Shown here in pieces: positions 1 through 64,000 of a stretch of DNA of 64,000 nt. The DNA comes from an uncultured Acidobacteriota bacterium (GTDB lineage: Bacteria; Acidobacteriota; Polarisedimenticolia; JACPZX01). Where the stretch lies: positions 283,215-347,214 of the forward strand of contig CAZMRF010000001.1 in NCBI GenBank assembly GCA_964568735.1, given 5' to 3'. The position numbers and the translations under genes were made by a program. The notes under the pieces were generated by a model. It ran no database searches. It was not told where the DNA came from and saw nothing but the letters and a program-made list of their open reading frames with translations. Each line of letters begins with the position of its first letter. The stretch's first letter is position 1.

Positions 1-40
1 GACGGCTCGACTCGCGGCGCTCCTGTCGCGTCCCGTCGCG

Positions 41-66
41 CGCGTCTCTCGAACAGGAGACGCGTA
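41..66. promoter_or_regulatory. Inverted repeat (gcgtctc-N8-gagacgc) about 70 bp upstream of the gspE-REC start. Could be an operator or the terminator of an upstream gene.
   Basis: Perfect 7-bp inverted repeat with an 8-nt spacer seen directly in the sequence. No T-tract follows it. Confidence 0.25.
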
Positions 67-134
67 GAAGGTCACTCGCTCCGACTCCGCTTGCTCCCAC
101 GAGGGGGCCGGACCTATCTATTGACCGGTCTGCA

Positions 135-2360
135 TTGAAGCCCACAGGGAGAATCATGAGCCGCTCTCTCAAGATTGATGAAATCCTCCTGAGCTCACAG
201 ATCCTCGATCGAGAAGGCCTGACGCGCGCCTACGAGGTCCAGCAGCGCGACGGAGGCTCTCTCGGCAGGATCATCGCGCACCTCGGGCTGGCCGAAGAGG
301 ACGCCGTCTGCCGTGCCATCGCCGCGGGGGTGGGCCTGGAGAGCCCCTCGCTCGAATCGCTTTCCATCACGCAGGAGACCGCGGATCTCCTGACGCCGAA
401 GCTCTGCCGCAGCCGCCTCGTCGCCCCGATCGGCCGGGAGGGACGCTCGCTCCAGCTCGCGATGGCCGATCCGCTCGATGTCAATACCATCCAGGACGTC
501 GAGTTCAGCTCGGGCAAGCGAGTCCTGCCCTGCGTCGCAACGGAGACAGCCATCCTCGGCCTCCTGGGGCGGCTCTACAGGGAGCCCTCCGACGAGGCGA
601 AGGCGTACGATCTCCTCTCGCGCGTCGATCCTGCCGGTGAGGCCGAGATCGCGCCGGCCCTTCCCGAGGACGCCGACATCGGCCAGCTCGCCAAGGACGT
701 CAAGCAGCCGCCCACGATCCGCCTGGTCAACATGATCCTCAGCGACGCCGCCAGCGCGGGCGCGAGCGACGTCCATATCGAGCCCCAGGAGAGCGGCGTC
801 CTCGTCCGGCATCGCCTGGATGGCCTGCTCCACGACGTCCTCCACCTCCCCAAGAGGCGGCAGGACGCCACGATCTCCAGGCTCAAGGTCATCGCGGGCA
901 TGGACATCTCCGAGCGGCGCAAGCCTCAGGACGGCCGCAGCCGCCTTCGCTTCCAGGGCAGGCGGATCGACCTTCGAGTCTCCACTCTGCCCACGCAGTT
1001 CGGAGAGAAGGTGGTCATCCGGCTGCTCGACAGCAGCGGCGCGAGGGTCGAGATGAGCCAGCTCGGCTTCGACCCGGCAACCCTCGGGAGATTCCAGGGG
1101 CTGCTGCGCCGCCCCCAGGGCTTCGTGCTCGTGACGGGGCCCACAGGAAGCGGGAAGACATCGACTCTTTATGCCTCATTGAACTGGGTGAAGTCCCCCA
1201 CGACCAATATCATCACGGTGGAGGATCCGATCGAATACCAGATCCCCGGGATCAACCAGGTCCAGATCAACTCGAAGGCGGGCATCACCTTCGCCTCCGG
1301 CCTGCGCTCCATCCTCAGGCAGGATCCCAACGTCGTCCTGGTCGGCGAGATCCGCGACCACGAGACGGCCGCAATTGCTCTCGAGGCGGCGCTGACCGGC
1401 CACCTGATGTTCAGCACGCTGCACACCAACGATGCCCCCGGCTCCATCACGCGGCTGCTCGATCTCGGCATCGAGCCCTACCACGTGGCCACCTCCCTGA
1501 CCTGCGCACTCTCGCAGCGCCTCGTCAGACGCCTCTGTCCGGCCTGCACGGTGGAGAGGGCCCCGACGGCGGCGGCTATCGAGAGGGTCGGCGGGGAGAG
1601 CCGCCTCCCGTCCGCGCCCGTCTGGAAGGCGGGCCGCGGCTGTGACGCCTGCTCGGGCTCGGGCTACAAGGGGCGGACGGCCGTTCACGAGCTCCTGGTC
1701 GTCACCGACGAAATCCGGGACCTGGTTTCGACCCGATCGGCGGAGCACACGCTTCGCGAAGCGGCGCGCCGCGCGGGAATGAAGACCCTGATGGAAGACG
1801 CCCTCGTCAAGGCCGCCCAGGGGCTCACGACCCTGGAGGAGGTCGTGCGCGTCGTGCCTCCGGACGAGCCGCCGGGCATCCGCGCGCGGAGCGCGAGCCG
1901 GCCGATGGCGGTTTCTCCTCGCGAGGTCCCCCCCACGGAGAGCTCGCCGGCATTCCCCGATGGCCTCCAGCGCCGTGTCCTCGTCGTGGAGGACAGCCCT
2001 ACCGTCGCCTCGGTCGTGCGGTATTTCCTCGAGCTGGAGGGCTTCGAAGTGTGCGTGGCGCAGGACGGGAACGAGGGCCTCGAGATGGCGCGGCGGCAGC
2101 GACCCGACGTCATCGTCACCGACGTCAACATGCCCGGCATGGACGGCATGGAGATGGTGAGCGCCCTGCGCGATGACCCGCTGACGCGCGAGGTCGCCAT
2201 CCTCATGCTCACCTCCGACTCCAGCGTGGAGAGGGAGACCGAGGGGTTCACGGCGGGCGCCGACGACTACATCGTCAAGCCCGTCGAGCCGCGGCGCCTT
2301 GCGGCGCGCGTGAAAGCGCTCCTGACCCGGGCACGCACGGAACAAGCCACGGCCTCATGA
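135..2360 (+). CDS. Type II/IV secretion-system ATPase (GspE/PilB family) with an N-terminal GspE_N/MshEN-like domain and a C-terminal CheY-like receiver (REC) domain.
   Basis: GspE N-terminal domain, Walker A GPTGSGKT, Asp/His boxes, and a C-terminal tetracysteine motif (CPAC...CDAC). It ends with an intact REC domain (VLVVEDSP...VIVTDVNMPGMDG...YIVKP). RBS GGGAGA lies before the ATG and codon position 3 is GC-rich. Confidence 0.9.
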   Translation: MKPTGRIMSRSLKIDEILLSSQILDREGLTRAYEVQQRDGGSLGRIIAHLGLAEEDAVCRAIAAGVGLESPSLESLSITQETADLLTPKLCRSRLVAPIGREGRSLQLAMADPLDVNTIQDVEFSSGKRVLPCVATETAILGLLGRLYREPSDEAKAYDLLSRVDPAGEAEIAPALPEDADIGQLAKDVKQPPTIRLVNMILSDAASAGASDVHIEPQESGVLVRHRLDGLLHDVLHLPKRRQDATISRLKVIAGMDISERRKPQDGRSRLRFQGRRIDLRVSTLPTQFGEKVVIRLLDSSGARVEMSQLGFDPATLGRFQGLLRRPQGFVLVTGPTGSGKTSTLYASLNWVKSPTTNIITVEDPIEYQIPGINQVQINSKAGITFASGLRSILRQDPNVVLVGEIRDHETAAIALEAALTGHLMFSTLHTNDAPGSITRLLDLGIEPYHVATSLTCALSQRLVRRLCPACTVERAPTAAAIERVGGESRLPSAPVWKAGRGCDACSGSGYKGRTAVHELLVVTDEIRDLVSTRSAEHTLREAARRAGMKTLMEDALVKAAQGLTTLEEVVRVVPPDEPPGIRARSASRPMAVSPREVPPTESSPAFPDGLQRRVLVVEDSPTVASVVRYFLELEGFEVCVAQDGNEGLEMARRQRPDVIVTDVNMPGMDGMEMVSALRDDPLTREVAILMLTSDSSVERETEGFTAGADDYIVKPVEPRRLAARVKALLTRARTEQATAS

Positions 2361-2983
2361 GAGGTCGGCGGCTCGTCACAACCATAGGCGTCTCTCTCTG
2401 GTCCGCCTCCGTGGTCGCCGGCCTCGGGATCCTCCTCGACTACGATACGACTCCAGGCGATGCGGGAGAGCCGCCGCAACGCTGGCCCCCGTCGAGCCTC
2501 CTCGATCGTGCATCCGGAAGGTGGACGATCGTCATGGTGGCCCACCCGAAGTGTCCCTGCACGCGCGCGAGCCTCGCGGAGCTGGATCGAATCATGGCAA
2601 GAGGCGGTGACCGCCTTCAGGCCTTCGTGCTCTTCCTCGCCCCGTCCAGCGCGGGCGCGGCCTGGGCCGAGAGCGACCTCTGGGAGCGCGCCTCGTCCAT
2701 CCCGGGCGTTCAGTCCGTCAAGGACGTCGACGGGCTGGAGGCCATGCGGTTCCGCTGCGTCACGTCGGGCCACGCGCTGCTCTACGACCCCGCCGGAGAA
2801 CGGAAGTACAGCGGCGGGATCACCGCCTCGCGCGGCCATGAGGGGGGCAACATCGGCAGCCTCGCCATCATCAGCGCCCTCGAAGGCCTGCCCGTCGCGA
2901 CGGAGGCCGCGGCCGTCTTCGGGTGCCCCCTGCACGAAATGGAAGTGGAACTGCATCGGATGGATTCATCATGGCCGAAGTGA
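2357..2983 (+). CDS. Hypothetical membrane-anchored protein with an HPKCPC (CXC) motif, possibly with a thioredoxin-like fold.
   Basis: Its start overlaps the upstream stop (ATGA). It has an N-terminal TM helix and GC3-rich codon usage. It sits between two certain genes in the same orientation. No family was recognised. Confidence 0.5.
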
Positions 2984-5900
2984 GCGTGGATCCCAGGCTC
3001 AGTGACGTGGTCCATCGAAGAGCTGCCTCCCTGCTCGCGGAGGCCCGCGACGTCATCACCAGGAGGACCGACCGCCTCCTCACGGGGCTGCTCCTGGCCG
3101 AGCTCACAACGGGGTTCGCCGCCGCGTTGTGGCTCTCCCCGACGACCTGGCGGGGAATCTCGAGCAACACCCACCCGCATGTCTGGGCGGCCCTCCTCCT
3201 GGGTCCCCTGATCGTCCTCCTCCCGCTGGTCCTCACCCTCCTGCGCCCGGGAGCCGTCGTGACCCGGCACGTCGTCGCCGCCGCTCAGATGCTGATGGCG
3301 GGCCTGCTGATCCAGTTCACCGAAGGGAGGATCGAGACCCATTTCATCATCTTTGGCTCGCTGGCCTTCCTGGCCTTCTACAGGGACTGGCCCGTGCTCG
3401 TGACGGCCTCGGCGGTGACCGCGATGGAGCACGTGATCCGGGGCGTCTTCTGGCCTCAGTCCGTCTACGGCGTGGCCGCCGCGAGCATCTGGCGGTCCAT
3501 GGAACATGGGGGGTGGGTGGTCTTCACAGACGTGTTTCTCATCGCCTCCTGCCGCCTGGCTCTCCGCGAGATGTCCGAGAGCGCGGAGAAGCGAGCGCAG
3601 CTCGAGACGATCAAGGACACCATCGAGCAGGAGATCGCCGACAGGACCGCCGAGCTGAAGGCAGGCGAGGAGAGGTTCAGGATCCTGTCGACCTCGTCGC
3701 CGGTGGGGATCTTCCAGACCGACGCCGCGGGAGAGTGCCTCTATACGAACCCGCGGCTCCGGGCCATGACCGGCCTCAGTTTTGGCGAGTGTCTCGGTGA
3801 TGGCTGGAGCCGCGCCGTCCACCCCGAGGACAGAATGGCGGTCACGCGCGAGTGGGCCATCGCCGCAGCGCAGGGCAACGACTTCTCGCGCGAGTTCCGG
3901 ATCGGACGCCCTGACGGGACCGTAAGGTGGGCTCACTCCCGCTCCTCGAAACTGACCGATGAGTCGGGCACGATCACGGGATTCGTCGGCACGGTCGAGG
4001 ACGTCACCGATCGCAAGCTGTTCGAAGGAGAGCTGCGGAAGGCCAAGGATGCCGCGGAGGCCGCCACGCGCGCCAAGTCGTCCTTCCTGGCGAACATGAG
4101 CCACGAGATCCGCACGCCGATGAACGGGGTGATCGGGATGACGGGGCTGCTCCTCGAGACGAACCTGAATGCCGAGCAGCGGGAGTACGCCGAGACGGTC
4201 CGCAGCTCGGGACAGGCCCTGCTCTCCATCATCAACGATATCCTGGATTTCTCGAAGATCGAAGCGGGGAAGATGCAGCTCGAGATGCTCGACTTCGACC
4301 TCCGGACGACCGTCGAGGAGTGCGTGGAGCTGCTCGCCGAGCGAGCCCAGGCGAGAAAGCTCGAGATCGCCTGCCTGGTGCACCACGACGCTCCGGCCGT
4401 CCTGCGCGGCGACCCCGGCCGTCTCCGGCAGATCCTGATCAACTTCCTCAGCAACGCCGTCAAGTTCACCGAGAAGGGCGAGGTCATCGCGAGGGCCCGG
4501 CTGGCCTCCCCTCCCCGCGACGGGCGCGTCACGATCCGCTTCGAGGTGACCGACACGGGCATCGGCATTCCTCCCGAGGCGCAGGCGCGGCTCTTCAACC
4601 CCTTCACACAGGCCGATGACTCGACGACGCGAAGGTACGGCGGCACGGGGCTGGGCCTGGCCATCTGCAAGCAGCTCGCGGAGCTGATGGGAGGTGAGGT
4701 CGGCCTGGAGAGCGCACCGGGGAAAGGAAGCACTTTCTGGTTCACGGCGACGCTGGAAGCCCGACCCGAGACCGCGCTCGTGCTGCCCAGCCCTCGTGAA
4801 GACCTCAGGGGGCTGAGGGTCCTCATCGTCGACGACAATGCGACGAACCGGAAGATCCTCCAGGGGCTCACGCGCCTGTGGGGGATGGCGGGCGAGGGCG
4901 CGGCGAGCGCGCGCAGCGCGCTCGAGATGCTCCGCGCCGCGGCCGGCGCCGCGCCCCACGATCTGGCGATCCTCGACATGCAGATGCCCGACATGGACGG
5001 GATCGAGCTGGCCCGGGCGATCCGATCGGACCCACGCCTCGCACGCATCCCGTTGCTGATGATGACCTCGATGGGCGTGCGCGGGAACGCCGAAGACTGC
5101 CGTCAGGCAGGGGTGAACGCCTTCCTCACGAAGCCCGTGAGGCAGTCCCAGCTCTACGACTCCATCAGGACCATGATGGGCGCCCCCGCCCCCTCGGCAT
5201 CCCCGGAGGATCCGCCGAACCTCGTCACCGCCCACGGGCTGAGGGAGGCCGAGGCTCGCAAGCGCATGCGGGTCCTCGTGGTGGAGGACAACGAGGTGAA
5301 CCAGATGGTGGCCATCCGCATGCTGGACAAGCTGGGCTATCGATCAGATGTCGCCGCGAACGGACTGGAAGCCGTCGAGGCCGCCTCCCGGATACGCTAC
5401 GACGCCATCCTGATGGACTGCCAGATGCCGGAGATGGACGGCTTCGAGGCCACCCGGGCGATTCGCGAATCCGAGGCCGCCCGCGGCCTTCGGACGCCCA
5501 TCATCGCCATGACGGCCAACGCGCTCCAGTCCGATCGCGAGGAGTGCCTCCACTCCGGGATGGACGACTACCTGGCGAAGCCGGTGCAGAAGGCGACCCT
5601 GGGGGAATCCCTCCGCCGATGGCTGGCAGAGGGCTCGCGCAGCGGAACGGAGTCCGCCGCCGGAGCGCCCGGCGGGGCCTCGGGCGAGACGGCCCGGGGT
5701 GTCAGCAGCAGCCTCAGCTCCGCAACGGGAGAAGGCCCTACCATCCCGGCGGTTGATCCCCGCGTGCTCGCAGCCCTGGCTGGAGAAGGGCCCGCTCCTG
5801 ACAGCGAGTTCCTCGGCCTGCTGATCGATCAGTTCCTCGAGGAGTCAGCCAAGCGGCTGGCGTCGCTGCGACAGGCGGCTGCCGGCTCCCAGCCGGAGGC

Positions 5901-6105
5901 GCTCAGGGATTCAGCCCATTCCCTGCGCGGCAGCTCCGGAGTCATCGGAGCCAGGCACCTCTCCGCGCTGTGCGTCCAGCTGGAAGCGAAAGGCAAGTCG
6001 GGATCGCTCGATGGGATTGACGCGCTCCTGGATCAGCTCGAGCAGGAGATGCAGCGCGTCCGCGAGGCGCTCGCCGGCCACAGGACGGAGGCGGCCACGT
6101 TCTGA
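2971..6105 (+). CDS. Hybrid sensor histidine kinase: multi-TM N-terminal sensor, PAS, HisKA, HATPase_c, two REC domains and a C-terminal Hpt domain.
   Basis: H-box [16 protein letters not shown] boxes ([16 protein letters not shown]), two receiver domains with conserved Asp, and Hpt motif [12 protein letters not shown]. Start chosen at ATG 2971 (MAEVSVD...), which overlaps the upstream stop by 13 nt. An in-frame ATG at 2923 is the alternative. Confidence 0.9.
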
Positions 6106-6168
6106 GGCGCCAGCCGGTTCCGGCCGCTCGACCTTCCGGAAGTTGTGCCCGATTCGGGGGTGGTCCGC

Positions 6169-7791
6169 TCAGGCGCGGGGGGCCGACAGGATCGCCCGCG
6201 AGGCGAGCTCGGCGGGGGCGCAGGTGAGGCCGCCGCCGGGATGGGTGCCCATCCCGCAGAGGTAGAGGCCGGCCACCGGCGTTGCGTGGGCGTGGCACTC
6301 GGGGACGGGGCGGATCAGGATCTGATCCAGCGCCTGCTCGCCGTGGTGGATGTGGCCTCCCGTCACGCCGTATTCGGATTCGATGTCGGGGGGCGCCAGC
6401 ACTTTCATGGCGAGAGTCATCGCGCGCGTCCCCGGCGCATGCTCCTCGAGGATCCCGACGACGCGATCCCCCAGCCGCGCACGCGCTTCGTCGCTCCACC
6501 CGCCCTCGAGATTCGTCGGGACGAAGTGAACCAGGATGGAGACAACACCTCCTCCGCCGAGCGGGCCTCGAGCCGGCGAAGGCCGAGAACCACCGGCTCC
6601 GGCGGCCGGGGTCGGGTCTGAGAGGCGCCCTTCCGCACCTGGCCCCCCGGTTGGGACGTAGATCTCCAGAATGGGCCTTTCTGGGAGTTTCCGGTACTTG
6701 ATCGGGTCGAAGGCTCTCTCGAGATCATCGAGGCGGGCTCCCGTGCGGGCACGATCGACTCTCCCCTCCGGGTGCGCCTTGAAGCGGGGCTCCCCCCCGA
6801 GCGCCAGGAGGACCTGCGCCGTCGAGCCACGCATCCTGTAGCCTTCGATTCTGCGGAGCAGACGCTCACCCAACGCGCCGGCGGGCACGAGATCGAGCAG
6901 GGCACGCCTGGGATCGCAGGACGCGGCCACGATCCGGGATCCGATCTTCCGGTCTCCCTCGATCTCGACCCCCTGCACTCCCGCGGCGTCCACCAGGATC
7001 CTCGTGACGTGCGCCGAGGTCATGATCTCCACGCCCCGAGCCCGCGCAGCCCTCTCCAGAGCGGCGATGAGAGCGGGCCCGTCTCCCTCGACACCGGCCC
7101 CGGCCAGCGCTTCCCAGATGAGGAGGTTGCCGGCGCTGCCGGGCGAGCGCGGCCCCATCCAGTTGCCGGCGATGGCCGGCAGCGCCAGGCTGGCCTTGAG
7201 GAGATCCCCCTCGAACCACTCCCCCAGCCAGTCGGCCACGCTCATGGGAGGCACGCGCAGCAGCTCCATCATCGCCGCACGGCCGAGGCTCCTCACCTTG
7301 AGGGCGCGGCGTACCAGCTCGGCGAAGCCCATCGACTCCGGGTCGATGAGGTTCACGGGAGGGGTCGTCAGGAAATCGGCCAGGAGGCTCCGGATCGGCC
7401 CGGGCTTCGAGTGGTAGTCCAGCCAGGCCGCTCCGTCGCGAGCGGAGCGCGCCGCGATCGCCTTCGCGGCGATGGCAGGATCTCCGTCGATCCAGATCCC
7501 CTCGCCGGGCGTGCGGAGGGCGAGGTGGCCGGGGCGGACGCCGCGGCGGCGCAGCCCATGCTTCTCCAGCTCCAGCGCGGAGATGATGCTTTCCCTCAGG
7601 CGCGAGCTGTCGTGGAGGAGGCCGGGGCTCCTGAAGCCGGGGTGGAACTCCTCCCCGGAGGCGAGCCCGCCGGCGGAGGCCCTGCGCTCGACGACGACGA
7701 CCTTCCTGCCCGCTCCCGCGAGGAGGCCCGCTGTCGCGAGTCCGTTGGGGCCCGCGCCGATGACGATGACGTCGTAGCCGGAAGGCCCCAT
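6169..7791 (-). CDS. FAD-dependent oxidoreductase, CrtI/amine-oxidase (PF01593-like) family. Paralogue A.
   Basis: N-terminal dinucleotide-binding motif YDVIVIGAGPNGL...VVVERR..GG. It is about 540 aa long. Its ATG overlaps the stop of the upstream paralogue (ATGA at 7788-7791). Confidence 0.85.
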   Translation of the reverse strand: MGPSGYDVIVIGAGPNGLATAGLLAGAGRKVVVVERRASAGGLASGEEFHPGFRSPGLLHDSSRLRESIISALELEKHGLRRRGVRPGHLALRTPGEGIWIDGDPAIAAKAIAARSARDGAAWLDYHSKPGPIRSLLADFLTTPPVNLIDPESMGFAELVRRALKVRSLGRAAMMELLRVPPMSVADWLGEWFEGDLLKASLALPAIAGNWMGPRSPGSAGNLLIWEALAGAGVEGDGPALIAALERAARARGVEIMTSAHVTRILVDAAGVQGVEIEGDRKIGSRIVAASCDPRRALLDLVPAGALGERLLRRIEGYRMRGSTAQVLLALGGEPRFKAHPEGRVDRARTGARLDDLERAFDPIKYRKLPERPILEIYVPTGGPGAEGRLSDPTPAAGAGGSRPSPARGPLGGGGVVSILVHFVPTNLEGGWSDEARARLGDRVVGILEEHAPGTRAMTLAMKVLAPPDIESEYGVTGGHIHHGEQALDQILIRPVPECHAHATPVAGLYLCGMGTHPGGGLTCAPAELASRAILSAPRA

Positions 7792-9401
7792 CAGATCTCT
7801 CCCGACGCGAGGAGCGCCTTCGAGGCGAGCTCTCCCGGGGCGCCCATGATCCCTCCGCCCGGATGCGCCCCCGACGCCGCTATCCAGAGGCGCCTCACCG
7901 GCGTCCTGTACCTCGCCCAGCCGGCCGCGGGCCTCAGGAAGAGAAGCTGATCCAGGCTCAGCTCGCCGTGGAAGATGTTCCCCTCCGTGAGGCCGAACTC
8001 CTGCTCCAGGTCCCACGGGGTGAGGACCTGGCGGTGGAGGATGGACTGCTTCAAGCTCGGGCAGTACTCGGCCAGCGTGTCCACGACCGCGTCCCCGAAG
8101 GCCTCCCGCCTCTGCGGCCAGCTCGAAGGCCCTTCCTTGATCGCGTAGGGCGCGTACTGGACGAAGCAGGAGACGACGTGCTTGCCGGGAGGCGCGACCG
8201 TCGGATCCACGAGCGAGGGGATGACGACGTTCAAATAGGGCCGTTCGGAGTAGTCCCCGTACTTCGCCTGATCGTAGGCCCGCTCCAGGTAATCGATGCC
8301 CGGCGCGATCGCGATGTCCCCGCGCAGCCAGGGGCCGTCGCCCGGGCGGCAGGTGAACTCCGGGACGCGGTCCACGGCGAGGTTCACCTTGCCGCTGCTT
8401 CCGCGCATCTTGAAGCGCCGTATCTGCGCGGCGAACTCCGGATCGAGGTTCTCCTCTCCAACCAGCCTGAAGAAGGTCCGGTGGGGATCGAGCCCGGAGA
8501 CGACCGCTTTCGCCCGGATCTCGTCGCCCGACTCCAGCACGACGCCCGAGGCGACCCTGTCGCGGATGAGAGCCTTGCTCACCGGAGCGCTCGTCAGGAT
8601 CTCCGCCCCGTAGGCCCGTGCCGCGCGGGCAATCGCGTTGCTCACCTCCCCCGTGCCGCCCCTCGCGAAGCCCCAAGCCCTGAAGGCGCCGTCGATCTCA
8701 CCCATGTAGTGGTGCAGGAGAACGTACGCCGTGCCGGGAGATCGCACGCCCAGGAAGGTTCCGATGATCCCGCTCACGGACATGGGAGCCTTCAAGATTT
8801 CGCTCTCGAACCACTCGTCGAGGAAGTCCACGGAGGACATGGTCATGAGCTTGAAGTTCAGGTAGCGGAGATCCTCGCTGTAGCGGCCCATCTCGCGGGT
8901 CAGCCTGAGGAGCCGGACCAGCTCGCGGGGATCGAAGGAGGCGGGGTCGGGAGCTGGAGAGTCGATGACGGTCTTCGCGAAGCGCGCCAGCCTCGTCATC
9001 GCGAGGCCGAACTCGGGGTAGATCTCCGCATCGCGCGCGGAGAACTTCGAGATCTCGCGCCGGTTCTCGTGGCCGTCGGGCCCGCGCGTCAGGCATCGCC
9101 CGTCGGGCAGCGGAAGGAAGGAGTACTCGAGCGGGATGATCTCCAGGCCATGGCGGGGCAGGTCCAGCTCCCGGATGATGTGAGGCCGGAAAAGGCTCAC
9201 CACGTAGGAGCAGACGGAGAAGGTGAAGCCGGGGAAGACTTCCTCGCTGACGGCGGCGCCGCCGAGGACGTGGCGCCGCTCGAGCACCAGCACCTTCCTC
9301 CCCGCCCGGGCCAGGTAGGCCGCGCAGGTCAGCCCGTTGTGGCCTCCGCCCACGATGATGGCGTCGTAGCTGCTGCGTGAAGGACGCCCCGTGCCGCTCA
9401 C
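7791..9401 (-). CDS. FAD-dependent oxidoreductase, CrtI/amine-oxidase family. Paralogue B.
   Basis: YDAIIVGGGHNGL...VLVLERR..GG Rossmann motif. It is clearly paralogous to the downstream gene. A GTG start at 9401 overlaps the stop of the gcvT-like gene (GTGA). Confidence 0.8.
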   Translation of the reverse strand: MSGTGRPSRSSYDAIIVGGGHNGLTCAAYLARAGRKVLVLERRHVLGGAAVSEEVFPGFTFSVCSYVVSLFRPHIIRELDLPRHGLEIIPLEYSFLPLPDGRCLTRGPDGHENRREISKFSARDAEIYPEFGLAMTRLARFAKTVIDSPAPDPASFDPRELVRLLRLTREMGRYSEDLRYLNFKLMTMSSVDFLDEWFESEILKAPMSVSGIIGTFLGVRSPGTAYVLLHHYMGEIDGAFRAWGFARGGTGEVSNAIARAARAYGAEILTSAPVSKALIRDRVASGVVLESGDEIRAKAVVSGLDPHRTFFRLVGEENLDPEFAAQIRRFKMRGSSGKVNLAVDRVPEFTCRPGDGPWLRGDIAIAPGIDYLERAYDQAKYGDYSERPYLNVVIPSLVDPTVAPPGKHVVSCFVQYAPYAIKEGPSSWPQRREAFGDAVVDTLAEYCPSLKQSILHRQVLTPWDLEQEFGLTEGNIFHGELSLDQLLFLRPAAGWARYRTPVRRLWIAASGAHPGGGIMGAPGELASKALLASGEI

Positions 9402-10588
9402 GCCTTCTTCCTCTCGGGATCGAAAAAGGGCGGCTTCGCCACGGTGGCCGTGATCTGCCGCCTCTCGTACTCCGCGGTCACCTCGATCCTCAGGCGCGTT
9501 CCCGGCGCGGCCCAGGGGGCCCGGACGGAGGCGAGCGCCAGGTTCTTCTTGAGCGTGGGCGACCAGGCCCCGCTCGAGGCCTTCCCCACCTGCCGCCCCC
9601 GCGAGTCGTAGACGGGCACCGGAGTCCTCCAGGCCCCGACGGGGACCTGGGGCGGCAGCCCGAACTCCGCGAAGACGGCCTCGTACTCGTCCCAGTCGTA
9701 GACGAGGCCGACGAAGTGCCACTCGGACCCCTTTCGCCTCTCCTCCTGCAGCGCCCGCTGGCCGATGAAGGGATCGCGCTCGAGGTTGACCGTCCAGCCC
9801 AGGTTGATCTCGTAGGGAGTGGACTTGCGCGACTCGATCGCGCAGTGGTTCGCGCTGAAGTAGTCCACGCCATTCATGATGAAGCCCGCCTCGATCCGGG
9901 TGACGTCGAGCGCGTCGAGCCCCGCAGGGAGGATGCGGTGAGGTCGCCCTGCTTCCATGATCGCGTCGTAGACGCCGAGCGCATCGTCCGGCTCCATCCA
10001 GATCTCGTAGCCGAGATCCCCCGTGTAGCCCGTGCGGGAGACCCAGACGTCAGCTCCCGCCAGTCGCGTCCGGGCTATCGAGAAGAACTTCAAGTCCTGC
10101 ACGCCGCCGCGGACGACCTGCCCGAGGATCTCCCGTGACCTGGGTCCCTGCAGCGCCAGGGCTCCGATCCTCGTGCTGCTCTCCTCGAGGGTGACCCGGA
10201 AGCTCCTCGCGTGGCGCTGGAGCCAAGCCAGGGCCGGCTCGGCGGCCGTCACCCGGAACCAGTCCTCGTCGAGCCTCGAAACGGTCCCGTCGTCCACCAC
10301 CTTGCCGTCGTCGTCGCACCAGCAGAGATAGGTCACGCGCCCCGCCTTGAGCTTCGTGATGTCCCGGACCATCACCAGCGAGAGAAAGCGCGCGGCGTCG
10401 CGCCCCCGCACCTCGTACTTGAAGAGAGGCGTGACGTCGAGGAGGCCGGCCGCGTGGCGGTAGGCGTAGTACTCGCGCTCGTGGCTGACGTCGTAGGAGC
10501 GGACGGCGAAGTAGCCCGCCCAGTCCTTCCAAGCCATGCTCGTGCAGAGGGCGGACGTTCTGGGATGGAAGGGTGACGGTATCGGCAT
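9398..10588 (-). CDS. Aminomethyltransferase-family protein (GcvT-like, folate-binding).
   Basis: GcvT-family motifs are present: AGLLDVTPLFKYEVRG, a central folate-binding region, and C-terminal barrel motifs (GKASSGAWSPTL). Its stop overlaps the downstream GTG start. Confidence 0.85.
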   Translation of the reverse strand: MPIPSPFHPRTSALCTSMAWKDWAGYFAVRSYDVSHEREYYAYRHAAGLLDVTPLFKYEVRGRDAARFLSLVMVRDITKLKAGRVTYLCWCDDDGKVVDDGTVSRLDEDWFRVTAAEPALAWLQRHARSFRVTLEESSTRIGALALQGPRSREILGQVVRGGVQDLKFFSIARTRLAGADVWVSRTGYTGDLGYEIWMEPDDALGVYDAIMEAGRPHRILPAGLDALDVTRIEAGFIMNGVDYFSANHCAIESRKSTPYEINLGWTVNLERDPFIGQRALQEERRKGSEWHFVGLVYDWDEYEAVFAEFGLPPQVPVGAWRTPVPVYDSRGRQVGKASSGAWSPTLKKNLALASVRAPWAAPGTRLRIEVTAEYERRQITATVAKPPFFDPERKKA

Positions 10589-10882
10589 CGTTCGAAGGAA
10601 TCGTCGAGACGGCTTGTGTAGGGGGTTCGGGCCAGGCGCTTTGGGTTCGGCGCGATTCTACCATCCGCGCCTGCATGCGGGATCAATACGGAATCCATCG
10701 CGCATCCAGCGCACGGAGCGGACGCCCGAAGGCCGGCTGTGAAGACCCATCGAGGCCATGCCTGATTACGGTTGGTGGCGCGGGACGGAGGGCAGCGCCC
10801 GGAGCGTACGTCTGGAGTCCGGCGGTGATGTCACCTCGGGCCCCGCTGTAACCACGGCGGAAGTAGGAGCGCAGGGCGATGG

Positions 10883-10946
10883 CCTCCGTCCCGCGCTGAG
10901 ATCGCCGTTCACTGGTCGCGGTGGGCGACCCTCCGTCCCGCGCTGA
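10883..10946. repeat. Two identical 18-bp direct repeats (cctccgtcccgcgctgag) with a 46-bp period. A related copy, ccgcgctgagcacc, occurs at about 63540.
   Basis: Seen directly at 10883-10900 and 10929-10946. They lie in the intergenic region between the RR stop and the gcvT-like operon start. Confidence 0.6.
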
Positions 10947-10954
10947 GCACCCTG

Positions 10955-11635
10955 TCAGCCCGTGAACTTGTAGCCGACGCGGTGGACGGTGACGATGTAC
11001 TTCGGCTCGGCGGGCGTATCCTCGACCTTCTTGCGCAGCTTGGCCACGTGCATGTCCACAGTGCGCGTCAGCGGCGCCTCGTTGTAGTCCCAGACGGAGT
11101 CGAGGAGCTCCTCGCGCCCGACGACCTGGCCGCGATGCTCGATGAAGTACTTGAGCAGCTTCAGCTCCCGCGCGGTCATCTCCAGGAGCTGACCTCCCTT
11201 CCTGGCCTCGGCTTTCTTGAAATCCACCGCGACGTCGCCGAACTCATACGAGTCGACCGAGGGGCCGCTGCCCGAGATGCGGCGCAGCAGAGCCTCCACC
11301 CGCGCCATCAGCTCCATGAAGCCGAAGGGCTTGGTCACGTAGTCGTCGGCACCCAGCTTGAGCCCGAGGACCTTGTCGATCTCCTGCCCTCGGGCGGTGA
11401 GCATGATGATGGGGAGGCTGTTCCCCTCCTTGCGGATCTCCCGGCAGAGGTCGAGTCCGTTCAGCTTCGGCAGCATCACGTCGAGGACCATGAGATCGGG
11501 CCGTCCGTCGCGCGCGAGGCGGAGCCCCTCGGCCCCGTCGCGGGCCGTGAGGACCTCGTAGCCCTCGTACTCGAAGCCGTCCTTGAGAGCGACGGCCATC
11601 GAAGCGTCATCCTCGACGATCAGGACCTTCGGCAT
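10955..11635 (-). CDS. OmpR-family DNA-binding response regulator.
   Basis: REC domain (VLIVEDD...LMVLDVMLP...YVTKP) plus a winged-helix trans_reg_C domain (TVHRVGYKF). Strong RBS GGAGAGGGGAGGAGA before the ATG at 11635. Confidence 0.9.
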
Positions 11636-13268
11636 TCTCCTCCCCTCTCCTGGCGGCGCCGGACCCAAGCGGCAGGCGGATGTAGAAGGTGCTCCCCTGG
11701 CCCGGCTCGCTCTCGACGGACACGCGGCCTTCATGGGCTCGCACGATGTGGTGAACGATGGAGAGGCCCAGCCCGCTCCCCTTCACGTCGTGAACGAGGC
11801 CCGTCCCGACCCGGTGGAATCTCTCGAAGATCTTCTTCTGCTCCTGCCGGGCGATGCCGACTCCCCGGTCGCTCACCGCCACGACGGCCTCGCTCCCCTC
11901 CCGGTAGAGGCGCACCCCTATCATCTTGGACTCACCCGAGTACTTCACGGCGTTGTCCAGGAGGTTGTTCAGCGCCTGACCCATCGCGTCCGGATCGATC
12001 CGCATGCCGGGAAGGGGCATGCCGGGGAGATCGAGCGAGACCTCCCAGCCTTGCTGGGCCATCCGCACTTCGAAGGTCCGCAGCGTGGCGGTGATGACCT
12101 GGAGCAGATCGGCCTCCACGAAGTCATAGGTCTTCCTGCCCGACTCGATCTTGGAGAAGTCGAGGATGTTGTCGATGAGCCTCGAGAGCCTGCGGCTCTC
12201 AGCCTCGATGTACTCGCCATACTCCTGGATCCGCTCGTCCGTGCGCGCCCTGCCGAGCTTGAGGAACTCGGCGAAGACGCGGATGGAGGCGAGAGGCGTC
12301 CTCAGCTCGTGCGAGACGTTCGAGACGAAGTCCGACTTCATCTCGCTGAGCTTCATGGCCCGATCGGCCGCGCGCAGCGCGAAGACCGCTCCCCCCAGCA
12401 CGACGATCCCCAGGAGGATGGACTCGGTCATGTTCACGGCGAACTGGGTCCGGGCCCACTGTTCGGGGGAGTACCCGCGGCTCTGCAGCCCCAGCGTCCA
12501 GTCGGTGAAGATGAAATCGAACCCCGCCTCCACCTCGTCGTCGTACTGCCCGTAGTCTCCCGTTGCCAGCACGACGTCGTCCGTCTGGTTGCGCACGGTC
12601 ACCACCAGCTCTTCCATGGCCTCGTTCGGGAAGAAGTGGGGCAGGGACTTCTCGATGACCCAGGGAAGCAGATTGTTGCGGAAGTACTTCGGGTCCACGA
12701 TCATCCCCGCCACGCCCACGATCTGGTTGCGGTGGTCCGTGATGGGGTTCAGGAGGAAGCGGTAGTCGGGGTTCCTCTCGTCCACCCTCAGGGAGACGGA
12801 CTCCGTGGGCATCCCCGTCGAAGACATCATCTGCCAGGGAACGCAGGCGACGATCATGGCCATCGACTCGTCCGAGGAGGGCACCATCACGAGGGCGTGG
12901 CCGTTGGGATCGTACTGGTAGAAGTTCCCGAAGGCGTCCTTCGCGAAGTTCACGAGGAAGAGGCGCGACGCGCCCTCGACGGGCTTCTTCTTCCACATCA
13001 AGGCCGCCTTGTGAAGCTCGTCATCGAGGAAGATCGACGAGGGCACGTTGAGCGCCCTCTCTCCCAGAGAGCGGTAGAAGTACTGGACTTCCGTGCTGAC
13101 GGCCTCGAGATAGTTGTTCAGCGCCGCCCGGTGAGCGATCGTCGAGACCGATTCGAGCTTCGTCAGCCAGACGTACTGCAGGCCCAGCAGGAGGAGAAGC
13201 GGAGCCACCACGGCGCCGAGGGCCACGAGAAGCGTGTGCCTTCGAAGGAATTCCTTGAGCGATCGCAT
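11607..13268 (-). CDS. Sensor histidine kinase (periplasmic sensor, HisKA, HATPase_c).
   Basis: N-terminal TM helix, H-box [11 protein letters not shown], and ATP-binding G-boxes ([12 protein letters not shown]). It overlaps the RR start by 29 nt. Confidence 0.9.
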
Positions 13269-13528
13269 CGCTCAGCGAATATACCCCATGGTCCGCGGCC
13301 CGAGCCCGTCCTCCGTTCATCCGCTTTACATCTTCTTGACAACTGAGACAGGTTTTTACCCGCTCCGGGACGACATTTACAGGCGTACCTCGTAGGATTG
13401 CACCTGATCGTCGCGCGGGGTCGCTGGTTGCCTGACCTCGGTTCCGGCGACGGACAAACCGCGGGAGGCGCTCGAAGAACCAGGTGGCTCGGCGGACGAT
13501 CTCCCCGCTGCTCGGAGGCTGGAAGAGG

Positions 13529-14002
13529 ATGCGGAAGACCCTGCTTGCAATGCTTGCCATGGCCGTAGCCGCGGCCGTCCCCGCGATCGCGGGACACGGA
13601 CACGAGAAGTGCTCCTACGACACACAGACCTGCCTGAACATGATGGCCGAGAAGATGAAGAACAGCGGCTGGATCGGCGTCGAGCTGGACAAGAACGAGG
13701 AGTCCGGCATCATCACCGTTACGAAAGTGATCGACGGGAGTCCCGCCGAGAAGGCCGGCCTGAAGGCCGGCGACGTCCTCTACGCCATCGACGGTATCGT
13801 CCTGGGCACCGAGAACGAGGACAAGATCATGCAGGCGAAGAAGTCGTGGAAGCCGGGCACGTCCATCAGCTACACGATCAAGAGGGATGGCCAGGATCGC
13901 AAGGCTGCCATCACCCTCGCGCCGATGCCCGCCGACATCCTCGCGCGCTACATCGGCGAGCACATGCTCGACCACGCCGCCGTCGAGGTGGCCGCCAAGT
14001 AA
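13529..14002 (+). CDS. Secreted PDZ-domain protein.
   Basis: Signal peptide MRKTLLAMLAMAVAAAVPAIAG. PDZ core GIITVTKVIDGSPAEKAGLKAGDVLYAIDG. RBS GGAGG upstream. Confidence 0.75.
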   Translation: MRKTLLAMLAMAVAAAVPAIAGHGHEKCSYDTQTCLNMMAEKMKNSGWIGVELDKNEESGIITVTKVIDGSPAEKAGLKAGDVLYAIDGIVLGTENEDKIMQAKKSWKPGTSISYTIKRDGQDRKAAITLAPMPADILARYIGEHMLDHAAVEVAAK

Positions 14003-14206
14003 GGATTCAATCCCCCTGGGCCGGTGTCGCACCCACCGGCCCACCGGAGACTCCCTCCTCTGTTCCACGTCTCCGGACTGCTCGGGCCGCCCCCCCGGCG
14101 GCCCGAGCTTTGTCTTTCCCCGGTCGTCTCCGGCTGGACTCTTCGCTTCAGGTCAGCGTGGCCCCCGCTCGTGCGCCCGGGCGCCGGATCGCACCCCGGC
14201 GAGGGC

Positions 14207-15511
14207 CTACTCCCCGACCCCGGCCTTCCCGCCGCCGCCGAGGAAGTCCAGGACCACGGAGGTCATCGCCCGGATCCCGACCTCCACCGCGCCGTCGTCC
14301 GCCCTCATGTCCGGGGTGTGCAGCCCGCCCGAGCTCCCGCCCGGCGCCCTGACACCCAGGTGGAAGTAGAAGCCCGGCACCCTCCTCGCGAAGAAGGCGA
14401 AGTCCTCACCGGCCATCAGCGGATCCATGCGTTGAACCGATCCCGCGCCCAGCGTTCGCTCGAGCGCCCCCACCGCGCGGGCCGTCAGCGCTTCGTCGTT
14501 CACCGTGGCCGGGCAGACCTCGATGTACTCCAAGTCGTAGCTTCCCCCGCCGGAGGCGGTGATGCCGGCGAGGATCTCCTGCATGCGCCGCCGGATCTGA
14601 TCGCGGATCGCGTCGTCGTAGCTCCTCACGGTTCCCTCGAGCTGGACTTCGCCGGGGATGATGTTGAATCGCGTCCCGCCGCGGAAGATCCCGATCGTCA
14701 CGACGCTGGGCGCCAGGGGCGAGAGGCTCCGGGATCGGATCGTCTGGAGCGCCATGACGGCCTGCGACCCAATGACGATGGGATCGATCCCCTCCTCCGG
14801 CGCAGCGCCGTGCGACTGCTTGCCGCGGATCGTGATCCTGATCCGATCCGAGGCGGCCATGGCCGGCCCGGGGCTCCACCCCGCCTGCCCGACCTCGAGG
14901 GAGGGGGCCGAGTGCAGAGCGAAGATCGCCTCGGGCACGGGGTTCTCGAGGACTCCCGCCTCCACCATCTGGAGCGCGGCGTCCATCTCTCCGGGGGGAG
15001 CCCCCTCCTCGGCGGGCTGGAAGATGAACTTGACGGCTCCGGGCAGCGTGTCGCGCATCCGGGAGAGGACCGATGCCACGCCGAGCAGCACGGCCGTATG
15101 GACGTCATGGCCGCAGGCGTGCGCCACCCCCACCTCCTGCCCCTCGTAGACGTCGCGGCGCCCGGAGGCGAAGGGCAGGCCGGTAGCCTCCGTTACGGGC
15201 AGGGCGTCCATGTCGGCCCGAAGGGCCACGATCGGGCCCGGCCGCCCACCCTTCAGGATGGCAACGACCCCCGTGCCCGCGACTCCGGTCCGGATCTCCG
15301 TGAATCCCAGGCTCTGGAGGTGGCGCGCGACGAGCTGAGCGGTCTCGTGCTCACGGAAACCCAGCTCGGGATTCTGGTGGATGCGATGGCGGATCTCGAT
15401 GATCGCAGGAGTGACCTGCTCGACGGCCTCCTCCAGCGACGCGGCACCGGCCGTCCCGGGCAGGACGGCGGCAAGGGCCAGGGCTGCGAGACGAGTCACT
15501 CGTCGGATCAT
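14207..15511 (-). CDS. M20-family amidohydrolase/peptidase (M20D, hippurate-hydrolase-like), secreted.
   Basis: Signal peptide. M20D motifs: HQNPELGFREHETA, LRADMDALP, and a metal-binding ACGHD. RBS GGAGGATCG before the ATG at 15511. Confidence 0.85.
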   Translation of the reverse strand: MIRRVTRLAALALAAVLPGTAGAASLEEAVEQVTPAIIEIRHRIHQNPELGFREHETAQLVARHLQSLGFTEIRTGVAGTGVVAILKGGRPGPIVALRADMDALPVTEATGLPFASGRRDVYEGQEVGVAHACGHDVHTAVLLGVASVLSRMRDTLPGAVKFIFQPAEEGAPPGEMDAALQMVEAGVLENPVPEAIFALHSAPSLEVGQAGWSPGPAMAASDRIRITIRGKQSHGAAPEEGIDPIVIGSQAVMALQTIRSRSLSPLAPSVVTIGIFRGGTRFNIIPGEVQLEGTVRSYDDAIRDQIRRRMQEILAGITASGGGSYDLEYIEVCPATVNDEALTARAVGALERTLGAGSVQRMDPLMAGEDFAFFARRVPGFYFHLGVRAPGGSSGGLHTPDMRADDGAVEVGIRAMTSVVLDFLGGGGKAGVGE

Positions 15512-15648
15512 CGATCCTCCACTCTCCATGAGAGGTGGCGGGATCCACCTCGGCACCGGAGCTGGCGCCGCAGCATATGGGAACCTGCCCTCCCAGGCCA
15601 GTGCTCGCGGAGCGGGCTCCGCGGTCTCGGGATCGACGAGGTGCGGGT

Positions 15649-16368
15649 CTAGCTCCCGGCGGCGAGGACGGGGCGGCCGTCGATGATGAGGTCCTTCAAG
15701 CGGCCCCGGCCGGACTCCGTGACGGCAATCTCGGCGAAGACCGCCTTGCCCTCCCGGATGGCCCGCTCGATGACCGCGCCCGATCCCTCCGGCACGAAGA
15801 GAGCATCGAGGCCATAGTCGACCACCAGGATGGGCAGCCCGGCAGCGGGGGGTCCCCACTGGGGCCACCGGATCCTCCCGCAGAGGTTCGTCCGCCCGGC
15901 CTCGGCGTCGAATCCCACGCGGACGGCAGCGTGGAGGTTCGGCACGCCGGGGGCCGGAGAGGGCTCCTCCTCGAGCTGGACGCAGACCATCCTGTCCTGG
16001 AGCTCAAACATCAGATCCGGCTCCTGACCTGTTTGCGCCGCTTCGACGATCGTCCTGAGCGCATCCGACGCCACCACGCGAAGGGCGGCGGGATCCGCAG
16101 GCGAGGTGGACTGACCCGTCACCTCGTCGGAGTCCGCAACGGGTTGATCGGTGCCGTCCCCCGCCTGAGCCAGCGCAAGTCTATCGATCTCGTAGGCTAG
16201 GACGACGTAGTCGCCGCGGAAGAGATCTCGTGGATCGACGGGACGGACACGGAGGTAGATCGACTCGCCGGTCCAGAGCGGCCAGGCATGGGAGACCAGC
16301 ATCGAGGCGAGGACGATCAGCGAGAGCGCTCCGCAGGCAGCGGCGAGCAGGGAGCGGCGGTCAGCCAT
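15649..16368 (-). CDS. GDYXXLXY-domain membrane-anchored protein.
   Basis: N-terminal TM helix and a GDYVVLAY motif. Overlaps the upstream DUF2157-like gene by 8 nt. Confidence 0.75.
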   Translation of the reverse strand: MADRRSLLAAACGALSLIVLASMLVSHAWPLWTGESIYLRVRPVDPRDLFRGDYVVLAYEIDRLALAQAGDGTDQPVADSDEVTGQSTSPADPAALRVVASDALRTIVEAAQTGQEPDLMFELQDRMVCVQLEEEPSPAPGVPNLHAAVRVGFDAEAGRTNLCGRIRWPQWGPPAAGLPILVVDYGLDALFVPEGSGAVIERAIREGKAVFAEIAVTESGRGRLKDLIIDGRPVLAAGS

Positions 16369-17512
16369 GGTCGGCCTCCCCCGGAAGCGCCGTCACGCGG
16401 CGCCTCCCTTGCCAGTAGCGTGCCGTGGCCCAGAGGACGAGGGCCGCGACGAAGAAGAGACCCGCGCTGGAGACCATATCGCCGATGAGATCCATCCAGC
16501 GGATGAGGACGAAGAGGAGGAGATAGAGCACGCCCGTGAAGAAGCTCCTGCCCTGATCCCGGGAGATCCCCCTCTGGATCTCCCAGACCGCGACGAGGAC
16601 GCTCGTGGCGCTGAAGAGAATCGCGAGGAACATCGCAACCTCGAGCTCACGCGCCGATCCCGCCAGCACCGCGACGAGAAGCCCCAGCGCGCCCGCCGCG
16701 GCGACGACGGGGATCGCGACGGCGATTCTCTCTCCGCGCCTCTTCCCGTGAATCCACCCCGCGGCCGCCAGGGCCAGCAGGATCAGGCCGGCCGCCACGC
16801 TCTCGACCAGCCGTGGACTGCGCCCGAAGTACCATCCGGTGGAGTGATAGTCCGAGAAGGTGAGGGGGATCATCGAGCAGAGGATCACGGCGAGGCCGGT
16901 CGTTCCCCAGGCATCTGCGACGGCTGGACGGGGCCAGAAGCCCGAGGTCGCGAAGATCGCGCAGCCGGCCAGGAGCGAGAGAGTGAAGGCCTGGCCCGGC
17001 ACCATCCACGCGTTGAACCCCGCGAACAACAGCCATATCGGGATGCTGGCCGCGGCGAGGACGGCCAGGACTGCCGAGCCGAGCCGGAGGGCGAGCCCGA
17101 GGATCAGGATGACGCCGATCCAGAACCCGTAGGCGGGGTCCTGAAATGCCATGCTCTCCATCCCCGCCCAGACGGACAGGAGGATCACCGCCTCGACGCC
17201 GGTGACGACCGACCGGAGAGCATGGGCGGTGATCAGCGCCCCGATCATCCACCACAGGACGCCGTCCGGGTAATGCGCTCGGATGTGGAAGACCTGCGCG
17301 AGGAGCCAGATGGCGTTGCCGTAGAGCAGGGTTCCCGCGAAGGCGAAGAGCTCGCCGGGAGCGGCCTTCCCCCGCGCGTAGGAGATCGCGGAGGCCGCGA
17401 AGGAGGCGGCGACGGCGGAAAAGATCAGGGTGACCTTGGCGGAGCGCGGGATCGAGTCCCAGTTGTGGCCGATCAGGAGGAGAACCCCGACGGCCGCCAT
17501 CAAGATGGCCAT
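16361..17512 (-). CDS. Polytopic membrane protein (DUF2157-like). Commonly found as a partner of GDYXXLXY proteins.
   Basis: About 10 predicted TM helices. Conserved pairing with the downstream GDYXXLXY gene. Confidence 0.65.
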   Translation of the reverse strand: MAILMAAVGVLLLIGHNWDSIPRSAKVTLIFSAVAASFAASAISYARGKAAPGELFAFAGTLLYGNAIWLLAQVFHIRAHYPDGVLWWMIGALITAHALRSVVTGVEAVILLSVWAGMESMAFQDPAYGFWIGVILILGLALRLGSAVLAVLAAASIPIWLLFAGFNAWMVPGQAFTLSLLAGCAIFATSGFWPRPAVADAWGTTGLAVILCSMIPLTFSDYHSTGWYFGRSPRLVESVAAGLILLALAAAGWIHGKRRGERIAVAIPVVAAAGALGLLVAVLAGSARELEVAMFLAILFSATSVLVAVWEIQRGISRDQGRSFFTGVLYLLLFVLIRWMDLIGDMVSSAGLFFVAALVLWATARYWQGRRRVTALPGEADHG

Positions 17513-17850
17513 CCCCGTCAGGACGAAGAAGAGCTTCCGCGAGCGCCGGCTCGAGAGGGCCTGCTGGGACTCGTAGCGCTCGAGGATGGAGCGGGCCTAA
17601 TCGTGCGTGAGGAGGCCCTCCGCGCTCCAGCGCGCGGATTCGGCCTCCAGCCAGCGCCTGATGGCGGGCGTGATGCGATCGGGGGCGGCGCGGGTCTCGG
17701 GATCCGCCGTCACGCGTCAGGCTCCAGGCCGCGGCAGATGCCCGGGGGCTCCACCCTCACGCGGCGCCTTCCCTGGGGATCGATGGGACACATGGGATCA
17801 TCGCGTTTCCTGGTGCTCGAGATGATCGGAGTCGACGGCACCACGCCATT

Positions 17851-18774
17851 CTACTCCCAGAGCCAGGCGGCGCCGCGGGCGCCTCCCGAATCACCGTGAA
17901 GGGGCGGCAAGATCGGGGTCGCGATCCTGTCGCTGAATACCCACGGCGCCCACAGGGCCGGCACGCTCCCGTAGAGGTGCTCCAGCTTCGAGAGACCCCC
18001 GCCCAGGACGATCACATCGGGATCCAGGATGTTCACGACGTGGGCGAGAGAGCGTGCGAGCCGCTCGGCGTGGCGCTCCAGGGCTGCGCCGCATGCTGCA
18101 TCGCCTTCTGCCGCCCGCCGTGCGATGACGGAGGCCTCGAGGCGCTTCCCCCCGTTCCGCTCGAAGTCGGCGGTCAGCCCGCTCCCCGACACGAAGGTCT
18201 CGATGCATCCGCTCCGGCCGCAATAGCAGCGCGGCCCGGGCCGCTCATCGTCGCGGGGCCAGGGGATCGGGTTGTGACCCCACTCCCCCCCGATCCTGTT
18301 CAGGCCTTCCAGGAGCCGGCCGCCTACGACGATTCCGCCTCCGACGCCCGTTCCCAGGATCACGCCGAAGACCACGCTCTTTCCGCTGCCGTTCCCGTCG
18401 CGGGCCTCGGAGAGCGCGAAGCAGTTCGCGTCGTTGGCCAGGCGCACCGGCCGCCCGAGCCGCTTCTCGAGGTCGACATCGAGGGCATGGCCGAGGAGCC
18501 AGGTCGAGTTCGCGTTCTTGATCAGCCCCGTGGCCGGGGAGATCGCGCCCGGAGTGCCGATCCCCACGCTGAGCCGCGCGCCCCCGTCCGCTTCGAGCCC
18601 CTCCACCACCTGCTGAATTGCGACGAGCGTGGCCTCGTAGTCTCCCTTCGGCGTCGGGGCACGGAGCCGGCGCAGGATTTTTCCTGCGTCGTTCATGACC
18701 ACCCCTTCGATCTTGGAGCCTCCGAGATCGATCCCGATCCGCCGCAAGTCCCCTCCTTCCGCTGACCCAACCAA
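17851..18774 (-). CDS. ROK-family sugar kinase (N-acetylglucosamine/fructokinase-like).
   Basis: N-terminal IGIDLGGSK motif, ROK zinc motif CYCGRSGCIETFVSG, and GGG..LGG boxes. Confidence 0.85.
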   Translation of the reverse strand: MVGSAEGGDLRRIGIDLGGSKIEGVVMNDAGKILRRLRAPTPKGDYEATLVAIQQVVEGLEADGGARLSVGIGTPGAISPATGLIKNANSTWLLGHALDVDLEKRLGRPVRLANDANCFALSEARDGNGSGKSVVFGVILGTGVGGGIVVGGRLLEGLNRIGGEWGHNPIPWPRDDERPGPRCYCGRSGCIETFVSGSGLTADFERNGGKRLEASVIARRAAEGDAACGAALERHAERLARSLAHVVNILDPDVIVLGGGLSKLEHLYGSVPALWAPWVFSDRIATPILPPLHGDSGGARGAAWLWE

Positions 18775-18986
18775 CCAGGACCCCGCAGCCAGCTAGCGAC
18801 TCGCCCCTGGTCTCCTCGATCCGCTCCACGGAGACGCGCCCAGCCTACACCGACATGAGGGAGCGTTGGAGGTTCCATCGCCCGCGCCGGACAGGATCGG
18901 CTATCATCGAGGCGGTTCGATGCCCGCAACACAACGGGGCGCCTCCAATCCCCGCTTTCGGGGCCGCGCGTCCCCGCAAAGGGGCC

Positions 18987-19514
18987 ATGATGAGAATTTC
19001 CGGCCCGTACCATCGCCACGCATCGCCCGCCGCGATCGGCCTCACCGTTCTGGGCTCTCTGGCCGTGGCCGTCCTCGCCGCGGCCTGCAGCTCCGGACCA
19101 TCGAACGTCGCTTCGGGATCGTCCCGCGCGGCCGGCCCGGGAGCGCCAGGAATACCACCCGCGACGGCAGAAATGGAGGGGGCCGACAAGGCGTACTTCG
19201 TGACCCTGCCATCCGGAGACAAGGTGACGGTCGGTGTCTTTCCGAACCCGGCCTGGGCCGGCAAGAAGCTCCTCTTCGACCCTCCCGTCGCGAAGCTCGA
19301 CGCGAACGTCCTCCCGCTCGCCCAGAACTCCCTGTGGGAGATCTACGGCCGCCAGCGTGGCCATTTCTCCCCTGCGGACATGAGGGTCGCGACGCGGGAG
19401 AAGCTCGGGAGCATCATCACCTTCAAGCTCTCCTCGGGCGGGCTGCTCTGCGTCCTTCCGCTCCAGGATGACAATCGCCCCATGATGAAGGGCATGTTCC
19501 TCTGGGTGGAGTAG
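18987..19514 (+). CDS. Hypothetical lipoprotein.
   Basis: Signal peptide with lipobox LAAAC|S. GC3-rich codon usage. No recognisable family. Confidence 0.55.
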   Translation: MMRISGPYHRHASPAAIGLTVLGSLAVAVLAAACSSGPSNVASGSSRAAGPGAPGIPPATAEMEGADKAYFVTLPSGDKVTVGVFPNPAWAGKKLLFDPPVAKLDANVLPLAQNSLWEIYGRQRGHFSPADMRVATREKLGSIITFKLSSGGLLCVLPLQDDNRPMMKGMFLWVE

Positions 19515-19561
19515 AATCGGCCTCCCCGCCGGCCCCCATCCCCGGCGGAGCGAGGGAGCCG

Positions 19562-20893
19562 ATGCCCGACCCCAGCTCCGGCCGGCAGCACACATTCCAT
19601 CCCGCCGGCCGCCCCTATCGCTTCACTCTCCTCTTCTTCGTCAGCCTGATCATCTACGGCAGCTACTTCGCCTACGACAGCGTGGGGGCCATCGAGGACA
19701 CGCTGATGAGGACGCTGGGGATCGGGCAGGAAGAGATCGGCACGATGTACTCCATGTACAGCCTGGCGGCGATCCTCACTCTCTTCGCCTCGGGGCTGCT
19801 CATCGATCGAATCGGAACGCGGAAGGCCAGCATGCTCTTTTCTTCCGTGGTGACGCTGGGCGCGATCATCGTGGCCTGGGCCCCCGACGTGTGGGCTCTC
19901 TACGCCGGCCGCTTCATCTTCGGGGCGGGCTCCGAGGCGCTCATCGTCTGTCAGAGCGCGATCCTGGCCCGGTGGTTCAAGGGGAAGGAGCTGGCGCTCT
20001 CGTTCGGTGTGGCCCTGGCCATCAGCCGTATCGGGACCCTGTTCACCTTCAACACCGAGGCTCTCATCGCCGAGCGGATGGGCGCCTATGCGGCCCTCTG
20101 GGTGGCGGCCGGCCTGTGCGTGGCGAGCCTTCTCGCCAACATGGTCTACGTCGTCATGGATCGCAGGGCCGAGCCGATCCTCGGCCTGCGCGAGGAGGGC
20201 GGCACGGGCGATCGCATCGTTCTCTCCGACGTCAGGAAGCTCCCTCCCGCGTTCTGGTACGTCTCCCTTCTCTGCCTGACCTTCTACTCGGCCATCTTCC
20301 CGTTCACGGCGCTGTCGACGAACTTCTTTCACGAGAAGTGGGGCCTCCCGCTGACAGCGGGTGATGGGGGCGGCTTCTGGGCGGGGGTCTTCGACAACCT
20401 CATCCACATGTTCTCGACGGCCCCGGGCACGACCTCGATCATCATCTTCTCCTCGATGATCTTCGCGCCCTTCGCGGGAAGCCTCGTGGACAAGATCGGG
20501 CGGCGGGCGTCGCTCATGATCCTCGGCTCGCTCCTTCTCATTCCGGGCCACCTCACTCTGGGCTTCACGATGGTGACCCCGATCCTGCCGATGGTCATCC
20601 TGGGCGCCGCCTTCGTCCTGGTCCCCGCGGCCATGTGGCCCTCGATCCCCCTGATCGTCGGCAGGAACCAGACGGGGACGGCCTACGGCCTGATGACTCT
20701 CATCCAGAACTTCGGGCTGATGGCCTTCCCCTGGCTCAACGGGAGGCTGCGAGAGGTCACGCACAACTACGAGGCCAGCATGGTCATGTTCGCGAGCCTC
20801 GGAGTCGTGGGACTCGTCTTCGCATTCCTGTTGAAGAAGGCAGACGCCCGGCGTGGATCCATCCTGGAGCAACCCGAGGCGCCGGGCGCCTAG
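19562..20893 (+). CDS. MFS transporter.
   Basis: 12 predicted TM helices. MFS signature-like loop (LIDRIGTRKAS). RBS GAGGGAG upstream. Confidence 0.85.
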   Translation: MPDPSSGRQHTFHPAGRPYRFTLLFFVSLIIYGSYFAYDSVGAIEDTLMRTLGIGQEEIGTMYSMYSLAAILTLFASGLLIDRIGTRKASMLFSSVVTLGAIIVAWAPDVWALYAGRFIFGAGSEALIVCQSAILARWFKGKELALSFGVALAISRIGTLFTFNTEALIAERMGAYAALWVAAGLCVASLLANMVYVVMDRRAEPILGLREEGGTGDRIVLSDVRKLPPAFWYVSLLCLTFYSAIFPFTALSTNFFHEKWGLPLTAGDGGGFWAGVFDNLIHMFSTAPGTTSIIIFSSMIFAPFAGSLVDKIGRRASLMILGSLLLIPGHLTLGFTMVTPILPMVILGAAFVLVPAAMWPSIPLIVGRNQTGTAYGLMTLIQNFGLMAFPWLNGRLREVTHNYEASMVMFASLGVVGLVFAFLLKKADARRGSILEQPEAPGA

Positions 20894-22989
20894 AGCGCGG
20901 CGGGATGGCGGCGGGTGGCCGCCTCTTCGGGCTCGCCGGCCCGCGATACGGGGTAGTAGACGGCCCCGTAGGATGACCGGGCCTGACCCTTGAGCAGGTC
21001 GACGTCGTTGAGCACCGCCCCGGCCACCGCGTCCTTCACTCTCCGGAGATCCGTCAGGGCCCTGCGGACGATCTCTCGATCGGTGGCGGCGTGACGGATG
21101 ACGAGAAGGACCATGTCGGCCGCCGAGCCGAGGAGAACGCTGTCGGCGAGACCCACGACCGGCGGCGAATCGATCACCACCCAGTCGAAGTCGGCGCGAA
21201 GCGAGGCCATCAGGGCCGCGAACCGCTCCGTCGCGATGATCTCGGGCGGGTTGGGCGGGAGCGGGCCGCAGGGCAGGAGGCTCAGCCCCTCGACGTCGCC
21301 TGGCCGGAGGTACCCCCGGTAGGAGCCGGGCGCGTCGCCGGAGGAGACGTAGTTCGTCAGCCCCGGCGCCGAGGGGACCGCGAAGGTCGTGTGGACAGAG
21401 GGCCTCCTGAGATCCGCGTCCACGAGGCAGACGCTGTCGCCCCCGCGCGCGAGGCTTCGGGCGAGCGCCGCCGCCACGCTGCTCTTGCCCTCCCCCGGCG
21501 CGGCGCTCGTGACGAGGACGGCGCGGCGGTCGGATTCCCTGCCCGCCAGCTCCACCCCCATGCGCAGCATGTGGAAGGCCTCGTTCACCGCATGGGCCGT
21601 GTTCTTCCTCAGCGACGGGACGAGCGCCATGATCTTCAGGCCCAGATCACGCTCCACCATCTCGGCGGAGCGGACGCTGTTGTCCACGTACTCCAGGAAG
21701 AAGACGAGGCCGACGCCGAAGGCCGTTCCGAGGAGGAGGGACAGCGCGACGTTCAGCACCTTGCGCGGCTTGCTCGGGTGCATCGGAACGATGGCCCTGT
21801 CCAGGAGATCGACGTTGTTGCTGACAAGCTCCGCGTTCAGGCTGACCTCCTCGATGCGAGCCGTCAGGAGGTCGTAGATCCTCTTGGCCTCGTTGGCCTC
21901 GGTTTGAAGCATCTTGTAGCCGCTGGCCTTCTCGCTGACGTCGAGGGCGTCGACCTTGGCCCGCTCGATGGCCTCCTGGAGGTCCCTCTCGCGCTCGAGG
22001 GTGAGCCCGTACTCCGTTCGGATGGCGCTGATGATCCTGTCGGTCTCGGAGCCGATCTTCTGCTCGAGCTTCTCCAGCTCCGAGGAGACCTCCTTCACCT
22101 TGAAGTGGCCGGGCTTGTAGGTCACCAGGAGGCGCTTCTCCTCCGTCTCCAGGTCGATCCGCTGCTTGTTCAGCCCCCGGAGGACCTCGTCCTCCGCGAC
22201 CTTGGGGAGCACCTGGTAGCTGCCGTCCGACTCGTCGATCTCCTTGATCTTCTCGAAGACGGCTTCGAGCTGGAGGCGGTGCAACCGGGTGTCGGTGAAG
22301 TCCTTCTCGAGCTGCGTGAGGCGCTCGTCGTAGGACTTCTTCTGGACGTCCGGCTCGTAGACCTTCTCCACCCGGGCGTAGCGGTACATCCGGTCCTGCG
22401 TCTCCTGCAGCTTCGAGCGCAGCGGCTCGATCCGCTCGAGGAGATCGTTGATGGCCTGGCGCGTCCGCGCCCGGGCTTGCTCTATGTTCCGCTCGACGTA
22501 GGCCTCGCCGTAGGCGTTCACCCAGGCGGCGACCTGCTCCGCGTCGCGCCCGCTCATGCTGATGTCGACGATGCCGGTCTCTTCCCGCGGATCGATCTCG
22601 AGCAGGGCCCCGAAGGCGGCGACGGGATCCTCCATCGCCGCGAAGCCCTCGTGGCTCTCCAGCCCCAGGGTGGAGAAGGCCGTCTCGGTCACGGCCCGCG
22701 ACTGGAGCACCTGGAGCTGCGTCTTGAGGTACCTGTCCTCCGCCGACCAGCCGTAGTCGGTCGTCCCGATCTGGGAAACGTCGGCGCCCGGCGCCACCTT
22801 CTGCGCGCGAGCATGGATCTCGAGCGTGGCCGTGGCCTTGTAGGTGGGCGTCTGGAGCAGCGTCGCAATGATGCCGATGGTGACGATCACCGTGAAGGTC
22901 AAGAGGAAAGTGTTCCGCCCGCCCCAGAGGATCCGCCAGTACTGCCTGAGGTGGGCCGTGGGCTCGGCTCGCGTACCGAGGTTGCTCAT
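20890..22989 (-). CDS. Polysaccharide co-polymerase / tyrosine autokinase (Wzc/GumC/EpsB-like). Chain-length determinant fused to a BY-kinase domain.
   Basis: Wzz-like N-terminus with TM helices and a coiled-coil periplasmic region. C-terminal Walker A SAAPGEGKSSVAAALA plus VDADLRRP. Confidence 0.9.
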   Translation of the reverse strand: MSNLGTRAEPTAHLRQYWRILWGGRNTFLLTFTVIVTIGIIATLLQTPTYKATATLEIHARAQKVAPGADVSQIGTTDYGWSAEDRYLKTQLQVLQSRAVTETAFSTLGLESHEGFAAMEDPVAAFGALLEIDPREETGIVDISMSGRDAEQVAAWVNAYGEAYVERNIEQARARTRQAINDLLERIEPLRSKLQETQDRMYRYARVEKVYEPDVQKKSYDERLTQLEKDFTDTRLHRLQLEAVFEKIKEIDESDGSYQVLPKVAEDEVLRGLNKQRIDLETEEKRLLVTYKPGHFKVKEVSSELEKLEQKIGSETDRIISAIRTEYGLTLERERDLQEAIERAKVDALDVSEKASGYKMLQTEANEAKRIYDLLTARIEEVSLNAELVSNNVDLLDRAIVPMHPSKPRKVLNVALSLLLGTAFGVGLVFFLEYVDNSVRSAEMVERDLGLKIMALVPSLRKNTAHAVNEAFHMLRMGVELAGRESDRRAVLVTSAAPGEGKSSVAAALARSLARGGDSVCLVDADLRRPSVHTTFAVPSAPGLTNYVSSGDAPGSYRGYLRPGDVEGLSLLPCGPLPPNPPEIIATERFAALMASLRADFDWVVIDSPPVVGLADSVLLGSAADMVLLVIRHAATDREIVRRALTDLRRVKDAVAGAVLNDVDLLKGQARSSYGAVYYPVSRAGEPEEAATRRHPAAL

Positions 22990-23999
22990 GACGCTCCAGG
23001 CCCCCGGGCTTCCCTCTCCGGGACGTTCACGACGTCGCCCGGCCTGAGCCTGAACCTGGCGGCCTCTTCCACCATGCCGAGCATGGCCGAGGTCTCGAAG
23101 CGGATCGTCCGGCCGGCCTCAGCGGGGTCGGACTCCATCGGGCGCCGCGTGACGAGGATCGTGTCGCCCGCTCCGGTTTTTAGCCCGCCGGCCATCGAGA
23201 TCGCGTCCACGAGGGTGGTGGGGCCGGTGAGGTAGTAGCGTCCCGGCTTGGCCACCTCTCCCACCACGTTCACCCACTGGCTGAGGTACTCCCACACCGA
23301 GACGGTGACGTGCGGATCCACGAGGTAGTCCTCGCCGAGCTTCTCCTGGATCTCCGCCGCGATGGCGTCCACCGTGCGCCCCGCGGCCTGGAGATTGCCG
23401 ATGAGGGGAAGGTTGATCAGGCCGTCGGGACTGACCTTCGAGGTCTTCGTCAGATCCTCGTGGCCGAACACCGAGATGGCGAGCACGTCGTCGGCTCCCA
23501 CCCGGTAGGCGCCGGCTGCGGGCAGCCTGCCCTTGTCGGGAGGCGGAATCAGGAGCAGCGAAAGCCCCCCCGGCCCCTGGTCGAAGCGGACCAGCGAGTC
23601 ACCCATCCTGGGAACGATGACGCGGACGGAGGGTCGCTCCCCACCCGCCGCGGCTTCGACCCTGAAGGGAAGGATGGAGTCGCTCCCTGTCGAGGCGGTC
23701 GGAGGAACGCTCGCCGAGCTGGTCACGCCTCGCAGCTCCAGGACGAGGTCGCGCTGATCGGGCGGGCCCTGGCGGGAGAGGCTGACGTCCCGAAGCGGCC
23801 CGGTGGCCCGGACCGTGAGCCGGACCAGGCGCCCCTCGGGGAGGGCCTCCAGGCCCGTCACCCGGACCGGCTCGGATTCGATGTTCTCTTGTTGCAGGGG
23901 CAGGCCTGCGGCCGTGCCCGTGGCTGCCAGGATCAGGAAGGCAGCGAGGAAGATCGTCGCCGGAGCGGTGGCTGGACTCCACGCATCTGTCCGCCTCAT
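22986..23999 (-). CDS. Polysaccharide export protein (Wza/EpsI-like, Poly_export plus SLBB), with an N-terminal AMIN-like region.
   Basis: Signal peptide. Motifs YRVGADDVLAISVFGHEDL and PDGLINLPLIGNLQAAGRT. RBS GAGGAGAG. ATGA overlap with wzc. Confidence 0.85.
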   Translation of the reverse strand: MRRTDAWSPATAPATIFLAAFLILAATGTAAGLPLQQENIESEPVRVTGLEALPEGRLVRLTVRATGPLRDVSLSRQGPPDQRDLVLELRGVTSSASVPPTASTGSDSILPFRVEAAAGGERPSVRVIVPRMGDSLVRFDQGPGGLSLLLIPPPDKGRLPAAGAYRVGADDVLAISVFGHEDLTKTSKVSPDGLINLPLIGNLQAAGRTVDAIAAEIQEKLGEDYLVDPHVTVSVWEYLSQWVNVVGEVAKPGRYYLTGPTTLVDAISMAGGLKTGAGDTILVTRRPMESDPAEAGRTIRFETSAMLGMVEEAARFRLRPGDVVNVPEREARGPGAS

Positions 24000-24125
24000 C
24001 GCGGATCTCTCCTCGGGGGAATCGACGAAAAGTGTTGAAAGACTAGTGCCTTAGCCCGATCCCGTCAAGAAACTGCGCCCTCTCCCGCCCCGGGGCGGCG
24101 GGTCGGAAGGCCTCGTTGCACTGCC

Positions 24126-24962
24126 TCAACGGGCAGGCGCGGGGGAATCCTTGATCGCCCAGAGATTGGTCGTCGAGATGGCGAGCCAGAAGGGAATCCG
24201 CGTCGCGGGGAAGCGCTTCAGCAGCGGCAGGATGGGGCGCGCCAGCTTCTTGACGCCTCTGAGATCCTCCGGGCGCACGAGGTCGAAGACGTCCAGGACC
24301 TGCCCGAACCCTGCTCTGTGGAGCGCCTTGCCCAAGCCCATGGGAGTGAAGTGGTTCCAGGCGAAGCCGTTCTCCATGACGTCCGCCCCCTTCTTCCGTA
24401 TGGCAATTCCCCTTTGAAGCGAAAAAGGGAGCCACTGATAGAGCGGGAAATCGATCTCCGTCGAAATCGGGTAGAGGCGGTTGGTCGTCCCGACGAAGAG
24501 CAGACCCCCCGGCCGGAGCACTCTCCATGCCTCCGAGAGCGCCGCCTCCCATCCGCTCACGTGCTCGAGCACCGAGTTGGCGTAGACGACGTCGAAAGAG
24601 GAATCGGCCAGAGGAAGCGCCTCGGCTCTCGCGACGTGGAAGGTCGCATCGATCCCCGACCCCGCCGCCCTCAACCGCGCGAACTCCACCAGCTCCCAGG
24701 AGATCTCGACGCCCACGGCGCCGTAGCCCTCGCGGCGCGCGTGCACCGTGAACCAGCCGGTCCCCGATCCGACTTCGAGGATGTCCGCGCCGGACTTGAA
24801 GTTCTTCACGCGGCGCAGAAGGGCGATCGTCTTGCGGTACTCGGCCTGGTAGTCCTCGAGGCTCTTTCCGCCCACCTCATGGAGGTAGTGCTGGACCGTG
24901 CTGAGCGATCGCCGGGCAGTGGAGCCGGGATGGGAAGGCCCGCCGCCCTCCTCGCCGGACAC
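24126..24962 (-). CDS. Class I SAM-dependent methyltransferase.
   Basis: Motif I ILEVGSGTGWF and motif LRPGGLLFV. The start is uncertain: GTG at 24962 was chosen, and the ORF extends in frame to 25295. Confidence 0.7.
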   Translation of the reverse strand: MSGEEGGGPSHPGSTARRSLSTVQHYLHEVGGKSLEDYQAEYRKTIALLRRVKNFKSGADILEVGSGTGWFTVHARREGYGAVGVEISWELVEFARLRAAGSGIDATFHVARAEALPLADSSFDVVYANSVLEHVSGWEAALSEAWRVLRPGGLLFVGTTNRLYPISTEIDFPLYQWLPFSLQRGIAIRKKGADVMENGFAWNHFTPMGLGKALHRAGFGQVLDVFDLVRPEDLRGVKKLARPILPLLKRFPATRIPFWLAISTTNLWAIKDSPAPAR

Positions 24963-24970
24963 GGGCAGCC

Positions 24971-26041
24971 TTACCTCAGCCTCGGGCGACGGCCCAGGAA
25001 GCGGAGGCGCCTGCCGATCTTGTCGCCCGTGAACCGGAGCGCGTCGGCCGCGGAATCCATGATGAGGAGACCCTGCACGAGCTGCGCAAGCCTGATGTGA
25101 TCCGCGCGAAAGAGCCGATCCGGCTCGGGCGAGCGCAGCGGGGCGAGAAGCAGCCTGTGAAATGCCCCGGGCTGCGCCGCGCGGATCACCTCGGAGGGGA
25201 CCGTGCCCGGGAAGACCTTCTCGACGTAGGCGAGCCCGGCGGCGAAGACCGTCGCCATCCTCCACTGGCCCGCGCGGCGCCTCGCGACCTCCCAATCAAT
25301 GGGCCTGCGGCGGATCAGGAGCTGGATGTCGTGGAGCCAGAGGAGGCGGGCGTCGAAGTAGTGGTAGCCGAGGTGCAGGATGAGCGCCAGGAGGAAGTCC
25401 TCGTCGGAGAGTCTCAGCAGGCTCCTGCCCTCCACGGCGTAGGGTACGGCCCGCTCCCAGAGTCCCGCGTCGTCCACGTCGTAGCGAATGGGCTGGCCCA
25501 GGCTCCAGTGCAGGTCGAACGACGAGGGCGGCTTGCCGGGAGCAGCGAGCGTGATGTTGAAGTAGTTCGCGAGCCAGTAGTCGGCCTCCTGCTTGCCCGG
25601 GATGCGATAGCCGGCGGCTGTCAGAGCCTCCTTCACCCTGGGCCAGTCCGACAGCCGGATGAGGACGTCCACGTCCACCATGGGGCGGCGATCCACGGAC
25701 TCGTAGAGCAGGGGCGCGAGCGCGGCGCCCTTCAACACGATGAAGCGCACGCCCGCGGCCTTCATGGAGTCGGCGAAAAGACCCAGGCGGTGGTAGAGGA
25801 GCGTCAGCTCGACGCGATCGCTCTGCCTGTCCTCTTCGAGCTGCGCGACGAGGCCGCTCGGTGCCCCATTCTCCGCGAGCTTCTCGAGGACGAGCGACGT
25901 CAGGCCCGCCCGCCTGAGCCCCTCCGCGAGGCGCCGGGCCTCCGAGGAGGGCATCTCGGGCAGCCGCCCACCTCTCAGAAGAGTGAGGACCAGCGGTGCC
26001 ACGTCGTGGCCCGCATGGTGACTGTGAGCGCGCTCTCTCAT
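24971..26041 (-). CDS. Nucleotidyltransferase-family protein (PF14907/NTP_transf_5-like).
   Basis: Minimal nucleotidyltransferase-like core (VDVDVLIRLSD...LHW). Its ATG overlaps the upstream stop (ATGA at 26038-26041). Confidence 0.65.
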   Translation of the reverse strand: MRERAHSHHAGHDVAPLVLTLLRGGRLPEMPSSEARRLAEGLRRAGLTSLVLEKLAENGAPSGLVAQLEEDRQSDRVELTLLYHRLGLFADSMKAAGVRFIVLKGAALAPLLYESVDRRPMVDVDVLIRLSDWPRVKEALTAAGYRIPGKQEADYWLANYFNITLAAPGKPPSSFDLHWSLGQPIRYDVDDAGLWERAVPYAVEGRSLLRLSDEDFLLALILHLGYHYFDARLLWLHDIQLLIRRRPIDWEVARRRAGQWRMATVFAAGLAYVEKVFPGTVPSEVIRAAQPGAFHRLLLAPLRSPEPDRLFRADHIRLAQLVQGLLIMDSAADALRFTGDKIGRRLRFLGRRPRLR

Positions 26042-27198
26042 CGAGGGTCCAGCCATCCCAGCCGATCCATCTCCCCCGCAATGGCCTGGGCAGCCACTGC
26101 GTGACCGGCCGGGGAAGGGTGGCTGTCCAGCGGAACAAGATAAAGCTTCTCGCCGCCCAGAGCGGCGGCGCGGAGGGCCGGGAGCAGATCGAGGCATGCG
26201 AGTCCCGCCTCGCCTGCCCAGGCGGGGAGCGTCGCTCCTGCATGAAAGGGCTCCTCCCCTGTCACGTGGCCGTGAGAGGGATAGAGCACCAGCAGCCCCC
26301 GCCGCCCTTCCGAGGCCAGAGTTGCCGCGAGCCTGGCGAGCGCCTCACGGTAGCTCTCCCATGCTCCGGGTGCCTCTTCGGGCGCCGACCGCGCGGGCTC
26401 CACGGCCGGCAACGCATCGTGCCCGCCCGCCGTCCTCCTCCATCGTGCGGCCAGGATCTGAAGGCCGTTGAATACCGCGGTTTCCTGGAGGATCCGGATC
26501 AGCGGACCCACGAGGGGCCGGGACTTCATCGCGGCGTTTCGCCGCATCAGCTCGATCATCGGGACAGGCCGCGTCATGTCGGAGATGTCATTGGGCGAGA
26601 AGCCGATGACGACAATGTGCGGGTCGAGCCGCGCTCCGGCTCGAGCCCACATCGCCTCCGCGTCGAGGATGCCGAAACCGTTCACGCCGGCATTGATGAC
26701 CTCCACGCTCGTGGCGGCGGATCCCCTCGCGGAGGGGTCCAGCGTGATCTCGAACGAGAGGGACTCCCCCGCCTGCGGCGCGCGCGGCGGGGATCTGCTC
26801 TCCAGGCGCCGCGCCAGCTCCTGTTCGAGGAGGGCAGGCCAGGCCTCCTCCGTATTCACGTGGTCTCCGAATGTATAGGAGTCGCCGAGCGCCATGACCC
26901 TCAGGCATCCGGGCCTCCGCTTCTCGGCGAGGTCACGGCCCCTGAAGCCGAGGTTGTTGATCCGGATCTTCGCGGGCAGATCCGGGCGGAGAGTGTCGAT
27001 GAATTCCTGGCCCGGGGCGTAGATCCCGGGAATCCTCGCCAGGGTTTCGAGATCGGGCGAACGCAGCGCACGGGAAGGCGCGAGGCCGGTCACGCGAAGA
27101 GCGCCTTCCGCCAGCGCGAAGGCGATCAGGCAGGAGCCCGCGGCGAGCCCTGCATTGAGGGCGAGCCCACGGAGCCGCCCCGGCCGCACCTGAGCCAT
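26038..27198 (-). CDS. SGNH/GDSL-family hydrolase, a likely polysaccharide O-acetylesterase/acetyltransferase-associated protein.
   Basis: N-terminal TM/signal. Block I GDSYTFG. Block V DSHPSPAGH (DxxH). Confidence 0.7.
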   Translation of the reverse strand: MAQVRPGRLRGLALNAGLAAGSCLIAFALAEGALRVTGLAPSRALRSPDLETLARIPGIYAPGQEFIDTLRPDLPAKIRINNLGFRGRDLAEKRRPGCLRVMALGDSYTFGDHVNTEEAWPALLEQELARRLESRSPPRAPQAGESLSFEITLDPSARGSAATSVEVINAGVNGFGILDAEAMWARAGARLDPHIVVIGFSPNDISDMTRPVPMIELMRRNAAMKSRPLVGPLIRILQETAVFNGLQILAARWRRTAGGHDALPAVEPARSAPEEAPGAWESYREALARLAATLASEGRRGLLVLYPSHGHVTGEEPFHAGATLPAWAGEAGLACLDLLPALRAAALGGEKLYLVPLDSHPSPAGHAVAAQAIAGEMDRLGWLDPR

Positions 27199-27212
27199 GC
27201 CTCGAACGGCTC

Positions 27213-28613
27213 CTAGTAGCCCGGGCGGAACATGATCGTCTGGAGCGTCTTGAGGAGGATCACGGCGTCCAGGGCCAGGGACTTCTCCTGGATGTAGTAG
27301 AGATCGTACTGCAGCTTGGTGTGGGCATCCTCGACGGAATTGCCGTAGGGGAAGTTCACCTGGGCCCAGCCCGTGAGCCCCGGCCGGGTCGCGAACCTCA
27401 GGTCGTACCAGGGAATCTCCTTCTCCAGCAGCTCGACGAAGTGCCGGCGCTCCGGCCTGGGGCCGATGAGGCTCATCTCGCCGCGCAGAACGTTGATGAA
27501 CTGCGGTATCTCGTCGAGCCTCAGGCGCCTCAGGAACCTCCCGATCGGAGTCGTCCTCTCATCGTTGCGAGCTGCCCAGCGCGGCCCCTCGCGCTCCGCG
27601 TCATCGACCATCGTGCGGAACTTCAACAACATGTAGGGCTCCCTGAGCAGGCCGAGCCGCTCCTGGCGGTAGAGCACCGGCCCCCGGGAGGTCAGCTTGA
27701 CCAGCACCGCGATGAGCAGCACGAGCGGCGACAGGAGGAGCAGGCACAGGACGGAGAGCCCCAGATCGAGGAGCCGCTTGATCCGCCGCTTCTCCTCCGC
27801 CGCCAGGCCCGGGAAATCCTGCCCGAAGAGCAGCCAGCGATCTTCGATGTAGCGGACGGGGACCTTGCCGGTCGTCTTCATGTAGAAGGTCGGCAGCTCG
27901 TAGACCCGGATGCCATGCGCCTTGAGCCGGAGCACGTGGCTCACGAGCGAGCCGTTCATCGAAGATCGGAAGCCCGACGAGAAGACCAGGACCTGGATCC
28001 CCTCGCTCGCGGTGAGCCGGGGCAGATCGAGCGTGTTGCCCAGCACGGGGACGCCCTCGACCGTGCCCCCCGCGCGGGAGGGATCGTCGTCCACGATCCC
28101 GACGATCTTCTGCTCATGGCCCCATCCCGAGTTGATCTCCTGGATGAGGGCCACCTCCGTCTCGCCTCCCCCCACGAGGAGCACTCGCGTGGGAGACACG
28201 AACCTCTTCGAGACGAAGTGGTAGGCGTTCCGCCACAGGTAGATGATCACCGCCACGAGCGGGGCCTGGATGGCCATGACCCGCCGTGCGATACGCCACC
28301 ACGGAACCGCGTAGTAGAGCGTGGCGATGATGATGAAGGCCACCGCCACGAGCACGCTGATATAGAGGAACGAGCGCGACTCCCGTCCCGGGCGATCCAC
28401 CTCGTAGAGCTGGCCGACATAGAAGACCAGGATGTAGGTGGAGAAATAGATGACGCTTCCCCCCGTGAACTTCCCCAGGACGAAGGCCACGTCGAAGTGG
28501 GCGAAGCGGGCGATGACGAAGGCCAGCAGGAGGGAGATGAGGAGCAGTCCGAGATCCCCGGCCAGCAGGAGGATCTGCTCCCTGCGGACGGGTACCCTGA
28601 AAAAGCCGGCCAT
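27213..28613 (-). CDS. Exopolysaccharide priming polyprenyl-phosphate hexose-1-phosphate transferase (WbaP/WcaJ/EpsB-like sugar transferase).
   Basis: N-terminal TM helices. C-terminal bacterial sugar transferase domain (EIPQFINVLRGEMSLIGPRP...GLTGWAQV). Confidence 0.9.
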   Translation of the reverse strand: MAGFFRVPVRREQILLLAGDLGLLLISLLLAFVIARFAHFDVAFVLGKFTGGSVIYFSTYILVFYVGQLYEVDRPGRESRSFLYISVLVAVAFIIIATLYYAVPWWRIARRVMAIQAPLVAVIIYLWRNAYHFVSKRFVSPTRVLLVGGGETEVALIQEINSGWGHEQKIVGIVDDDPSRAGGTVEGVPVLGNTLDLPRLTASEGIQVLVFSSGFRSSMNGSLVSHVLRLKAHGIRVYELPTFYMKTTGKVPVRYIEDRWLLFGQDFPGLAAEEKRRIKRLLDLGLSVLCLLLLSPLVLLIAVLVKLTSRGPVLYRQERLGLLREPYMLLKFRTMVDDAEREGPRWAARNDERTTPIGRFLRRLRLDEIPQFINVLRGEMSLIGPRPERRHFVELLEKEIPWYDLRFATRPGLTGWAQVNFPYGNSVEDAHTKLQYDLYYIQEKSLALDAVILLKTLQTIMFRPGY

Positions 28614-28689
28614 GACGCCCTGAATATAGGGATGGGAGGCTCTCGCGGGTAGATGGGGGCGGTCCCGCCGGGTTTCCGGAGGATCCGTC

Positions 28690-31617
28690 CTAGAAGCGCC
28701 CGGTGCCCGCCAGCTCGCGCACGGACAGGGCCATCGGGGTCTCTTCACCCGCGGGGGCCGACCGGTGCTTCAGTCCCCATTCCGATTCGTCGAGCCACCG
28801 CATGAACTGCTCGCAGGGCAGAGGGCCCGTGAAGTAGTAGCCCTGGGCCGTGTCGCAGCCCAGCGCCTGGAGCTGCGACCAGATTTCCGGCGCATCCACT
28901 CCCTCGGCAACCGCCTCGAGGCCCAGGTTGTGCGCGAGATCCACGGTGGAGCGGACGATGACCGCGTCGCCCTCGTTCTTCGCCATGCCCATGACGAAGG
29001 ATCTGTCGATCTTCAGCTCGGTCGCGGGCAGGCGCCTGAGGTATTCGAGCGAAGAGTAGCCCGTGCCGAAATCGTCGATGGAGATCCCCACTCCGAGATC
29101 GGCGAGGAGCGTGACCACCTCCAGCGCCCGCCGGGGGTCTTCGATGATCGCGGTCTCGGTGATCTCGAGGACGAGACTCTCGGCGGGCATCCCATGATCC
29201 TGAAGGAGCGCCGCGACGGCCGAAGGAAGCTCTTCGTCGAGAAGGTTACGGGCCGAGCAGTTCAGCGAGAGTGAGAGGTCCAGACCCTGCTTCTTCCACT
29301 CCGCCCACTGGCGCAGGGCGGTTTCCATGACCCAGCGGGTGATGGGCTTGATCAGCCCGGTGTGCTCCGCGAGCGGGATGAACTCGCCCGGCAGGAGGAT
29401 GCCGTGCTCGGGGTGGTTCCACCTGACCAGGGCCTCCACTCCGACGATGCGCCCCAGCTCCGAGGAGATCTTGGGCTGGTAGAAGAGCTCGAAGCAGCCG
29501 TGCTCGACCGCTTCGGCCAGCTCGCCCTTCAGGGCGAGGTGCCGGACGCTATTGAAGTCCTCTTCGGGGTTGTAGAAGGCGACGGCATTCCGCACGCGCT
29601 TCGCCGTGTACATGGCGACGTCGGCCCGCTGGACGAGGAGCGTGGGCTCCGTGCCGTCGTCGGGATACATGGCGACGCCGATGCTCGTGTCCACCTGGAG
29701 GCTCAAACTGTCGAGGGGAAAGGGGGCCCGCAGCGCCTCGATGAGCTGCTCGGCCATCAGGCGCGCGCGATCCCGCGGCGTCCCCGGGAGCAGGATGGCG
29801 AACTCGTCCCCCCCGAGCCGCGCGATCGTGTCTCCGGGGCCCAGCGGCCGCCTCAGGCGGCTCCCAATCCGCGCGAGCAGCTCGTCGCCGACGTTGTGGC
29901 CCAGCGTGTCGTTGATCTCCTTGAAGCGATCAAGGTCGAGCATCAAGAAGGCCACCGGCTCACCGCGGGAGCTTGCCCCCTCCAGCGCATCCTTCACCCG
30001 CTCGCGGAGGAGAAACCTGTTCGGCAGATCCGTCAAAGGATCGTGCGTGGCCTGGTGGCGGAGCGCCCGTTCCTGACGCTTCTGCTCGCTGATGTCGCGA
30101 ACGAAGGCGACCCTGAGCCTGCGGCGCCCGAATCGGAAGGCCGTCACGGTCATCTCGACGACGAACTTCGACCCGTCGCGCCGGTACCCCGCGGTTTCGA
30201 GGCGTGCCCTGTCGGAGCCGCCATCGGCCGGCTCACCCTGAGCCGTCGCGGGCAGGCCCCCCTCGACCAGCTCCCCGAAGGGCCTCCCGATCGCGTCGTG
30301 CGCCGCGGTGCCGAAGATCTCCTCGGCGGCGGCGTTGAAGGTCTCGACCCTCCCCTCCTCGTTCACGGTGACGATCCCGTCGAGGCTGAACTCGACCACG
30401 TGGCGCATCCTGCTGGCCATGCTCCGTCTCCGATCCGACTGGAGCGCGAGACGGATCTTCTGCCGGTCGAGCACCCGGATGACCTCGATCGCGTAGACCG
30501 AGAAAATCGGCAGGATCACCGGTGAGAGATCCACGATGAGCCCGGCACCGGCCTGAAGGCCCAGCGAGAGAGCGAAGGCGGCCGCCGCCGAGGCCGTGAC
30601 GAGGAGAAGCCCCCTCTGCCAGCGGAGGGTGGCGAGCCTGGGGCCGAGGAAGAGGACGCTCGCGAGACCGATCGCGAAGAGGAGAGCGGGGGCGGGACGG
30701 CTCAGGCGCCTCCCCGAGGCGATGGACTCGAAGGCCAGCGCCTGGAGGAGCGGGCCCGGGAGGCTCCGCTGCACCGGCACGGCCACATTGTCGCCCAGCT
30801 CCACCGCGGTCGCCCCGACGATGACGGCGCGCCCGCGCACCAGGCCGGGGTCGAAGGCTCCTGAAAGGACATCCACGTAGGAGAGCCTGGGAATGGAGGC
30901 GGCCTGGATGGAGAAGTCGACGAAGAAGGGCTCGGGGGAGCCCGGCGCCTCCGAGAGTGCCAGGGCCATGGAGGGAACGTCGCCCGGCATGCCGGAGTCT
31001 TCCGGCCAGTACCTTCTCACGAGGCCGCCCTCATCGGGGCGAACGTTGATGCTCGCGAGCCGCGCGTTGCGGGTGAACTCCTCGAGCGGAGCGGTCACGA
31101 CGAAGGCGCCTTCCGTCCCGGCGCCACCCTGCCACTGGCGGAAGATGGGGAGGATGGCCTTTCCCTCCGCCGCCGCCAGGGCTCCGGCGAAGGCCGCGTC
31201 CTCGCCGGGGTCTGACCTCGAGCTGAAATCGAGGTCGAAGGCCACGCGGCTCGCTCCCGCGGCCAGGAGGGCCTCCAGGACGGTGGCGTGGTATCCCCGT
31301 GGCCATGGCCAGACGTCGAGCCTCTTGAGGCTATGCGCGTCGATGGCCACGAGAGTCAGGGGTTCCGCGGCGGGCCGGCTCAGGATCGCGAACTTCAGAT
31401 CCATGAGCCGGGCCTCGAGGAAATCGAGGCCGCCCGCGATATAGATCCCCCCCACGACGAGCGCGGCGAGAGCGTGGAGGAGGCGGCGCCCGATCAAGGA
31501 CTCTTCAGACCCAGCCTGTCCAGAAGCCCCTGATCCCCATCGCTGGAGAGCAACGTCCCGTCCTCCTTCAGCGTGCTGTCGAGGTCCAGCTCGCGGAGGT
31601 CGCGTTCGAGCTTCCAT
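28690..31617 (-). CDS. CHASE2 sensor / PAS / GGDEF / EAL protein (diguanylate cyclase / c-di-GMP phosphodiesterase).
   Basis: CHASE2 periplasmic domain flanked by TM helices. PAS domain. GGDEF domain (RLGGDEFAIL). EAL domain (ELFYQPKI). The real start may be the TTG at 31497 rather than the ATG at 31617. Confidence 0.9.
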   Translation of the reverse strand: MEARTRPPRAGPRQHAEGGRDVALQRWGSGASGQAGSEESLIGRRLLHALAALVVGGIYIAGGLDFLEARLMDLKFAILSRPAAEPLTLVAIDAHSLKRLDVWPWPRGYHATVLEALLAAGASRVAFDLDFSSRSDPGEDAAFAGALAAAEGKAILPIFRQWQGGAGTEGAFVVTAPLEEFTRNARLASINVRPDEGGLVRRYWPEDSGMPGDVPSMALALSEAPGSPEPFFVDFSIQAASIPRLSYVDVLSGAFDPGLVRGRAVIVGATAVELGDNVAVPVQRSLPGPLLQALAFESIASGRRLSRPAPALLFAIGLASVLFLGPRLATLRWQRGLLLVTASAAAAFALSLGLQAGAGLIVDLSPVILPIFSVYAIEVIRVLDRQKIRLALQSDRRRSMASRMRHVVEFSLDGIVTVNEEGRVETFNAAAEEIFGTAAHDAIGRPFGELVEGGLPATAQGEPADGGSDRARLETAGYRRDGSKFVVEMTVTAFRFGRRRLRVAFVRDISEQKRQERALRHQATHDPLTDLPNRFLLRERVKDALEGASSRGEPVAFLMLDLDRFKEINDTLGHNVGDELLARIGSRLRRPLGPGDTIARLGGDEFAILLPGTPRDRARLMAEQLIEALRAPFPLDSLSLQVDTSIGVAMYPDDGTEPTLLVQRADVAMYTAKRVRNAVAFYNPEEDFNSVRHLALKGELAEAVEHGCFELFYQPKISSELGRIVGVEALVRWNHPEHGILLPGEFIPLAEHTGLIKPITRWVMETALRQWAEWKKQGLDLSLSLNCSARNLLDEELPSAVAALLQDHGMPAESLVLEITETAIIEDPRRALEVVTLLADLGVGISIDDFGTGYSSLEYLRRLPATELKIDRSFVMGMAKNEGDAVIVRSTVDLAHNLGLEAVAEGVDAPEIWSQLQALGCDTAQGYYFTGPLPCEQFMRWLDESEWGLKHRSAPAGEETPMALSVRELAGTGRF

Positions 31618-32402
31618 ACCGAGAGGTCCATCGCCACCAGCTCATCTATCGCGAGCCCGCCCATCTCCGTGCGATCGAGGGAGGCGGAGGCCTCCTCGAG
31701 GAGATCGACGGTGGTATCGAGCGACTCCTTCGCGGAGCGGCTGATCTCGCTGGTGACTTCCCTCGCGCCTTCGCGCCGCTCACGGTAGACCTCCATCACT
31801 CGCATCTCGGCGTCGAAGACGACCATGTCCCCGGGCCCCAGGCCGGCCACCTCACCCGTCGCGAGGCATCGGACCTCCACCCGGCCCGAGGCGACGCTCA
31901 CCGATGCCCACGCAGGCTCCACGATGACGCTGAAGACCGTCCCCTTGACGCCCGCCACGAGCCAGGGAGTCTCGACGCTGACGCTCCTCTCCGGAGAGGG
32001 CTCGATCCGGTAGAGCGCATTCCCGGAGCCCTGGCGGATAACGGTGCTTTTTCCGGACGCTACCGCGGGCAGCACGATCTCGGAGGCGGGATCGACGAGA
32101 ATGACGTCCCCATTCCTCGCCAGCGTCGTGCGGCTCCGCTTCTGGGTGCGTACCGCGCTCTCGGGCTCGAGAAGGTCCCCGCGCCGGACGGCGCTCCAGG
32201 GGTCGGTCGTGGCCGCCGGGGGCCTCGATTCGACCATGCCCGTGGCCGCGACGGCCTTCCATCTATCCATCGAGAGAGCCCCGTCGACGACGGCGGCTGA
32301 TCCGGGCCCCATTCCGGCCCCCGACGACCCGGGGGCCAGGCTCAAAAGCGTCGCGCACAGGCCCAGCAGAAGCGCCGCGCTCAGTGGTTTCGTTCGTGAC
32401 AT
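31494..32402 (-). CDS. FecR-domain protein.
   Basis: Signal peptide and FecR-like beta-sandwich region. Strong RBS GGGAGGAAGG before the ATG at 32402. FecR genes commonly precede CHASE2 genes. Confidence 0.7.
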   Translation of the reverse strand: MSRTKPLSAALLLGLCATLLSLAPGSSGAGMGPGSAAVVDGALSMDRWKAVAATGMVESRPPAATTDPWSAVRRGDLLEPESAVRTQKRSRTTLARNGDVILVDPASEIVLPAVASGKSTVIRQGSGNALYRIEPSPERSVSVETPWLVAGVKGTVFSVIVEPAWASVSVASGRVEVRCLATGEVAGLGPGDMVVFDAEMRVMEVYRERREGAREVTSEISRSAKESLDTTVDLLEEASASLDRTEMGGLAIDELVAMDLSVWKLERDLRELDLDSTLKEDGTLLSSDGDQGLLDRLGLKSP

Positions 32403-32428
32403 GTTCCTTCCTCCCTCGTTCGCAGGAT

Positions 32429-33616
32429 TCAAGGACCAAGCTCCATCTTCACTCCCGCCTGCGCCCATCGTCGCGAGTAGACGTACGCAGGATCCTGGTC
32501 TTCGGACTCCTCCCGCCCGGCCTGCATGAAGACCGTGAGCCCGCCCGCGAGCGTCTGCTCCGCCTGCGCGACGAGGCGGCGGACGTCGCTCTCGCGCGTC
32601 TCGCCATTCGGGTTCGTCCCCACGGGCGCGTTCGGATAGTCGAGAGCGCTGCGCGAGGCGGTCAGCCGGAGGCGTGTCCGCTCCGCGGGGGTGCAGCCGA
32701 CCGCCACGACCGAGCTCCTCCCGAGCGAGTCGTAGAAGCCCTGGTGCTCGTCGGAGCGATCGGTGCCCCGGAAACCAGCGAGAAACTCCCACTTCGCCCC
32801 GGCGGCGATCTTCACGGAGGCCTGGTAACGGGAGTAGAGGTACTCCCGCCGGACGCCGGGCACCTCGGCGGCGTTTTCGTCGAGCGCCGGCAGCTCGGTG
32901 TATCGCCGGACGGTGCGGTTCCAGGAGAAGTCGACGATGACGGCGCGGAGAACTCTCGCCCGGATGCCCGGCTCGAAGCTCACGCTGCGATCATCGAGCG
33001 GGTAGAGGCCCGTGGCCTCGTCGTAGTCGTTGATGTAGCTGCGGCGGCTCGACTCCGCGTCCAGGTAGAGGAGCATGTTCTTGCCGGCCTGCCACCGGAG
33101 ATCCAGGAAGGCCCCGGTGCTCTCGAAGTCGAGACGATCCGGAATGGGCGTGGCCCCGGAGGTCCCCGAGGGCTGCTCGTAGACGCTGCCCGTCACGGGA
33201 TCGATCAGGGTGGTCCGGTAGGCCCCGTAGGTTCCGCCGGCCGCGAGGGTCACCCGGCGGGAGCCGTTCAGGTAGGGAACGACCGCGATACCTCCCCGGA
33301 GGTCGGCCCACCCTTCGTCCGCGTCGCGGGTTGAAGCTTCGTGATAGCGGCGGGCCCCGGAGGCGCTACCCAGGAATCCGAACCGGCGGCCGGTGACGGG
33401 ACTCAGCGAGAGATCGAACTCACCCTGCGTGAAGGCTCCGCTGCGGGCCTCTTCCGGAAGCTCGAGCGGGTTCGAATCGACTCCATAGGTGAGTCCGGCT
33501 CCGGCCGAGAAGTCGTGAGAGGCAGCGCCGGCGGACGGCCCCTGGAGGAGCAGAACTGAAAGCCCCAGGCCGAAGGCGGCGCGGATCCGCCCGGCGAGCG
33601 GTAGCTGAGGGAGCAT
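32429..33616 (-). CDS. Putative outer-membrane beta-barrel protein.
   Basis: Signal peptide. Alternating beta-strand pattern. Aromatic-rich C-terminus. It is upstream in the same operon as FecR/CHASE2. Confidence 0.55.
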   Translation of the reverse strand: MLPQLPLAGRIRAAFGLGLSVLLLQGPSAGAASHDFSAGAGLTYGVDSNPLELPEEARSGAFTQGEFDLSLSPVTGRRFGFLGSASGARRYHEASTRDADEGWADLRGGIAVVPYLNGSRRVTLAAGGTYGAYRTTLIDPVTGSVYEQPSGTSGATPIPDRLDFESTGAFLDLRWQAGKNMLLYLDAESSRRSYINDYDEATGLYPLDDRSVSFEPGIRARVLRAVIVDFSWNRTVRRYTELPALDENAAEVPGVRREYLYSRYQASVKIAAGAKWEFLAGFRGTDRSDEHQGFYDSLGRSSVVAVGCTPAERTRLRLTASRSALDYPNAPVGTNPNGETRESDVRRLVAQAEQTLAGGLTVFMQAGREESEDQDPAYVYSRRWAQAGVKMELGP

Positions 33617-33639
33617 CGTGTTCTGGCCCTCGATCCCTT

Positions 33640-33730
33640 TCCGCCGGCAAGGATGGTCGGGGGAGGTACTATGTCTATATGTATTTGCTAGCTATTGCAT
33701 ATATACAACTCTTGGGACGCATCTGCAAAA
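33640..33730 (-). promoter_or_regulatory. AT-rich island in a 70% GC background, a likely promoter region for the outer-membrane/FecR/CHASE2 operon.
   Basis: tactatgtctatatgtatttgctagctattgcatatatacaactc lies immediately upstream of the outer-membrane protein gene start at 33616. Confidence 0.45.
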
Positions 33731-33777
33731 GGAAGAGTCGATCCGAACGGACGGATCGCGGCCTCGCGGAAAGAGCC

Positions 33778-33802
33778 TCGGAAAAAACCCGACAGGCGGG
33801 GC
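33778..33802 (-). terminator. Putative rho-independent terminator after the ompA-like gene.
   Basis: On the minus strand, a GC stem CCCG-CCTGT-CGGG is followed by TTTTTT directly after the TGA stop. Confidence 0.4.
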
Positions 33803-33806
33803 CGTG

Positions 33807-34469
33807 TCAGGACAGGACTTTCACCTCGACCCGCCGATTCTGGGCACGGCCTTCTTTCGTGCCGTTGTCGGCAATCGGCTTGGCCTCGCCGAAGGAGATG
33901 ATCGACATCCTGTGCAGGGGTATCCCGTGCTGCATGTTCAGGTACCTGCGCACCGCCTCCGCCCTCTGCTGGCCCAGCGTCAGGTTCCAGGCCTCGGATC
34001 CCGACCCGTCGGTGTGACCCTCGATCTCGATGTAGACGTTCGCGTTCTCGCTCTTGAGCCTCGCCGCCATCTCGTCGAGCTTTCCTCTGGACTCGTCGCT
34101 CAGGTCCGACTTGTCCACGCTGAAGCGCCCGGCAACGTCGCTGAGCACCACCTTGTAGAGGAGCTTGCCGCGCGCCAGGTCGAGCGCCTCGCCCGCCTTC
34201 ACTTCGGCCTGGGCTGCCTTCGTTCCGGCGTCCTTCCCGATCCTCTGGGCATCCATGGCCTTCCCGTCGACGGCGACGATCTTCTCGCCGGCCTCGGCGA
34301 TCCTTCTCTGGTTCTCCTCGACCTGGGTCTCGACGTCGGCAATCTTGGAATCCTGGACGCTGAGCCCGTCGTTGACGAACCTCTTCGTGGCGCAACCCGA
34401 CGCGAGGAGCATTCCGGCACCAGCCAGCGCGACGGACGGAATCAGTGCGAGTCTCATTCTCTCTTTCAT
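33807..34469 (-). CDS. OmpA-family lipoprotein (Pal-like peptidoglycan-binding).
   Basis: Lipobox LLASGC. Coiled-coil region. OmpA_C motif (IEIEGHTDGSGSEAWNLTLGQQRAEAV...NRRVEV). RBS AGGAG upstream. Confidence 0.85.
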   Translation of the reverse strand: MKERMRLALIPSVALAGAGMLLASGCATKRFVNDGLSVQDSKIADVETQVEENQRRIAEAGEKIVAVDGKAMDAQRIGKDAGTKAAQAEVKAGEALDLARGKLLYKVVLSDVAGRFSVDKSDLSDESRGKLDEMAARLKSENANVYIEIEGHTDGSGSEAWNLTLGQQRAEAVRRYLNMQHGIPLHRMSIISFGEAKPIADNGTKEGRAQNRRVEVKVLS

Positions 34470-34580
34470 GGGTTCTCCTGCCCCTGGGCACGTGCGGAGC
34501 CCGCGCGGCAGCATGCGGGCTGTTAATGAGTCAGACGGGGCGGCCAGCCTTAGCCTTTCACACCACGGGTGCAGTGTCAA

Positions 34581-35606
34581 TTACCGGCGGCCATAGTAGC
34601 CCGTCCGTGTGATGACACGATGTCCTGGATCCGACGACTTGAGATCGATCCGCCGGAAGCCGGGAGCGTCGGGATCGGAGGAGGGCCGGTAGCCGATGAT
34701 GTACTGGGCGCGCAACCGCTGCTCCACGAAGGTGACGGCTGCATCCAGGTCCCCCTCCAGAAAGACCGGAAGCAGCTCGCCGCCCGTCTCTTTCCCGAAC
34801 TCCGCGAGCACCTCGAAGAAGTCGCGCCCCTCGTCGGAGCGCCGCCGCTCATCGCGGGCTTCGGCCGTGAGATCCGAGAAGGCCAGCGCGTAGATCGGAA
34901 CCGGAACCTGCCGGGCCGTGCGGATCGCATCGAAGACGGTCATCTCCGAGGCGTTGTCCACGCCGTCGGTGAGGAGGACGACGGCCTTCCGCCCCGGACC
35001 CGCGCCGTCCATGATCGAGGGCGCGCCTGCGAGGGCGTCCCTGAGCGCCGTCTGACCCCAGGCCGTGAGGCTTCGCAGCGCCGTGAAGAAGGCGGCTCGA
35101 TCGGCCGTCAAGCCCTTCTTCACGACCACTCCGCCGTCGGCGAAGATGAGGAGGGCCAGCCTGTCTCCGGGCTGCAACCGCCTCACGAAGCGGTGGATCG
35201 CCGCCTTCGCCCTGTCCAGCTTTCCGCCGACGGCCATCGAGCCCGAGACGTCGAGGAGGAAGGCCACCTGGACCGGCTGGTCCTCGGAGGTTCCGAAGGC
35301 CGTGATCTTCTGAGGCACGCCGTCCTCGGCCAGCTGGAAGCTCGATGGCGTCAAGCCGGTGACCACCTCTCCGCGCCGATCCAGGACGGTGGCCTGGAGC
35401 AGGACGAGGCGCACTTCGAGGGTCTCGAAGTAGCCGCGGATCTCCGGCTCCTGCGCCGCGGGGGCCGGTGGCGCGCCGGGATCTGCAGCTTCTGCGCGCC
35501 CCGGGAGCGCCAGGAGGCTCGCGGCCGCGAGCGTCACGAGGAGCCTTCCCGCTCCCCTGGCGGTCACCGCGTCTTGTGCCACGTGACGTCCCTCCCGGCG
35601 AGGCAT
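34581..35606 (-). CDS. Secreted von Willebrand factor A (VWA) domain protein.
   Basis: Signal peptide. MIDAS-like motif LLDVSGSM. The alternative GTG start at 35582 has the better RBS (GGGAGGGA). Confidence 0.7.
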   Translation of the reverse strand: MPRREGRHVAQDAVTARGAGRLLVTLAAASLLALPGRAEAADPGAPPAPAAQEPEIRGYFETLEVRLVLLQATVLDRRGEVVTGLTPSSFQLAEDGVPQKITAFGTSEDQPVQVAFLLDVSGSMAVGGKLDRAKAAIHRFVRRLQPGDRLALLIFADGGVVVKKGLTADRAAFFTALRSLTAWGQTALRDALAGAPSIMDGAGPGRKAVVLLTDGVDNASEMTVFDAIRTARQVPVPIYALAFSDLTAEARDERRRSDEGRDFFEVLAEFGKETGGELLPVFLEGDLDAAVTFVEQRLRAQYIIGYRPSSDPDAPGFRRIDLKSSDPGHRVITRTGYYGRR

Positions 35607-36703
35607 GAATAGATGCCCACGATCGATGCCGCGCTCACCACGAGAAAGTAGGCGGGAACGCCGAGGAGCCCGCGAAGCCGCAGGCCCGCCCGGTCGGCCG
35701 CGAGCAAGACCAGAGAGATCGCATAGAAAACCGCCTGTCCCGCCGCCGCCGCCTTGAAGGCGGCACCGCGCTCCATCAGCAGGAGGCTCGTGATGAAGAG
35801 GCCGATGAGCCACAGGGGCAGGGCCCACCGGTTGATCTTGTGCGACAAAAGCTGAAACGCAAGGAGCCAGCGCCGCCGGGAGAGCGCCTCGCGGAGGAGG
35901 ATCAGCGCGCTGCGCAGCATCCAGCTGATGATCCTCACCTTGCGCCGGTACTCCTGCTCGAAGCCGCCGGCCGCCTCCTCGACCGAGATCGCCTCCGGCT
36001 CCAGGATCGAACCGTATCCGTCCAGGATGCACCGGATCGGAATCTCGAAATCGTCGCCCCGCTCCTCCGATATGGGCCGGTAGCAGCTGCGTCGAACCGC
36101 GAAGAGCGATCCGTTGGCTCCAGGCAACGAGAAGAGGCGGCTGCTGGCCCGCTTGATCCACTGCTCGAGCCCCCAGTAGAGCCCTTCCGAAGCTCCTGCT
36201 CCCCCGCCCCCGGGGTTCTCGTAGGTCAGCCTTCCCGAGACGGAGCCGATGCGCGCGTCGGCGAAGTGGCGAGCGAGCTTCCTCAGCGCATCGGGACGCA
36301 GCATGGCGTTGGCATCGGTGAGGAGGAGGATCTCGCCGCCGCTACGGGGGATGGCACGGTTCACGTTCACGACCTTGCCGCGGCGGACCGGGCTGGAGAC
36401 GAGGGCCACGCCCCGTCGTGCGTATCCAGCCACGATCGCATCGGTCCGATCGTCCGACTCGGAGGCCACCAGGATCTCCACCTTTCCGGGCGGATAATCC
36501 AGGGCGAGCATGTTGTCGAGCTTCCGCGCGATGACCGCTTCCTCGTTGTAGGCGGGGATGACGACCGACACGGAGGGCGCATATCCCTCATCGGCCCGGG
36601 ACTTCCTCCCGAAGATCGCGGCGAGCAGTGCGAGGAAGAGCGGGTAGAACACCATCGAGTGGAGGAGCAGGGCGGCGAAGACGATGAAGCTCGCGAGGAT
36701 CAT
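35564..36703 (-). CDS. Family 2 glycosyltransferase (GT2).
   Basis: N-terminal TM helix. VSVVIPAYNEE, DD and TDAN motifs. C-terminal TM helices. ATGA overlap with the upstream GT4 gene. Confidence 0.9.
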   Translation of the reverse strand: MILASFIVFAALLLHSMVFYPLFLALLAAIFGRKSRADEGYAPSVSVVIPAYNEEAVIARKLDNMLALDYPPGKVEILVASESDDRTDAIVAGYARRGVALVSSPVRRGKVVNVNRAIPRSGGEILLLTDANAMLRPDALRKLARHFADARIGSVSGRLTYENPGGGGAGASEGLYWGLEQWIKRASSRLFSLPGANGSLFAVRRSCYRPISEERGDDFEIPIRCILDGYGSILEPEAISVEEAAGGFEQEYRRKVRIISWMLRSALILLREALSRRRWLLAFQLLSHKINRWALPLWLIGLFITSLLLMERGAAFKAAAAGQAVFYAISLVLLAADRAGLRLRGLLGVPAYFLVVSAASIVGIYSCLAGRDVTWHKTR

Positions 36704-37920
36704 CGTCCGCCCCCCGGCACGCCTCCGCGGATCAGATCGAGGAGCGTGTCGGCGTTGGCCGAGGCATCGTGGAGCGCCTCGACGCGCCGGCGCCCTTCGG
36801 AAGCGACGCGTGCGGCCAGCTCCCGATCATCGAGGAGGCGCTCGACGGCCGAGGCGAGCGCGGCCGCGTCACTGGGTGGGACGAGAAGCCCGGTCTTCCC
36901 CTCCTGGATGAGCTCGGGGATGCCGGAGATCCGCGTCGAGACCACGGGCACCCCGAGAGCCAGGGCCTCCATCAGGACCACGGGGATGCCGTCCATCTGT
37001 CCGTCACGCCCCCTGCAGGAGGCCAGCACGCAGAGCCCCGCCGACTCCATCAGCGCCCGCACTTCCGCCTGGGTCCGTGCGCCGAGGAGGCGCACCGGGC
37101 CGTCGAGGCCCAGGCGGCCGATCTCCCGCGCGAGCTCCGCGCGCATCGGCCCTTCCCCTACGACATCGCAGCTCACGTCTCTACCGCGACGTCTCAGGAT
37201 GGATACCGCCTCGACCAGAGTCGCGAATCCCTTGTAGTCCACGAGCCGCCCCACGGAGATGAGGCGCCCGGGGTCGGATGGCGCCCCGGCCCGGAGAGGC
37301 AGCTCCCCGAGTGGAACACCGCAGCGGACCAGGCGCACCCTGGCCGCCGCCTTCTCGCCGCAGAGACGCTTCAGTAAATCGACGTTGAACTCGGAGATCG
37401 TGGCCGTGAAGGCCGACGAGAGGATCTTCCGGGCCAGGAGAGGGTTCGGCAGGAAGATGTCGTGCGCGTGAGCGGTGATCGAGTAGGGGATGCCCTCGAG
37501 GGCCTGGACCGTCCAGCCGATTTGAGCGGGATAGGTGGCCCAATGGGCGTGGACGTGATCGACGCGCAGCTCCCTCAGCCGATCCGCGACACCCGCTCCG
37601 GTGATGAGCAGGAGGAGTGCCTTGATCATCATGAACGGGTGCGCGATGTGGGCGCCGACGACGCGGCCGATGAGCCCCAGGCAGGCCGCGGGCTGCTTCG
37701 CCAGCCTCCGCGCGAAAGCCAAGGAGGCCACCACCGGCGACGGTGCGGCGAGCGTGACCGGGAGGAAGGCCTCCGCTTCCCTGTGCCGAAGGGGCTCCCG
37801 CCTCGACTTGAGCGAGATCACGACGATCTCGACCCCACGCTCGCGAAGGCGCCGCATCTCGCTCAGGATGAAGGTCTCCGAGATCTTCGGAAAGAGCGAG
37901 AGGACGTAGGCGACCTTCAA
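36700..37920 (-). CDS. Family 4 glycosyltransferase (GT4, Glycos_transf_1).
   Basis: GT4 C-terminal motif (VVLMEALALGVPVVST...G..E...G.LV). TTG start overlapping the upstream stop (TTGA). Confidence 0.85.
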   Translation of the reverse strand: MKVAYVLSLFPKISETFILSEMRRLRERGVEIVVISLKSRREPLRHREAEAFLPVTLAAPSPVVASLAFARRLAKQPAACLGLIGRVVGAHIAHPFMMIKALLLLITGAGVADRLRELRVDHVHAHWATYPAQIGWTVQALEGIPYSITAHAHDIFLPNPLLARKILSSAFTATISEFNVDLLKRLCGEKAAARVRLVRCGVPLGELPLRAGAPSDPGRLISVGRLVDYKGFATLVEAVSILRRRGRDVSCDVVGEGPMRAELAREIGRLGLDGPVRLLGARTQAEVRALMESAGLCVLASCRGRDGQMDGIPVVLMEALALGVPVVSTRISGIPELIQEGKTGLLVPPSDAAALASAVERLLDDRELAARVASEGRRRVEALHDASANADTLLDLIRGGVPGGGR

Positions 37921-39647
37921 GGATCGCTCCCCTCGAAGCGCGCGAAGCAGGCACGGAGGCTCATCTCGACGGCCTCCTGGGCCAGCTCCTGGACGGGAAG
38001 CCTCCCATCGAGCCGGATGAAGGGAGTTCCGGCCGACCCGACGTCATAGGCCCCGGCCAGCCTCCTCCTTCCCTCCAGAGAGCCGCCGTCGCTCTTCCTG
38101 GCGTGCGCCAGATCCGCCGGGACGTCGATGAAGAACGCGAGGTCGGGCTCGGGAACGGCGCCCAGCAGGACGGAGGCGGGCCGGGCCACGAGACTCCGGG
38201 ATCCGGCTCCGGGCAGCCGGGCCATGAGGTCGGCCATGGAGTCCGTCACCCATCGATCGCCCACGACGGTGCGCCCCAGCATCATGTGAAAGCGAACCCT
38301 CTGGAGCACCAGCGCCTGCTCCAGGACGAGGCCCCAGATCCAGAGCCTCCGCTTCCAGGGCGATCGCAGGAAGGAGATCTTCGCATCCTCGTCGGCAGCG
38401 GCTGGCACGGAACGCGGAGCCATTCTCCTGGCCAGGGCCTTCCCCGCCACGGCGGCGGCGGAGAAGCCGCCTCGGCTCCATCGCCGGGCGACGGGCACCT
38501 CGCAGAGGTCCAGGGCCGCCGCGACAGCGTCGGCGAGCCGGCTCTTGCCGGCGCCGTCGAGCCCGCTCAACGTGATGAGGCTGGCCGGACGCTGGCGGAG
38601 ACGGAGACGGGTCGCGAGGAGGTTCCACGCGGTGGCGGCCAGATCGGCGAGCTTCTCGTCAGGCGCTCGCCGGGGATCCGCGAGGACGTAATGGACGAGG
38701 TGCGCCTTCGAGAAGCGGCGCGGCAGGAGGAAGGGAAGCTCCGTTCCCTCTCTTGCCAGGATGCGCTCGACTCGCTTCAGGGCCCACGGGTTCGTCGAGA
38801 GTGTCGAGGCCACCCTCGCCTCCGCCTCCCCATGGAGGAGTCCCGGCCCGCCCGAGCGGCGCCCGACCGCGTCGTAGAGGCGCAGCCCTGCCGCGGCCGC
38901 CACCGGCCAGCCTCCCCTCTCCGCCCTCTCGAGGAGATCAGGAATCGAGGCTCCGCCCGCCGACGCCTCGGCCGCTATCAGGAGATCTCCGAGCCTCACC
39001 TGATCGGTCTCGAAGACCGTATGGGCGATCGTGACAGCGAGAGCATCGAGCGGAGAGGAGACTCGGGTCCCCTCCTCGTAGCCGGGGAGGCTCCGGGCGA
39101 TGACACCAGCGCCATCCAGGATGCGCACCTTTCCCCAGGAAACCGCCTCGTGCAGGTGGACGCTCAGAGAGGCGGCTCCCCTCTCGAAGGTGCGGAAGAG
39201 GAGCTTGTGATCTTCGCGATAGTGGGGCAGATGGATGTGACCGAGCTGCTCGAGGAGCCGGGCCGCCTCCCGGAAGTCCGCCGGCTTCACCAGAACGTCC
39301 AGGTTGCTGCTCAGCGCAGGGAACCAGCCGGGGCTCTTGAAGAGGACGCTGCCGATGCCGCTCCTGTCGAAGGCGTCCGCCACGCGGCGCCATGCGTCCA
39401 GGAGGCGGCGCGTCATTCCGGCCTCCTCGGCGATCGCCTGCGCCGCCTCGGGCTGCGCGGCCCACTGCTTCCACGCCTGGCGGAGGGACTCCGAGCGCAG
39501 GCGGTCCATGGCGAGCAGCGGGACCTTGTTCCGGCGAAGAAGGGCCAGCACGGAAGGCGGATCCACGGGATCCTGATGCAGCCCCGCCTCCCGGGACGCT
39601 CCGAGGACGAGCCGCACGGCCGAGTCGAGGACGCCGCGCCCCGTCAA
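37917..39647 (-). CDS. Fusion protein: PF14907-like nucleotidyltransferase N-domain plus a C-terminal P-loop (dTMP-kinase-like) NTPase.
   Basis: Walker A ITLSGLDGAGKS in the C-terminal half. The N-terminal half resembles the standalone NTase at 24971-26041. TTG start with TTGA overlap. Confidence 0.6.
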   Translation of the reverse strand: MTGRGVLDSAVRLVLGASREAGLHQDPVDPPSVLALLRRNKVPLLAMDRLRSESLRQAWKQWAAQPEAAQAIAEEAGMTRRLLDAWRRVADAFDRSGIGSVLFKSPGWFPALSSNLDVLVKPADFREAARLLEQLGHIHLPHYREDHKLLFRTFERGAASLSVHLHEAVSWGKVRILDGAGVIARSLPGYEEGTRVSSPLDALAVTIAHTVFETDQVRLGDLLIAAEASAGGASIPDLLERAERGGWPVAAAAGLRLYDAVGRRSGGPGLLHGEAEARVASTLSTNPWALKRVERILAREGTELPFLLPRRFSKAHLVHYVLADPRRAPDEKLADLAATAWNLLATRLRLRQRPASLITLSGLDGAGKSRLADAVAAALDLCEVPVARRWSRGGFSAAAVAGKALARRMAPRSVPAAADEDAKISFLRSPWKRRLWIWGLVLEQALVLQRVRFHMMLGRTVVGDRWVTDSMADLMARLPGAGSRSLVARPASVLLGAVPEPDLAFFIDVPADLAHARKSDGGSLEGRRRLAGAYDVGSAGTPFIRLDGRLPVQELAQEAVEMSLRACFARFEGSDP

Positions 39648-40717
39648 GGCCCGCCCCCGCTCACCCCGTGCTCAGGCGTGTCGAGAGCCGCGAGGATCCG
39701 CTCCGCCATGGAGTCCCAGCCCAGGGGAAGGGCCCGATCGCGCACCTCGGGCGCGGGACGGTCGCGCTGGAGTGCCGCCACCTGCCGCGGGATCTCCTCC
39801 CGGGATCCGACGAAGCGGACTCCCGGGCCGCCCCCTTCGAGAAGCTCGGGGAGGCCGCCGAAGCGCGTGGTGACGATGGGCAGGTTGCAGGCCATGGCCT
39901 CCAGGACCGAGAGAGGAAGCTCGATAGAGTCCACGGAGGACTCGACGGGAAAGAGATAGCAGTCGGCGGCCCGGTAGTAGTCCTCGATCGCGGGGAGATA
40001 GCTCTCGATCACGCGGACTCCCGCCGCCTGAAGGCGCCTGCGGAGCTCGGGATCGCGCTCGGTGCTCGTGCTCGCCACGAGGACGGCCTGGACTCCATCG
40101 AGGGCCTGAACCGAGGCGAGCGCCATGATCCCCCGGCCTCTCGTCAGGTGGCCGACATGGAGGACCATGTACGCGGAGAGCGGCAGTCCGAGCGCTCGAC
40201 GCAGGTCGCTCGTGGACTCCGCTCCCCGAGGCCTGAAAAGATCGGTGTCCACACCTCCTTCGAGCCGGCAGACCGGGAGGCCGAGGGATCTGCCGTCCGC
40301 CTCGACCTTCGGGCCGAGCGCGAAGAGGAGATCCGGGCGGCCGGCCCATGCCGCGAGACGGATGAGACGGCCTGCTCCTCTGGGCTGGAGGGCCATGACG
40401 CCCAGGCGCGCGCGGGGGGCCCGCCTCCTGAGCACCGCGACCCGCACCAGTGTCCGCGCCGTCAGGGAGGTCCAGGGCACGTAGAGGATCCCTTCGGGCT
40501 CCCACGATCGAAGCGCCTCCGCCAGATCGCGTCCGAGGAACCAGCGATCGTGCAGCAGTCCCCGGACCTCGATGCCGAAGACCTCCGCCTTCCGCGCGCC
40601 GATGACGAGGAGATCGGCACGGCGGGAGATCTCCCTTGCGAGCCGGGCCGCGAGAATGCGCACTCCCTCGTCGAGCGGCGGGCTCAGCACCTCGCAGATC
40701 AGCGCCATCCTCTTCAT
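39644..40717 (-). CDS. Family 4 glycosyltransferase (GT4).
   Basis: GT-B fold and a Glycos_transf_1-like C-terminus. ATGA overlaps on both sides. Confidence 0.8.
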   Translation of the reverse strand: MKRMALICEVLSPPLDEGVRILAARLAREISRRADLLVIGARKAEVFGIEVRGLLHDRWFLGRDLAEALRSWEPEGILYVPWTSLTARTLVRVAVLRRRAPRARLGVMALQPRGAGRLIRLAAWAGRPDLLFALGPKVEADGRSLGLPVCRLEGGVDTDLFRPRGAESTSDLRRALGLPLSAYMVLHVGHLTRGRGIMALASVQALDGVQAVLVASTSTERDPELRRRLQAAGVRVIESYLPAIEDYYRAADCYLFPVESSVDSIELPLSVLEAMACNLPIVTTRFGGLPELLEGGGPGVRFVGSREEIPRQVAALQRDRPAPEVRDRALPLGWDSMAERILAALDTPEHGVSGGGP

Positions 40718-41835
40718 CGAGACCTCGCGCCTGCCAGCTCGTCATACAGCCGGCGGGTCGCCTCCACCATCTTCCGGGAGCTGAACTCGCGCTCGATCCG
40801 CTCCCGGCCCGCCCTCCCCATTCCGCGGCGCAGCGCGCCATCAAGGAGCAGCCCCTCGACCGCCGCGACGAGGGGCGCGATCTCTCCCGGCGGCACGAGC
40901 CTCCCCGTCGTGCCCTCGGCGACGACCTCCGCCGTGCCGCCGGCCCGGGTCGCCACGACGGGGAGCGACGCGGCCATCGCTTCCATGACCGCGTTCGGCA
41001 GTCCTTCAGTGTCCGAAGTCATGACGAAGAGGTCCATCGCGCCCAGGAGGGCGGCCACGTCGCTCCGAGCCCCCGCGAAGTGGATGCGATCCTCCATCCC
41101 CAGGGAGCGAACGCTCTCTTCGAGGCTGCGCCGCTCGGGCCCATCTCCCACGATGGCGAAGCGCACTCCGGGATGCCTGCCTGCGATCTCGGCCGCCATC
41201 GAAACGAAGAGGGCGAAGTTCTTCTCGCGCGAGAGCCGGCCCAGCGTTCCCACGAGCAACCCCTCCCGCCCGACGCCCGCCCGGCGCCGGAAGGCCTCGA
41301 GCTCGTCCGGAGGCGGCGGCGCGCCGGCATCCACGCCGTTCGGGATGACGCGGATCGCGGCCGCGGGTACTCCGTAGTAGGAGGCCGTGAAATCGCGGAC
41401 CGCGGTGGAGTTGGCGATGACGGCGTCGGCCCTCCGGAAGACCCAGGCGTGGAGGTGCCGCAGTATGCGACGCGGCATGGTCATGCTCGTCCGGGAGGAG
41501 ACGACGAGCGGTCCGGCACCGGCGAGCCGGCACGCCCCATAGGCGTAGGCGTTCGCGCCCACGAGGAAGGAATGCACGAGCGCGGGTTTCTCCGAGCGGA
41601 GGAAGCCTGCGAGGGCCCACATGCGGCCTGGTTCGCGGCTCCCCCGGCGGGGGAAGAGATGGACCCTCACACCGGCCCGGGTGAGCGCGGGCCCGTGGGG
41701 CTCGCTCACGCCCGAGAGGCAGGCCACGACCGGGACCCACGGGCTGCCGAGAAGGCCGAGGGCGAGCTGCACGAGCTGCCCCTCCGCGCCGCCCTGGTGG
41801 AGCTGACCGATGACCAGGACGACTTTGCCGCTCAC
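40714..41835 (-). CDS. Family 4 glycosyltransferase (GT4).
   Basis: GGAEGQLVQL N-terminal motif and EG.P..V.EAMA C-terminal motif. GTG start overlapping the upstream stop. Confidence 0.9.
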   Translation of the reverse strand: MSGKVVLVIGQLHQGGAEGQLVQLALGLLGSPWVPVVACLSGVSEPHGPALTRAGVRVHLFPRRGSREPGRMWALAGFLRSEKPALVHSFLVGANAYAYGACRLAGAGPLVVSSRTSMTMPRRILRHLHAWVFRRADAVIANSTAVRDFTASYYGVPAAAIRVIPNGVDAGAPPPPDELEAFRRRAGVGREGLLVGTLGRLSREKNFALFVSMAAEIAGRHPGVRFAIVGDGPERRSLEESVRSLGMEDRIHFAGARSDVAALLGAMDLFVMTSDTEGLPNAVMEAMAASLPVVATRAGGTAEVVAEGTTGRLVPPGEIAPLVAAVEGLLLDGALRRGMGRAGRERIEREFSSRKMVEATRRLYDELAGARSR

Positions 41836-43235
41836 GTTCGGGAGAGGCCCTCGGGGGCCTGGTCACGGTGGAGCCGGAGCAGCAGGAGCCCCAGGCCGAG
41901 CATCAGGAAGCCGCTGTACTCGAACTCGACGGCGCCCGAGAGGCCGAAGACGCAGAGGTTCACGAGGAAGCACTGCACGGCGACGTTGAACACGAGGAGG
42001 AAGGAGCCTTCCTCGCTCCGGGCCCTGAGATCCAGCTCCATTCTCCACAGCCCCCACCAGGTGGTCGCGAGGATCCCCAGGTAGAGGAGGAGTGAGGGCA
42101 GCCCCATCTGGGCCGCGAGGTCCACGTACATGTTGTGGGCGGGCATCGCCCGCCGGATATCCTGATCGTCGTAGCGCTCGAAGCTCCGGAGGTAGTTCCC
42201 GAGCCCCACGCCGAAGAAGGGGTTCTCCAGCGAGGCGTTCGCCCCGACCCTGGCGAGCTTGTAACGATCCACGTCCCGGATCTCGTCGATGCGCTTGAAC
42301 CGCTGGATGATGTTGGATCCCGCGAGAAGTCCGATGCCCAGCGACAGCACCAGCGCCACCGCCACGCGCCGCGTTCCTCTCGGGAGCTTGATGAACATGA
42401 AGCAGAGGACCACGAGGAGCGAGATGAACCCCGACCTCGAAAGCGTCGAGAGGATGACGGCCGCGTCGGTGATGGCCAGAGCGATCAGGAGGGCCTTCAG
42501 CCAGCGGCTTCGGACCCACTGCCAGGTGAAGACGGCCAGGATCAGCATCGTCGTGAGGTCGAAGGCGAGGTTGTTGGGGTTCTGGACGAGCGAGGAGGTC
42601 CTGAGCATCCGCTCCGAGATGACCACCTTTTCCGTGCCGAAGTAGCCGAGCCGCGTGGCCAGCGAGGCGGCCACGAGGCCTGCGTTGGAGAGCGCGAAGA
42701 GCCCCACGAGGCGCCTGAGGGATCGCTCGTCGGAGAGTATGTTCGTGACGAGGAGGAAGATCAGGACCCGCACGAGGACGAGGTTCCGGAGCGCCTCCAG
42801 GTTCGCCTCTTCCACGTGACCGCTGACGAGGAGCGATACCACGACCCACAAGGTGAGCGCCACGATCATCAGGTGCTGAGGCGAGCCGAGGAAGGGGCGC
42901 CGGCGCCCGACCGCCACCTGGAATGCGAAGGAAAGCGCCAGCACGCCCTCGAAGGCGATGGGGATGGAGATGGGCCCCAGCGTCGGAAGATCGGTGATGT
43001 GCGTCAGCCCGACGAGGGCGTTGATGATGAGCGCTGCCAGGCCCACCTCGGGCCAGAGGATCGTGGCGGCGGCGGCCACGGCGAGGACGAGCGCCACGGC
43101 CAGGACGGGCATCGAGACGCCGAGGAGGACCATCGGCGCGAAGATGAAGAGGGAGGCGCCCGCGACGATGGAGGCCGCGGCGAACTTCCGCTGGGCTCCC
43201 GGCCCGGCCAGGGCGCCGGCCGTGAGGCCCATCAT
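41832..43235 (-). CDS. O-antigen ligase-family membrane protein, a likely Wzy-type polysaccharide polymerase.
   Basis: About 10-12 TM helices. Wzy_C-like periplasmic loop. Position in a Wzx/Wzy locus. Confidence 0.75.
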   Translation of the reverse strand: MMGLTAGALAGPGAQRKFAAASIVAGASLFIFAPMVLLGVSMPVLAVALVLAVAAAATILWPEVGLAALIINALVGLTHITDLPTLGPISIPIAFEGVLALSFAFQVAVGRRRPFLGSPQHLMIVALTLWVVVSLLVSGHVEEANLEALRNLVLVRVLIFLLVTNILSDERSLRRLVGLFALSNAGLVAASLATRLGYFGTEKVVISERMLRTSSLVQNPNNLAFDLTTMLILAVFTWQWVRSRWLKALLIALAITDAAVILSTLSRSGFISLLVVLCFMFIKLPRGTRRVAVALVLSLGIGLLAGSNIIQRFKRIDEIRDVDRYKLARVGANASLENPFFGVGLGNYLRSFERYDDQDIRRAMPAHNMYVDLAAQMGLPSLLLYLGILATTWWGLWRMELDLRARSEEGSFLLVFNVAVQCFLVNLCVFGLSGAVEFEYSGFLMLGLGLLLLRLHRDQAPEGLSRT

Positions 43236-44341
43236 GCGGCCTCCGCCAGGACCTCGGCGTAGAGATCCTGGTGCGCGCGCGCCATCGGCTCGACCCCATG
43301 GCGCCGCTCGAAGAGCTCGCGCCCCTTCCTCCCGAAGGCCTGGCGGAGGGGCGGGCTGCCCAGGAGCTTGCCGATCTTCTCGGACATCAAGGCAGGATCC
43401 CGCGCCGGCACGAGGAAACCCGTGGCTCCCGCTTCGACGATCTCGGGTGTGCCTCCCACCGCCGTGGCCACCTGGGGAACTCCCGCCGCCATCGCCTCGA
43501 GGATGACGTTCGGCATGCCTTCCTCGAGCGAGGGAAGGACGAGGAGATCGGCGGCGGCGATGAGGGCCCTCGCGTCCTCGCGCCTTCCGGCCAGACGAAT
43601 CCGCGGCGCGATCCCGAGCTCCCGCGCCCGGCTCTCGATCCTCCTCCGCTCCGCACCCTCCCCGACCAGGAGAAGCCCGGCGCGGGGAAAGCTGAGGAGC
43701 ACCTCCGCGAAGGACTCCAGCAGGTAGCGATGCCCCTTCTTGGGCGAGAGCGAGGCGACACAGACGAGCCGCGGATCCGATCCCTCCGGCCAGAGCTCCA
43801 GGCCGGCGCGGCCGAGGCCGTCATGAGGCCTGAGGCCGTTCGGGATGATCCGCGTCCTGTCGAGCGCGAGGCGCTCGCGCGCGGCGACGCGATCGCGGAC
43901 GTGCCGGGAGTTGAACGTCACGCGGGCAGCCCCCGAGTGAGCCCAGCGGCTCGCAAGGACCTCGTGAGGCTTCTTCCACAGCTCCAGGTTGCGCACCGAG
44001 GTCAGGTAGGGCACGCCCGCGAGCCGCGCCGCCACGGCGGCCGCGAGGTTCCCCTGGAAGAGGAAGCCGTGGACGATCCTGACCCCTTCCCGCCGGATCG
44101 TGCCCGCAAGCCGGCCCAGGGCACGGAAGGTGGCGGGTCTGAGCGCCCCTTTCAGGTCCAGATCCAGGACGGGCACCTCCAGCGATCGGAGGCTCCTCCC
44201 CAGGGCCGGCTCCAGGCTCAGGGTGGCGAGCATGGGCTTCACTCGCGTCCGGTCCAGGGCCCCCAGAAGCTCGAGGACCTGGGTCTGGGTGCCTCCGTGG
44301 CCGTTGAAGTCACAGACGATGAGGAGGGGTGAGGGCGTCAT
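43232..44341 (-). CDS. Family 4 glycosyltransferase (GT4).
   Basis: EEGMPNVILEAMAAGVPQVAT motif. Start taken as ATG 44341. A TTG at 44356 is the alternative. Confidence 0.85.
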   Translation of the reverse strand: MTPSPLLIVCDFNGHGGTQTQVLELLGALDRTRVKPMLATLSLEPALGRSLRSLEVPVLDLDLKGALRPATFRALGRLAGTIRREGVRIVHGFLFQGNLAAAVAARLAGVPYLTSVRNLELWKKPHEVLASRWAHSGAARVTFNSRHVRDRVAARERLALDRTRIIPNGLRPHDGLGRAGLELWPEGSDPRLVCVASLSPKKGHRYLLESFAEVLLSFPRAGLLLVGEGAERRRIESRARELGIAPRIRLAGRREDARALIAAADLLVLPSLEEGMPNVILEAMAAGVPQVATAVGGTPEIVEAGATGFLVPARDPALMSEKIGKLLGSPPLRQAFGRKGRELFERRHGVEPMARAHQDLYAEVLAEAA

Positions 44342-44550
44342 CACCGGCACGCACAATGAGGGGCGAGCCGCATAACCCCAGCAAGGTATATCGGATAGAC
44401 GCGCGCGGCAACGGTGGGAGGCTCGGTGTAAGGGGAGTCCTCACAGTCCGGGGCTGACGATTCTCTCGTGAACGATCCACACCACCAGCCACCCGCGAAG
44501 CCAAGCAACCCTGATGACCTACTCCCTCCTGGTTCGGGAGCAGGCTTTCG

Positions 44551-45705
44551 TCAAAGCCACTCCTCGATGCGGTCGAAAAACTTCTTGTAGGGCATGATCG
44601 TCACGTCACCCAGCCGGTACTCTTCAGGCGCCTGCGTCACGACCACGCGCGGGACCCTCGGATGGGCTTCGCCGAAGGATCGGAGCCCGCTCAGGTCAGC
44701 GCCAGAAACGCGCTTCGCAGCCTTGATCTCTATCGCCACGAGGAGCTGGCCGTGCTTCTCCACAAGGAGGTCCACCTCCGCGCCCATGTGCGTTCGCCAG
44801 TAGAACAGGCGCGCCTCGCTCCGCGCATAGTCGATGGCGCGACCGACCTCCAGCACGATCCACTGCTCGAAGAGACGCCCCTCGAGTACTGGATCCGGCC
44901 TGGCGGTCAGCCGGCGGTTGAGCCCATTCGTGACTCCCGTGTCGAAGAGATAGAAGCGGGGGTGCCCCACGAGGCGGGCGCGCGGGCTCTTCCGCCACGG
45001 ATCGAGCCGATAGCCGATCAGAGTGTCCTCGAGGATCTGGTAGTACTCCTGGACGGTGCGTGTGGCGAGTGAAGCGTCGCGGCCCACTGCGCTGTAGTTC
45101 AAGATCCCCCCCGACTGCGCCGCAGCAATCTCCAAGAACCGTGCGAAGCCCCCCAGGTTCCTCACCAGCGCTTCGGCTTGGATCTCCTCCCGGAGGTAGG
45201 TTTCTGAGTAGCTGCGCAGCAACTCCACCCCTTCCGTCTCGTCGTTCGTCACGACTGCGGGGAGACTGCCCAGGCGCAGCGTCCGGTGAAGGTCGAAGAG
45301 ATCGCCTTGTTCCTGAACTGTCAGGGGATGCAACCGGAGCATGGCCGCTCGACCGGCCAGGAGGTTCGTACCCCGCCGCTTGAGCTTGCGTGCGCTCGAC
45401 CCGGTCAGGATGAATCGGACCCGGTGACGCTCGATGAGTCCGTGAACCTCGTCGAGGAGATCGGGAACCTTCTGGACCTCGTCCACGAAAACGGTGCGCG
45501 CCCCTCGACGGATCCTCGCCTCGGCTTCGAGCCGGAAGAGGGAGGGATCCTTCGAGTACCGGAGGAAGGTGTCGTGGTGGAGGAGGTCGACCTGCCAGGA
45601 TCCAGGAGAGAGGACGGAGCGGACGAGCGTGCTCTTCCCCGTCATTCTCGGACCGAAGAGGAGACAGGAGCGCCGCTCGGGCAGCTTGAGAGACCTCTTA
45701 AGCAT
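44551..45705 (-). CDS. AAA+ ATPase with a DUF4143 C-terminal domain.
   Basis: Walker A GPRMTGKST and Walker B VFVDEV. GC is lower than in the surrounding genes. Its orientation and composition suggest an insertion within the EPS locus. Confidence 0.8.
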   Translation of the reverse strand: MLKRSLKLPERRSCLLFGPRMTGKSTLVRSVLSPGSWQVDLLHHDTFLRYSKDPSLFRLEAEARIRRGARTVFVDEVQKVPDLLDEVHGLIERHRVRFILTGSSARKLKRRGTNLLAGRAAMLRLHPLTVQEQGDLFDLHRTLRLGSLPAVVTNDETEGVELLRSYSETYLREEIQAEALVRNLGGFARFLEIAAAQSGGILNYSAVGRDASLATRTVQEYYQILEDTLIGYRLDPWRKSPRARLVGHPRFYLFDTGVTNGLNRRLTARPDPVLEGRLFEQWIVLEVGRAIDYARSEARLFYWRTHMGAEVDLLVEKHGQLLVAIEIKAAKRVSGADLSGLRSFGEAHPRVPRVVVTQAPEEYRLGDVTIMPYKKFFDRIEEWL

Positions 45706-45797
45706 GCTGCAAGAATGTACTACGTTTCGGCAGCTATGTAAAGCAATGCAGCCTGTGCGCGCTCGAACGAAGTCCTCGCTCCACGCGCAGGGCTAGA

Positions 45798-46949
45798 ATG
45801 GCGTGGATGCGCGTCACGCTGGTGAACCGCCTCGCAGGGATCCAGAGAGGCGGCGGGGAGATCTACGACATCTCGCTGGCCTCGGCCCTGCAGCGAGGGG
45901 GGACGCACGTTGAGATCGTGACGGGCCGTCCGCTCCTTCGCGATCCTCTGCCCCCGCCCGGCGGGGTTCCCACGCGCTTCGTGCGCACGCCCTACCTCCG
46001 CGCCTGGTCCCACCGGATGGGACGCGCCGGCTGGAGGCTCTCCGACATCGACCTCGGGCTCTTCGAGCGGGCCGCGGAGCGGCTCGTGGCCCGATCCCGC
46101 CCCGCGCCCGATCTCGTCCAGGTGACAGGCCTTCCTGATCTCGCACGGCGTCTCGAACGCCGCGGAGGGCCTCACGTCGTGCTGCTCTTCCCCGGGCCGC
46201 CCTCTCTCCGGAACCGCGAGGCCATTCTCGCCTGCGCCACGGTCGTCGGCGTGGGAGCCGTCACCCCCTACCTGCGCGAGCACTTCCCCCGGATCATCCA
46301 CGACATGACGGCGGGGGTGGACTCTTCGCACTTCAAGCCCGGAGTCCCTTCCGCGCGGGAGGGGCTCGGCCTGCCTGCCGGCTCACCGGTCGTTCTCTAT
46401 GCGGGAAGGCTGGTGCCTCTCAAGAACATCCCCCTCCTCGTGGAGATCTTCGCGGCCATCCGGAAGAAGATCCCCGAGGCGAGGCTCCTCGTCGCCGGCG
46501 ACGGTCCCCTCCGTGGAGAGCTGATCTCGCGCGCGGCCCGCTCGGGCCTCTCCTGCGCCGCGGCGCCTTCCCGGGCAGACGTGGTCCTGGCGGGAGATCT
46601 CCCGCACGAGGCGATGCCCGGCGTCTACGCCGCCGCCGACATTCTCCTTCTCGCGAGCGTCAACGAGTCCTTCTCGCTCGCGGCGCTCGAGGCGATGGCC
46701 TGCGCCCTCCCCGTCGTGGCCCCGCGCGTCGGCTACCTCCCGCGCCTCGTCGAGGACGGCGTCACCGGCCACCTCTACGCCCCGGGCGATGTCCAGGAGG
46801 GGGCCCGCTGTGCCGCGGCCCTCCTGGCCGACTCGGGGGCCCGCTGGCGCGCTGGAAGCGCGGCACGCGAGGGAGCGCTGGCGCGCCACTCGTGGGACGC
46901 CGTGGCGGCCGACTTCTCGCGGCTCTACCGGGATCTCCTCGCCGCATGA
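45798..46949 (+). CDS. Family 4 glycosyltransferase (GT4).
   Basis: GT4 fold with EAMACALPVVAPRVG motif. Confidence 0.85.
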   Translation: MAWMRVTLVNRLAGIQRGGGEIYDISLASALQRGGTHVEIVTGRPLLRDPLPPPGGVPTRFVRTPYLRAWSHRMGRAGWRLSDIDLGLFERAAERLVARSRPAPDLVQVTGLPDLARRLERRGGPHVVLLFPGPPSLRNREAILACATVVGVGAVTPYLREHFPRIIHDMTAGVDSSHFKPGVPSAREGLGLPAGSPVVLYAGRLVPLKNIPLLVEIFAAIRKKIPEARLLVAGDGPLRGELISRAARSGLSCAAAPSRADVVLAGDLPHEAMPGVYAAADILLLASVNESFSLAALEAMACALPVVAPRVGYLPRLVEDGVTGHLYAPGDVQEGARCAAALLADSGARWRAGSAAREGALARHSWDAVAADFSRLYRDLLAA

Positions 46950-48520
46950 AAGGCTCGCCTCGATCCGGGGCCGGTCGCGACGTCGCGGCCGGTGTCGCCC
47001 AGCTCCTTTCGTCGAGGATCGCCGTCGCGGCCATGGCGATGATCTTCGTCGCCATCAGCACGCGCCTCCTCACGCTTCGCGAGATGGCGGTCTTCGCCCT
47101 CTACAACTCCATGTGCGCCCTGCAGGCGGTCCTCTGCTCGATGGGCCTCCTGACGACCTGCGCCCGGGAGCTGCCGGCTCTCATGGGCAAGGGGGACACC
47201 GACGGGGCGGCGCGCCTGCTGCGCACCTCGATGGCCGTCAACGCGGTCGTGTCGGCCGCCTTCGCCTCGATCCTCGCCGCGGCGGCGGGGCCGCTCGCCC
47301 GCTGGTTCCTCGAGGATCCGGGCTACGCGCCGGCCCTGAGATGGGCCGCGCTCGCCGTCTTCATCTGGAACCTCCACGAGGCCAACCAGATCTTCCTCGT
47401 GGCCCTGCAGCGTTTCGGCCCGTGGGCGCGCGTGACCGTGACCTGCGCCGTGGCGCAGCGGGCGCTCTCCCTCACGCTCTTCCTCCTGCTCTCCCCCGCG
47501 GGCTACGGGCTCGTGGGCTACATGGCCGGCTTCGCGGCGGGATCGCTCGCAGGCTTCCTCAGGGGCTTCGGATCCCTGCGCGACCTCGCGGGCCGGACGA
47601 AGGACTTCGCCCCGGCGGCACCCTTGATCAGGTACTCGCTGCCCTTCTACGCGGACGGCTACCTGCGCTATCTCTACATGCAGGCGGACCAGCTCGTCGT
47701 CGCGCTCTTCCTGACGCCCGAGGCGCTCTCGCTCTACTTCGTGGCCCGGCGCTTCATCCAGTACTACCAGCAGATCGTCTCCTCGACGATCGATCCCCTC
47801 CTCGCCAAGGTGGGAGAGATGCGCTCGCGCGGACGCGAAGCGCTCGAACGCTCGCTTCGCTCGGCCTCGAGGTATTTCGGCCTGGTCTTCCTCCCCCTGG
47901 CCGCGGGATCCGCGGCCATGAGCGCCTTCCTTCTCGACCTGGCGGGCGGCAGTCGCTACCGCGAGGCGGCCCCGGTCCTCGCGCTGCTATCTATCTCCGT
48001 AGCCGTCTACGCAGCCTTCAATCTCGTGACCGGCTACGTCTACATGCTGGGAGTGCCGGCCGATCGCCTCCGCCACAACACGGTCACGGGCCTCGCGCAG
48101 CTCGCCCTCATGGCCGGCGTCCTCGGCGTGGCGGTGCAGGCGGGAGCCCCTCCCCTCCTCGCCGCCGCCGCGATCGCCCTGGCCCGCTCCCTCGCGCTTC
48201 TGGCAGGACTCGTCTACGCGCATGGGCAATTGAAGCGCTACATCACGCCGGCCTACGCCCTCGAGGCGCTCCCGCGCGCCCTCGCAGCGTCGATGGCGCT
48301 CCTCATCGTAGCGGGCCTCCCGCAGCTCCTGGGCTACCACCCGGGGCTCGCGATCCTGTGCGGCCTCGCAGGGACCATTCTCTTCGTGGCGCTCATCCGT
48401 CCGGCGATACGCTCCGAGGATCTCGATCTCCTATCGTCGCTCCTCCACGGCCGCGCCCGCCCCCTCGAGAGCGCGATCCGTCGCCTCTTCGGCCACCCAC
48501 GCCGCGTCGAACGGACCTGA
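46946..48520 (+). CDS. Polysaccharide flippase (Wzx / MOP-superfamily oligosaccharide flippase).
   Basis: About 14 TM helices. ATGA overlap with the upstream GT4 gene. It is the final gene of the EPS locus. Confidence 0.8.
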   Translation: MKGSPRSGAGRDVAAGVAQLLSSRIAVAAMAMIFVAISTRLLTLREMAVFALYNSMCALQAVLCSMGLLTTCARELPALMGKGDTDGAARLLRTSMAVNAVVSAAFASILAAAAGPLARWFLEDPGYAPALRWAALAVFIWNLHEANQIFLVALQRFGPWARVTVTCAVAQRALSLTLFLLLSPAGYGLVGYMAGFAAGSLAGFLRGFGSLRDLAGRTKDFAPAAPLIRYSLPFYADGYLRYLYMQADQLVVALFLTPEALSLYFVARRFIQYYQQIVSSTIDPLLAKVGEMRSRGREALERSLRSASRYFGLVFLPLAAGSAAMSAFLLDLAGGSRYREAAPVLALLSISVAVYAAFNLVTGYVYMLGVPADRLRHNTVTGLAQLALMAGVLGVAVQAGAPPLLAAAAIALARSLALLAGLVYAHGQLKRYITPAYALEALPRALAASMALLIVAGLPQLLGYHPGLAILCGLAGTILFVALIRPAIRSEDLDLLSSLLHGRARPLESAIRRLFGHPRRVERT

Positions 48521-48776
48521 GTCCCACACTCACGCACTCGCGCCGCCCGCCGCTTGGGGCGTGCGTCAGAATCCACCGGTTCCCGGAGGCGATGCCGAAA
48601 TGTCAATCGGCTGCGGCTCCGGAATTGAAACCTCGACCTTTGTCTGGCGCTCCCAACCGACGGGGCCGGGTCGGGATGATCTTCAGGGACGAAACGTCCG
48701 CGAGATTCTCGCCCTGAGCGTATCGGATAGCCTCGCCCAAGGCAGGGCTGGCGTGTCCTATCGCAAGTCAGCGGTA

Positions 48777-48782
48777 ACGTGA
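48777..48782. repeat. Left target-site duplication of the IS21 element ((A)ACGTGA).
   Basis: Identical (A)ACGTGA abuts both IS ends, at 48776-48782 and 54689/54690-54695. Confidence 0.7.
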
Positions 48783-48840
48783 TGTTAGCGAACACCCAAA
48801 TGCGGCCAGTGGGGAACACCTGAAAACCGGCCACTTCGAG
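48783..48840. repeat. IS21 left terminal inverted repeat (multi-repeat).
   Basis: Matches the reverse complement of 54633-54689 with a few mismatches. Confidence 0.75.
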
Positions 48841-48881
48841 TAGCGGCTTTCGGGCATCCTCCTCCGTTTCGACGGAGGGGG

Positions 48882-50348
48882 GTGACGGTGCCGAACTACT
48901 TGAAGATCCATAAGCGGCAACAAGTTATCGCGCTGCTGGAGCTGGGCTGGACGTACCGGCGGATCGAGGCCGAGACGGGAGTACGCCGCGAGAAGGTGTC
49001 GCGGTACGACCGGCAGCGGCGTTCAAATGCGGCCAAAGTGTTCCCCGGCTCGGCTCTGCCTGAGCGCTGCGCGGCGGCGGCGTACCGCGAAGCGATCATC
49101 GAGAAGCGCGACTGTGGGCTGAGCAGCCAGCGGATCTGGCAGGACCTGGTTGAAGAGTACGGCTACGGCCACAGCTACGAGTCGATCAAGCGCTTCATCC
49201 GTGGACTTCCGGGGTCGATCCGTCCCGCCGGCGTGATCCACGCAGGGCCCGGGGAGGAGGCCCAGGTGGACTTCTTCCAGGGCGCCCCCACGCTCGATTC
49301 GGACACGGGCCAGTGGCGCCGCCCGTGGGTGTTCCGCATGACGCTGGCCCACTCGCGGCACGGCTACGAAGAGGCCGAGTGGGACCAGAAGCTCGGGACC
49401 TTCCTGGGCCTTCACGAGAACGCCTTCCGCGACTTCGGGGGAGTTCCGGGCGTCATCCGCCACGACAACCTCAAGGCGGCCGTGGTGCGGGCCTGCCTGT
49501 ACGACCCGGACGTCAACGAGGTCTACCTCGCCTTCGCCCGTCACTGGGGCTTCACCCCACTTCCGACCCGTCCCCGCAACCCGAAGGAGAACGGCAAGCA
49601 GGAGCGAAGCGGCGGCTACGTCAAGGACAACGCGTTGAAGGGGCGGCGCTTCAACAGCCTCGCCGAGCACAACGAACACCTGCGGCACTGGAACCGCACG
49701 ATCGCGCGGCTGCGCATCCACGGCACGACGCGCCGGCAGGTGTTCGCTCACTTCCTGGAGAGCGACAGGCCGGCGCTCTCGGCGCTGCCGGCTGAGAGGT
49801 TCGAGTTCTTCGAGTCCGGCACCAGGAGCGTTCACCCCGACGGGCACGTCGAGATCCGCGGCGCGTTCTACCCGGTGCCCGCGCACCTGCTGGGCAGGCC
49901 CGTGCGGGTTCGCTGGGACCGAAGACTCGTCCGGGTCTACGACGCCGAGGTCCAGGTCGCCGTTCACACCCGCGTCCCCGCGGGGCAGTACGCCCCCAGG
50001 AGCGGTGCTCCGGCGGCGGAGACGTCCTCTCAGAAAGCCTGGCTGGAGCGCCTGCTCGGCCGCTGCGGGCAGGTCGGCTCCGAGCTACGGCAGTGGGCCG
50101 AGGCCGCCCACGCCGAGCGCGGGGTCCGGGCGATGCGCCTGATCCAGGGGGCCCTCGCGCTGACCCGCAAGCATCCCCGGGAGCGCGTGCTGCGGGCGGC
50201 GCGGCTGGCCCTCGAGCATCGCCAGTTCCGCTTCAAGGCGCTGCGGCGTCTCGCTGAGCAGGCCCCCGTCCCCGTTCAACGCTCTCTGCTCGAAGAGCAT
50301 CCGTCGATCCGTCCCATGACGCAGTACTCACTCAAGGAGCTTCTATGA
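48882..50348 (+). CDS. istA: IS21-family transposase IstA.
   Basis: N-terminal HTH and DDE integrase core. The length and 4-bp overlap with istB are typical for IS21. Confidence 0.9.
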   Translation: MTVPNYLKIHKRQQVIALLELGWTYRRIEAETGVRREKVSRYDRQRRSNAAKVFPGSALPERCAAAAYREAIIEKRDCGLSSQRIWQDLVEEYGYGHSYESIKRFIRGLPGSIRPAGVIHAGPGEEAQVDFFQGAPTLDSDTGQWRRPWVFRMTLAHSRHGYEEAEWDQKLGTFLGLHENAFRDFGGVPGVIRHDNLKAAVVRACLYDPDVNEVYLAFARHWGFTPLPTRPRNPKENGKQERSGGYVKDNALKGRRFNSLAEHNEHLRHWNRTIARLRIHGTTRRQVFAHFLESDRPALSALPAERFEFFESGTRSVHPDGHVEIRGAFYPVPAHLLGRPVRVRWDRRLVRVYDAEVQVAVHTRVPAGQYAPRSGAPAAETSSQKAWLERLLGRCGQVGSELRQWAEAAHAERGVRAMRLIQGALALTRKHPRERVLRAARLALEHRQFRFKALRRLAEQAPVPVQRSLLEEHPSIRPMTQYSLKELL

Positions 50349-51112
50349 ACCCACAACTGGCGACCCAGCTACGGCACCTGCGCCTGAGCGGGATGGTCGA
50401 GGCGCTGAGCGTGCGCCTCGAGCAGGCCCGAAGCGCCCCCCTCGATCATCTCGAGTTCCTGGAGCTTCTCGTCGGCGACGAGTTGAGCCGCCGCGCGGAC
50501 CGTCTGTTCGCCCGCCGCCTCAAGCAGGCCGGCATCGTCCAGGTCAAGGAGCTCTCGGAGTTCGACTTCACGTTCAACCCGAAGATCCCACGCGCCAAGC
50601 TCGTCGAGCTCGCCACCGCCCGCTTCGTCGCCACCCACCAGGGCGTGCTCCTGATCGGCCCGCCCGGCATCGGCAAGACGCACGCCGCCGTGGCGATCGC
50701 CGTCGGCGCGATCCGCGCCGGCTACCAGGCCAGGGTCCGAAGCGCCTTCGACCTCGCCCAGGACTTCCTCGAGGCCGAGGCCGCCGGCGAGAGGCGCGCT
50801 CTGGTCGAAAAGCTCACCCGCGTGAACCTCCTCGTGCTGGAGGACTTCGGCATGAAGAAGCTCGGAGGAAGCGCCGCCGAGGACATGCTGGAGATCTTCG
50901 TCCGCCGCCACGAGAGCGCCTCCACCCTCATCACCACCAATCGCCCCACGGAGGACTGGGGCCAGTTCCTCGGTGACGTCCCCGCGGCCACCGCGATCCT
51001 CGATCGGTTCCTCGCCCACGCCGAGCTCATCCAGATGCAGGGCAAGAGCTACCGGCTCCACCAGCGGGCCCGCCGGAGCGGACAGGGCGCTGAGGCGAGA
51101 CCGTCGGCATGA
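50345..51112 (+). CDS. istB: IS21-family helper ATPase IstB.
   Basis: Walker A LLIGPPGIGKTHAAVAIA. Walker B LLVLEDFG. DnaC-like. Confidence 0.9.
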   Translation: MNPQLATQLRHLRLSGMVEALSVRLEQARSAPLDHLEFLELLVGDELSRRADRLFARRLKQAGIVQVKELSEFDFTFNPKIPRAKLVELATARFVATHQGVLLIGPPGIGKTHAAVAIAVGAIRAGYQARVRSAFDLAQDFLEAEAAGERRALVEKLTRVNLLVLEDFGMKKLGGSAAEDMLEIFVRRHESASTLITTNRPTEDWGQFLGDVPAATAILDRFLAHAELIQMQGKSYRLHQRARRSGQGAEARPSA

Positions 51113-51300
51113 TCACGTCACGAAGCCCGATCCGGGGGGTGCTGCGGGTTGGACCCCTCGATCGTCTCTCAACCTGGAGGCGGCCAGGGGCGATTCTTTA
51201 CGAAGGCGGCCTGTGGATCCTGCCGGAGCCGTGGAAAACGCAAACAGACGCGTTTCCCACCGCTCCTTGGACGGCGCACACAACGCGCCGCCCACAGGCT

Positions 51301-51320
51301 TTATGCGCAGCTGCGCATAA
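51301..51320. repeat. Perfect 20-bp palindrome (TTATGCGCAG|CTGCGCATAA) abutting the RIT left IR.
   Basis: Seen directly in the sequence. It lies immediately outside the left 37-bp IR. Confidence 0.8.
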
Positions 51321-51357
51321 AGCCTGATATGCCCAGCGGGACGTTATGCGGAGCCGG
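51321..51357. repeat. RIT left terminal inverted repeat (37 bp, perfect).
   Basis: Exact reverse complement of 54515-54551. Confidence 0.9.
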
Positions 51358-51418
51358 TCTGCTTCCCCCTGTGCCCTTGTTGATCCTGATGAGGCCGCGC
51401 GCTCATAACCTCCTACAC

Positions 51419-52429
51419 CTACAACTGCTCCAGCCAGCCAAGTAGATCCTCCCTGTGCCGCGGGATCGCTGGCCCGGTGCTGACCGGCTTCGGGGCGGCT
51501 TCCAGCGCTCGACGCTTCATCTCCAAGTCCGCCTGCACGTACACCTCGAGCGTCTTGAGGTGAGCGTGGCCCAAGATGTCCTTGATGGTGACGGGGGAGA
51601 CCCCTGCCTGAAGCAGATGCATCGCCTTGGTGTGTCGCAGGGTGTGCGGGCTGATCCGCTTCCCGCGCAATGCTGGCATCCGGTTGGCTGCGACTCGACT
51701 GTACTTGTTAAGCAAGAAGGTCACACCTGAGCGAGTCATCTTCTCCCCGCGGTAGTTCCTGACAAGCGGCGATGTGTCACTGGACACGCGGCTGGTCTCC
51801 TTCAGGTGGTCCCCGACGATGGATGCCGTGGCAGGCAGCAGTGGAACGATCCGCTGCTTGCGGCCCTTGCCAGTGACCCGCACCAGTGGCATCCGCTCCA
51901 GGCGGAAGTCAGCAGGGCACAAATCGAGCAGCTCTTGAACGCGAGCACCCGTATCGTAGAGCAGAGCCAGCACGAGGTAATCACGGCGGCCTTGGGGCGC
52001 CCGTCGGTTCGGCCCGCCCAGGATGGCTCCCAGTTCCTCCTCGGTCAGATAGCCGAGAATCCGCCCCAGGGCCTTCTTGAACGGTATGGCCAAGATCCGT
52101 TGCCCGAGGGCAGCGGCCGCGGGATCCTGACTGACCGCGTAGCAGAAGAAAGAACGGATGGCCGCGAGTCTCGCGTTGCGTGTGTGGGCCGAGTTACCCC
52201 GTTGCTGCTCGAGGTATTCGAGGAAGCTCAGGATCGTCTGTGGGGCAAAGTCGTCCAACGTGAGTCGCGAGACTCGCTGGCTGTTCGAGTCGGTGATGTA
52301 GCGAAGGAACAGGCGGAAAGTATCGCGGTAGCTGGTGATCGTGTGCCCACTCGCGTTGAGTTCCGCCGCCAGATGGCGCATGAAGAACGACGTCACCAGA
52401 TCGGCAAGGTGAGCGCGGGGCGTGGTCAT
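51419..52429 (-). CDS. Tyrosine recombinase (third gene of the trio, RitC-like).
   Basis: Phage-integrase fold with R...HxxR...Y catalytic residues (HTLRHT...Y). Its ATG at 52429 overlaps the ritB stop (ATGA). Confidence 0.85.
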   Translation of the reverse strand: MTTPRAHLADLVTSFFMRHLAAELNASGHTITSYRDTFRLFLRYITDSNSQRVSRLTLDDFAPQTILSFLEYLEQQRGNSAHTRNARLAAIRSFFCYAVSQDPAAAALGQRILAIPFKKALGRILGYLTEEELGAILGGPNRRAPQGRRDYLVLALLYDTGARVQELLDLCPADFRLERMPLVRVTGKGRKQRIVPLLPATASIVGDHLKETSRVSSDTSPLVRNYRGEKMTRSGVTFLLNKYSRVAANRMPALRGKRISPHTLRHTKAMHLLQAGVSPVTIKDILGHAHLKTLEVYVQADLEMKRRALEAAPKPVSTGPAIPRHREDLLGWLEQL

Positions 52430-53391
52430 GAAGTCACCTCCGCCGTGATGAGGTCGCCGAAGCGGGCGAGATGGCGCCTGGTCACTTCGCCAACCAGATC
52501 CCGTGTCATGTGAAGGTAGACCTGAGACGTGTTCAGACCGACGTGGCCCAGGTAGGTCGCAAGCAGGGGGAGCTTCGCCCAAAGATCCGCGCCCGCCTCG
52601 TACCAGCTGAGCAGCCTGAGGACGGCAAAGGAATGACGAAGGTCGTGCAGTCGGGGACCACGGCCCCGCCCGTGGTGGTCGATACCCGCGATGACGAGCA
52701 CTTGGCGGAAGGACTTGTAGAGGCTTTTGGGAGCAGTGGGGCGGTGACCATCCGAGCGGGGAAAGAACGCATCGGCCGGGCGGCGACCGGCAACTTGCCC
52801 GGCCACAATGTCACGGTACGCACCTAAGCGTTCCGTGAGATCGGAGGTGAGTGGCACGAAGCGCGACTTGCCAAACTTGCCTTGGCGGACCGTGATCAGA
52901 CCGTTGACGAGATCGACGTCGTCGTCTCTGAGCGCGAGCACTTCACCGCGCCGGAGGCCGGTCAGCAGAAGCACCCTCAACGCAGTGGCGCGTACCAGCC
53001 CACGGGGAAAGGTCGAGCTAGTGGCAGGCAACTGCTCGCAGGCGTCCAGGAATCGGCCTGCCTCCGTCCGCGACAGCACACGGATCACAGGTCGGCGGCG
53101 CCGAATGCCGAGAAACCGTCTCGTTGGCACAAAGGTACGGGACTCCTCGACCACCAGGAACCGAGCCAGCTGGCGGATCACGGTGAGGTGATGAAGGCGG
53201 GAGCCATCATTCAGGCGGGAAAGGTACTCGCGCGTCATGGACTCACAGAGCACAGGTTCGCTTCTGGTTGCGAGGAACCTGTCGAACTCATGGAGAAACC
53301 CCTCCTCTCGGTGGTAGGCCAGGCCGAGAGAGCGCTTGTGCGCCAGAAAGCGCTCGATCTGGAATCCAACCGGGCTCACGAAGGCTCTCAT
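52426..53391 (-). CDS. Tyrosine recombinase (second gene of the trio, RitB-like).
   Basis: Integrase core (HDLRHSFA...Y). 4-bp overlap with ritA. Confidence 0.85.
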   Translation of the reverse strand: MRAFVSPVGFQIERFLAHKRSLGLAYHREEGFLHEFDRFLATRSEPVLCESMTREYLSRLNDGSRLHHLTVIRQLARFLVVEESRTFVPTRRFLGIRRRRPVIRVLSRTEAGRFLDACEQLPATSSTFPRGLVRATALRVLLLTGLRRGEVLALRDDDVDLVNGLITVRQGKFGKSRFVPLTSDLTERLGAYRDIVAGQVAGRRPADAFFPRSDGHRPTAPKSLYKSFRQVLVIAGIDHHGRGRGPRLHDLRHSFAVLRLLSWYEAGADLWAKLPLLATYLGHVGLNTSQVYLHMTRDLVGEVTRRHLARFGDLITAEVTS

Positions 53392-54395
53392 CCGCGCACC
53401 TCCGCTTCCGAGAGCGCTACCGAGCGCAATCCGGCCAGATCAACCTGGGCGTAGCGGCGCGTCGTGTCGACGGACATATGCCCCAGCACGTCGGAGATCG
53501 TGTCGAACGGGACGCCCTTCTCCAGCATCCGCGTCGCCAGGCAGTGACGTAACAAGTGAAGCCCGCGCCCGGGTCCCGAGAGAGTAATCCCTGCCGCCCG
53601 CACAGCTCGTCCCATCACAGTCCAGAGGTGATTGCGCCTCGCAATCGACCTGATGGGTGCCACGTGACGGACGAAGACCTCTCGCGCGGCACATGCAGGT
53701 CGGCCCTGATGGATGTACTCAACCAGCGCCTCGTCCACATCAGCAAGGAGTGGAAGTTCGAGCGGCCGTTGGGTCTTCGATTGCACGAAGACGAGGCGCT
53801 GCTCGCGCCAGTGGATGTTCTCGAAGCGAAGAGCACGGATGTCACAAGAGCGCAGGCCGAGACGTGCGGCCAGAAGCAATATCGCGTAGTCGCGCTTGCC
53901 CAGAGCGGTGGAACGATCCACGCCCGCGATGAGCCGCTCTACCGTCGCTTCGTCTACCACCTGCGGCGGCCGGCTCATCTGATAGACCCGTGGAACCTCC
54001 ACCGCATGAACCAGGTCGGTCGTCAATGCCCCTTGCAACCGCAGATAACTCAAGAACCCGCGCAGAGCCGATGCATGGACAGCGATGGTCGAACGCTTGA
54101 AGTGCTGGAGAGAGGAGACATAATCCCGGACGTGCCCCGCGCTCAGCTGGTGAAGATCGGCAATGCCAAGGCCTTCCAACCATGAGAAAAACCGGCCGAG
54201 ACCGTTCTCCAACTGGTGAGTGGTTCGGCGCCCTCGATGCTGGCGGACGAAGCTCAGATACGGAGGCACAAGGGTCTCGTAGAGTGAGAACGACGGACCC
54301 CCATGCACCCCAGACTGGCTGTCCACAGGCTCATCGTGCCGCGCTTGTTCGCAGGCGGATCCCGCCCGCCTGCGCATCGCCGACTCGCGCATCAT
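53388..54395 (-). CDS. Tyrosine recombinase (first gene of the trio, RitA-like).
   Basis: SAM-like N-domain plus catalytic core (HLLRHCLA...Y). Confidence 0.85.
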   Translation of the reverse strand: MMRESAMRRRAGSACEQARHDEPVDSQSGVHGGPSFSLYETLVPPYLSFVRQHRGRRTTHQLENGLGRFFSWLEGLGIADLHQLSAGHVRDYVSSLQHFKRSTIAVHASALRGFLSYLRLQGALTTDLVHAVEVPRVYQMSRPPQVVDEATVERLIAGVDRSTALGKRDYAILLLAARLGLRSCDIRALRFENIHWREQRLVFVQSKTQRPLELPLLADVDEALVEYIHQGRPACAAREVFVRHVAPIRSIARRNHLWTVMGRAVRAAGITLSGPGRGLHLLRHCLATRMLEKGVPFDTISDVLGHMSVDTTRRYAQVDLAGLRSVALSEAEVRG

Positions 54396-54514
54396 CCACC
54401 TCCGTTTCGACCAACGACAGACCTCCCCATGAGGTCGTTCGGTGACCAGAGGTTATGAGCGCGGTGGGTCGGACTGAACCAAGTGAATCTAGGGAGTTAC
54501 TGCCTCATCCGTCG

Positions 54515-54551
54515 CCGGCTCCGCATAACGTCCCGCTGGGCATATCAGGCT
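54515..54551. repeat. RIT right terminal inverted repeat (37 bp, perfect).
   Basis: Exact reverse complement of 51321-51357. Confidence 0.9.
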
Positions 54552-54632
54552 CCACAGGCCCGGCGAGAGCACTCTCTCTCAGATGATGCTTGAACCAATG
54601 GGAGCACCTGCACGATACTGACAACCCGCGAC

Positions 54633-54689
54633 CTCGAGTGGCCGGTTATCAAGTGTTCCCCGGTGGCCGCTTATGGGTGTTCGGTGACA
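54633..54689. repeat. IS21 right terminal inverted repeat.
   Basis: Reverse complement matches 48783-48840. It is followed by the ACGTGA target duplication. Confidence 0.75.
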
Positions 54690-54695
54690 ACGTGA
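54690..54695. repeat. Right target-site duplication of the IS21 element.
   Basis: ACGTGA is identical to the left flank. Confidence 0.7.
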
Positions 54696-54872
54696 TCCGG
54701 GTGCGTCGTAACAGAAGTCATGTTGTCCAGCGAGCTGAAACCTCGGGTGGTGCACAAGCTCGAGCTGGGCGGCAGTCCGTTGCGTCATTCGCGCTGAGGC
54801 CATCCACCCGCGCGATGACTATGGCGCGAGCGCTCATAGGACTCTTCGGTTGGATTACCCTCTTCCACCCGC

Positions 54873-55340
54873 TCAGCGGTCTGCTCTAGCCCCGATAGAC
54901 CCAATGCTTATAGCTATGCCGATGCCGATTAGGATCGCGACGGCCTGTCCCATAGACTTGCTCATCACATGCTCTCTGACTCCCGACATGGGGGAAACGC
55001 TCGAGAGTGAAAACATTAGCACACTCACTGAGATACCGAGCGCCATATGATTCAGCCCAATGCGTTTTCCCAAACGGCTTGTCAGCATCAAGAACGTTCG
55101 AGCCAATCCCTCTCCAACGAAATACCCCACTGAAGCGTATAGGCACCACAACAAAGAACTGAACCAAAACCCCCACTCGAAGCGTTCCGCTCCGACGATG
55201 CAGACGGTGACCCCCAAAGCAGCCGCAATGGAAACCAGTGATGCCCCCAGCCCACTCCACAAGTTATCCTTTGGCATGACCTCGTAGGCCCTACGCAGAA
55301 GACCTCCTCCAAGCATCAGCTCCAACCACCTCGGAGCCAC
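54873..55340 (-). CDS. Small 4-TM membrane protein, a candidate immunity protein for the upstream RHS toxin.
   Basis: Low GC (about 50%). Four hydrophobic helices. Located immediately 3' of the RHS gene on the same strand. No recognisable family. Confidence 0.45.
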   Translation of the reverse strand: MAPRWLELMLGGGLLRRAYEVMPKDNLWSGLGASLVSIAAALGVTVCIVGAERFEWGFWFSSLLWCLYASVGYFVGEGLARTFLMLTSRLGKRIGLNHMALGISVSVLMFSLSSVSPMSGVREHVMSKSMGQAVAILIGIGIAISIGSIGARADR

Positions 55341-55505
55341 TAGTTCTCCCGAGTGTCCAACATCGGATGTTGCCGCTCACAGCATTTTAGACAGGCATCC
55401 GTGCCCCTGGCCACCTCCCCTCTATCCCCGGCAGGTCGGATCGGCTCGTCGCTCGCGTCTCCTGAGCCCGAGGCCTCTTGCACATTCTCGCGGTCGTCGA
55501 CCCCG

Positions 55506-58500
55506 TCAGAAGTTCCTCAGCCGCTCCTCACTGTCCTTCTTGGCCTGCTCGGCATCTGCTTCATCTTGCTTATATCGATCGGAATGTTCACCTGGCGCCC
55601 GCTCACTCGAGTCGCCGCTCCTCTTCCCCTTATCGTTCCTCGTCGCATCGGGAAGGGGTACCCCCTTGCCCCAGCCGGGGTGCCATCCTCGCAGCTCACC
55701 GCCAATCTCCTCGGAGTCAGCCCCTGCCGCTTCGAGAATCCCGCTTGCTAGACCATTGCTGTTGTACTCGCCGGAGCCTGAACCGGTCGGACCGTACGGT
55801 TGGTTGTTCGGATATGATTGAAAAGCCTCGATGACATTCGCCTCAAACTGCTCCATGGTCTGGCCCTCGGGAGGCGTTAGCTCGACCGTTTGGTCCTCTC
55901 GACCGATATCGCGCTTGTCATTCACTTTGCCCGTTAGTTTGCCTTTTTCCCCCTCGAAGCCAGATAGTGTTATGGTCCCTGTGCTGCTGTTCACTAGGTT
56001 TGCGAACCTCGTCGCATTCTCTCCAGTCGGTGTAATGATAAAGAACGCGTGGTTGCCAGCAGGGGACCAATCAACATCCCTGCTCGCCAGCGTGACATCC
56101 TCGCCTGTGTCATCGCGGTATCCAACTGGATTGTTGGTAGCGTAGGAATACCGATTGAATCGCAGTGGGATATGTAGCCTGAGCGAAGTGATGGTGACAG
56201 GATCTGCCGCGAGGAACCGATGCTGATCACTGCCGTAGTATCGCGCGAACATGTAATCGAGTCTCGTGCTCTCGTCGCGCTCGTGTCCGGTGAAGCGGTG
56301 CGTGTTCCCTGTTACTGCCAGGCCCTGCCCAAGCATCTCCTCACTGAAGGGAAGATGCTTGGTCTCAAACGTCTTCTGGCCTGCCTCGTTCGTGATCACC
56401 CTCACTGTGCCGAGATGGTCCCACGAGAAGAACTCCCACTCGAACGCCTTGCCGGTCGCTCCCGTGATCAGGAGCAGGACGCTGTTGAGCCCACCCTCTG
56501 CCTCCAAGCTCACGCCGAGGAGGCTCGTCACACCGAAGCGCGCGGCGAGCAGCTCACCCGGGCCTTCTGTCCCAGCGCTTCCCTCAAGGGAGCCGGGCGC
56601 GGAACCCGGAGCCTCCCGTTGGGGCTCTTGCCATGAATCGTCCGCGGCAGGCGGGGTGATGCCTATCGGTCGTGACGCCCCGGACGCTTCAGATTGCTCC
56701 ACTTCCAGCAGCAGAGGCTTTTCCGGACTGATACTCCAGTCAGGTGATCTGCCCGATGCATCTTGGCCTCCCGCAGGTGGGGCATCTGCAGTGGGGCTCA
56801 GTGTTCGACCGGGACGTCCGGTCCTTCCTGGGAGATCACTATGCTGGAGAGAGGCGATCGCCACAGGGATATCAGAATCCGACAATCCGACCGGTACTTC
56901 TCGACCTTGTCCGTTCGAGACTCCTGCGCTGCGGTGAGCGGGTCCAGTACCGCCTCTGAACCTCTCCTCCGCGTGTCCCTCCCGGAGCAATGTGATCGTA
57001 GCCTCCGCCACTGCCGATTCGGGGAGATCATCATGGCTATCGGATCGCTTGGCCATCCTCCAGCCTGCTTCGCCGGGTGGCCCTTCGATGACCTCCGGGA
57101 GGTTGGAGACTGACGCGCGTCTGCCACCCCCCCGCAGCACAAGCGGCATCCTATGGCCCATCTCTTCTTCCTGCCACGTGTCACCGAAGACCTGAGGAGG
57201 GGCGCAGCAATAGATGTTGGGATCGTAGAAGGGCTGGCTCCCATCGAGGTCCGGGCAGGCGGTGTCGTCATCAACGACCTGGCGGTTTTCATCCACGCAC
57301 ACGTCCTGCGACATGAACGTCATCGTGATGACGGGGTTGTTCGGATCCGTCGTCTCGTAGAGGTTGATGATGTCCGCCCTCAGCGCATAGGCCCACACTG
57401 CGAGGCCGTTCGGGTCGACGGGGGGATTCACGTTGATGAAGCCCGCGGCGGGATCGAAGGTGAACGTATTGGGAGGAGGCGTGTAGTTCGGATCGGTCGG
57501 AGGGCGCTGCTGGATCAGCTTCCACTGAAGTACCTCGTAGGCGCTCCCCACGAGCGAACACTGCTTGAAGCCCTCCGCGTTGAAGTGCACTTTCCCAGCG
57601 ACGCCGAGATGAACGGTGGGGATGTTCGGCTCCAGAATCCACTCCAACCGTCGCACCAGCGAGTCTTCCGTCTCCTCCCCGGAAGTGCTGATACCGTTGA
57701 CGATGTAGTCGTACACTCGGCACCTGTCCACCCCCAGATCGACGTAATCCGGGTCGAAAGCATGGGTTGGGGGGATCTCCTCCCCCTCGGGAGGGTAGAC
57801 GTGGCTCACGGGCGCACTGTGCACAAGATCCCAGGCCTTTTCCGGGTCGCCCACCTCACGCCGGTACAACCGGAACTCATCGTACTCGGCCGCATTGATC
57901 CCTGCAGGGCCATACGCGATGAACGCCGACGCCCCGTAGAGACCCAGCAGGGCGTTCGCCTCGATCTGGGGAGCCTGGGGTGACGCCACACGGGGTCGTG
58001 CCTCGACGGTCGGGGACTTGCTGGATTCGTTGCCGTCGTAGTCCTTCGCGGACACCGCGTACACGTAGCTCTCACCGGGAGCGGGCAGCGTCAAGCCGCT
58101 ATCTGTCCACGCGGTCAGATAGGCGCTCGCCGTCCCTCGGAGCACCAACTGGTCAGGCCCTCCATTGGGGTCCTCCTCCAGCCTCCAGATCCGGAACTCT
58201 TGCAGATCGCTCTCTGAGCTCGGCCACCAGGCGACCGTGACCTCGTTTGCCAGCGGCCCCGGAGTGGCACGGACGCCCAAGGGAACAGCCGGTGGCATCC
58301 CGTCCTGCGGCGTCGCACTCACCAGCTCGCCCCAGTCCTCGCTCCCATCGGTGCTGACCCCCCGCAGCTCATAGAAGTAGGTCTGCCCGACGGACACGCC
58401 TAGATCATAGAACGTCGTCCCAGTCAGCGGGAACGTGTTGAGCTTCGCCCACGAGCTCGAGTTCGGATCGATCGTACGCCAGACGTTATAACCCTGAAAG

Positions 58501-61500
58501 ACCGTGGCCGGGTCGGCGACGAAGGGCCCGTTGTCTCCAGGGGCCCGCTCCCAGCTCAGCACGACGGCGTGCTCCGTCGCCGTGACAGTCAGTCCCAAGG
58601 CATTCGGATCCGGAGCCTGCAGGGTTGCGAAGGGTTGCATCCGCAGGCCCCGTGAGGTGACGCTTTCATCCGTGCCTCGCAACGCGGCGATTCTGTAGTG
58701 CCGGAACTCGCCGCTTCCGATCATGTTGGGGTCCTGCCACTGCAAAGCCGGGGTCGCTACCGTGGCGATCGGCACCCAGCCTCCGACCCACTCCTTCTTG
58801 TAAATTCGGAATCCCGTCACGTCCGCCTCAACCGCTGGGAACTCCAGCGTCACCCAATGTGGGCCTATCGCGGGCGACGTCATGTAGCTCTTGACGGCAA
58901 GCGGCTTCGGACGCAACTCCTCCGCCTTCCCGATCACGCGCCCGAGCGCGTAGAAGTAGTCCTTCTGCCAGAAGCCCGCGCTGAGGCCAGCGCCCGACGG
59001 GATGAACTCCGACAAGACGTTTCCCTCGCTGTCTCTCACGTAGAAGATTCGCTCACCCGTCTCCGGCGACTCCTTGTAGAACCTCATTCCTCCGGCATCG
59101 TAGGCGTAGACTCCGATCGGGTAGGTCTTGCTATCGTGCTTCACGGCGGCAAGACGGTTGCGGGAGTCGAAGAGATACCTCTGCGCGATGTCCTCTCGGA
59201 GGTTTCCCCGCTGGTCGTACTCGAAGAGCGATCCCGACTGCGTCAGGATTCTGTTGGTATAGGGATCGATGGAGAAGAGGGCCTGCGACGCCGACGCGCC
59301 GTTGTTGTTGGAGTCAACGGCCAGGATGTTTCCGAAATCGTCGTATTCCCACCACTGCTCGAACCAGGCCTGAGCCGGGGCCGTGTGGACGTTGTCGTCA
59401 TACATCCACATGTGCGTGAGGCGGCCCGCGAGGTCGTACTCGAAAAAGTCATAACCGATGTACGAGATGTTGCCCGCCCCGTCATACTCGTGAAAGCCCG
59501 TGTCCAATAGCCAGTTCACGGAACCCTGACCATTGTCGTGCTTCGCCCGGATCTGGCGCGGGCGGTACATCGAATCGTGCTCGATGATGTTCGTCACGCC
59601 GTTCGCGTAGGCTACTTCCTTGACGCCTCCGGCGTCGTTGTAGAGCACGTCCCGGATAAGCGACCAGTTGGGATCCGAGGGCGTCGCGAGAGGATTCCGT
59701 CTCGAGTCGTTCACCCTCTTGAGCATCCCGAACGAGTGCAGGTAGGACAGGTTTGCCACCTGATCGGCCGTGTAGGTGCTGCAATCCGCCGTGGCCGGAT
59801 ACCTCGTAGCGGCAGGCAGGCCGAGCTCGTTGTACGTGTAGCAGGTCGTGAACTCCGGGTCTCCCGCCTGGAAGCCCGAGAGACCGTCCCAGAGGGAGAA
59901 CTGGGTCTTCTCCTGGCCCAGCCGTCCATTCAGCCCATCGTAGAAGAAGCGTCTGGAGGCCGTGGCGGAGCCGGTCTCGTCGAAGGACCAGACGCGGGTC
60001 AGCCGGCCGAGCCCATTGGTCACCAAGGCATCGTCATACTCATAAGCAGCCCGCGGCGTAAGAGGACCGAATCCCCCGCCAGGCATGGGGATCTCCTGCT
60101 CGACGAGCGCGAGACGCCCCGCCGCGTCGTAGTCCAGCGTCACGCGCGTCCCATCCGACTCGACCTTCTCCAGCAGCCTGCCCTCGGCGTCGTACCGCAC
60201 GTACAGGACTGTCCCCTCTTCGGGTGAGATGGCGACGCGCACCTGCCCCAAGCCGTCATAGTCGTATGTCCGATGCTGGATGAATGGTTCGTAGTAGGTG
60301 TCGCCCTCCACGAGCTCAACGCGCAGAATGTCTCCCACCGCGTCGTAGATGTAGCGCGCGTCTGCACCCTCCGGAGAGTCCACATAGGTGAGCCTTCCGA
60401 AGGCATCCCGGCGTTGCCGGGTGACCGAGGAGGCGCTTCCGAGCGTTCCCGGGGAGGCGTTGATGTCACGTATGGTTGCTACCGAATCGGTCCCGGAGTA
60501 GGCGAACTCCGTCGTTGCACCGTCCGCGCGTGTGACCTTGTGAATCCGTCCGAAGGGATCCGGAGCTGTCAGCCCGTTATCCTGAAAGCTGTAATCGTAA
60601 TAGGTCCCGAGGTTGTCCCCCGAAGCCGAGGGGCAAGGTGGGGAACCTGCCTGCCAGGTCGCCCACTCCGAGACGTACGTCTGGCGATCCAGCTTGTCGT
60701 AGCACATCCTCTGCGACACGAGCTGACTCGCGCTCAGCCACCGCCGGCGCTCGACGTGACGGCCACGTTTGTCGAGGTAGTTCCGCTGCTCGATTCGATC
60801 GCTGTTCGGATCACCCGTCACGACTCGGCTCTCCCAAATCGACGGATAGGAGATCTCCGTAGGAAGCTCCACGCCCGATGGCTCGATCCGTGTGAGCCGG
60901 CCGCGCGCGTCATACCAATAGGATGTTGCGATTCCCGAAGGATCTCTGCTCATCAGAATGAGCCCGGTCGCCGGATCCCGATCGACGTCGAAGCTGAAGT
61001 ACGAGAACTCCTCCTCCTGGTCGTTCGGATCCAGCGCGAGGGTGACTTTCTGCGTGATGTACGGTCCCGTGTGATAGAACCGCGTCCCGTACCAGGAGCC
61101 GTCGTCGCCGCCCGAGACGGAGTTACTCTCCAGTAGTCCCGTGTCGGGATCGTAGTTGAAGGTCTGCACGATGTCCGCCGTGCTCTGAGCCGGAGGGGCC
61201 ACTGCCCTCCGGACCGTCTTCAGCTTGCCGTCGTCCTCGTAGGTAAACCAGCTCTTCCGTAGAACGCTGCCCGATCCATCCTCGATCCATGATTCTGTCA
61301 GAGCGTCCTTGACCCAGTTCGCATACATCGGCCCGCTCTGAGGCTCGATATAGAGCCGCTGCGTCGTCCGCTCGGGGATGTCCTGAGATTCAAATCCGAA
61401 CTCCTTCGTGACCTCGAAGTGACCATACGGGACGGGGGCCTCGTTGAGGACCCGAACCTCCTTTCCGACCTCCGGGTACGTCGTCCTCGTCCTGGTCAGC

Positions 61501-63008
61501 CTGACGTCGGGAGTCTGGTAGGTCGGGTCGAACAGGCTTCCGTAGTCCTGATAGATGTGCTCGACCCATCGAACCAGCTCTCCATCTCCGGCCGCAGCGC
61601 CCTCGCTGTTGAGGGGGCTGCCGCGGTAATACTCCGTCTGTCGCGTGAGGCCTTCGACCGCCGAACCGTCAAAATAGGGGGAGTAGTTGATGTACTTCGT
61701 CTGGTTCCCCATGGGATCTTTCATGATGACGAAATCGAACCACTTCACTGGATTCTGTTCGGCGCTCGACGTCGCGTGACGGGTATATGTCCAGACTGAA
61801 GAGATGGAATCCGCCGTGACCGTCTTCCGCTTCACCATCCTCGTGTAAACGTAGTGCTCCGAGAGGCCATAATTGAGATAGTCGTAGGCGTCGTACTCGT
61901 ACGCGACGGTTGCGCCCGCGGTACCCGCTGAGACCAACGATTGCTCCGTCAACTCGCCTGAGCCTGAGTCGTACTCGAAGGCGTAGTCGAAGATGCTCGA
62001 GCCGTCGGCTTTCTTGGGGCTTGCGCTGGACAGCAGGATCTGATCGTCGATGCTCGCGGAGGCCAGGTAATTCGAGAGCTCCAATGTTTGCGGCGCAAGG
62101 TATGAGAACGTGTACCGGGCAGTCGTGCTCGACTGTCCGTCAACGGCGGGCAGGATGATCTCCGACGTGAAGCCCCCTTCGACTTCGGTCCCTCCCCACC
62201 CTGGCTTCGTCGATTCGTTGACGAAGTCCACGGTCCGGTACGGCGTCGCCGACGATCCGATGAAATCCTGAATCTGATCAATGCAGTGAGGATGATTGAG
62301 ATCGTAATCGACCTCGACACGCGAGAGAATCGCGTTGGGATCCGGGCCGTGCCTGAGAATCCTGCTGGTCATCCAGCCCGTGCGGTCATCGTGTTCGACG
62401 GGATGGGGATCGGTGTCCTTTCGAGCGACATCGAAAACGTACTCGATCCCGTCGCCGGTCCATATCTGCCAGCTCACGACCTTGTTGGGATCGGCCGGGG
62501 TCGTCGGCTCGCTCAGCGTCACGAGCACTCTCATGTACGTCCCGTCCGTCGTCTTGCCCGTGTACTGAAGCTGCCCGTGGAGCCCGAGATTGAGGTGAAT
62601 GGGATGGAGCGTTCCGCGCTCGTCCTCGAAGTAGAAGCCCGTCATCTGGCCGCAGGCATAGCGGCAATGCTGGAAGACCCTTCCCATCCCGAGGTGCCAG
62701 CCCACTCCGAATGCCCCCCGTCTCGAGAGTGATCGCTCGGGATCGGGATTGAGGTGCCAGATTCGCCAGATCTTGGAGGAGTAGTTCAGGCTGAGCCCCC
62801 AGGACATGCCGGGAAGCTCCCAGCGCGGCCCGATGGGGATCGAAATCTCCAGGTCACCAGAGTAAGTGTTGATCGAGTCGTTGAGGGTCGAGCCCGTCTG
62901 GATCGAGTAGGTCGGCAGCCCTGTGGCTTCGTTTGCGTTATAGGCATCAAGTCGCGAAGCGGTTACAAGTAGCACGACGAGCAGACAAGGAACCCCCCGC
63001 TTGCTCAT
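55506..63008 (-). CDS. Secreted RHS/YD-repeat protein with FN3 domains, an RHS-core end motif, and a variable C-terminal toxin-like domain.
   Basis: Signal peptide MSKRGVPCLLVVLLVTAS with RBS GGGGGAG. Dozens of YD repeats (YDAVGDIL, YDYDGLGQV, YDAEGRLL, LDYDAAGRL). Several FN3-like modules. RHS core terminus DHLGTVRV...ARYYGSDQHRFLAADPV...NRYSYATNNPVGYRDDTGE, followed by an unmatched C-terminal domain of about 190 aa. GC is lower than the genome. Confidence 0.9.
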   Translation of the reverse strand: MSKRGVPCLLVVLLVTASRLDAYNANEATGLPTYSIQTGSTLNDSINTYSGDLEISIPIGPRWELPGMSWGLSLNYSSKIWRIWHLNPDPERSLSRRGAFGVGWHLGMGRVFQHCRYACGQMTGFYFEDERGTLHPIHLNLGLHGQLQYTGKTTDGTYMRVLVTLSEPTTPADPNKVVSWQIWTGDGIEYVFDVARKDTDPHPVEHDDRTGWMTSRILRHGPDPNAILSRVEVDYDLNHPHCIDQIQDFIGSSATPYRTVDFVNESTKPGWGGTEVEGGFTSEIILPAVDGQSSTTARYTFSYLAPQTLELSNYLASASIDDQILLSSASPKKADGSSIFDYAFEYDSGSGELTEQSLVSAGTAGATVAYEYDAYDYLNYGLSEHYVYTRMVKRKTVTADSISSVWTYTRHATSSAEQNPVKWFDFVIMKDPMGNQTKYINYSPYFDGSAVEGLTRQTEYYRGSPLNSEGAAAGDGELVRWVEHIYQDYGSLFDPTYQTPDVRLTRTRTTYPEVGKEVRVLNEAPVPYGHFEVTKEFGFESQDIPERTTQRLYIEPQSGPMYANWVKDALTESWIEDGSGSVLRKSWFTYEDDGKLKTVRRAVAPPAQSTADIVQTFNYDPDTGLLESNSVSGGDDGSWYGTRFYHTGPYITQKVTLALDPNDQEEEFSYFSFDVDRDPATGLILMSRDPSGIATSYWYDARGRLTRIEPSGVELPTEISYPSIWESRVVTGDPNSDRIEQRNYLDKRGRHVERRRWLSASQLVSQRMCYDKLDRQTYVSEWATWQAGSPPCPSASGDNLGTYYDYSFQDNGLTAPDPFGRIHKVTRADGATTEFAYSGTDSVATIRDINASPGTLGSASSVTRQRRDAFGRLTYVDSPEGADARYIYDAVGDILRVELVEGDTYYEPFIQHRTYDYDGLGQVRVAISPEEGTVLYVRYDAEGRLLEKVESDGTRVTLDYDAAGRLALVEQEIPMPGGGFGPLTPRAAYEYDDALVTNGLGRLTRVWSFDETGSATASRRFFYDGLNGRLGQEKTQFSLWDGLSGFQAGDPEFTTCYTYNELGLPAATRYPATADCSTYTADQVANLSYLHSFGMLKRVNDSRRNPLATPSDPNWSLIRDVLYNDAGGVKEVAYANGVTNIIEHDSMYRPRQIRAKHDNGQGSVNWLLDTGFHEYDGAGNISYIGYDFFEYDLAGRLTHMWMYDDNVHTAPAQAWFEQWWEYDDFGNILAVDSNNNGASASQALFSIDPYTNRILTQSGSLFEYDQRGNLREDIAQRYLFDSRNRLAAVKHDSKTYPIGVYAYDAGGMRFYKESPETGERIFYVRDSEGNVLSEFIPSGAGLSAGFWQKDYFYALGRVIGKAEELRPKPLAVKSYMTSPAIGPHWVTLEFPAVEADVTGFRIYKKEWVGGWVPIATVATPALQWQDPNMIGSGEFRHYRIAALRGTDESVTSRGLRMQPFATLQAPDPNALGLTVTATEHAVVLSWERAPGDNGPFVADPATVFQGYNVWRTIDPNSSSWAKLNTFPLTGTTFYDLGVSVGQTYFYELRGVSTDGSEDWGELVSATPQDGMPPAVPLGVRATPGPLANEVTVAWWPSSESDLQEFRIWRLEEDPNGGPDQLVLRGTASAYLTAWTDSGLTLPAPGESYVYAVSAKDYDGNESSKSPTVEARPRVASPQAPQIEANALLGLYGASAFIAYGPAGINAAEYDEFRLYRREVGDPEKAWDLVHSAPVSHVYPPEGEEIPPTHAFDPDYVDLGVDRCRVYDYIVNGISTSGEETEDSLVRRLEWILEPNIPTVHLGVAGKVHFNAEGFKQCSLVGSAYEVLQWKLIQQRPPTDPNYTPPPNTFTFDPAAGFINVNPPVDPNGLAVWAYALRADIINLYETTDPNNPVITMTFMSQDVCVDENRQVVDDDTACPDLDGSQPFYDPNIYCCAPPQVFGDTWQEEEMGHRMPLVLRGGGRRASVSNLPEVIEGPPGEAGWRMAKRSDSHDDLPESAVAEATITLLREGHAEERFRGGTGPAHRSAGVSNGQGREVPVGLSDSDIPVAIASLQHSDLPGRTGRPGRTLSPTADAPPAGGQDASGRSPDWSISPEKPLLLEVEQSEASGASRPIGITPPAADDSWQEPQREAPGSAPGSLEGSAGTEGPGELLAARFGVTSLLGVSLEAEGGLNSVLLLITGATGKAFEWEFFSWDHLGTVRVITNEAGQKTFETKHLPFSEEMLGQGLAVTGNTHRFTGHERDESTRLDYMFARYYGSDQHRFLAADPVTITSLRLHIPLRFNRYSYATNNPVGYRDDTGEDVTLASRDVDWSPAGNHAFFIITPTGENATRFANLVNSSTGTITLSGFEGEKGKLTGKVNDKRDIGREDQTVELTPPEGQTMEQFEANVIEAFQSYPNNQPYGPTGSGSGEYNSNGLASGILEAAGADSEEIGGELRGWHPGWGKGVPLPDATRNDKGKRSGDSSERAPGEHSDRYKQDEADAEQAKKDSEERLRNF

Positions 63009-63195
63009 GGCAATCTCCCCCAAGGGTTGGAACGGACGGCGGGACTGGCGTTGAAGCTCGAGGAGGCGAGCCTGGAAAGTCCAGCGTAGAAGCGACTGCG
63101 GCGGACATGGGGAGCTCAGAATGTCCCAGAATGTCCCATCTGGATAATTGCCGGGCAGGACTTTTCTACCTTGATCCGCTCTCCCTGTCAATCCC

Positions 63196-63561
63196 CTATT
63201 TGCCTTGAAAGGCGGGGCGGTTTCCGAGGCCTCGGCGGGTCCGAGGTGCGAGCTCGCTGATCAGCAATGCGTAGGCTGGCGATGGGTTCGAATCGAGGCC
63301 GGACTGAGCCTCGGAGAGAGCCTCGTCGAGGAGGCTCATCATGATAAGCGCTGCGGCGAGCGCTGGCCCGGCGGTGACGAGGTCGGGGTCGATCGCGAGC
63401 GCCTCCCCATAGCACCGCTCAGCCTCGAGGAGCCGCCTCATCGCCAGGAACGATGCGGCGCGCTTGCTGTTGGCGATGGCGAGAGTCGGTTCTACCGCCG
63501 TCGCGCCGCCGAGTGCCTCTACGGCTTCGTCGTGGCGTCCGCCCCGCGCTGAGCACCTCAT
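63196..63561 (-). CDS. Possible TPR-like fragment or hypothetical ORF.
   Basis: Ala/Leu-rich helical repeats only. Weak support. Confidence 0.25.
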   Translation of the reverse strand: MRCSARGGRHDEAVEALGGATAVEPTLAIANSKRAASFLAMRRLLEAERCYGEALAIDPDLVTAGPALAAALIMMSLLDEALSEAQSGLDSNPSPAYALLISELAPRTRRGLGNRPAFQGK

Positions 63562-63588
63562 GGGTCCCGGTGAGCGGGAAGGATTCGG

Positions 63589-64000
63589 TCAGGTCAGGTC
63601 GTCGCGCCCATCCTTGCGGAGACGCTCGACAACCTCGCGCACACGCTGGGACTCCCCCTTCCGGCAGATCAGGAGAGCGTCGTCCGTGTCGACCACGATG
63701 AGATCCTCGACGCCGACGAGCGCGACGAGCCGCTTGTTGCCGCGGACGAAGCAGCCCTTCGCCCCCACGGAGACGCTGTCGCCCTGGAAGGCGTTCCCGC
63801 CCGCCTCCCTGGGAGCCATCTCCTCGATGGCGTCCCACGAGCCGACGTCGCTCCATCCGGCGTCGCAGGGCACGACGAGGACGTTCGGGGCCTTTTCCAT
63901 CACGGCGTAGTCGATCGAGATGGACTCCTGGGCCTCGAAGATCTCCTTGACGACCCGCGCGACACCCGGGAGAGCCATCGGATCGAGCACGGGCCCTTCG
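63589..64000 (-). CDS. manC: Mannose-1-phosphate guanylyltransferase (ManC/AlgA/CpsB family). C-terminal part of the gene; the rest continues beyond the window.
   Basis: Hallmark motif DAGWSDVGSW and neighbouring conserved blocks. The ORF runs off the window end. Confidence 0.7.
   Translation of the reverse strand, partial: EGPVLDPMALPGVARVVKEIFEAQESISIDYAVMEKAPNVLVVPCDAGWSDVGSWDAIEEMAPREAGGNAFQGDSVSVGAKGCFVRGNKRLVALVGVEDLIVVDTDDALLICRKGESQRVREVVERLRKDGRDDLT

Follow-up and report, generated by a model that had tools for sequence, protein, structure and literature searches.

A predicted lipid-directed toxin of permuted papain-like fold on a Sec-exported, FN3-bearing RHS protein, with a candidate membrane immunity protein

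The window analysed in this study is a stretch of 64,000 nucleotides from an uncultured Acidobacteriota bacterium. It possesses an open reading frame at 55506-63191 on the minus strand, of which 55506-63008 (minus strand) is the RHS gene proper, followed by a small membrane-protein gene. The immediate neighbours of this locus are a TPR ORF, ManC and an IS21/RIT element. The locus and its mobile flank comprise the following features.

62943..63008, minus strand: Sec (SPase I) signal peptide, aa 1-22, MSKRGVPCLLVVLLVTASRLDA with cleavage before YN; read from the sequence, with equivalents in homologues
58914..62942, minus strand: N-terminal plug region and YD-repeat shell, aa 23-1365; RHS_repeat and YD_repeat matches, ending at the conserved KDYFYALGRVIG strand
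57639..58910, minus strand: four FN3 modules in tandem within the last shell loop, aa 1367-1790; internal repeat HMM and FN3 structure matches
57129..57638, minus strand: fifth conserved beta-rich, Cys-containing module, aa ~1791-1960; conserved at the same position in P0076, P0077 and P0079
56499..57128, minus strand: low-complexity, probably disordered linker, aa ~1961-2170 (~210 aa); assigned by composition, with length and sequence varying among homologues
56103..56498, minus strand: final strands of the shell plus the RHS-associated core (predicted autoprotease plug), aa ~2171-2302, with NNPVGYRDDTG at its end; TIGR03696 match
55644..56102, minus strand: predicted C-terminal toxin domain (tip), aa 2303-2455, of permuted papain-like fold
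56049-56051 and 55755-55763, minus strand: codon of His2320 and codons of the N-S-N motif (aa 2416-2418)
55506..55643, minus strand: charged low-complexity C-terminal tail, aa 2456-2500, and stop codon; read from the sequence, after a conserved LPDATxND motif
54873..55340, minus strand: candidate immunity gene for a small four-helix inner-membrane protein (predicted); four hydrophobic segments and a low-confidence model
48783..54689, plus strand: IS21-family element with istA (48882-50348) and istB (50345-51112); Pfam IstB_IS21 (1.6e-60) and rve/Mu-transposase C
48783-48849 and 54623-54689: IS21 terminal inverted repeats, a 67-nt imperfect pair
51321-54551: nested three-recombinase RIT-type element inside the IS21 element; three Phage_integrase proteins with overlapping ends
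51321-51357 and 54515-54551: perfect 37-nt inverted repeats of the RIT-type element

Translation of the RHS gene likely starts from the ATG at 63008: a GGGGGAG Shine-Dalgarno-like motif lies 7 nt upstream, the product has exactly 2500 aa and the position agrees with the starts of homologues. The protein matches RHS_repeat (PF05593, E 6.7e-18), YD_repeat (TIGR01643, E 2.8e-16) and, at aa 2233-2302, Rhs_assc_core (TIGR03696, 56.8 bits with a cut-off of 32.5), and TEN_YD-shell (PF25023) is precomputed for P0003, a near-identical database copy, and for its homologues. The core motifs ERD...AADP...DDTG are present, and WDHLGT...RFLAADP...DDTG lines up with the homologues; the junction before the tip is DDTG, whereas most members of the tip family have DPxG. 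Judged by these matches, the locus is a genuine RHS/YD-repeat toxin-cage gene, with a cage of ~270 kDa.

The signal peptide has an n/h/c layout of MSKRG, VPCLLVVLLVTA and SRLDA, with cleavage before YN. The same layout is found at the same place in P0076, P0077, P0078, P0005, P0009 and P0011, and in the first three it precedes a conserved NEATG...PIGPxWELPGMSW motif. Neither a PAAR nor a VgrG family match was found in the RHS protein, and aa 1-464 matched no PAAR or other family at E≤10; the signal peptide stands in place of the N-terminal PAAR/VgrG-linked domain of T6SS Rhs effectors. Nor do the immediate neighbours, namely the TPR ORF, ManC and the IS21/RIT element, include a vgrG or Eag chaperone gene.

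The four FN3 modules (aa 1367-1461, 1468-1569, 1572-1674 and 1677-1790) were scored by the internal repeat HMM at E 1e-33 to 1e-39, and the four-module profile matches FN3 structures of titin, Fn3 and PTP-delta in the PDB at E 5e-30 to 1e-7. PF00041 matches 4 of the 10 aligned modules, while Pfam gives no FN3 match on the window protein alone. With the fifth module and the linker, the FN3 modules form an insert of ~800 aa that separates the last shell strand from the core, and an FN3 insert is present at the same site in P0076, P0077, P0079, P0005 and P0011. By this comparison, the FN3/linker insert is conserved in a subfamily of such RHS proteins. A sequence-only reading of this DNA had described a 2500-aa RHS/YD-repeat protein with a classical signal peptide, without PAAR or VgrG, and with at least four FN3-like modules between shell and core; the RHS_repeat, YD_repeat and Rhs_assc_core matches, the signal peptide layout common to homologues, the lack of a PAAR/VgrG match and the module profile bear out this description. 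The fifth beta-rich module, for which no family match was found, and the linker following the FN3 modules are additional to it.

RHS proteins whose shell and FN3 insert are 31-44% identical bear unrelated tips: P0076, P0077, P0079, P0080 and P0081 have shell, FN3 insert and core in common, and their tips are unrelated. The comparison of RHS tips among relatives that the sequence-only reading had suggested thus reveals variable tips. In L014, L013 and L020, the window-type tip stands in orphan RHS cassette arrays with other tips, and every alternative tip has its own small downstream ORF; no orphan cassettes were found at the window locus. These comparisons indicate that the tip domain is exchanged as a cassette. 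Base composition points in the same direction. GC content is 55-57% in the core, tip and membrane ORF and 67-73% in the flanking genes, so that an island of 55-60% GC against flanks of about 70%, as previously described, holds for these three parts but not for the whole RHS gene (61.4%). GC3 is 62-67% in the core, tip and membrane ORF, 79% in the shell and 88-93% in most neighbouring host genes. The low GC3 fits a recent acquisition and suggests that the core, tip and immunity cassette was acquired more recently than the shell.

The candidate immunity protein comprises 155 aa when read from the GTG at 55340, 165 nt past the RHS stop, or 147 aa from the ATG at 55316 (gene call P0002), 189 nt past it. 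The low-confidence model (pLDDT 54) contains helices at 19-45, 49-81, 86-106 and 114-146, and these four long predicted helices, along with the four hydrophobic segments, agree with the earlier description of a 4-TM ORF in the position of an immunity gene. A small polytopic membrane ORF lies 3' of the tip in nine of ten informative loci; the exception is L007, with a lipoprotein-like ORF in its place, so the membrane-immunity rule is not absolute. The small ORF overlaps the tip gene in L001, L002, L016 and L020. Homologous ORFs lie directly 3' of the closest tips (L001, L002 and L016), same-size non-homologous 4-TM ORFs 3' of those in L017, L014 and L020, and unrelated small ORFs with 2-4 TM segments downstream of more distant tips; the membrane ORFs of distant loci have no detectable sequence similarity to one another. 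Tip identities of 81-87% correspond to membrane ORF identities of 59-75%, and those of 46-51% to 20-26%, at which similarity is still detectable and an F/YEWG motif is common to the ORFs. The same tip and a 4-TM ORF are also present in the cultured Ralstonia solanacearum CFBP2957. An ORF that was unconserved or did not co-vary with the tip would have argued against a toxin/immunity pair; instead, an ORF of the same kind recurs, and it diverges in step with the tip. Based on these patterns, the small membrane protein most likely protects the producer.

The linked ORFs also bear on whether the RHS protein could be a toxin or adhesin directed at eukaryotes or other non-bacterial targets, similar to Tc toxins or teneurins, with a membrane ORF that serves some purpose other than immunity. 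Such a role would suit a protein that has a Sec signal but no T6SS features and whose FN3 array is of the sort seen in adhesins, and permuted papain-like domains also occur in MARTX RID and PLAAT-like viral 2A proteins. However, a small ORF is tightly linked 3' of the tip in different phyla and diverges together with it, and the alternative tips of the L014, L013 and L020 arrays are each accompanied by one. Such an arrangement is the hallmark of a producer protecting itself from an antibacterial toxin, and we consider the non-bacterial role very improbable. The protein does resemble TcB/TcC cocoons and teneurins in having an RHS/YD cage around a C-terminal domain predicted to be released by autoproteolysis, and in having extra domains inserted in or attached to the shell. 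Unlike them, it has no TcA partner and no beta-propeller, its FN3 array lies where shell and core meet, and an immunity-like gene is located downstream.

The closer counterparts are RHS/YD polymorphic toxins with downstream immunity genes, as classified by Zhang et al. 2012 (PMC3482391). As in Rhs of E. coli and Dickeya and WapA of B. subtilis, a YD shell and a core with a DPxG-type junction precede a variable, compositionally distinct tip, a small immunity-type ORF is tightly linked, and orphan cassettes are present in related loci. In contrast to these proteins, the window protein combines a Sec signal with an apparent diderm host, without the PAAR/VgrG of T6SS Rhs proteins or the Gram-positive wall setting of WapA, it contains the FN3 and linker insert between shell and core, and its own locus is devoid of orphan cassettes. 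Taken together, the co-varying ORF, the unrelated tips on related shells and the orphan arrays support the earlier interpretation of the locus as a polymorphic toxin/immunity pair.

The tip is 198 aa long with a conserved domain of ~155 aa, and the tails of P0001, P0004 and P0009 are alike in character but unlike in sequence. The window tip has no Pfam match at E≤10 and no PDB sequence match. Its family comprises 74 cluster representatives (50% identity clusters), 6 of which match at E≤1e-30 and 23 at E≤1e-10, and is found in an Acidobacteria MAG, R. solanacearum and many metagenomes; in nearly all members with sufficient upstream sequence, the tip directly follows DPxG. As far as these searches define it, the tip is an unnamed family absent from Pfam. 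It is not confined to the window locus, one member being in a cultured Ralstonia. The AF2 model (pLDDT 93.6, pTM 0.90) has a papain-like core with His-bearing strands ahead of the nucleophile helix. The model and the family alignment place an invariant His in strand 2 and a Ser/Cys position at a helix N-terminus; the window tip has Ser2417 instead of the catalytic cysteine of permuted NlpC/P60 families, and among the 74 representatives the position is Ser in ~65 (~90%) and Cys in 5.

LRAT, Peptidase_C92, DUF4105, DUF6695 and NLPC_P60 (Pfam) were not found in 41-58 tip members, Foldseek gave no significant match with the tip, and hhalign comparisons with YiiX (E 0.54) and with a TseH-clade RHS tip (E 0.09) were not significant, although the register of the latter, non-significant alignment sets the tip Ser on the Cys of the TseH-clade tip. 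DUF3750 (PF12570) is the sole Pfam model with recurrent weak matches. These score 14-17 bits, below the gathering score of 25, in 5 of 41 members and the Ralstonia tip, and span the helix-Tyr-NSN-helix part (profile positions ~63-112 of 128); the window's own tip has no DUF3750 match. On the basis of the model, we assign the tip to the circularly permuted papain-like/NlpC-P60 fold, far removed from DUF3750. The ~190-aa tip had been called unclassifiable, which holds for Pfam and PDB sequence matches but not for the fold; nor does it look like a structural domain, since the confident model is of an enzyme fold of a kind known from the toxins TseH and MARTX RID, with an invariant His and a Ser/Cys nucleophile position.

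Papain-like folds seldom have a Ser nucleophile. The tip might be catalytically dead, with a binding, plugging or pore-forming role and with the Cys-to-Ser exchange marking lost activity: C-to-S mutants of papain-like enzymes usually retain little activity, and DUF3750 has a positively charged pocket with no demonstrated activity (PMC10318531). On the other hand, the His, Asn-Ser-Asn, Tyr and Gly vary little or not at all among tips of just 27-50% identity, and Ser swaps solely with Cys, the other possible nucleophile, which suggests selection on the nucleophile rather than decay and renders a dead enzyme a most improbable explanation. The tip thus appears, in its modelled fold, to run papain-fold chemistry with serine. 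Likewise, DUF3750 has been described as a serine-type papain-like family in which Ser replaces the catalytic Cys (PMC10318531). The tip family shares this serine with DUF3750, but the latter has no described toxin context or function, and all tip matches to it are below the gathering score.

As for the target, the permuted NlpC/P60 toxin Tox-Act1 works in the periplasm as a phospholipase and is paired with a 2-TM immunity protein, and TseH also has phospholipase activity (PMC12994826). The consistent pairing of the tip with small polytopic membrane proteins points to a membrane-level site of action, and by analogy with these toxins the tip probably attacks membrane lipids. The same RHS toxin/immunity system could instead carry a cell-wall hydrolase that, in the manner of classical NlpC/P60 and Tae effectors, cleaves peptidoglycan as an amidase or endopeptidase. 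The fold lies within the NlpC/P60 superfamily, TseH was first proposed as an endopeptidase (PMC12994826), and a secreted or lipoprotein-like downstream ORF, as in L007, is the usual immunity type against periplasmic wall hydrolases; we regard wall hydrolysis as unlikely. The tip differs from these known toxins in several respects: it has no significant sequence relationship to Tox-Act1 and TseH and mostly carries Ser versus their Cys, its candidate immunity protein has four predicted helices versus two in Imm-Act1, and delivery is by a Sec-exported RHS protein versus T6SS. YiiX/YaeF (Peptidase_C92) and LRAT/PLAAT differ further in being housekeeping or eukaryotic Cys enzymes rather than toxin cassettes, and the tip has no sequence similarity to E. 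coli YiiX.

We consider it rather probable that the locus encodes a polymorphic RHS toxin with its cognate immunity protein and that the tip is a lipid-directed permuted papain-like enzyme. The RHS protein would be exported by Sec and cut at the DDTG junction by the aspartyl autoprotease of the core, leaving the freed tip held inside the shell. The FN3 array would project outside and may bind either the target cell surface or the producer's own envelope or exopolysaccharide. The tip would be a circularly permuted papain-like (NlpC/P60-superfamily) hydrolase or acyltransferase using His2320 and Ser2417, the latter at the helix N-terminus, where a minority of family members have Cys. It would most likely attack the acyl chains of membrane phospholipids from the periplasmic side, by analogy with Tox-Act1 and TseH, or alternatively another envelope acyl or amide bond, and the four-helix membrane protein would neutralise it at the membrane of sibling cells.

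RHS toxins are well known, but the tip, the FN3 insert and the membrane-ORF pairing exceed a routine new member. More tentatively, NSN-motif tips may form a distinct class of serine-nucleophile permuted papain-fold acyl-hydrolase/acyltransferase toxins with a four-helix membrane immunity family and FN3-decorated, Sec-exported, T6SS-independent delivery in soil diderms such as Acidobacteria and Ralstonia, the FN3 modules serving target recognition. The tip family would extend the group of permuted NlpC/P60 toxins whose lipid targeting has recently been recognised (Tox-Act1 and TseH) and would supply the first functional context for DUF3750-like proteins. The FN3-bearing RHS proteins with signal peptides bear on how a cage leaves a diderm producer and recognises its target without T6SS, and R. 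solanacearum CFBP2957 opens the tip/4-TM system to experiment.

The mobile element beside the locus has the layout of the IS21 family, in which terminal inverted repeats enclose an istA transposase and an istB ATPase. With the right-hand repeat ending at 54689, the element adjoins the toxin locus, in line with the IS21 adjacency noted earlier; the IS21/RIT element flanks the locus and has no part in toxin function. The element nested in it, which the sequence-only reading had not described, is a complete RIT (recombinase-in-trio) type, with a trio of neighbouring tyrosine recombinase genes flanked by inverted repeats.

Three comparative lines support reading this locus as a polymorphic toxin/immunity pair, made up of the RHS gene and the candidate immunity gene that follows it:
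55506-63008, minus strand: RHS gene, 2500-aa protein, with the tip at aa 2303-2500
54873-55340, minus strand: small membrane ORF, 155 aa from GTG or 147 aa from ATG

The closest full-length relatives are 31–44% identical to the RHS protein over shell and insert and have an identical architecture, and they carry wholly different, unrelated C-terminal tips, which is the variability that the sequence-only reading had proposed to look for. Moreover, the window tip is of the NSN type (Asn-Ser-Asn motif), and in three comparison loci a tip of this type forms one of several RHS C-terminal cassettes, which differ in their tips and are each followed by a small ORF of their own:
L014, MAG locus, 4346-15840: RHS orphan-cassette array
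L013, Acidobacteria MAG contig, 14-3129: RHS orphan-cassette array
L020, megaplasmid NZ_CP115953.1 of the cultured R. solanacearum CFBP2957, locus positions 329-12584: RHS array

Two scans of genome contigs for tip loci returned none and two MAG loci, respectively. A search of the window for orphan RHS core or tip remnants found none. R. solanacearum CFBP2957 provides a culturable model for the NSN-type tip family. The alternative tips in the L014 and L013 arrays include zincin-like (HExxH) and other domains, and the L014 RHS protein has a beta-sandwich-like insertion at its shell-core junction. The L020 array, over which the PLSDB table lists no genes, is built of ~830-aa signal-peptide RHS genes and of fragments. 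One of these genes (833 aa, megaplasmid ~532737-535238) has an NSN-type tip and an overlapping 4-TM ORF; the next fragment carries another NSN-type tip, which is more divergent (DUF3750, 17 bits) and precedes a 208-aa ORF that is not polytopic.

A small polytopic membrane protein is encoded directly after the tip in 9 of the 10 informative loci (the window, L001, L002, L016, L017, L014, L009, L011 and L020), as had been noticed for the window's 4-TM ORF; the exception is L007, where a lipoprotein-like ORF takes this place. The L003 ORF is identical to that of L002, L017 was also sampled as L005, L006 and L008, and L010 is closely related to L009. A homology search with the window membrane ORF retrieved only itself. 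It is homologous to the ORFs of L001, L002 and L016, with 26–28% identity in the best BLAST alignments, an E-value of 9e-8 in a single comparison and an F/YEWG motif in common. Tip and membrane ORF diverge in parallel: tip identities of 81–87% are accompanied by membrane ORF identities of 59–75%, those of 46–51% by 20–26%, and for L017 (tip 45–48%) and L014 (tip <=32%) membrane ORF identity is not detectable. The sequence-dissimilar ORFs are still 137–157 aa long, with four similarly placed hydrophobic segments. The window ORF likewise has four hydrophobic segments and, in a low-confidence single-sequence model, four long helices. The 165-nt gap between the RHS stop codon and the membrane ORF contains a weak sigma-70-like promoter match (55384-55413, minus strand, TGGCCA-18-TAAAAT) that could give the candidate immunity gene its own promoter; one promoter-like match was found in the gap versus 0.4 expected from shuffles.

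A word-indexed homology search with the tip gave one relative; it took an exhaustive HMMER search to reveal the family, with 74 cluster representatives, 23 of them at E<=1e-10. Among the representatives, the window protein appears as its near-identical database copy P0003. The proteins hosting the tip range from short fragments to 3123 aa, and in nearly all members with sufficient upstream sequence, the tip starts directly after the 'DPxG' junction of the RHS core. Pfam searches of 58 members left the domain covered by no family, and searching PDB sequences with the tip, by phmmer or by profile, gave chance matches only. In the window protein and the homologous proteins P0001, P0004 and P0009, a conserved 'LPDATxND' motif is followed by a strongly charged low-complexity tail of 40–50 aa (55506-55643, minus strand, in the window), different in sequence and alike in character.

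In a 41-sequence alignment numbered from RDDTG, His23, Tyr108, Asn119 and Gly132 are invariant and Ser120, Asn121 and Asp70 nearly so (His2320, Tyr2405 and Asn2416-Ser2417-Asn2418 of the protein are among the equivalents). In the confident AlphaFold2 model made with the family alignment (pLDDT 93.6, pTM 0.90), the His is part of the second strand, and helix 120-130 has the Ser at its N-terminal end. Compared with known structures, the model scored 7.9 against YiiX, 7.2 against the T6SS effector TseH, 6.7 against both PPPDE/DeSI and Aichivirus 2A, 6.6 against B. cereus 3KW0, 5.8 against both PLAAT4 and CLN5 and 5.4 against MARTX RID, whereas canonical non-permuted P60/CHAP enzymes scored only about 2. 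The tip thus quite probably belongs to the permuted papain-like fold class. Foldseek against the PDB gave no significant match (TseH ranked fifth, E 0.65), nor did hhalign of the tip-family profile with E. coli YiiX or with the TseH-clade RHS tip of Ralstonia pseudosolanacearum, and we therefore file the tip in this fold class and in no named family. The earlier description of the tip as unclassifiable accordingly stands for families and gives way for the fold.

The best, non-significant hhalign register puts the tip Ser on the Cys of the NQC motif in the R. pseudosolanacearum tip. Across the 74 representatives, this position is Ser in about 65 and Cys in 5, as would be expected if it held a catalytic nucleophile. 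The sole recurrent Pfam signal in the family, spanning the helix-Tyr-NSN-helix segment, is a sub-threshold match to DUF3750 (14–17 bits versus a cut-off of 25), classified as a papain-like family without known function in which Ser replaces Cys (PMC10318531). Judged by the refuting conditions that the sequence-only reading had set, an enzyme-like fold of the tip and an ORF that co-varies with it both support its toxin/immunity interpretation.

The tip would act as a His/Ser acyl-hydrolase or acyltransferase. Its nearest precedent in function is Tox-Act1, a T6SS effector of the permuted NlpC/P60 type: it cleaves PG and PE, its toxicity is confined to the periplasm, and a membrane immunity protein with two helices neutralises it (PMC12994826). 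TseH likewise shows phospholipase activity, and the Tox-Act1/TseH homologue tables include RHS-fused members, one of them in Ralstonia (PMC12994826). By analogy with these effectors, the tip may attack membrane lipids, a tentative reading that falls somewhat short of probable and whose main rival is that the tip is a cell-wall amidase.

The RHS protein is encoded in a single very long minus-strand ORF (55506-63191). Its probable start is the ATG at 63008, which has GGGGGAG upstream, coincides with the start in all close homologues and yields the 2500 aa originally proposed. Pfam and NCBIfam recognised RHS/YD repeats and the RHS-associated core (aa 2233-2302, 56.8 bits versus a cut-off of 32.5); single-sequence searches of the tip, FN3 region and N-terminus gave RHS matches only. 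The N-terminus, MSKRG-VPCLLVVLLVTA-SRLDA|YN, is laid out like a Sec signal peptide, and equivalent signal peptides are located at the same position in the homologues P0076, P0077, P0078, P0005, P0009 and P0011, where a conserved NEATG...PIGPxWELPGMSW motif comes right after them. Neither a PAAR domain nor any other domain linked to the T6SS was detected in the protein, in agreement with the initial view of a classical signal peptide without T6SS features. P0003, on a 9079-bp JGI contig, appears to have His for Asn at aa 1685 (...PQIEA[N/H]ALLG..., window ~57954-57956); being near-identical, it represents the same locus sampled as a variant in a public metagenome.

Between the final shell strand (KDYFYALGRVIG) and the core-leading strands (GGLN...FFSWDHLGT), the protein carries an insertion in three parts:
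aa 1367-1790: four FN3 modules
aa ~1791-1960: fifth, beta-rich, Cys-containing module
aa ~1961-2170: variable low-complexity linker

Pfam saw no FN3 in the window protein alone. An HMM of the four putative modules re-found them (aa 1367-1461, 1468-1569, 1572-1674 and 1677-1790) and detected similar modules in P0005 and P0011. A ten-module profile matched titin, 'Fn3-like protein', PTP-delta and designed FN3 structures (E 5e-30 to 1e-7), and PF00041 matched 4 of the 10 aligned modules. On these profile matches we consider the FN3 modules real, and their placement between shell and core end was correctly recognised before. When aligned with the window protein, P0076, P0077 and P0079 retain the entire insertion, which makes this a distinct RHS subfamily. 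Judging from its size and position, the insert probably projects outside the shell, and an externally displayed FN3 array would serve binding.

Core-mediated autoproteolysis and encapsulation are known from other RHS proteins. Here, the RHS protein would leave the cytoplasm by Sec export, and core-mediated autoproteolysis would cut free the encapsulated tip. An RHS polymorphic toxin system is not conceptually surprising; the novelty is the combination in one RHS toxin of putative Sec export, a conserved FN3 insertion and an unnamed, apparently serine-type permuted papain-fold tip with four-helix membrane proteins. The tip would define a testable new toxin family.

Base composition of the RHS locus and its neighbours
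RHS gene (whole): GC 61.4%, GC3 76%
RHS shell: GC 61.0%, GC3 79%
Core, tip and membrane ORF: GC 55–57%, GC3 62–67%
Neighbouring host genes: GC 67–73%, GC3 88–93% (TPR ORF 78%)

The composition agrees with a foreign locus bearing a still younger tip/immunity cassette. The GC content of 55–60% previously ascribed to the island, against about 70% around it, applies to the core, tip and membrane ORF but not to the RHS gene as a whole. The neighbouring IS21 element was confirmed downstream, its right end lying 184 bp from the membrane ORF:
48783-54689: IS21-family element, with istA (48882-50348) and istB (50345-51112)
48783-48849 and 54623-54689: its 67-nt imperfect terminal repeats
51321-54551: RIT-type element, apparently intact, with three tyrosine-recombinase genes with overlapping ends
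51321-51357 and 54515-54551: its 37-nt perfect inverted repeats

Since the 67-nt repeats bracket istA/istB and the RIT element together, the RIT element is nested in the IS21-family element. No target-site duplication of the composite was identified, and the window recombinases show only generic similarity (~30%) to those adjoining the L001 locus. Polysaccharide-synthesis-type genes flank the mobile element and RHS locus on both sides (~39600-48520 and 63589-63990). Judged from their translations, they look like glycosyltransferase, O-antigen-ligase-like membrane protein and flippase-like genes, and a profile confirmed the ManC-type gene on the far side (PF22640, 1.3e-22). The insertion may thus interrupt an exopolysaccharide cluster. 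Scanning the window against Rfam and for tRNAs gave no hits.

The RHS gene is immediately preceded, on its own strand, by a 121-aa TPR-repeat ORF (63196-63561, minus strand). This ORF is unrelated to the TPR ORF of L016, and no conserved accessory gene was found upstream of RHS, the upstream genes differing among L016, the related RHS loci L018 and L019, and the window; the TPR ORF may be a remnant or unrelated to the RHS gene. Between the glycosyltransferase genes lies an ORF of 384 aa (44551-45705, minus strand) that contains a Walker A motif (GPRMTGKST) and looks like a stand-alone AAA-type ATPase.
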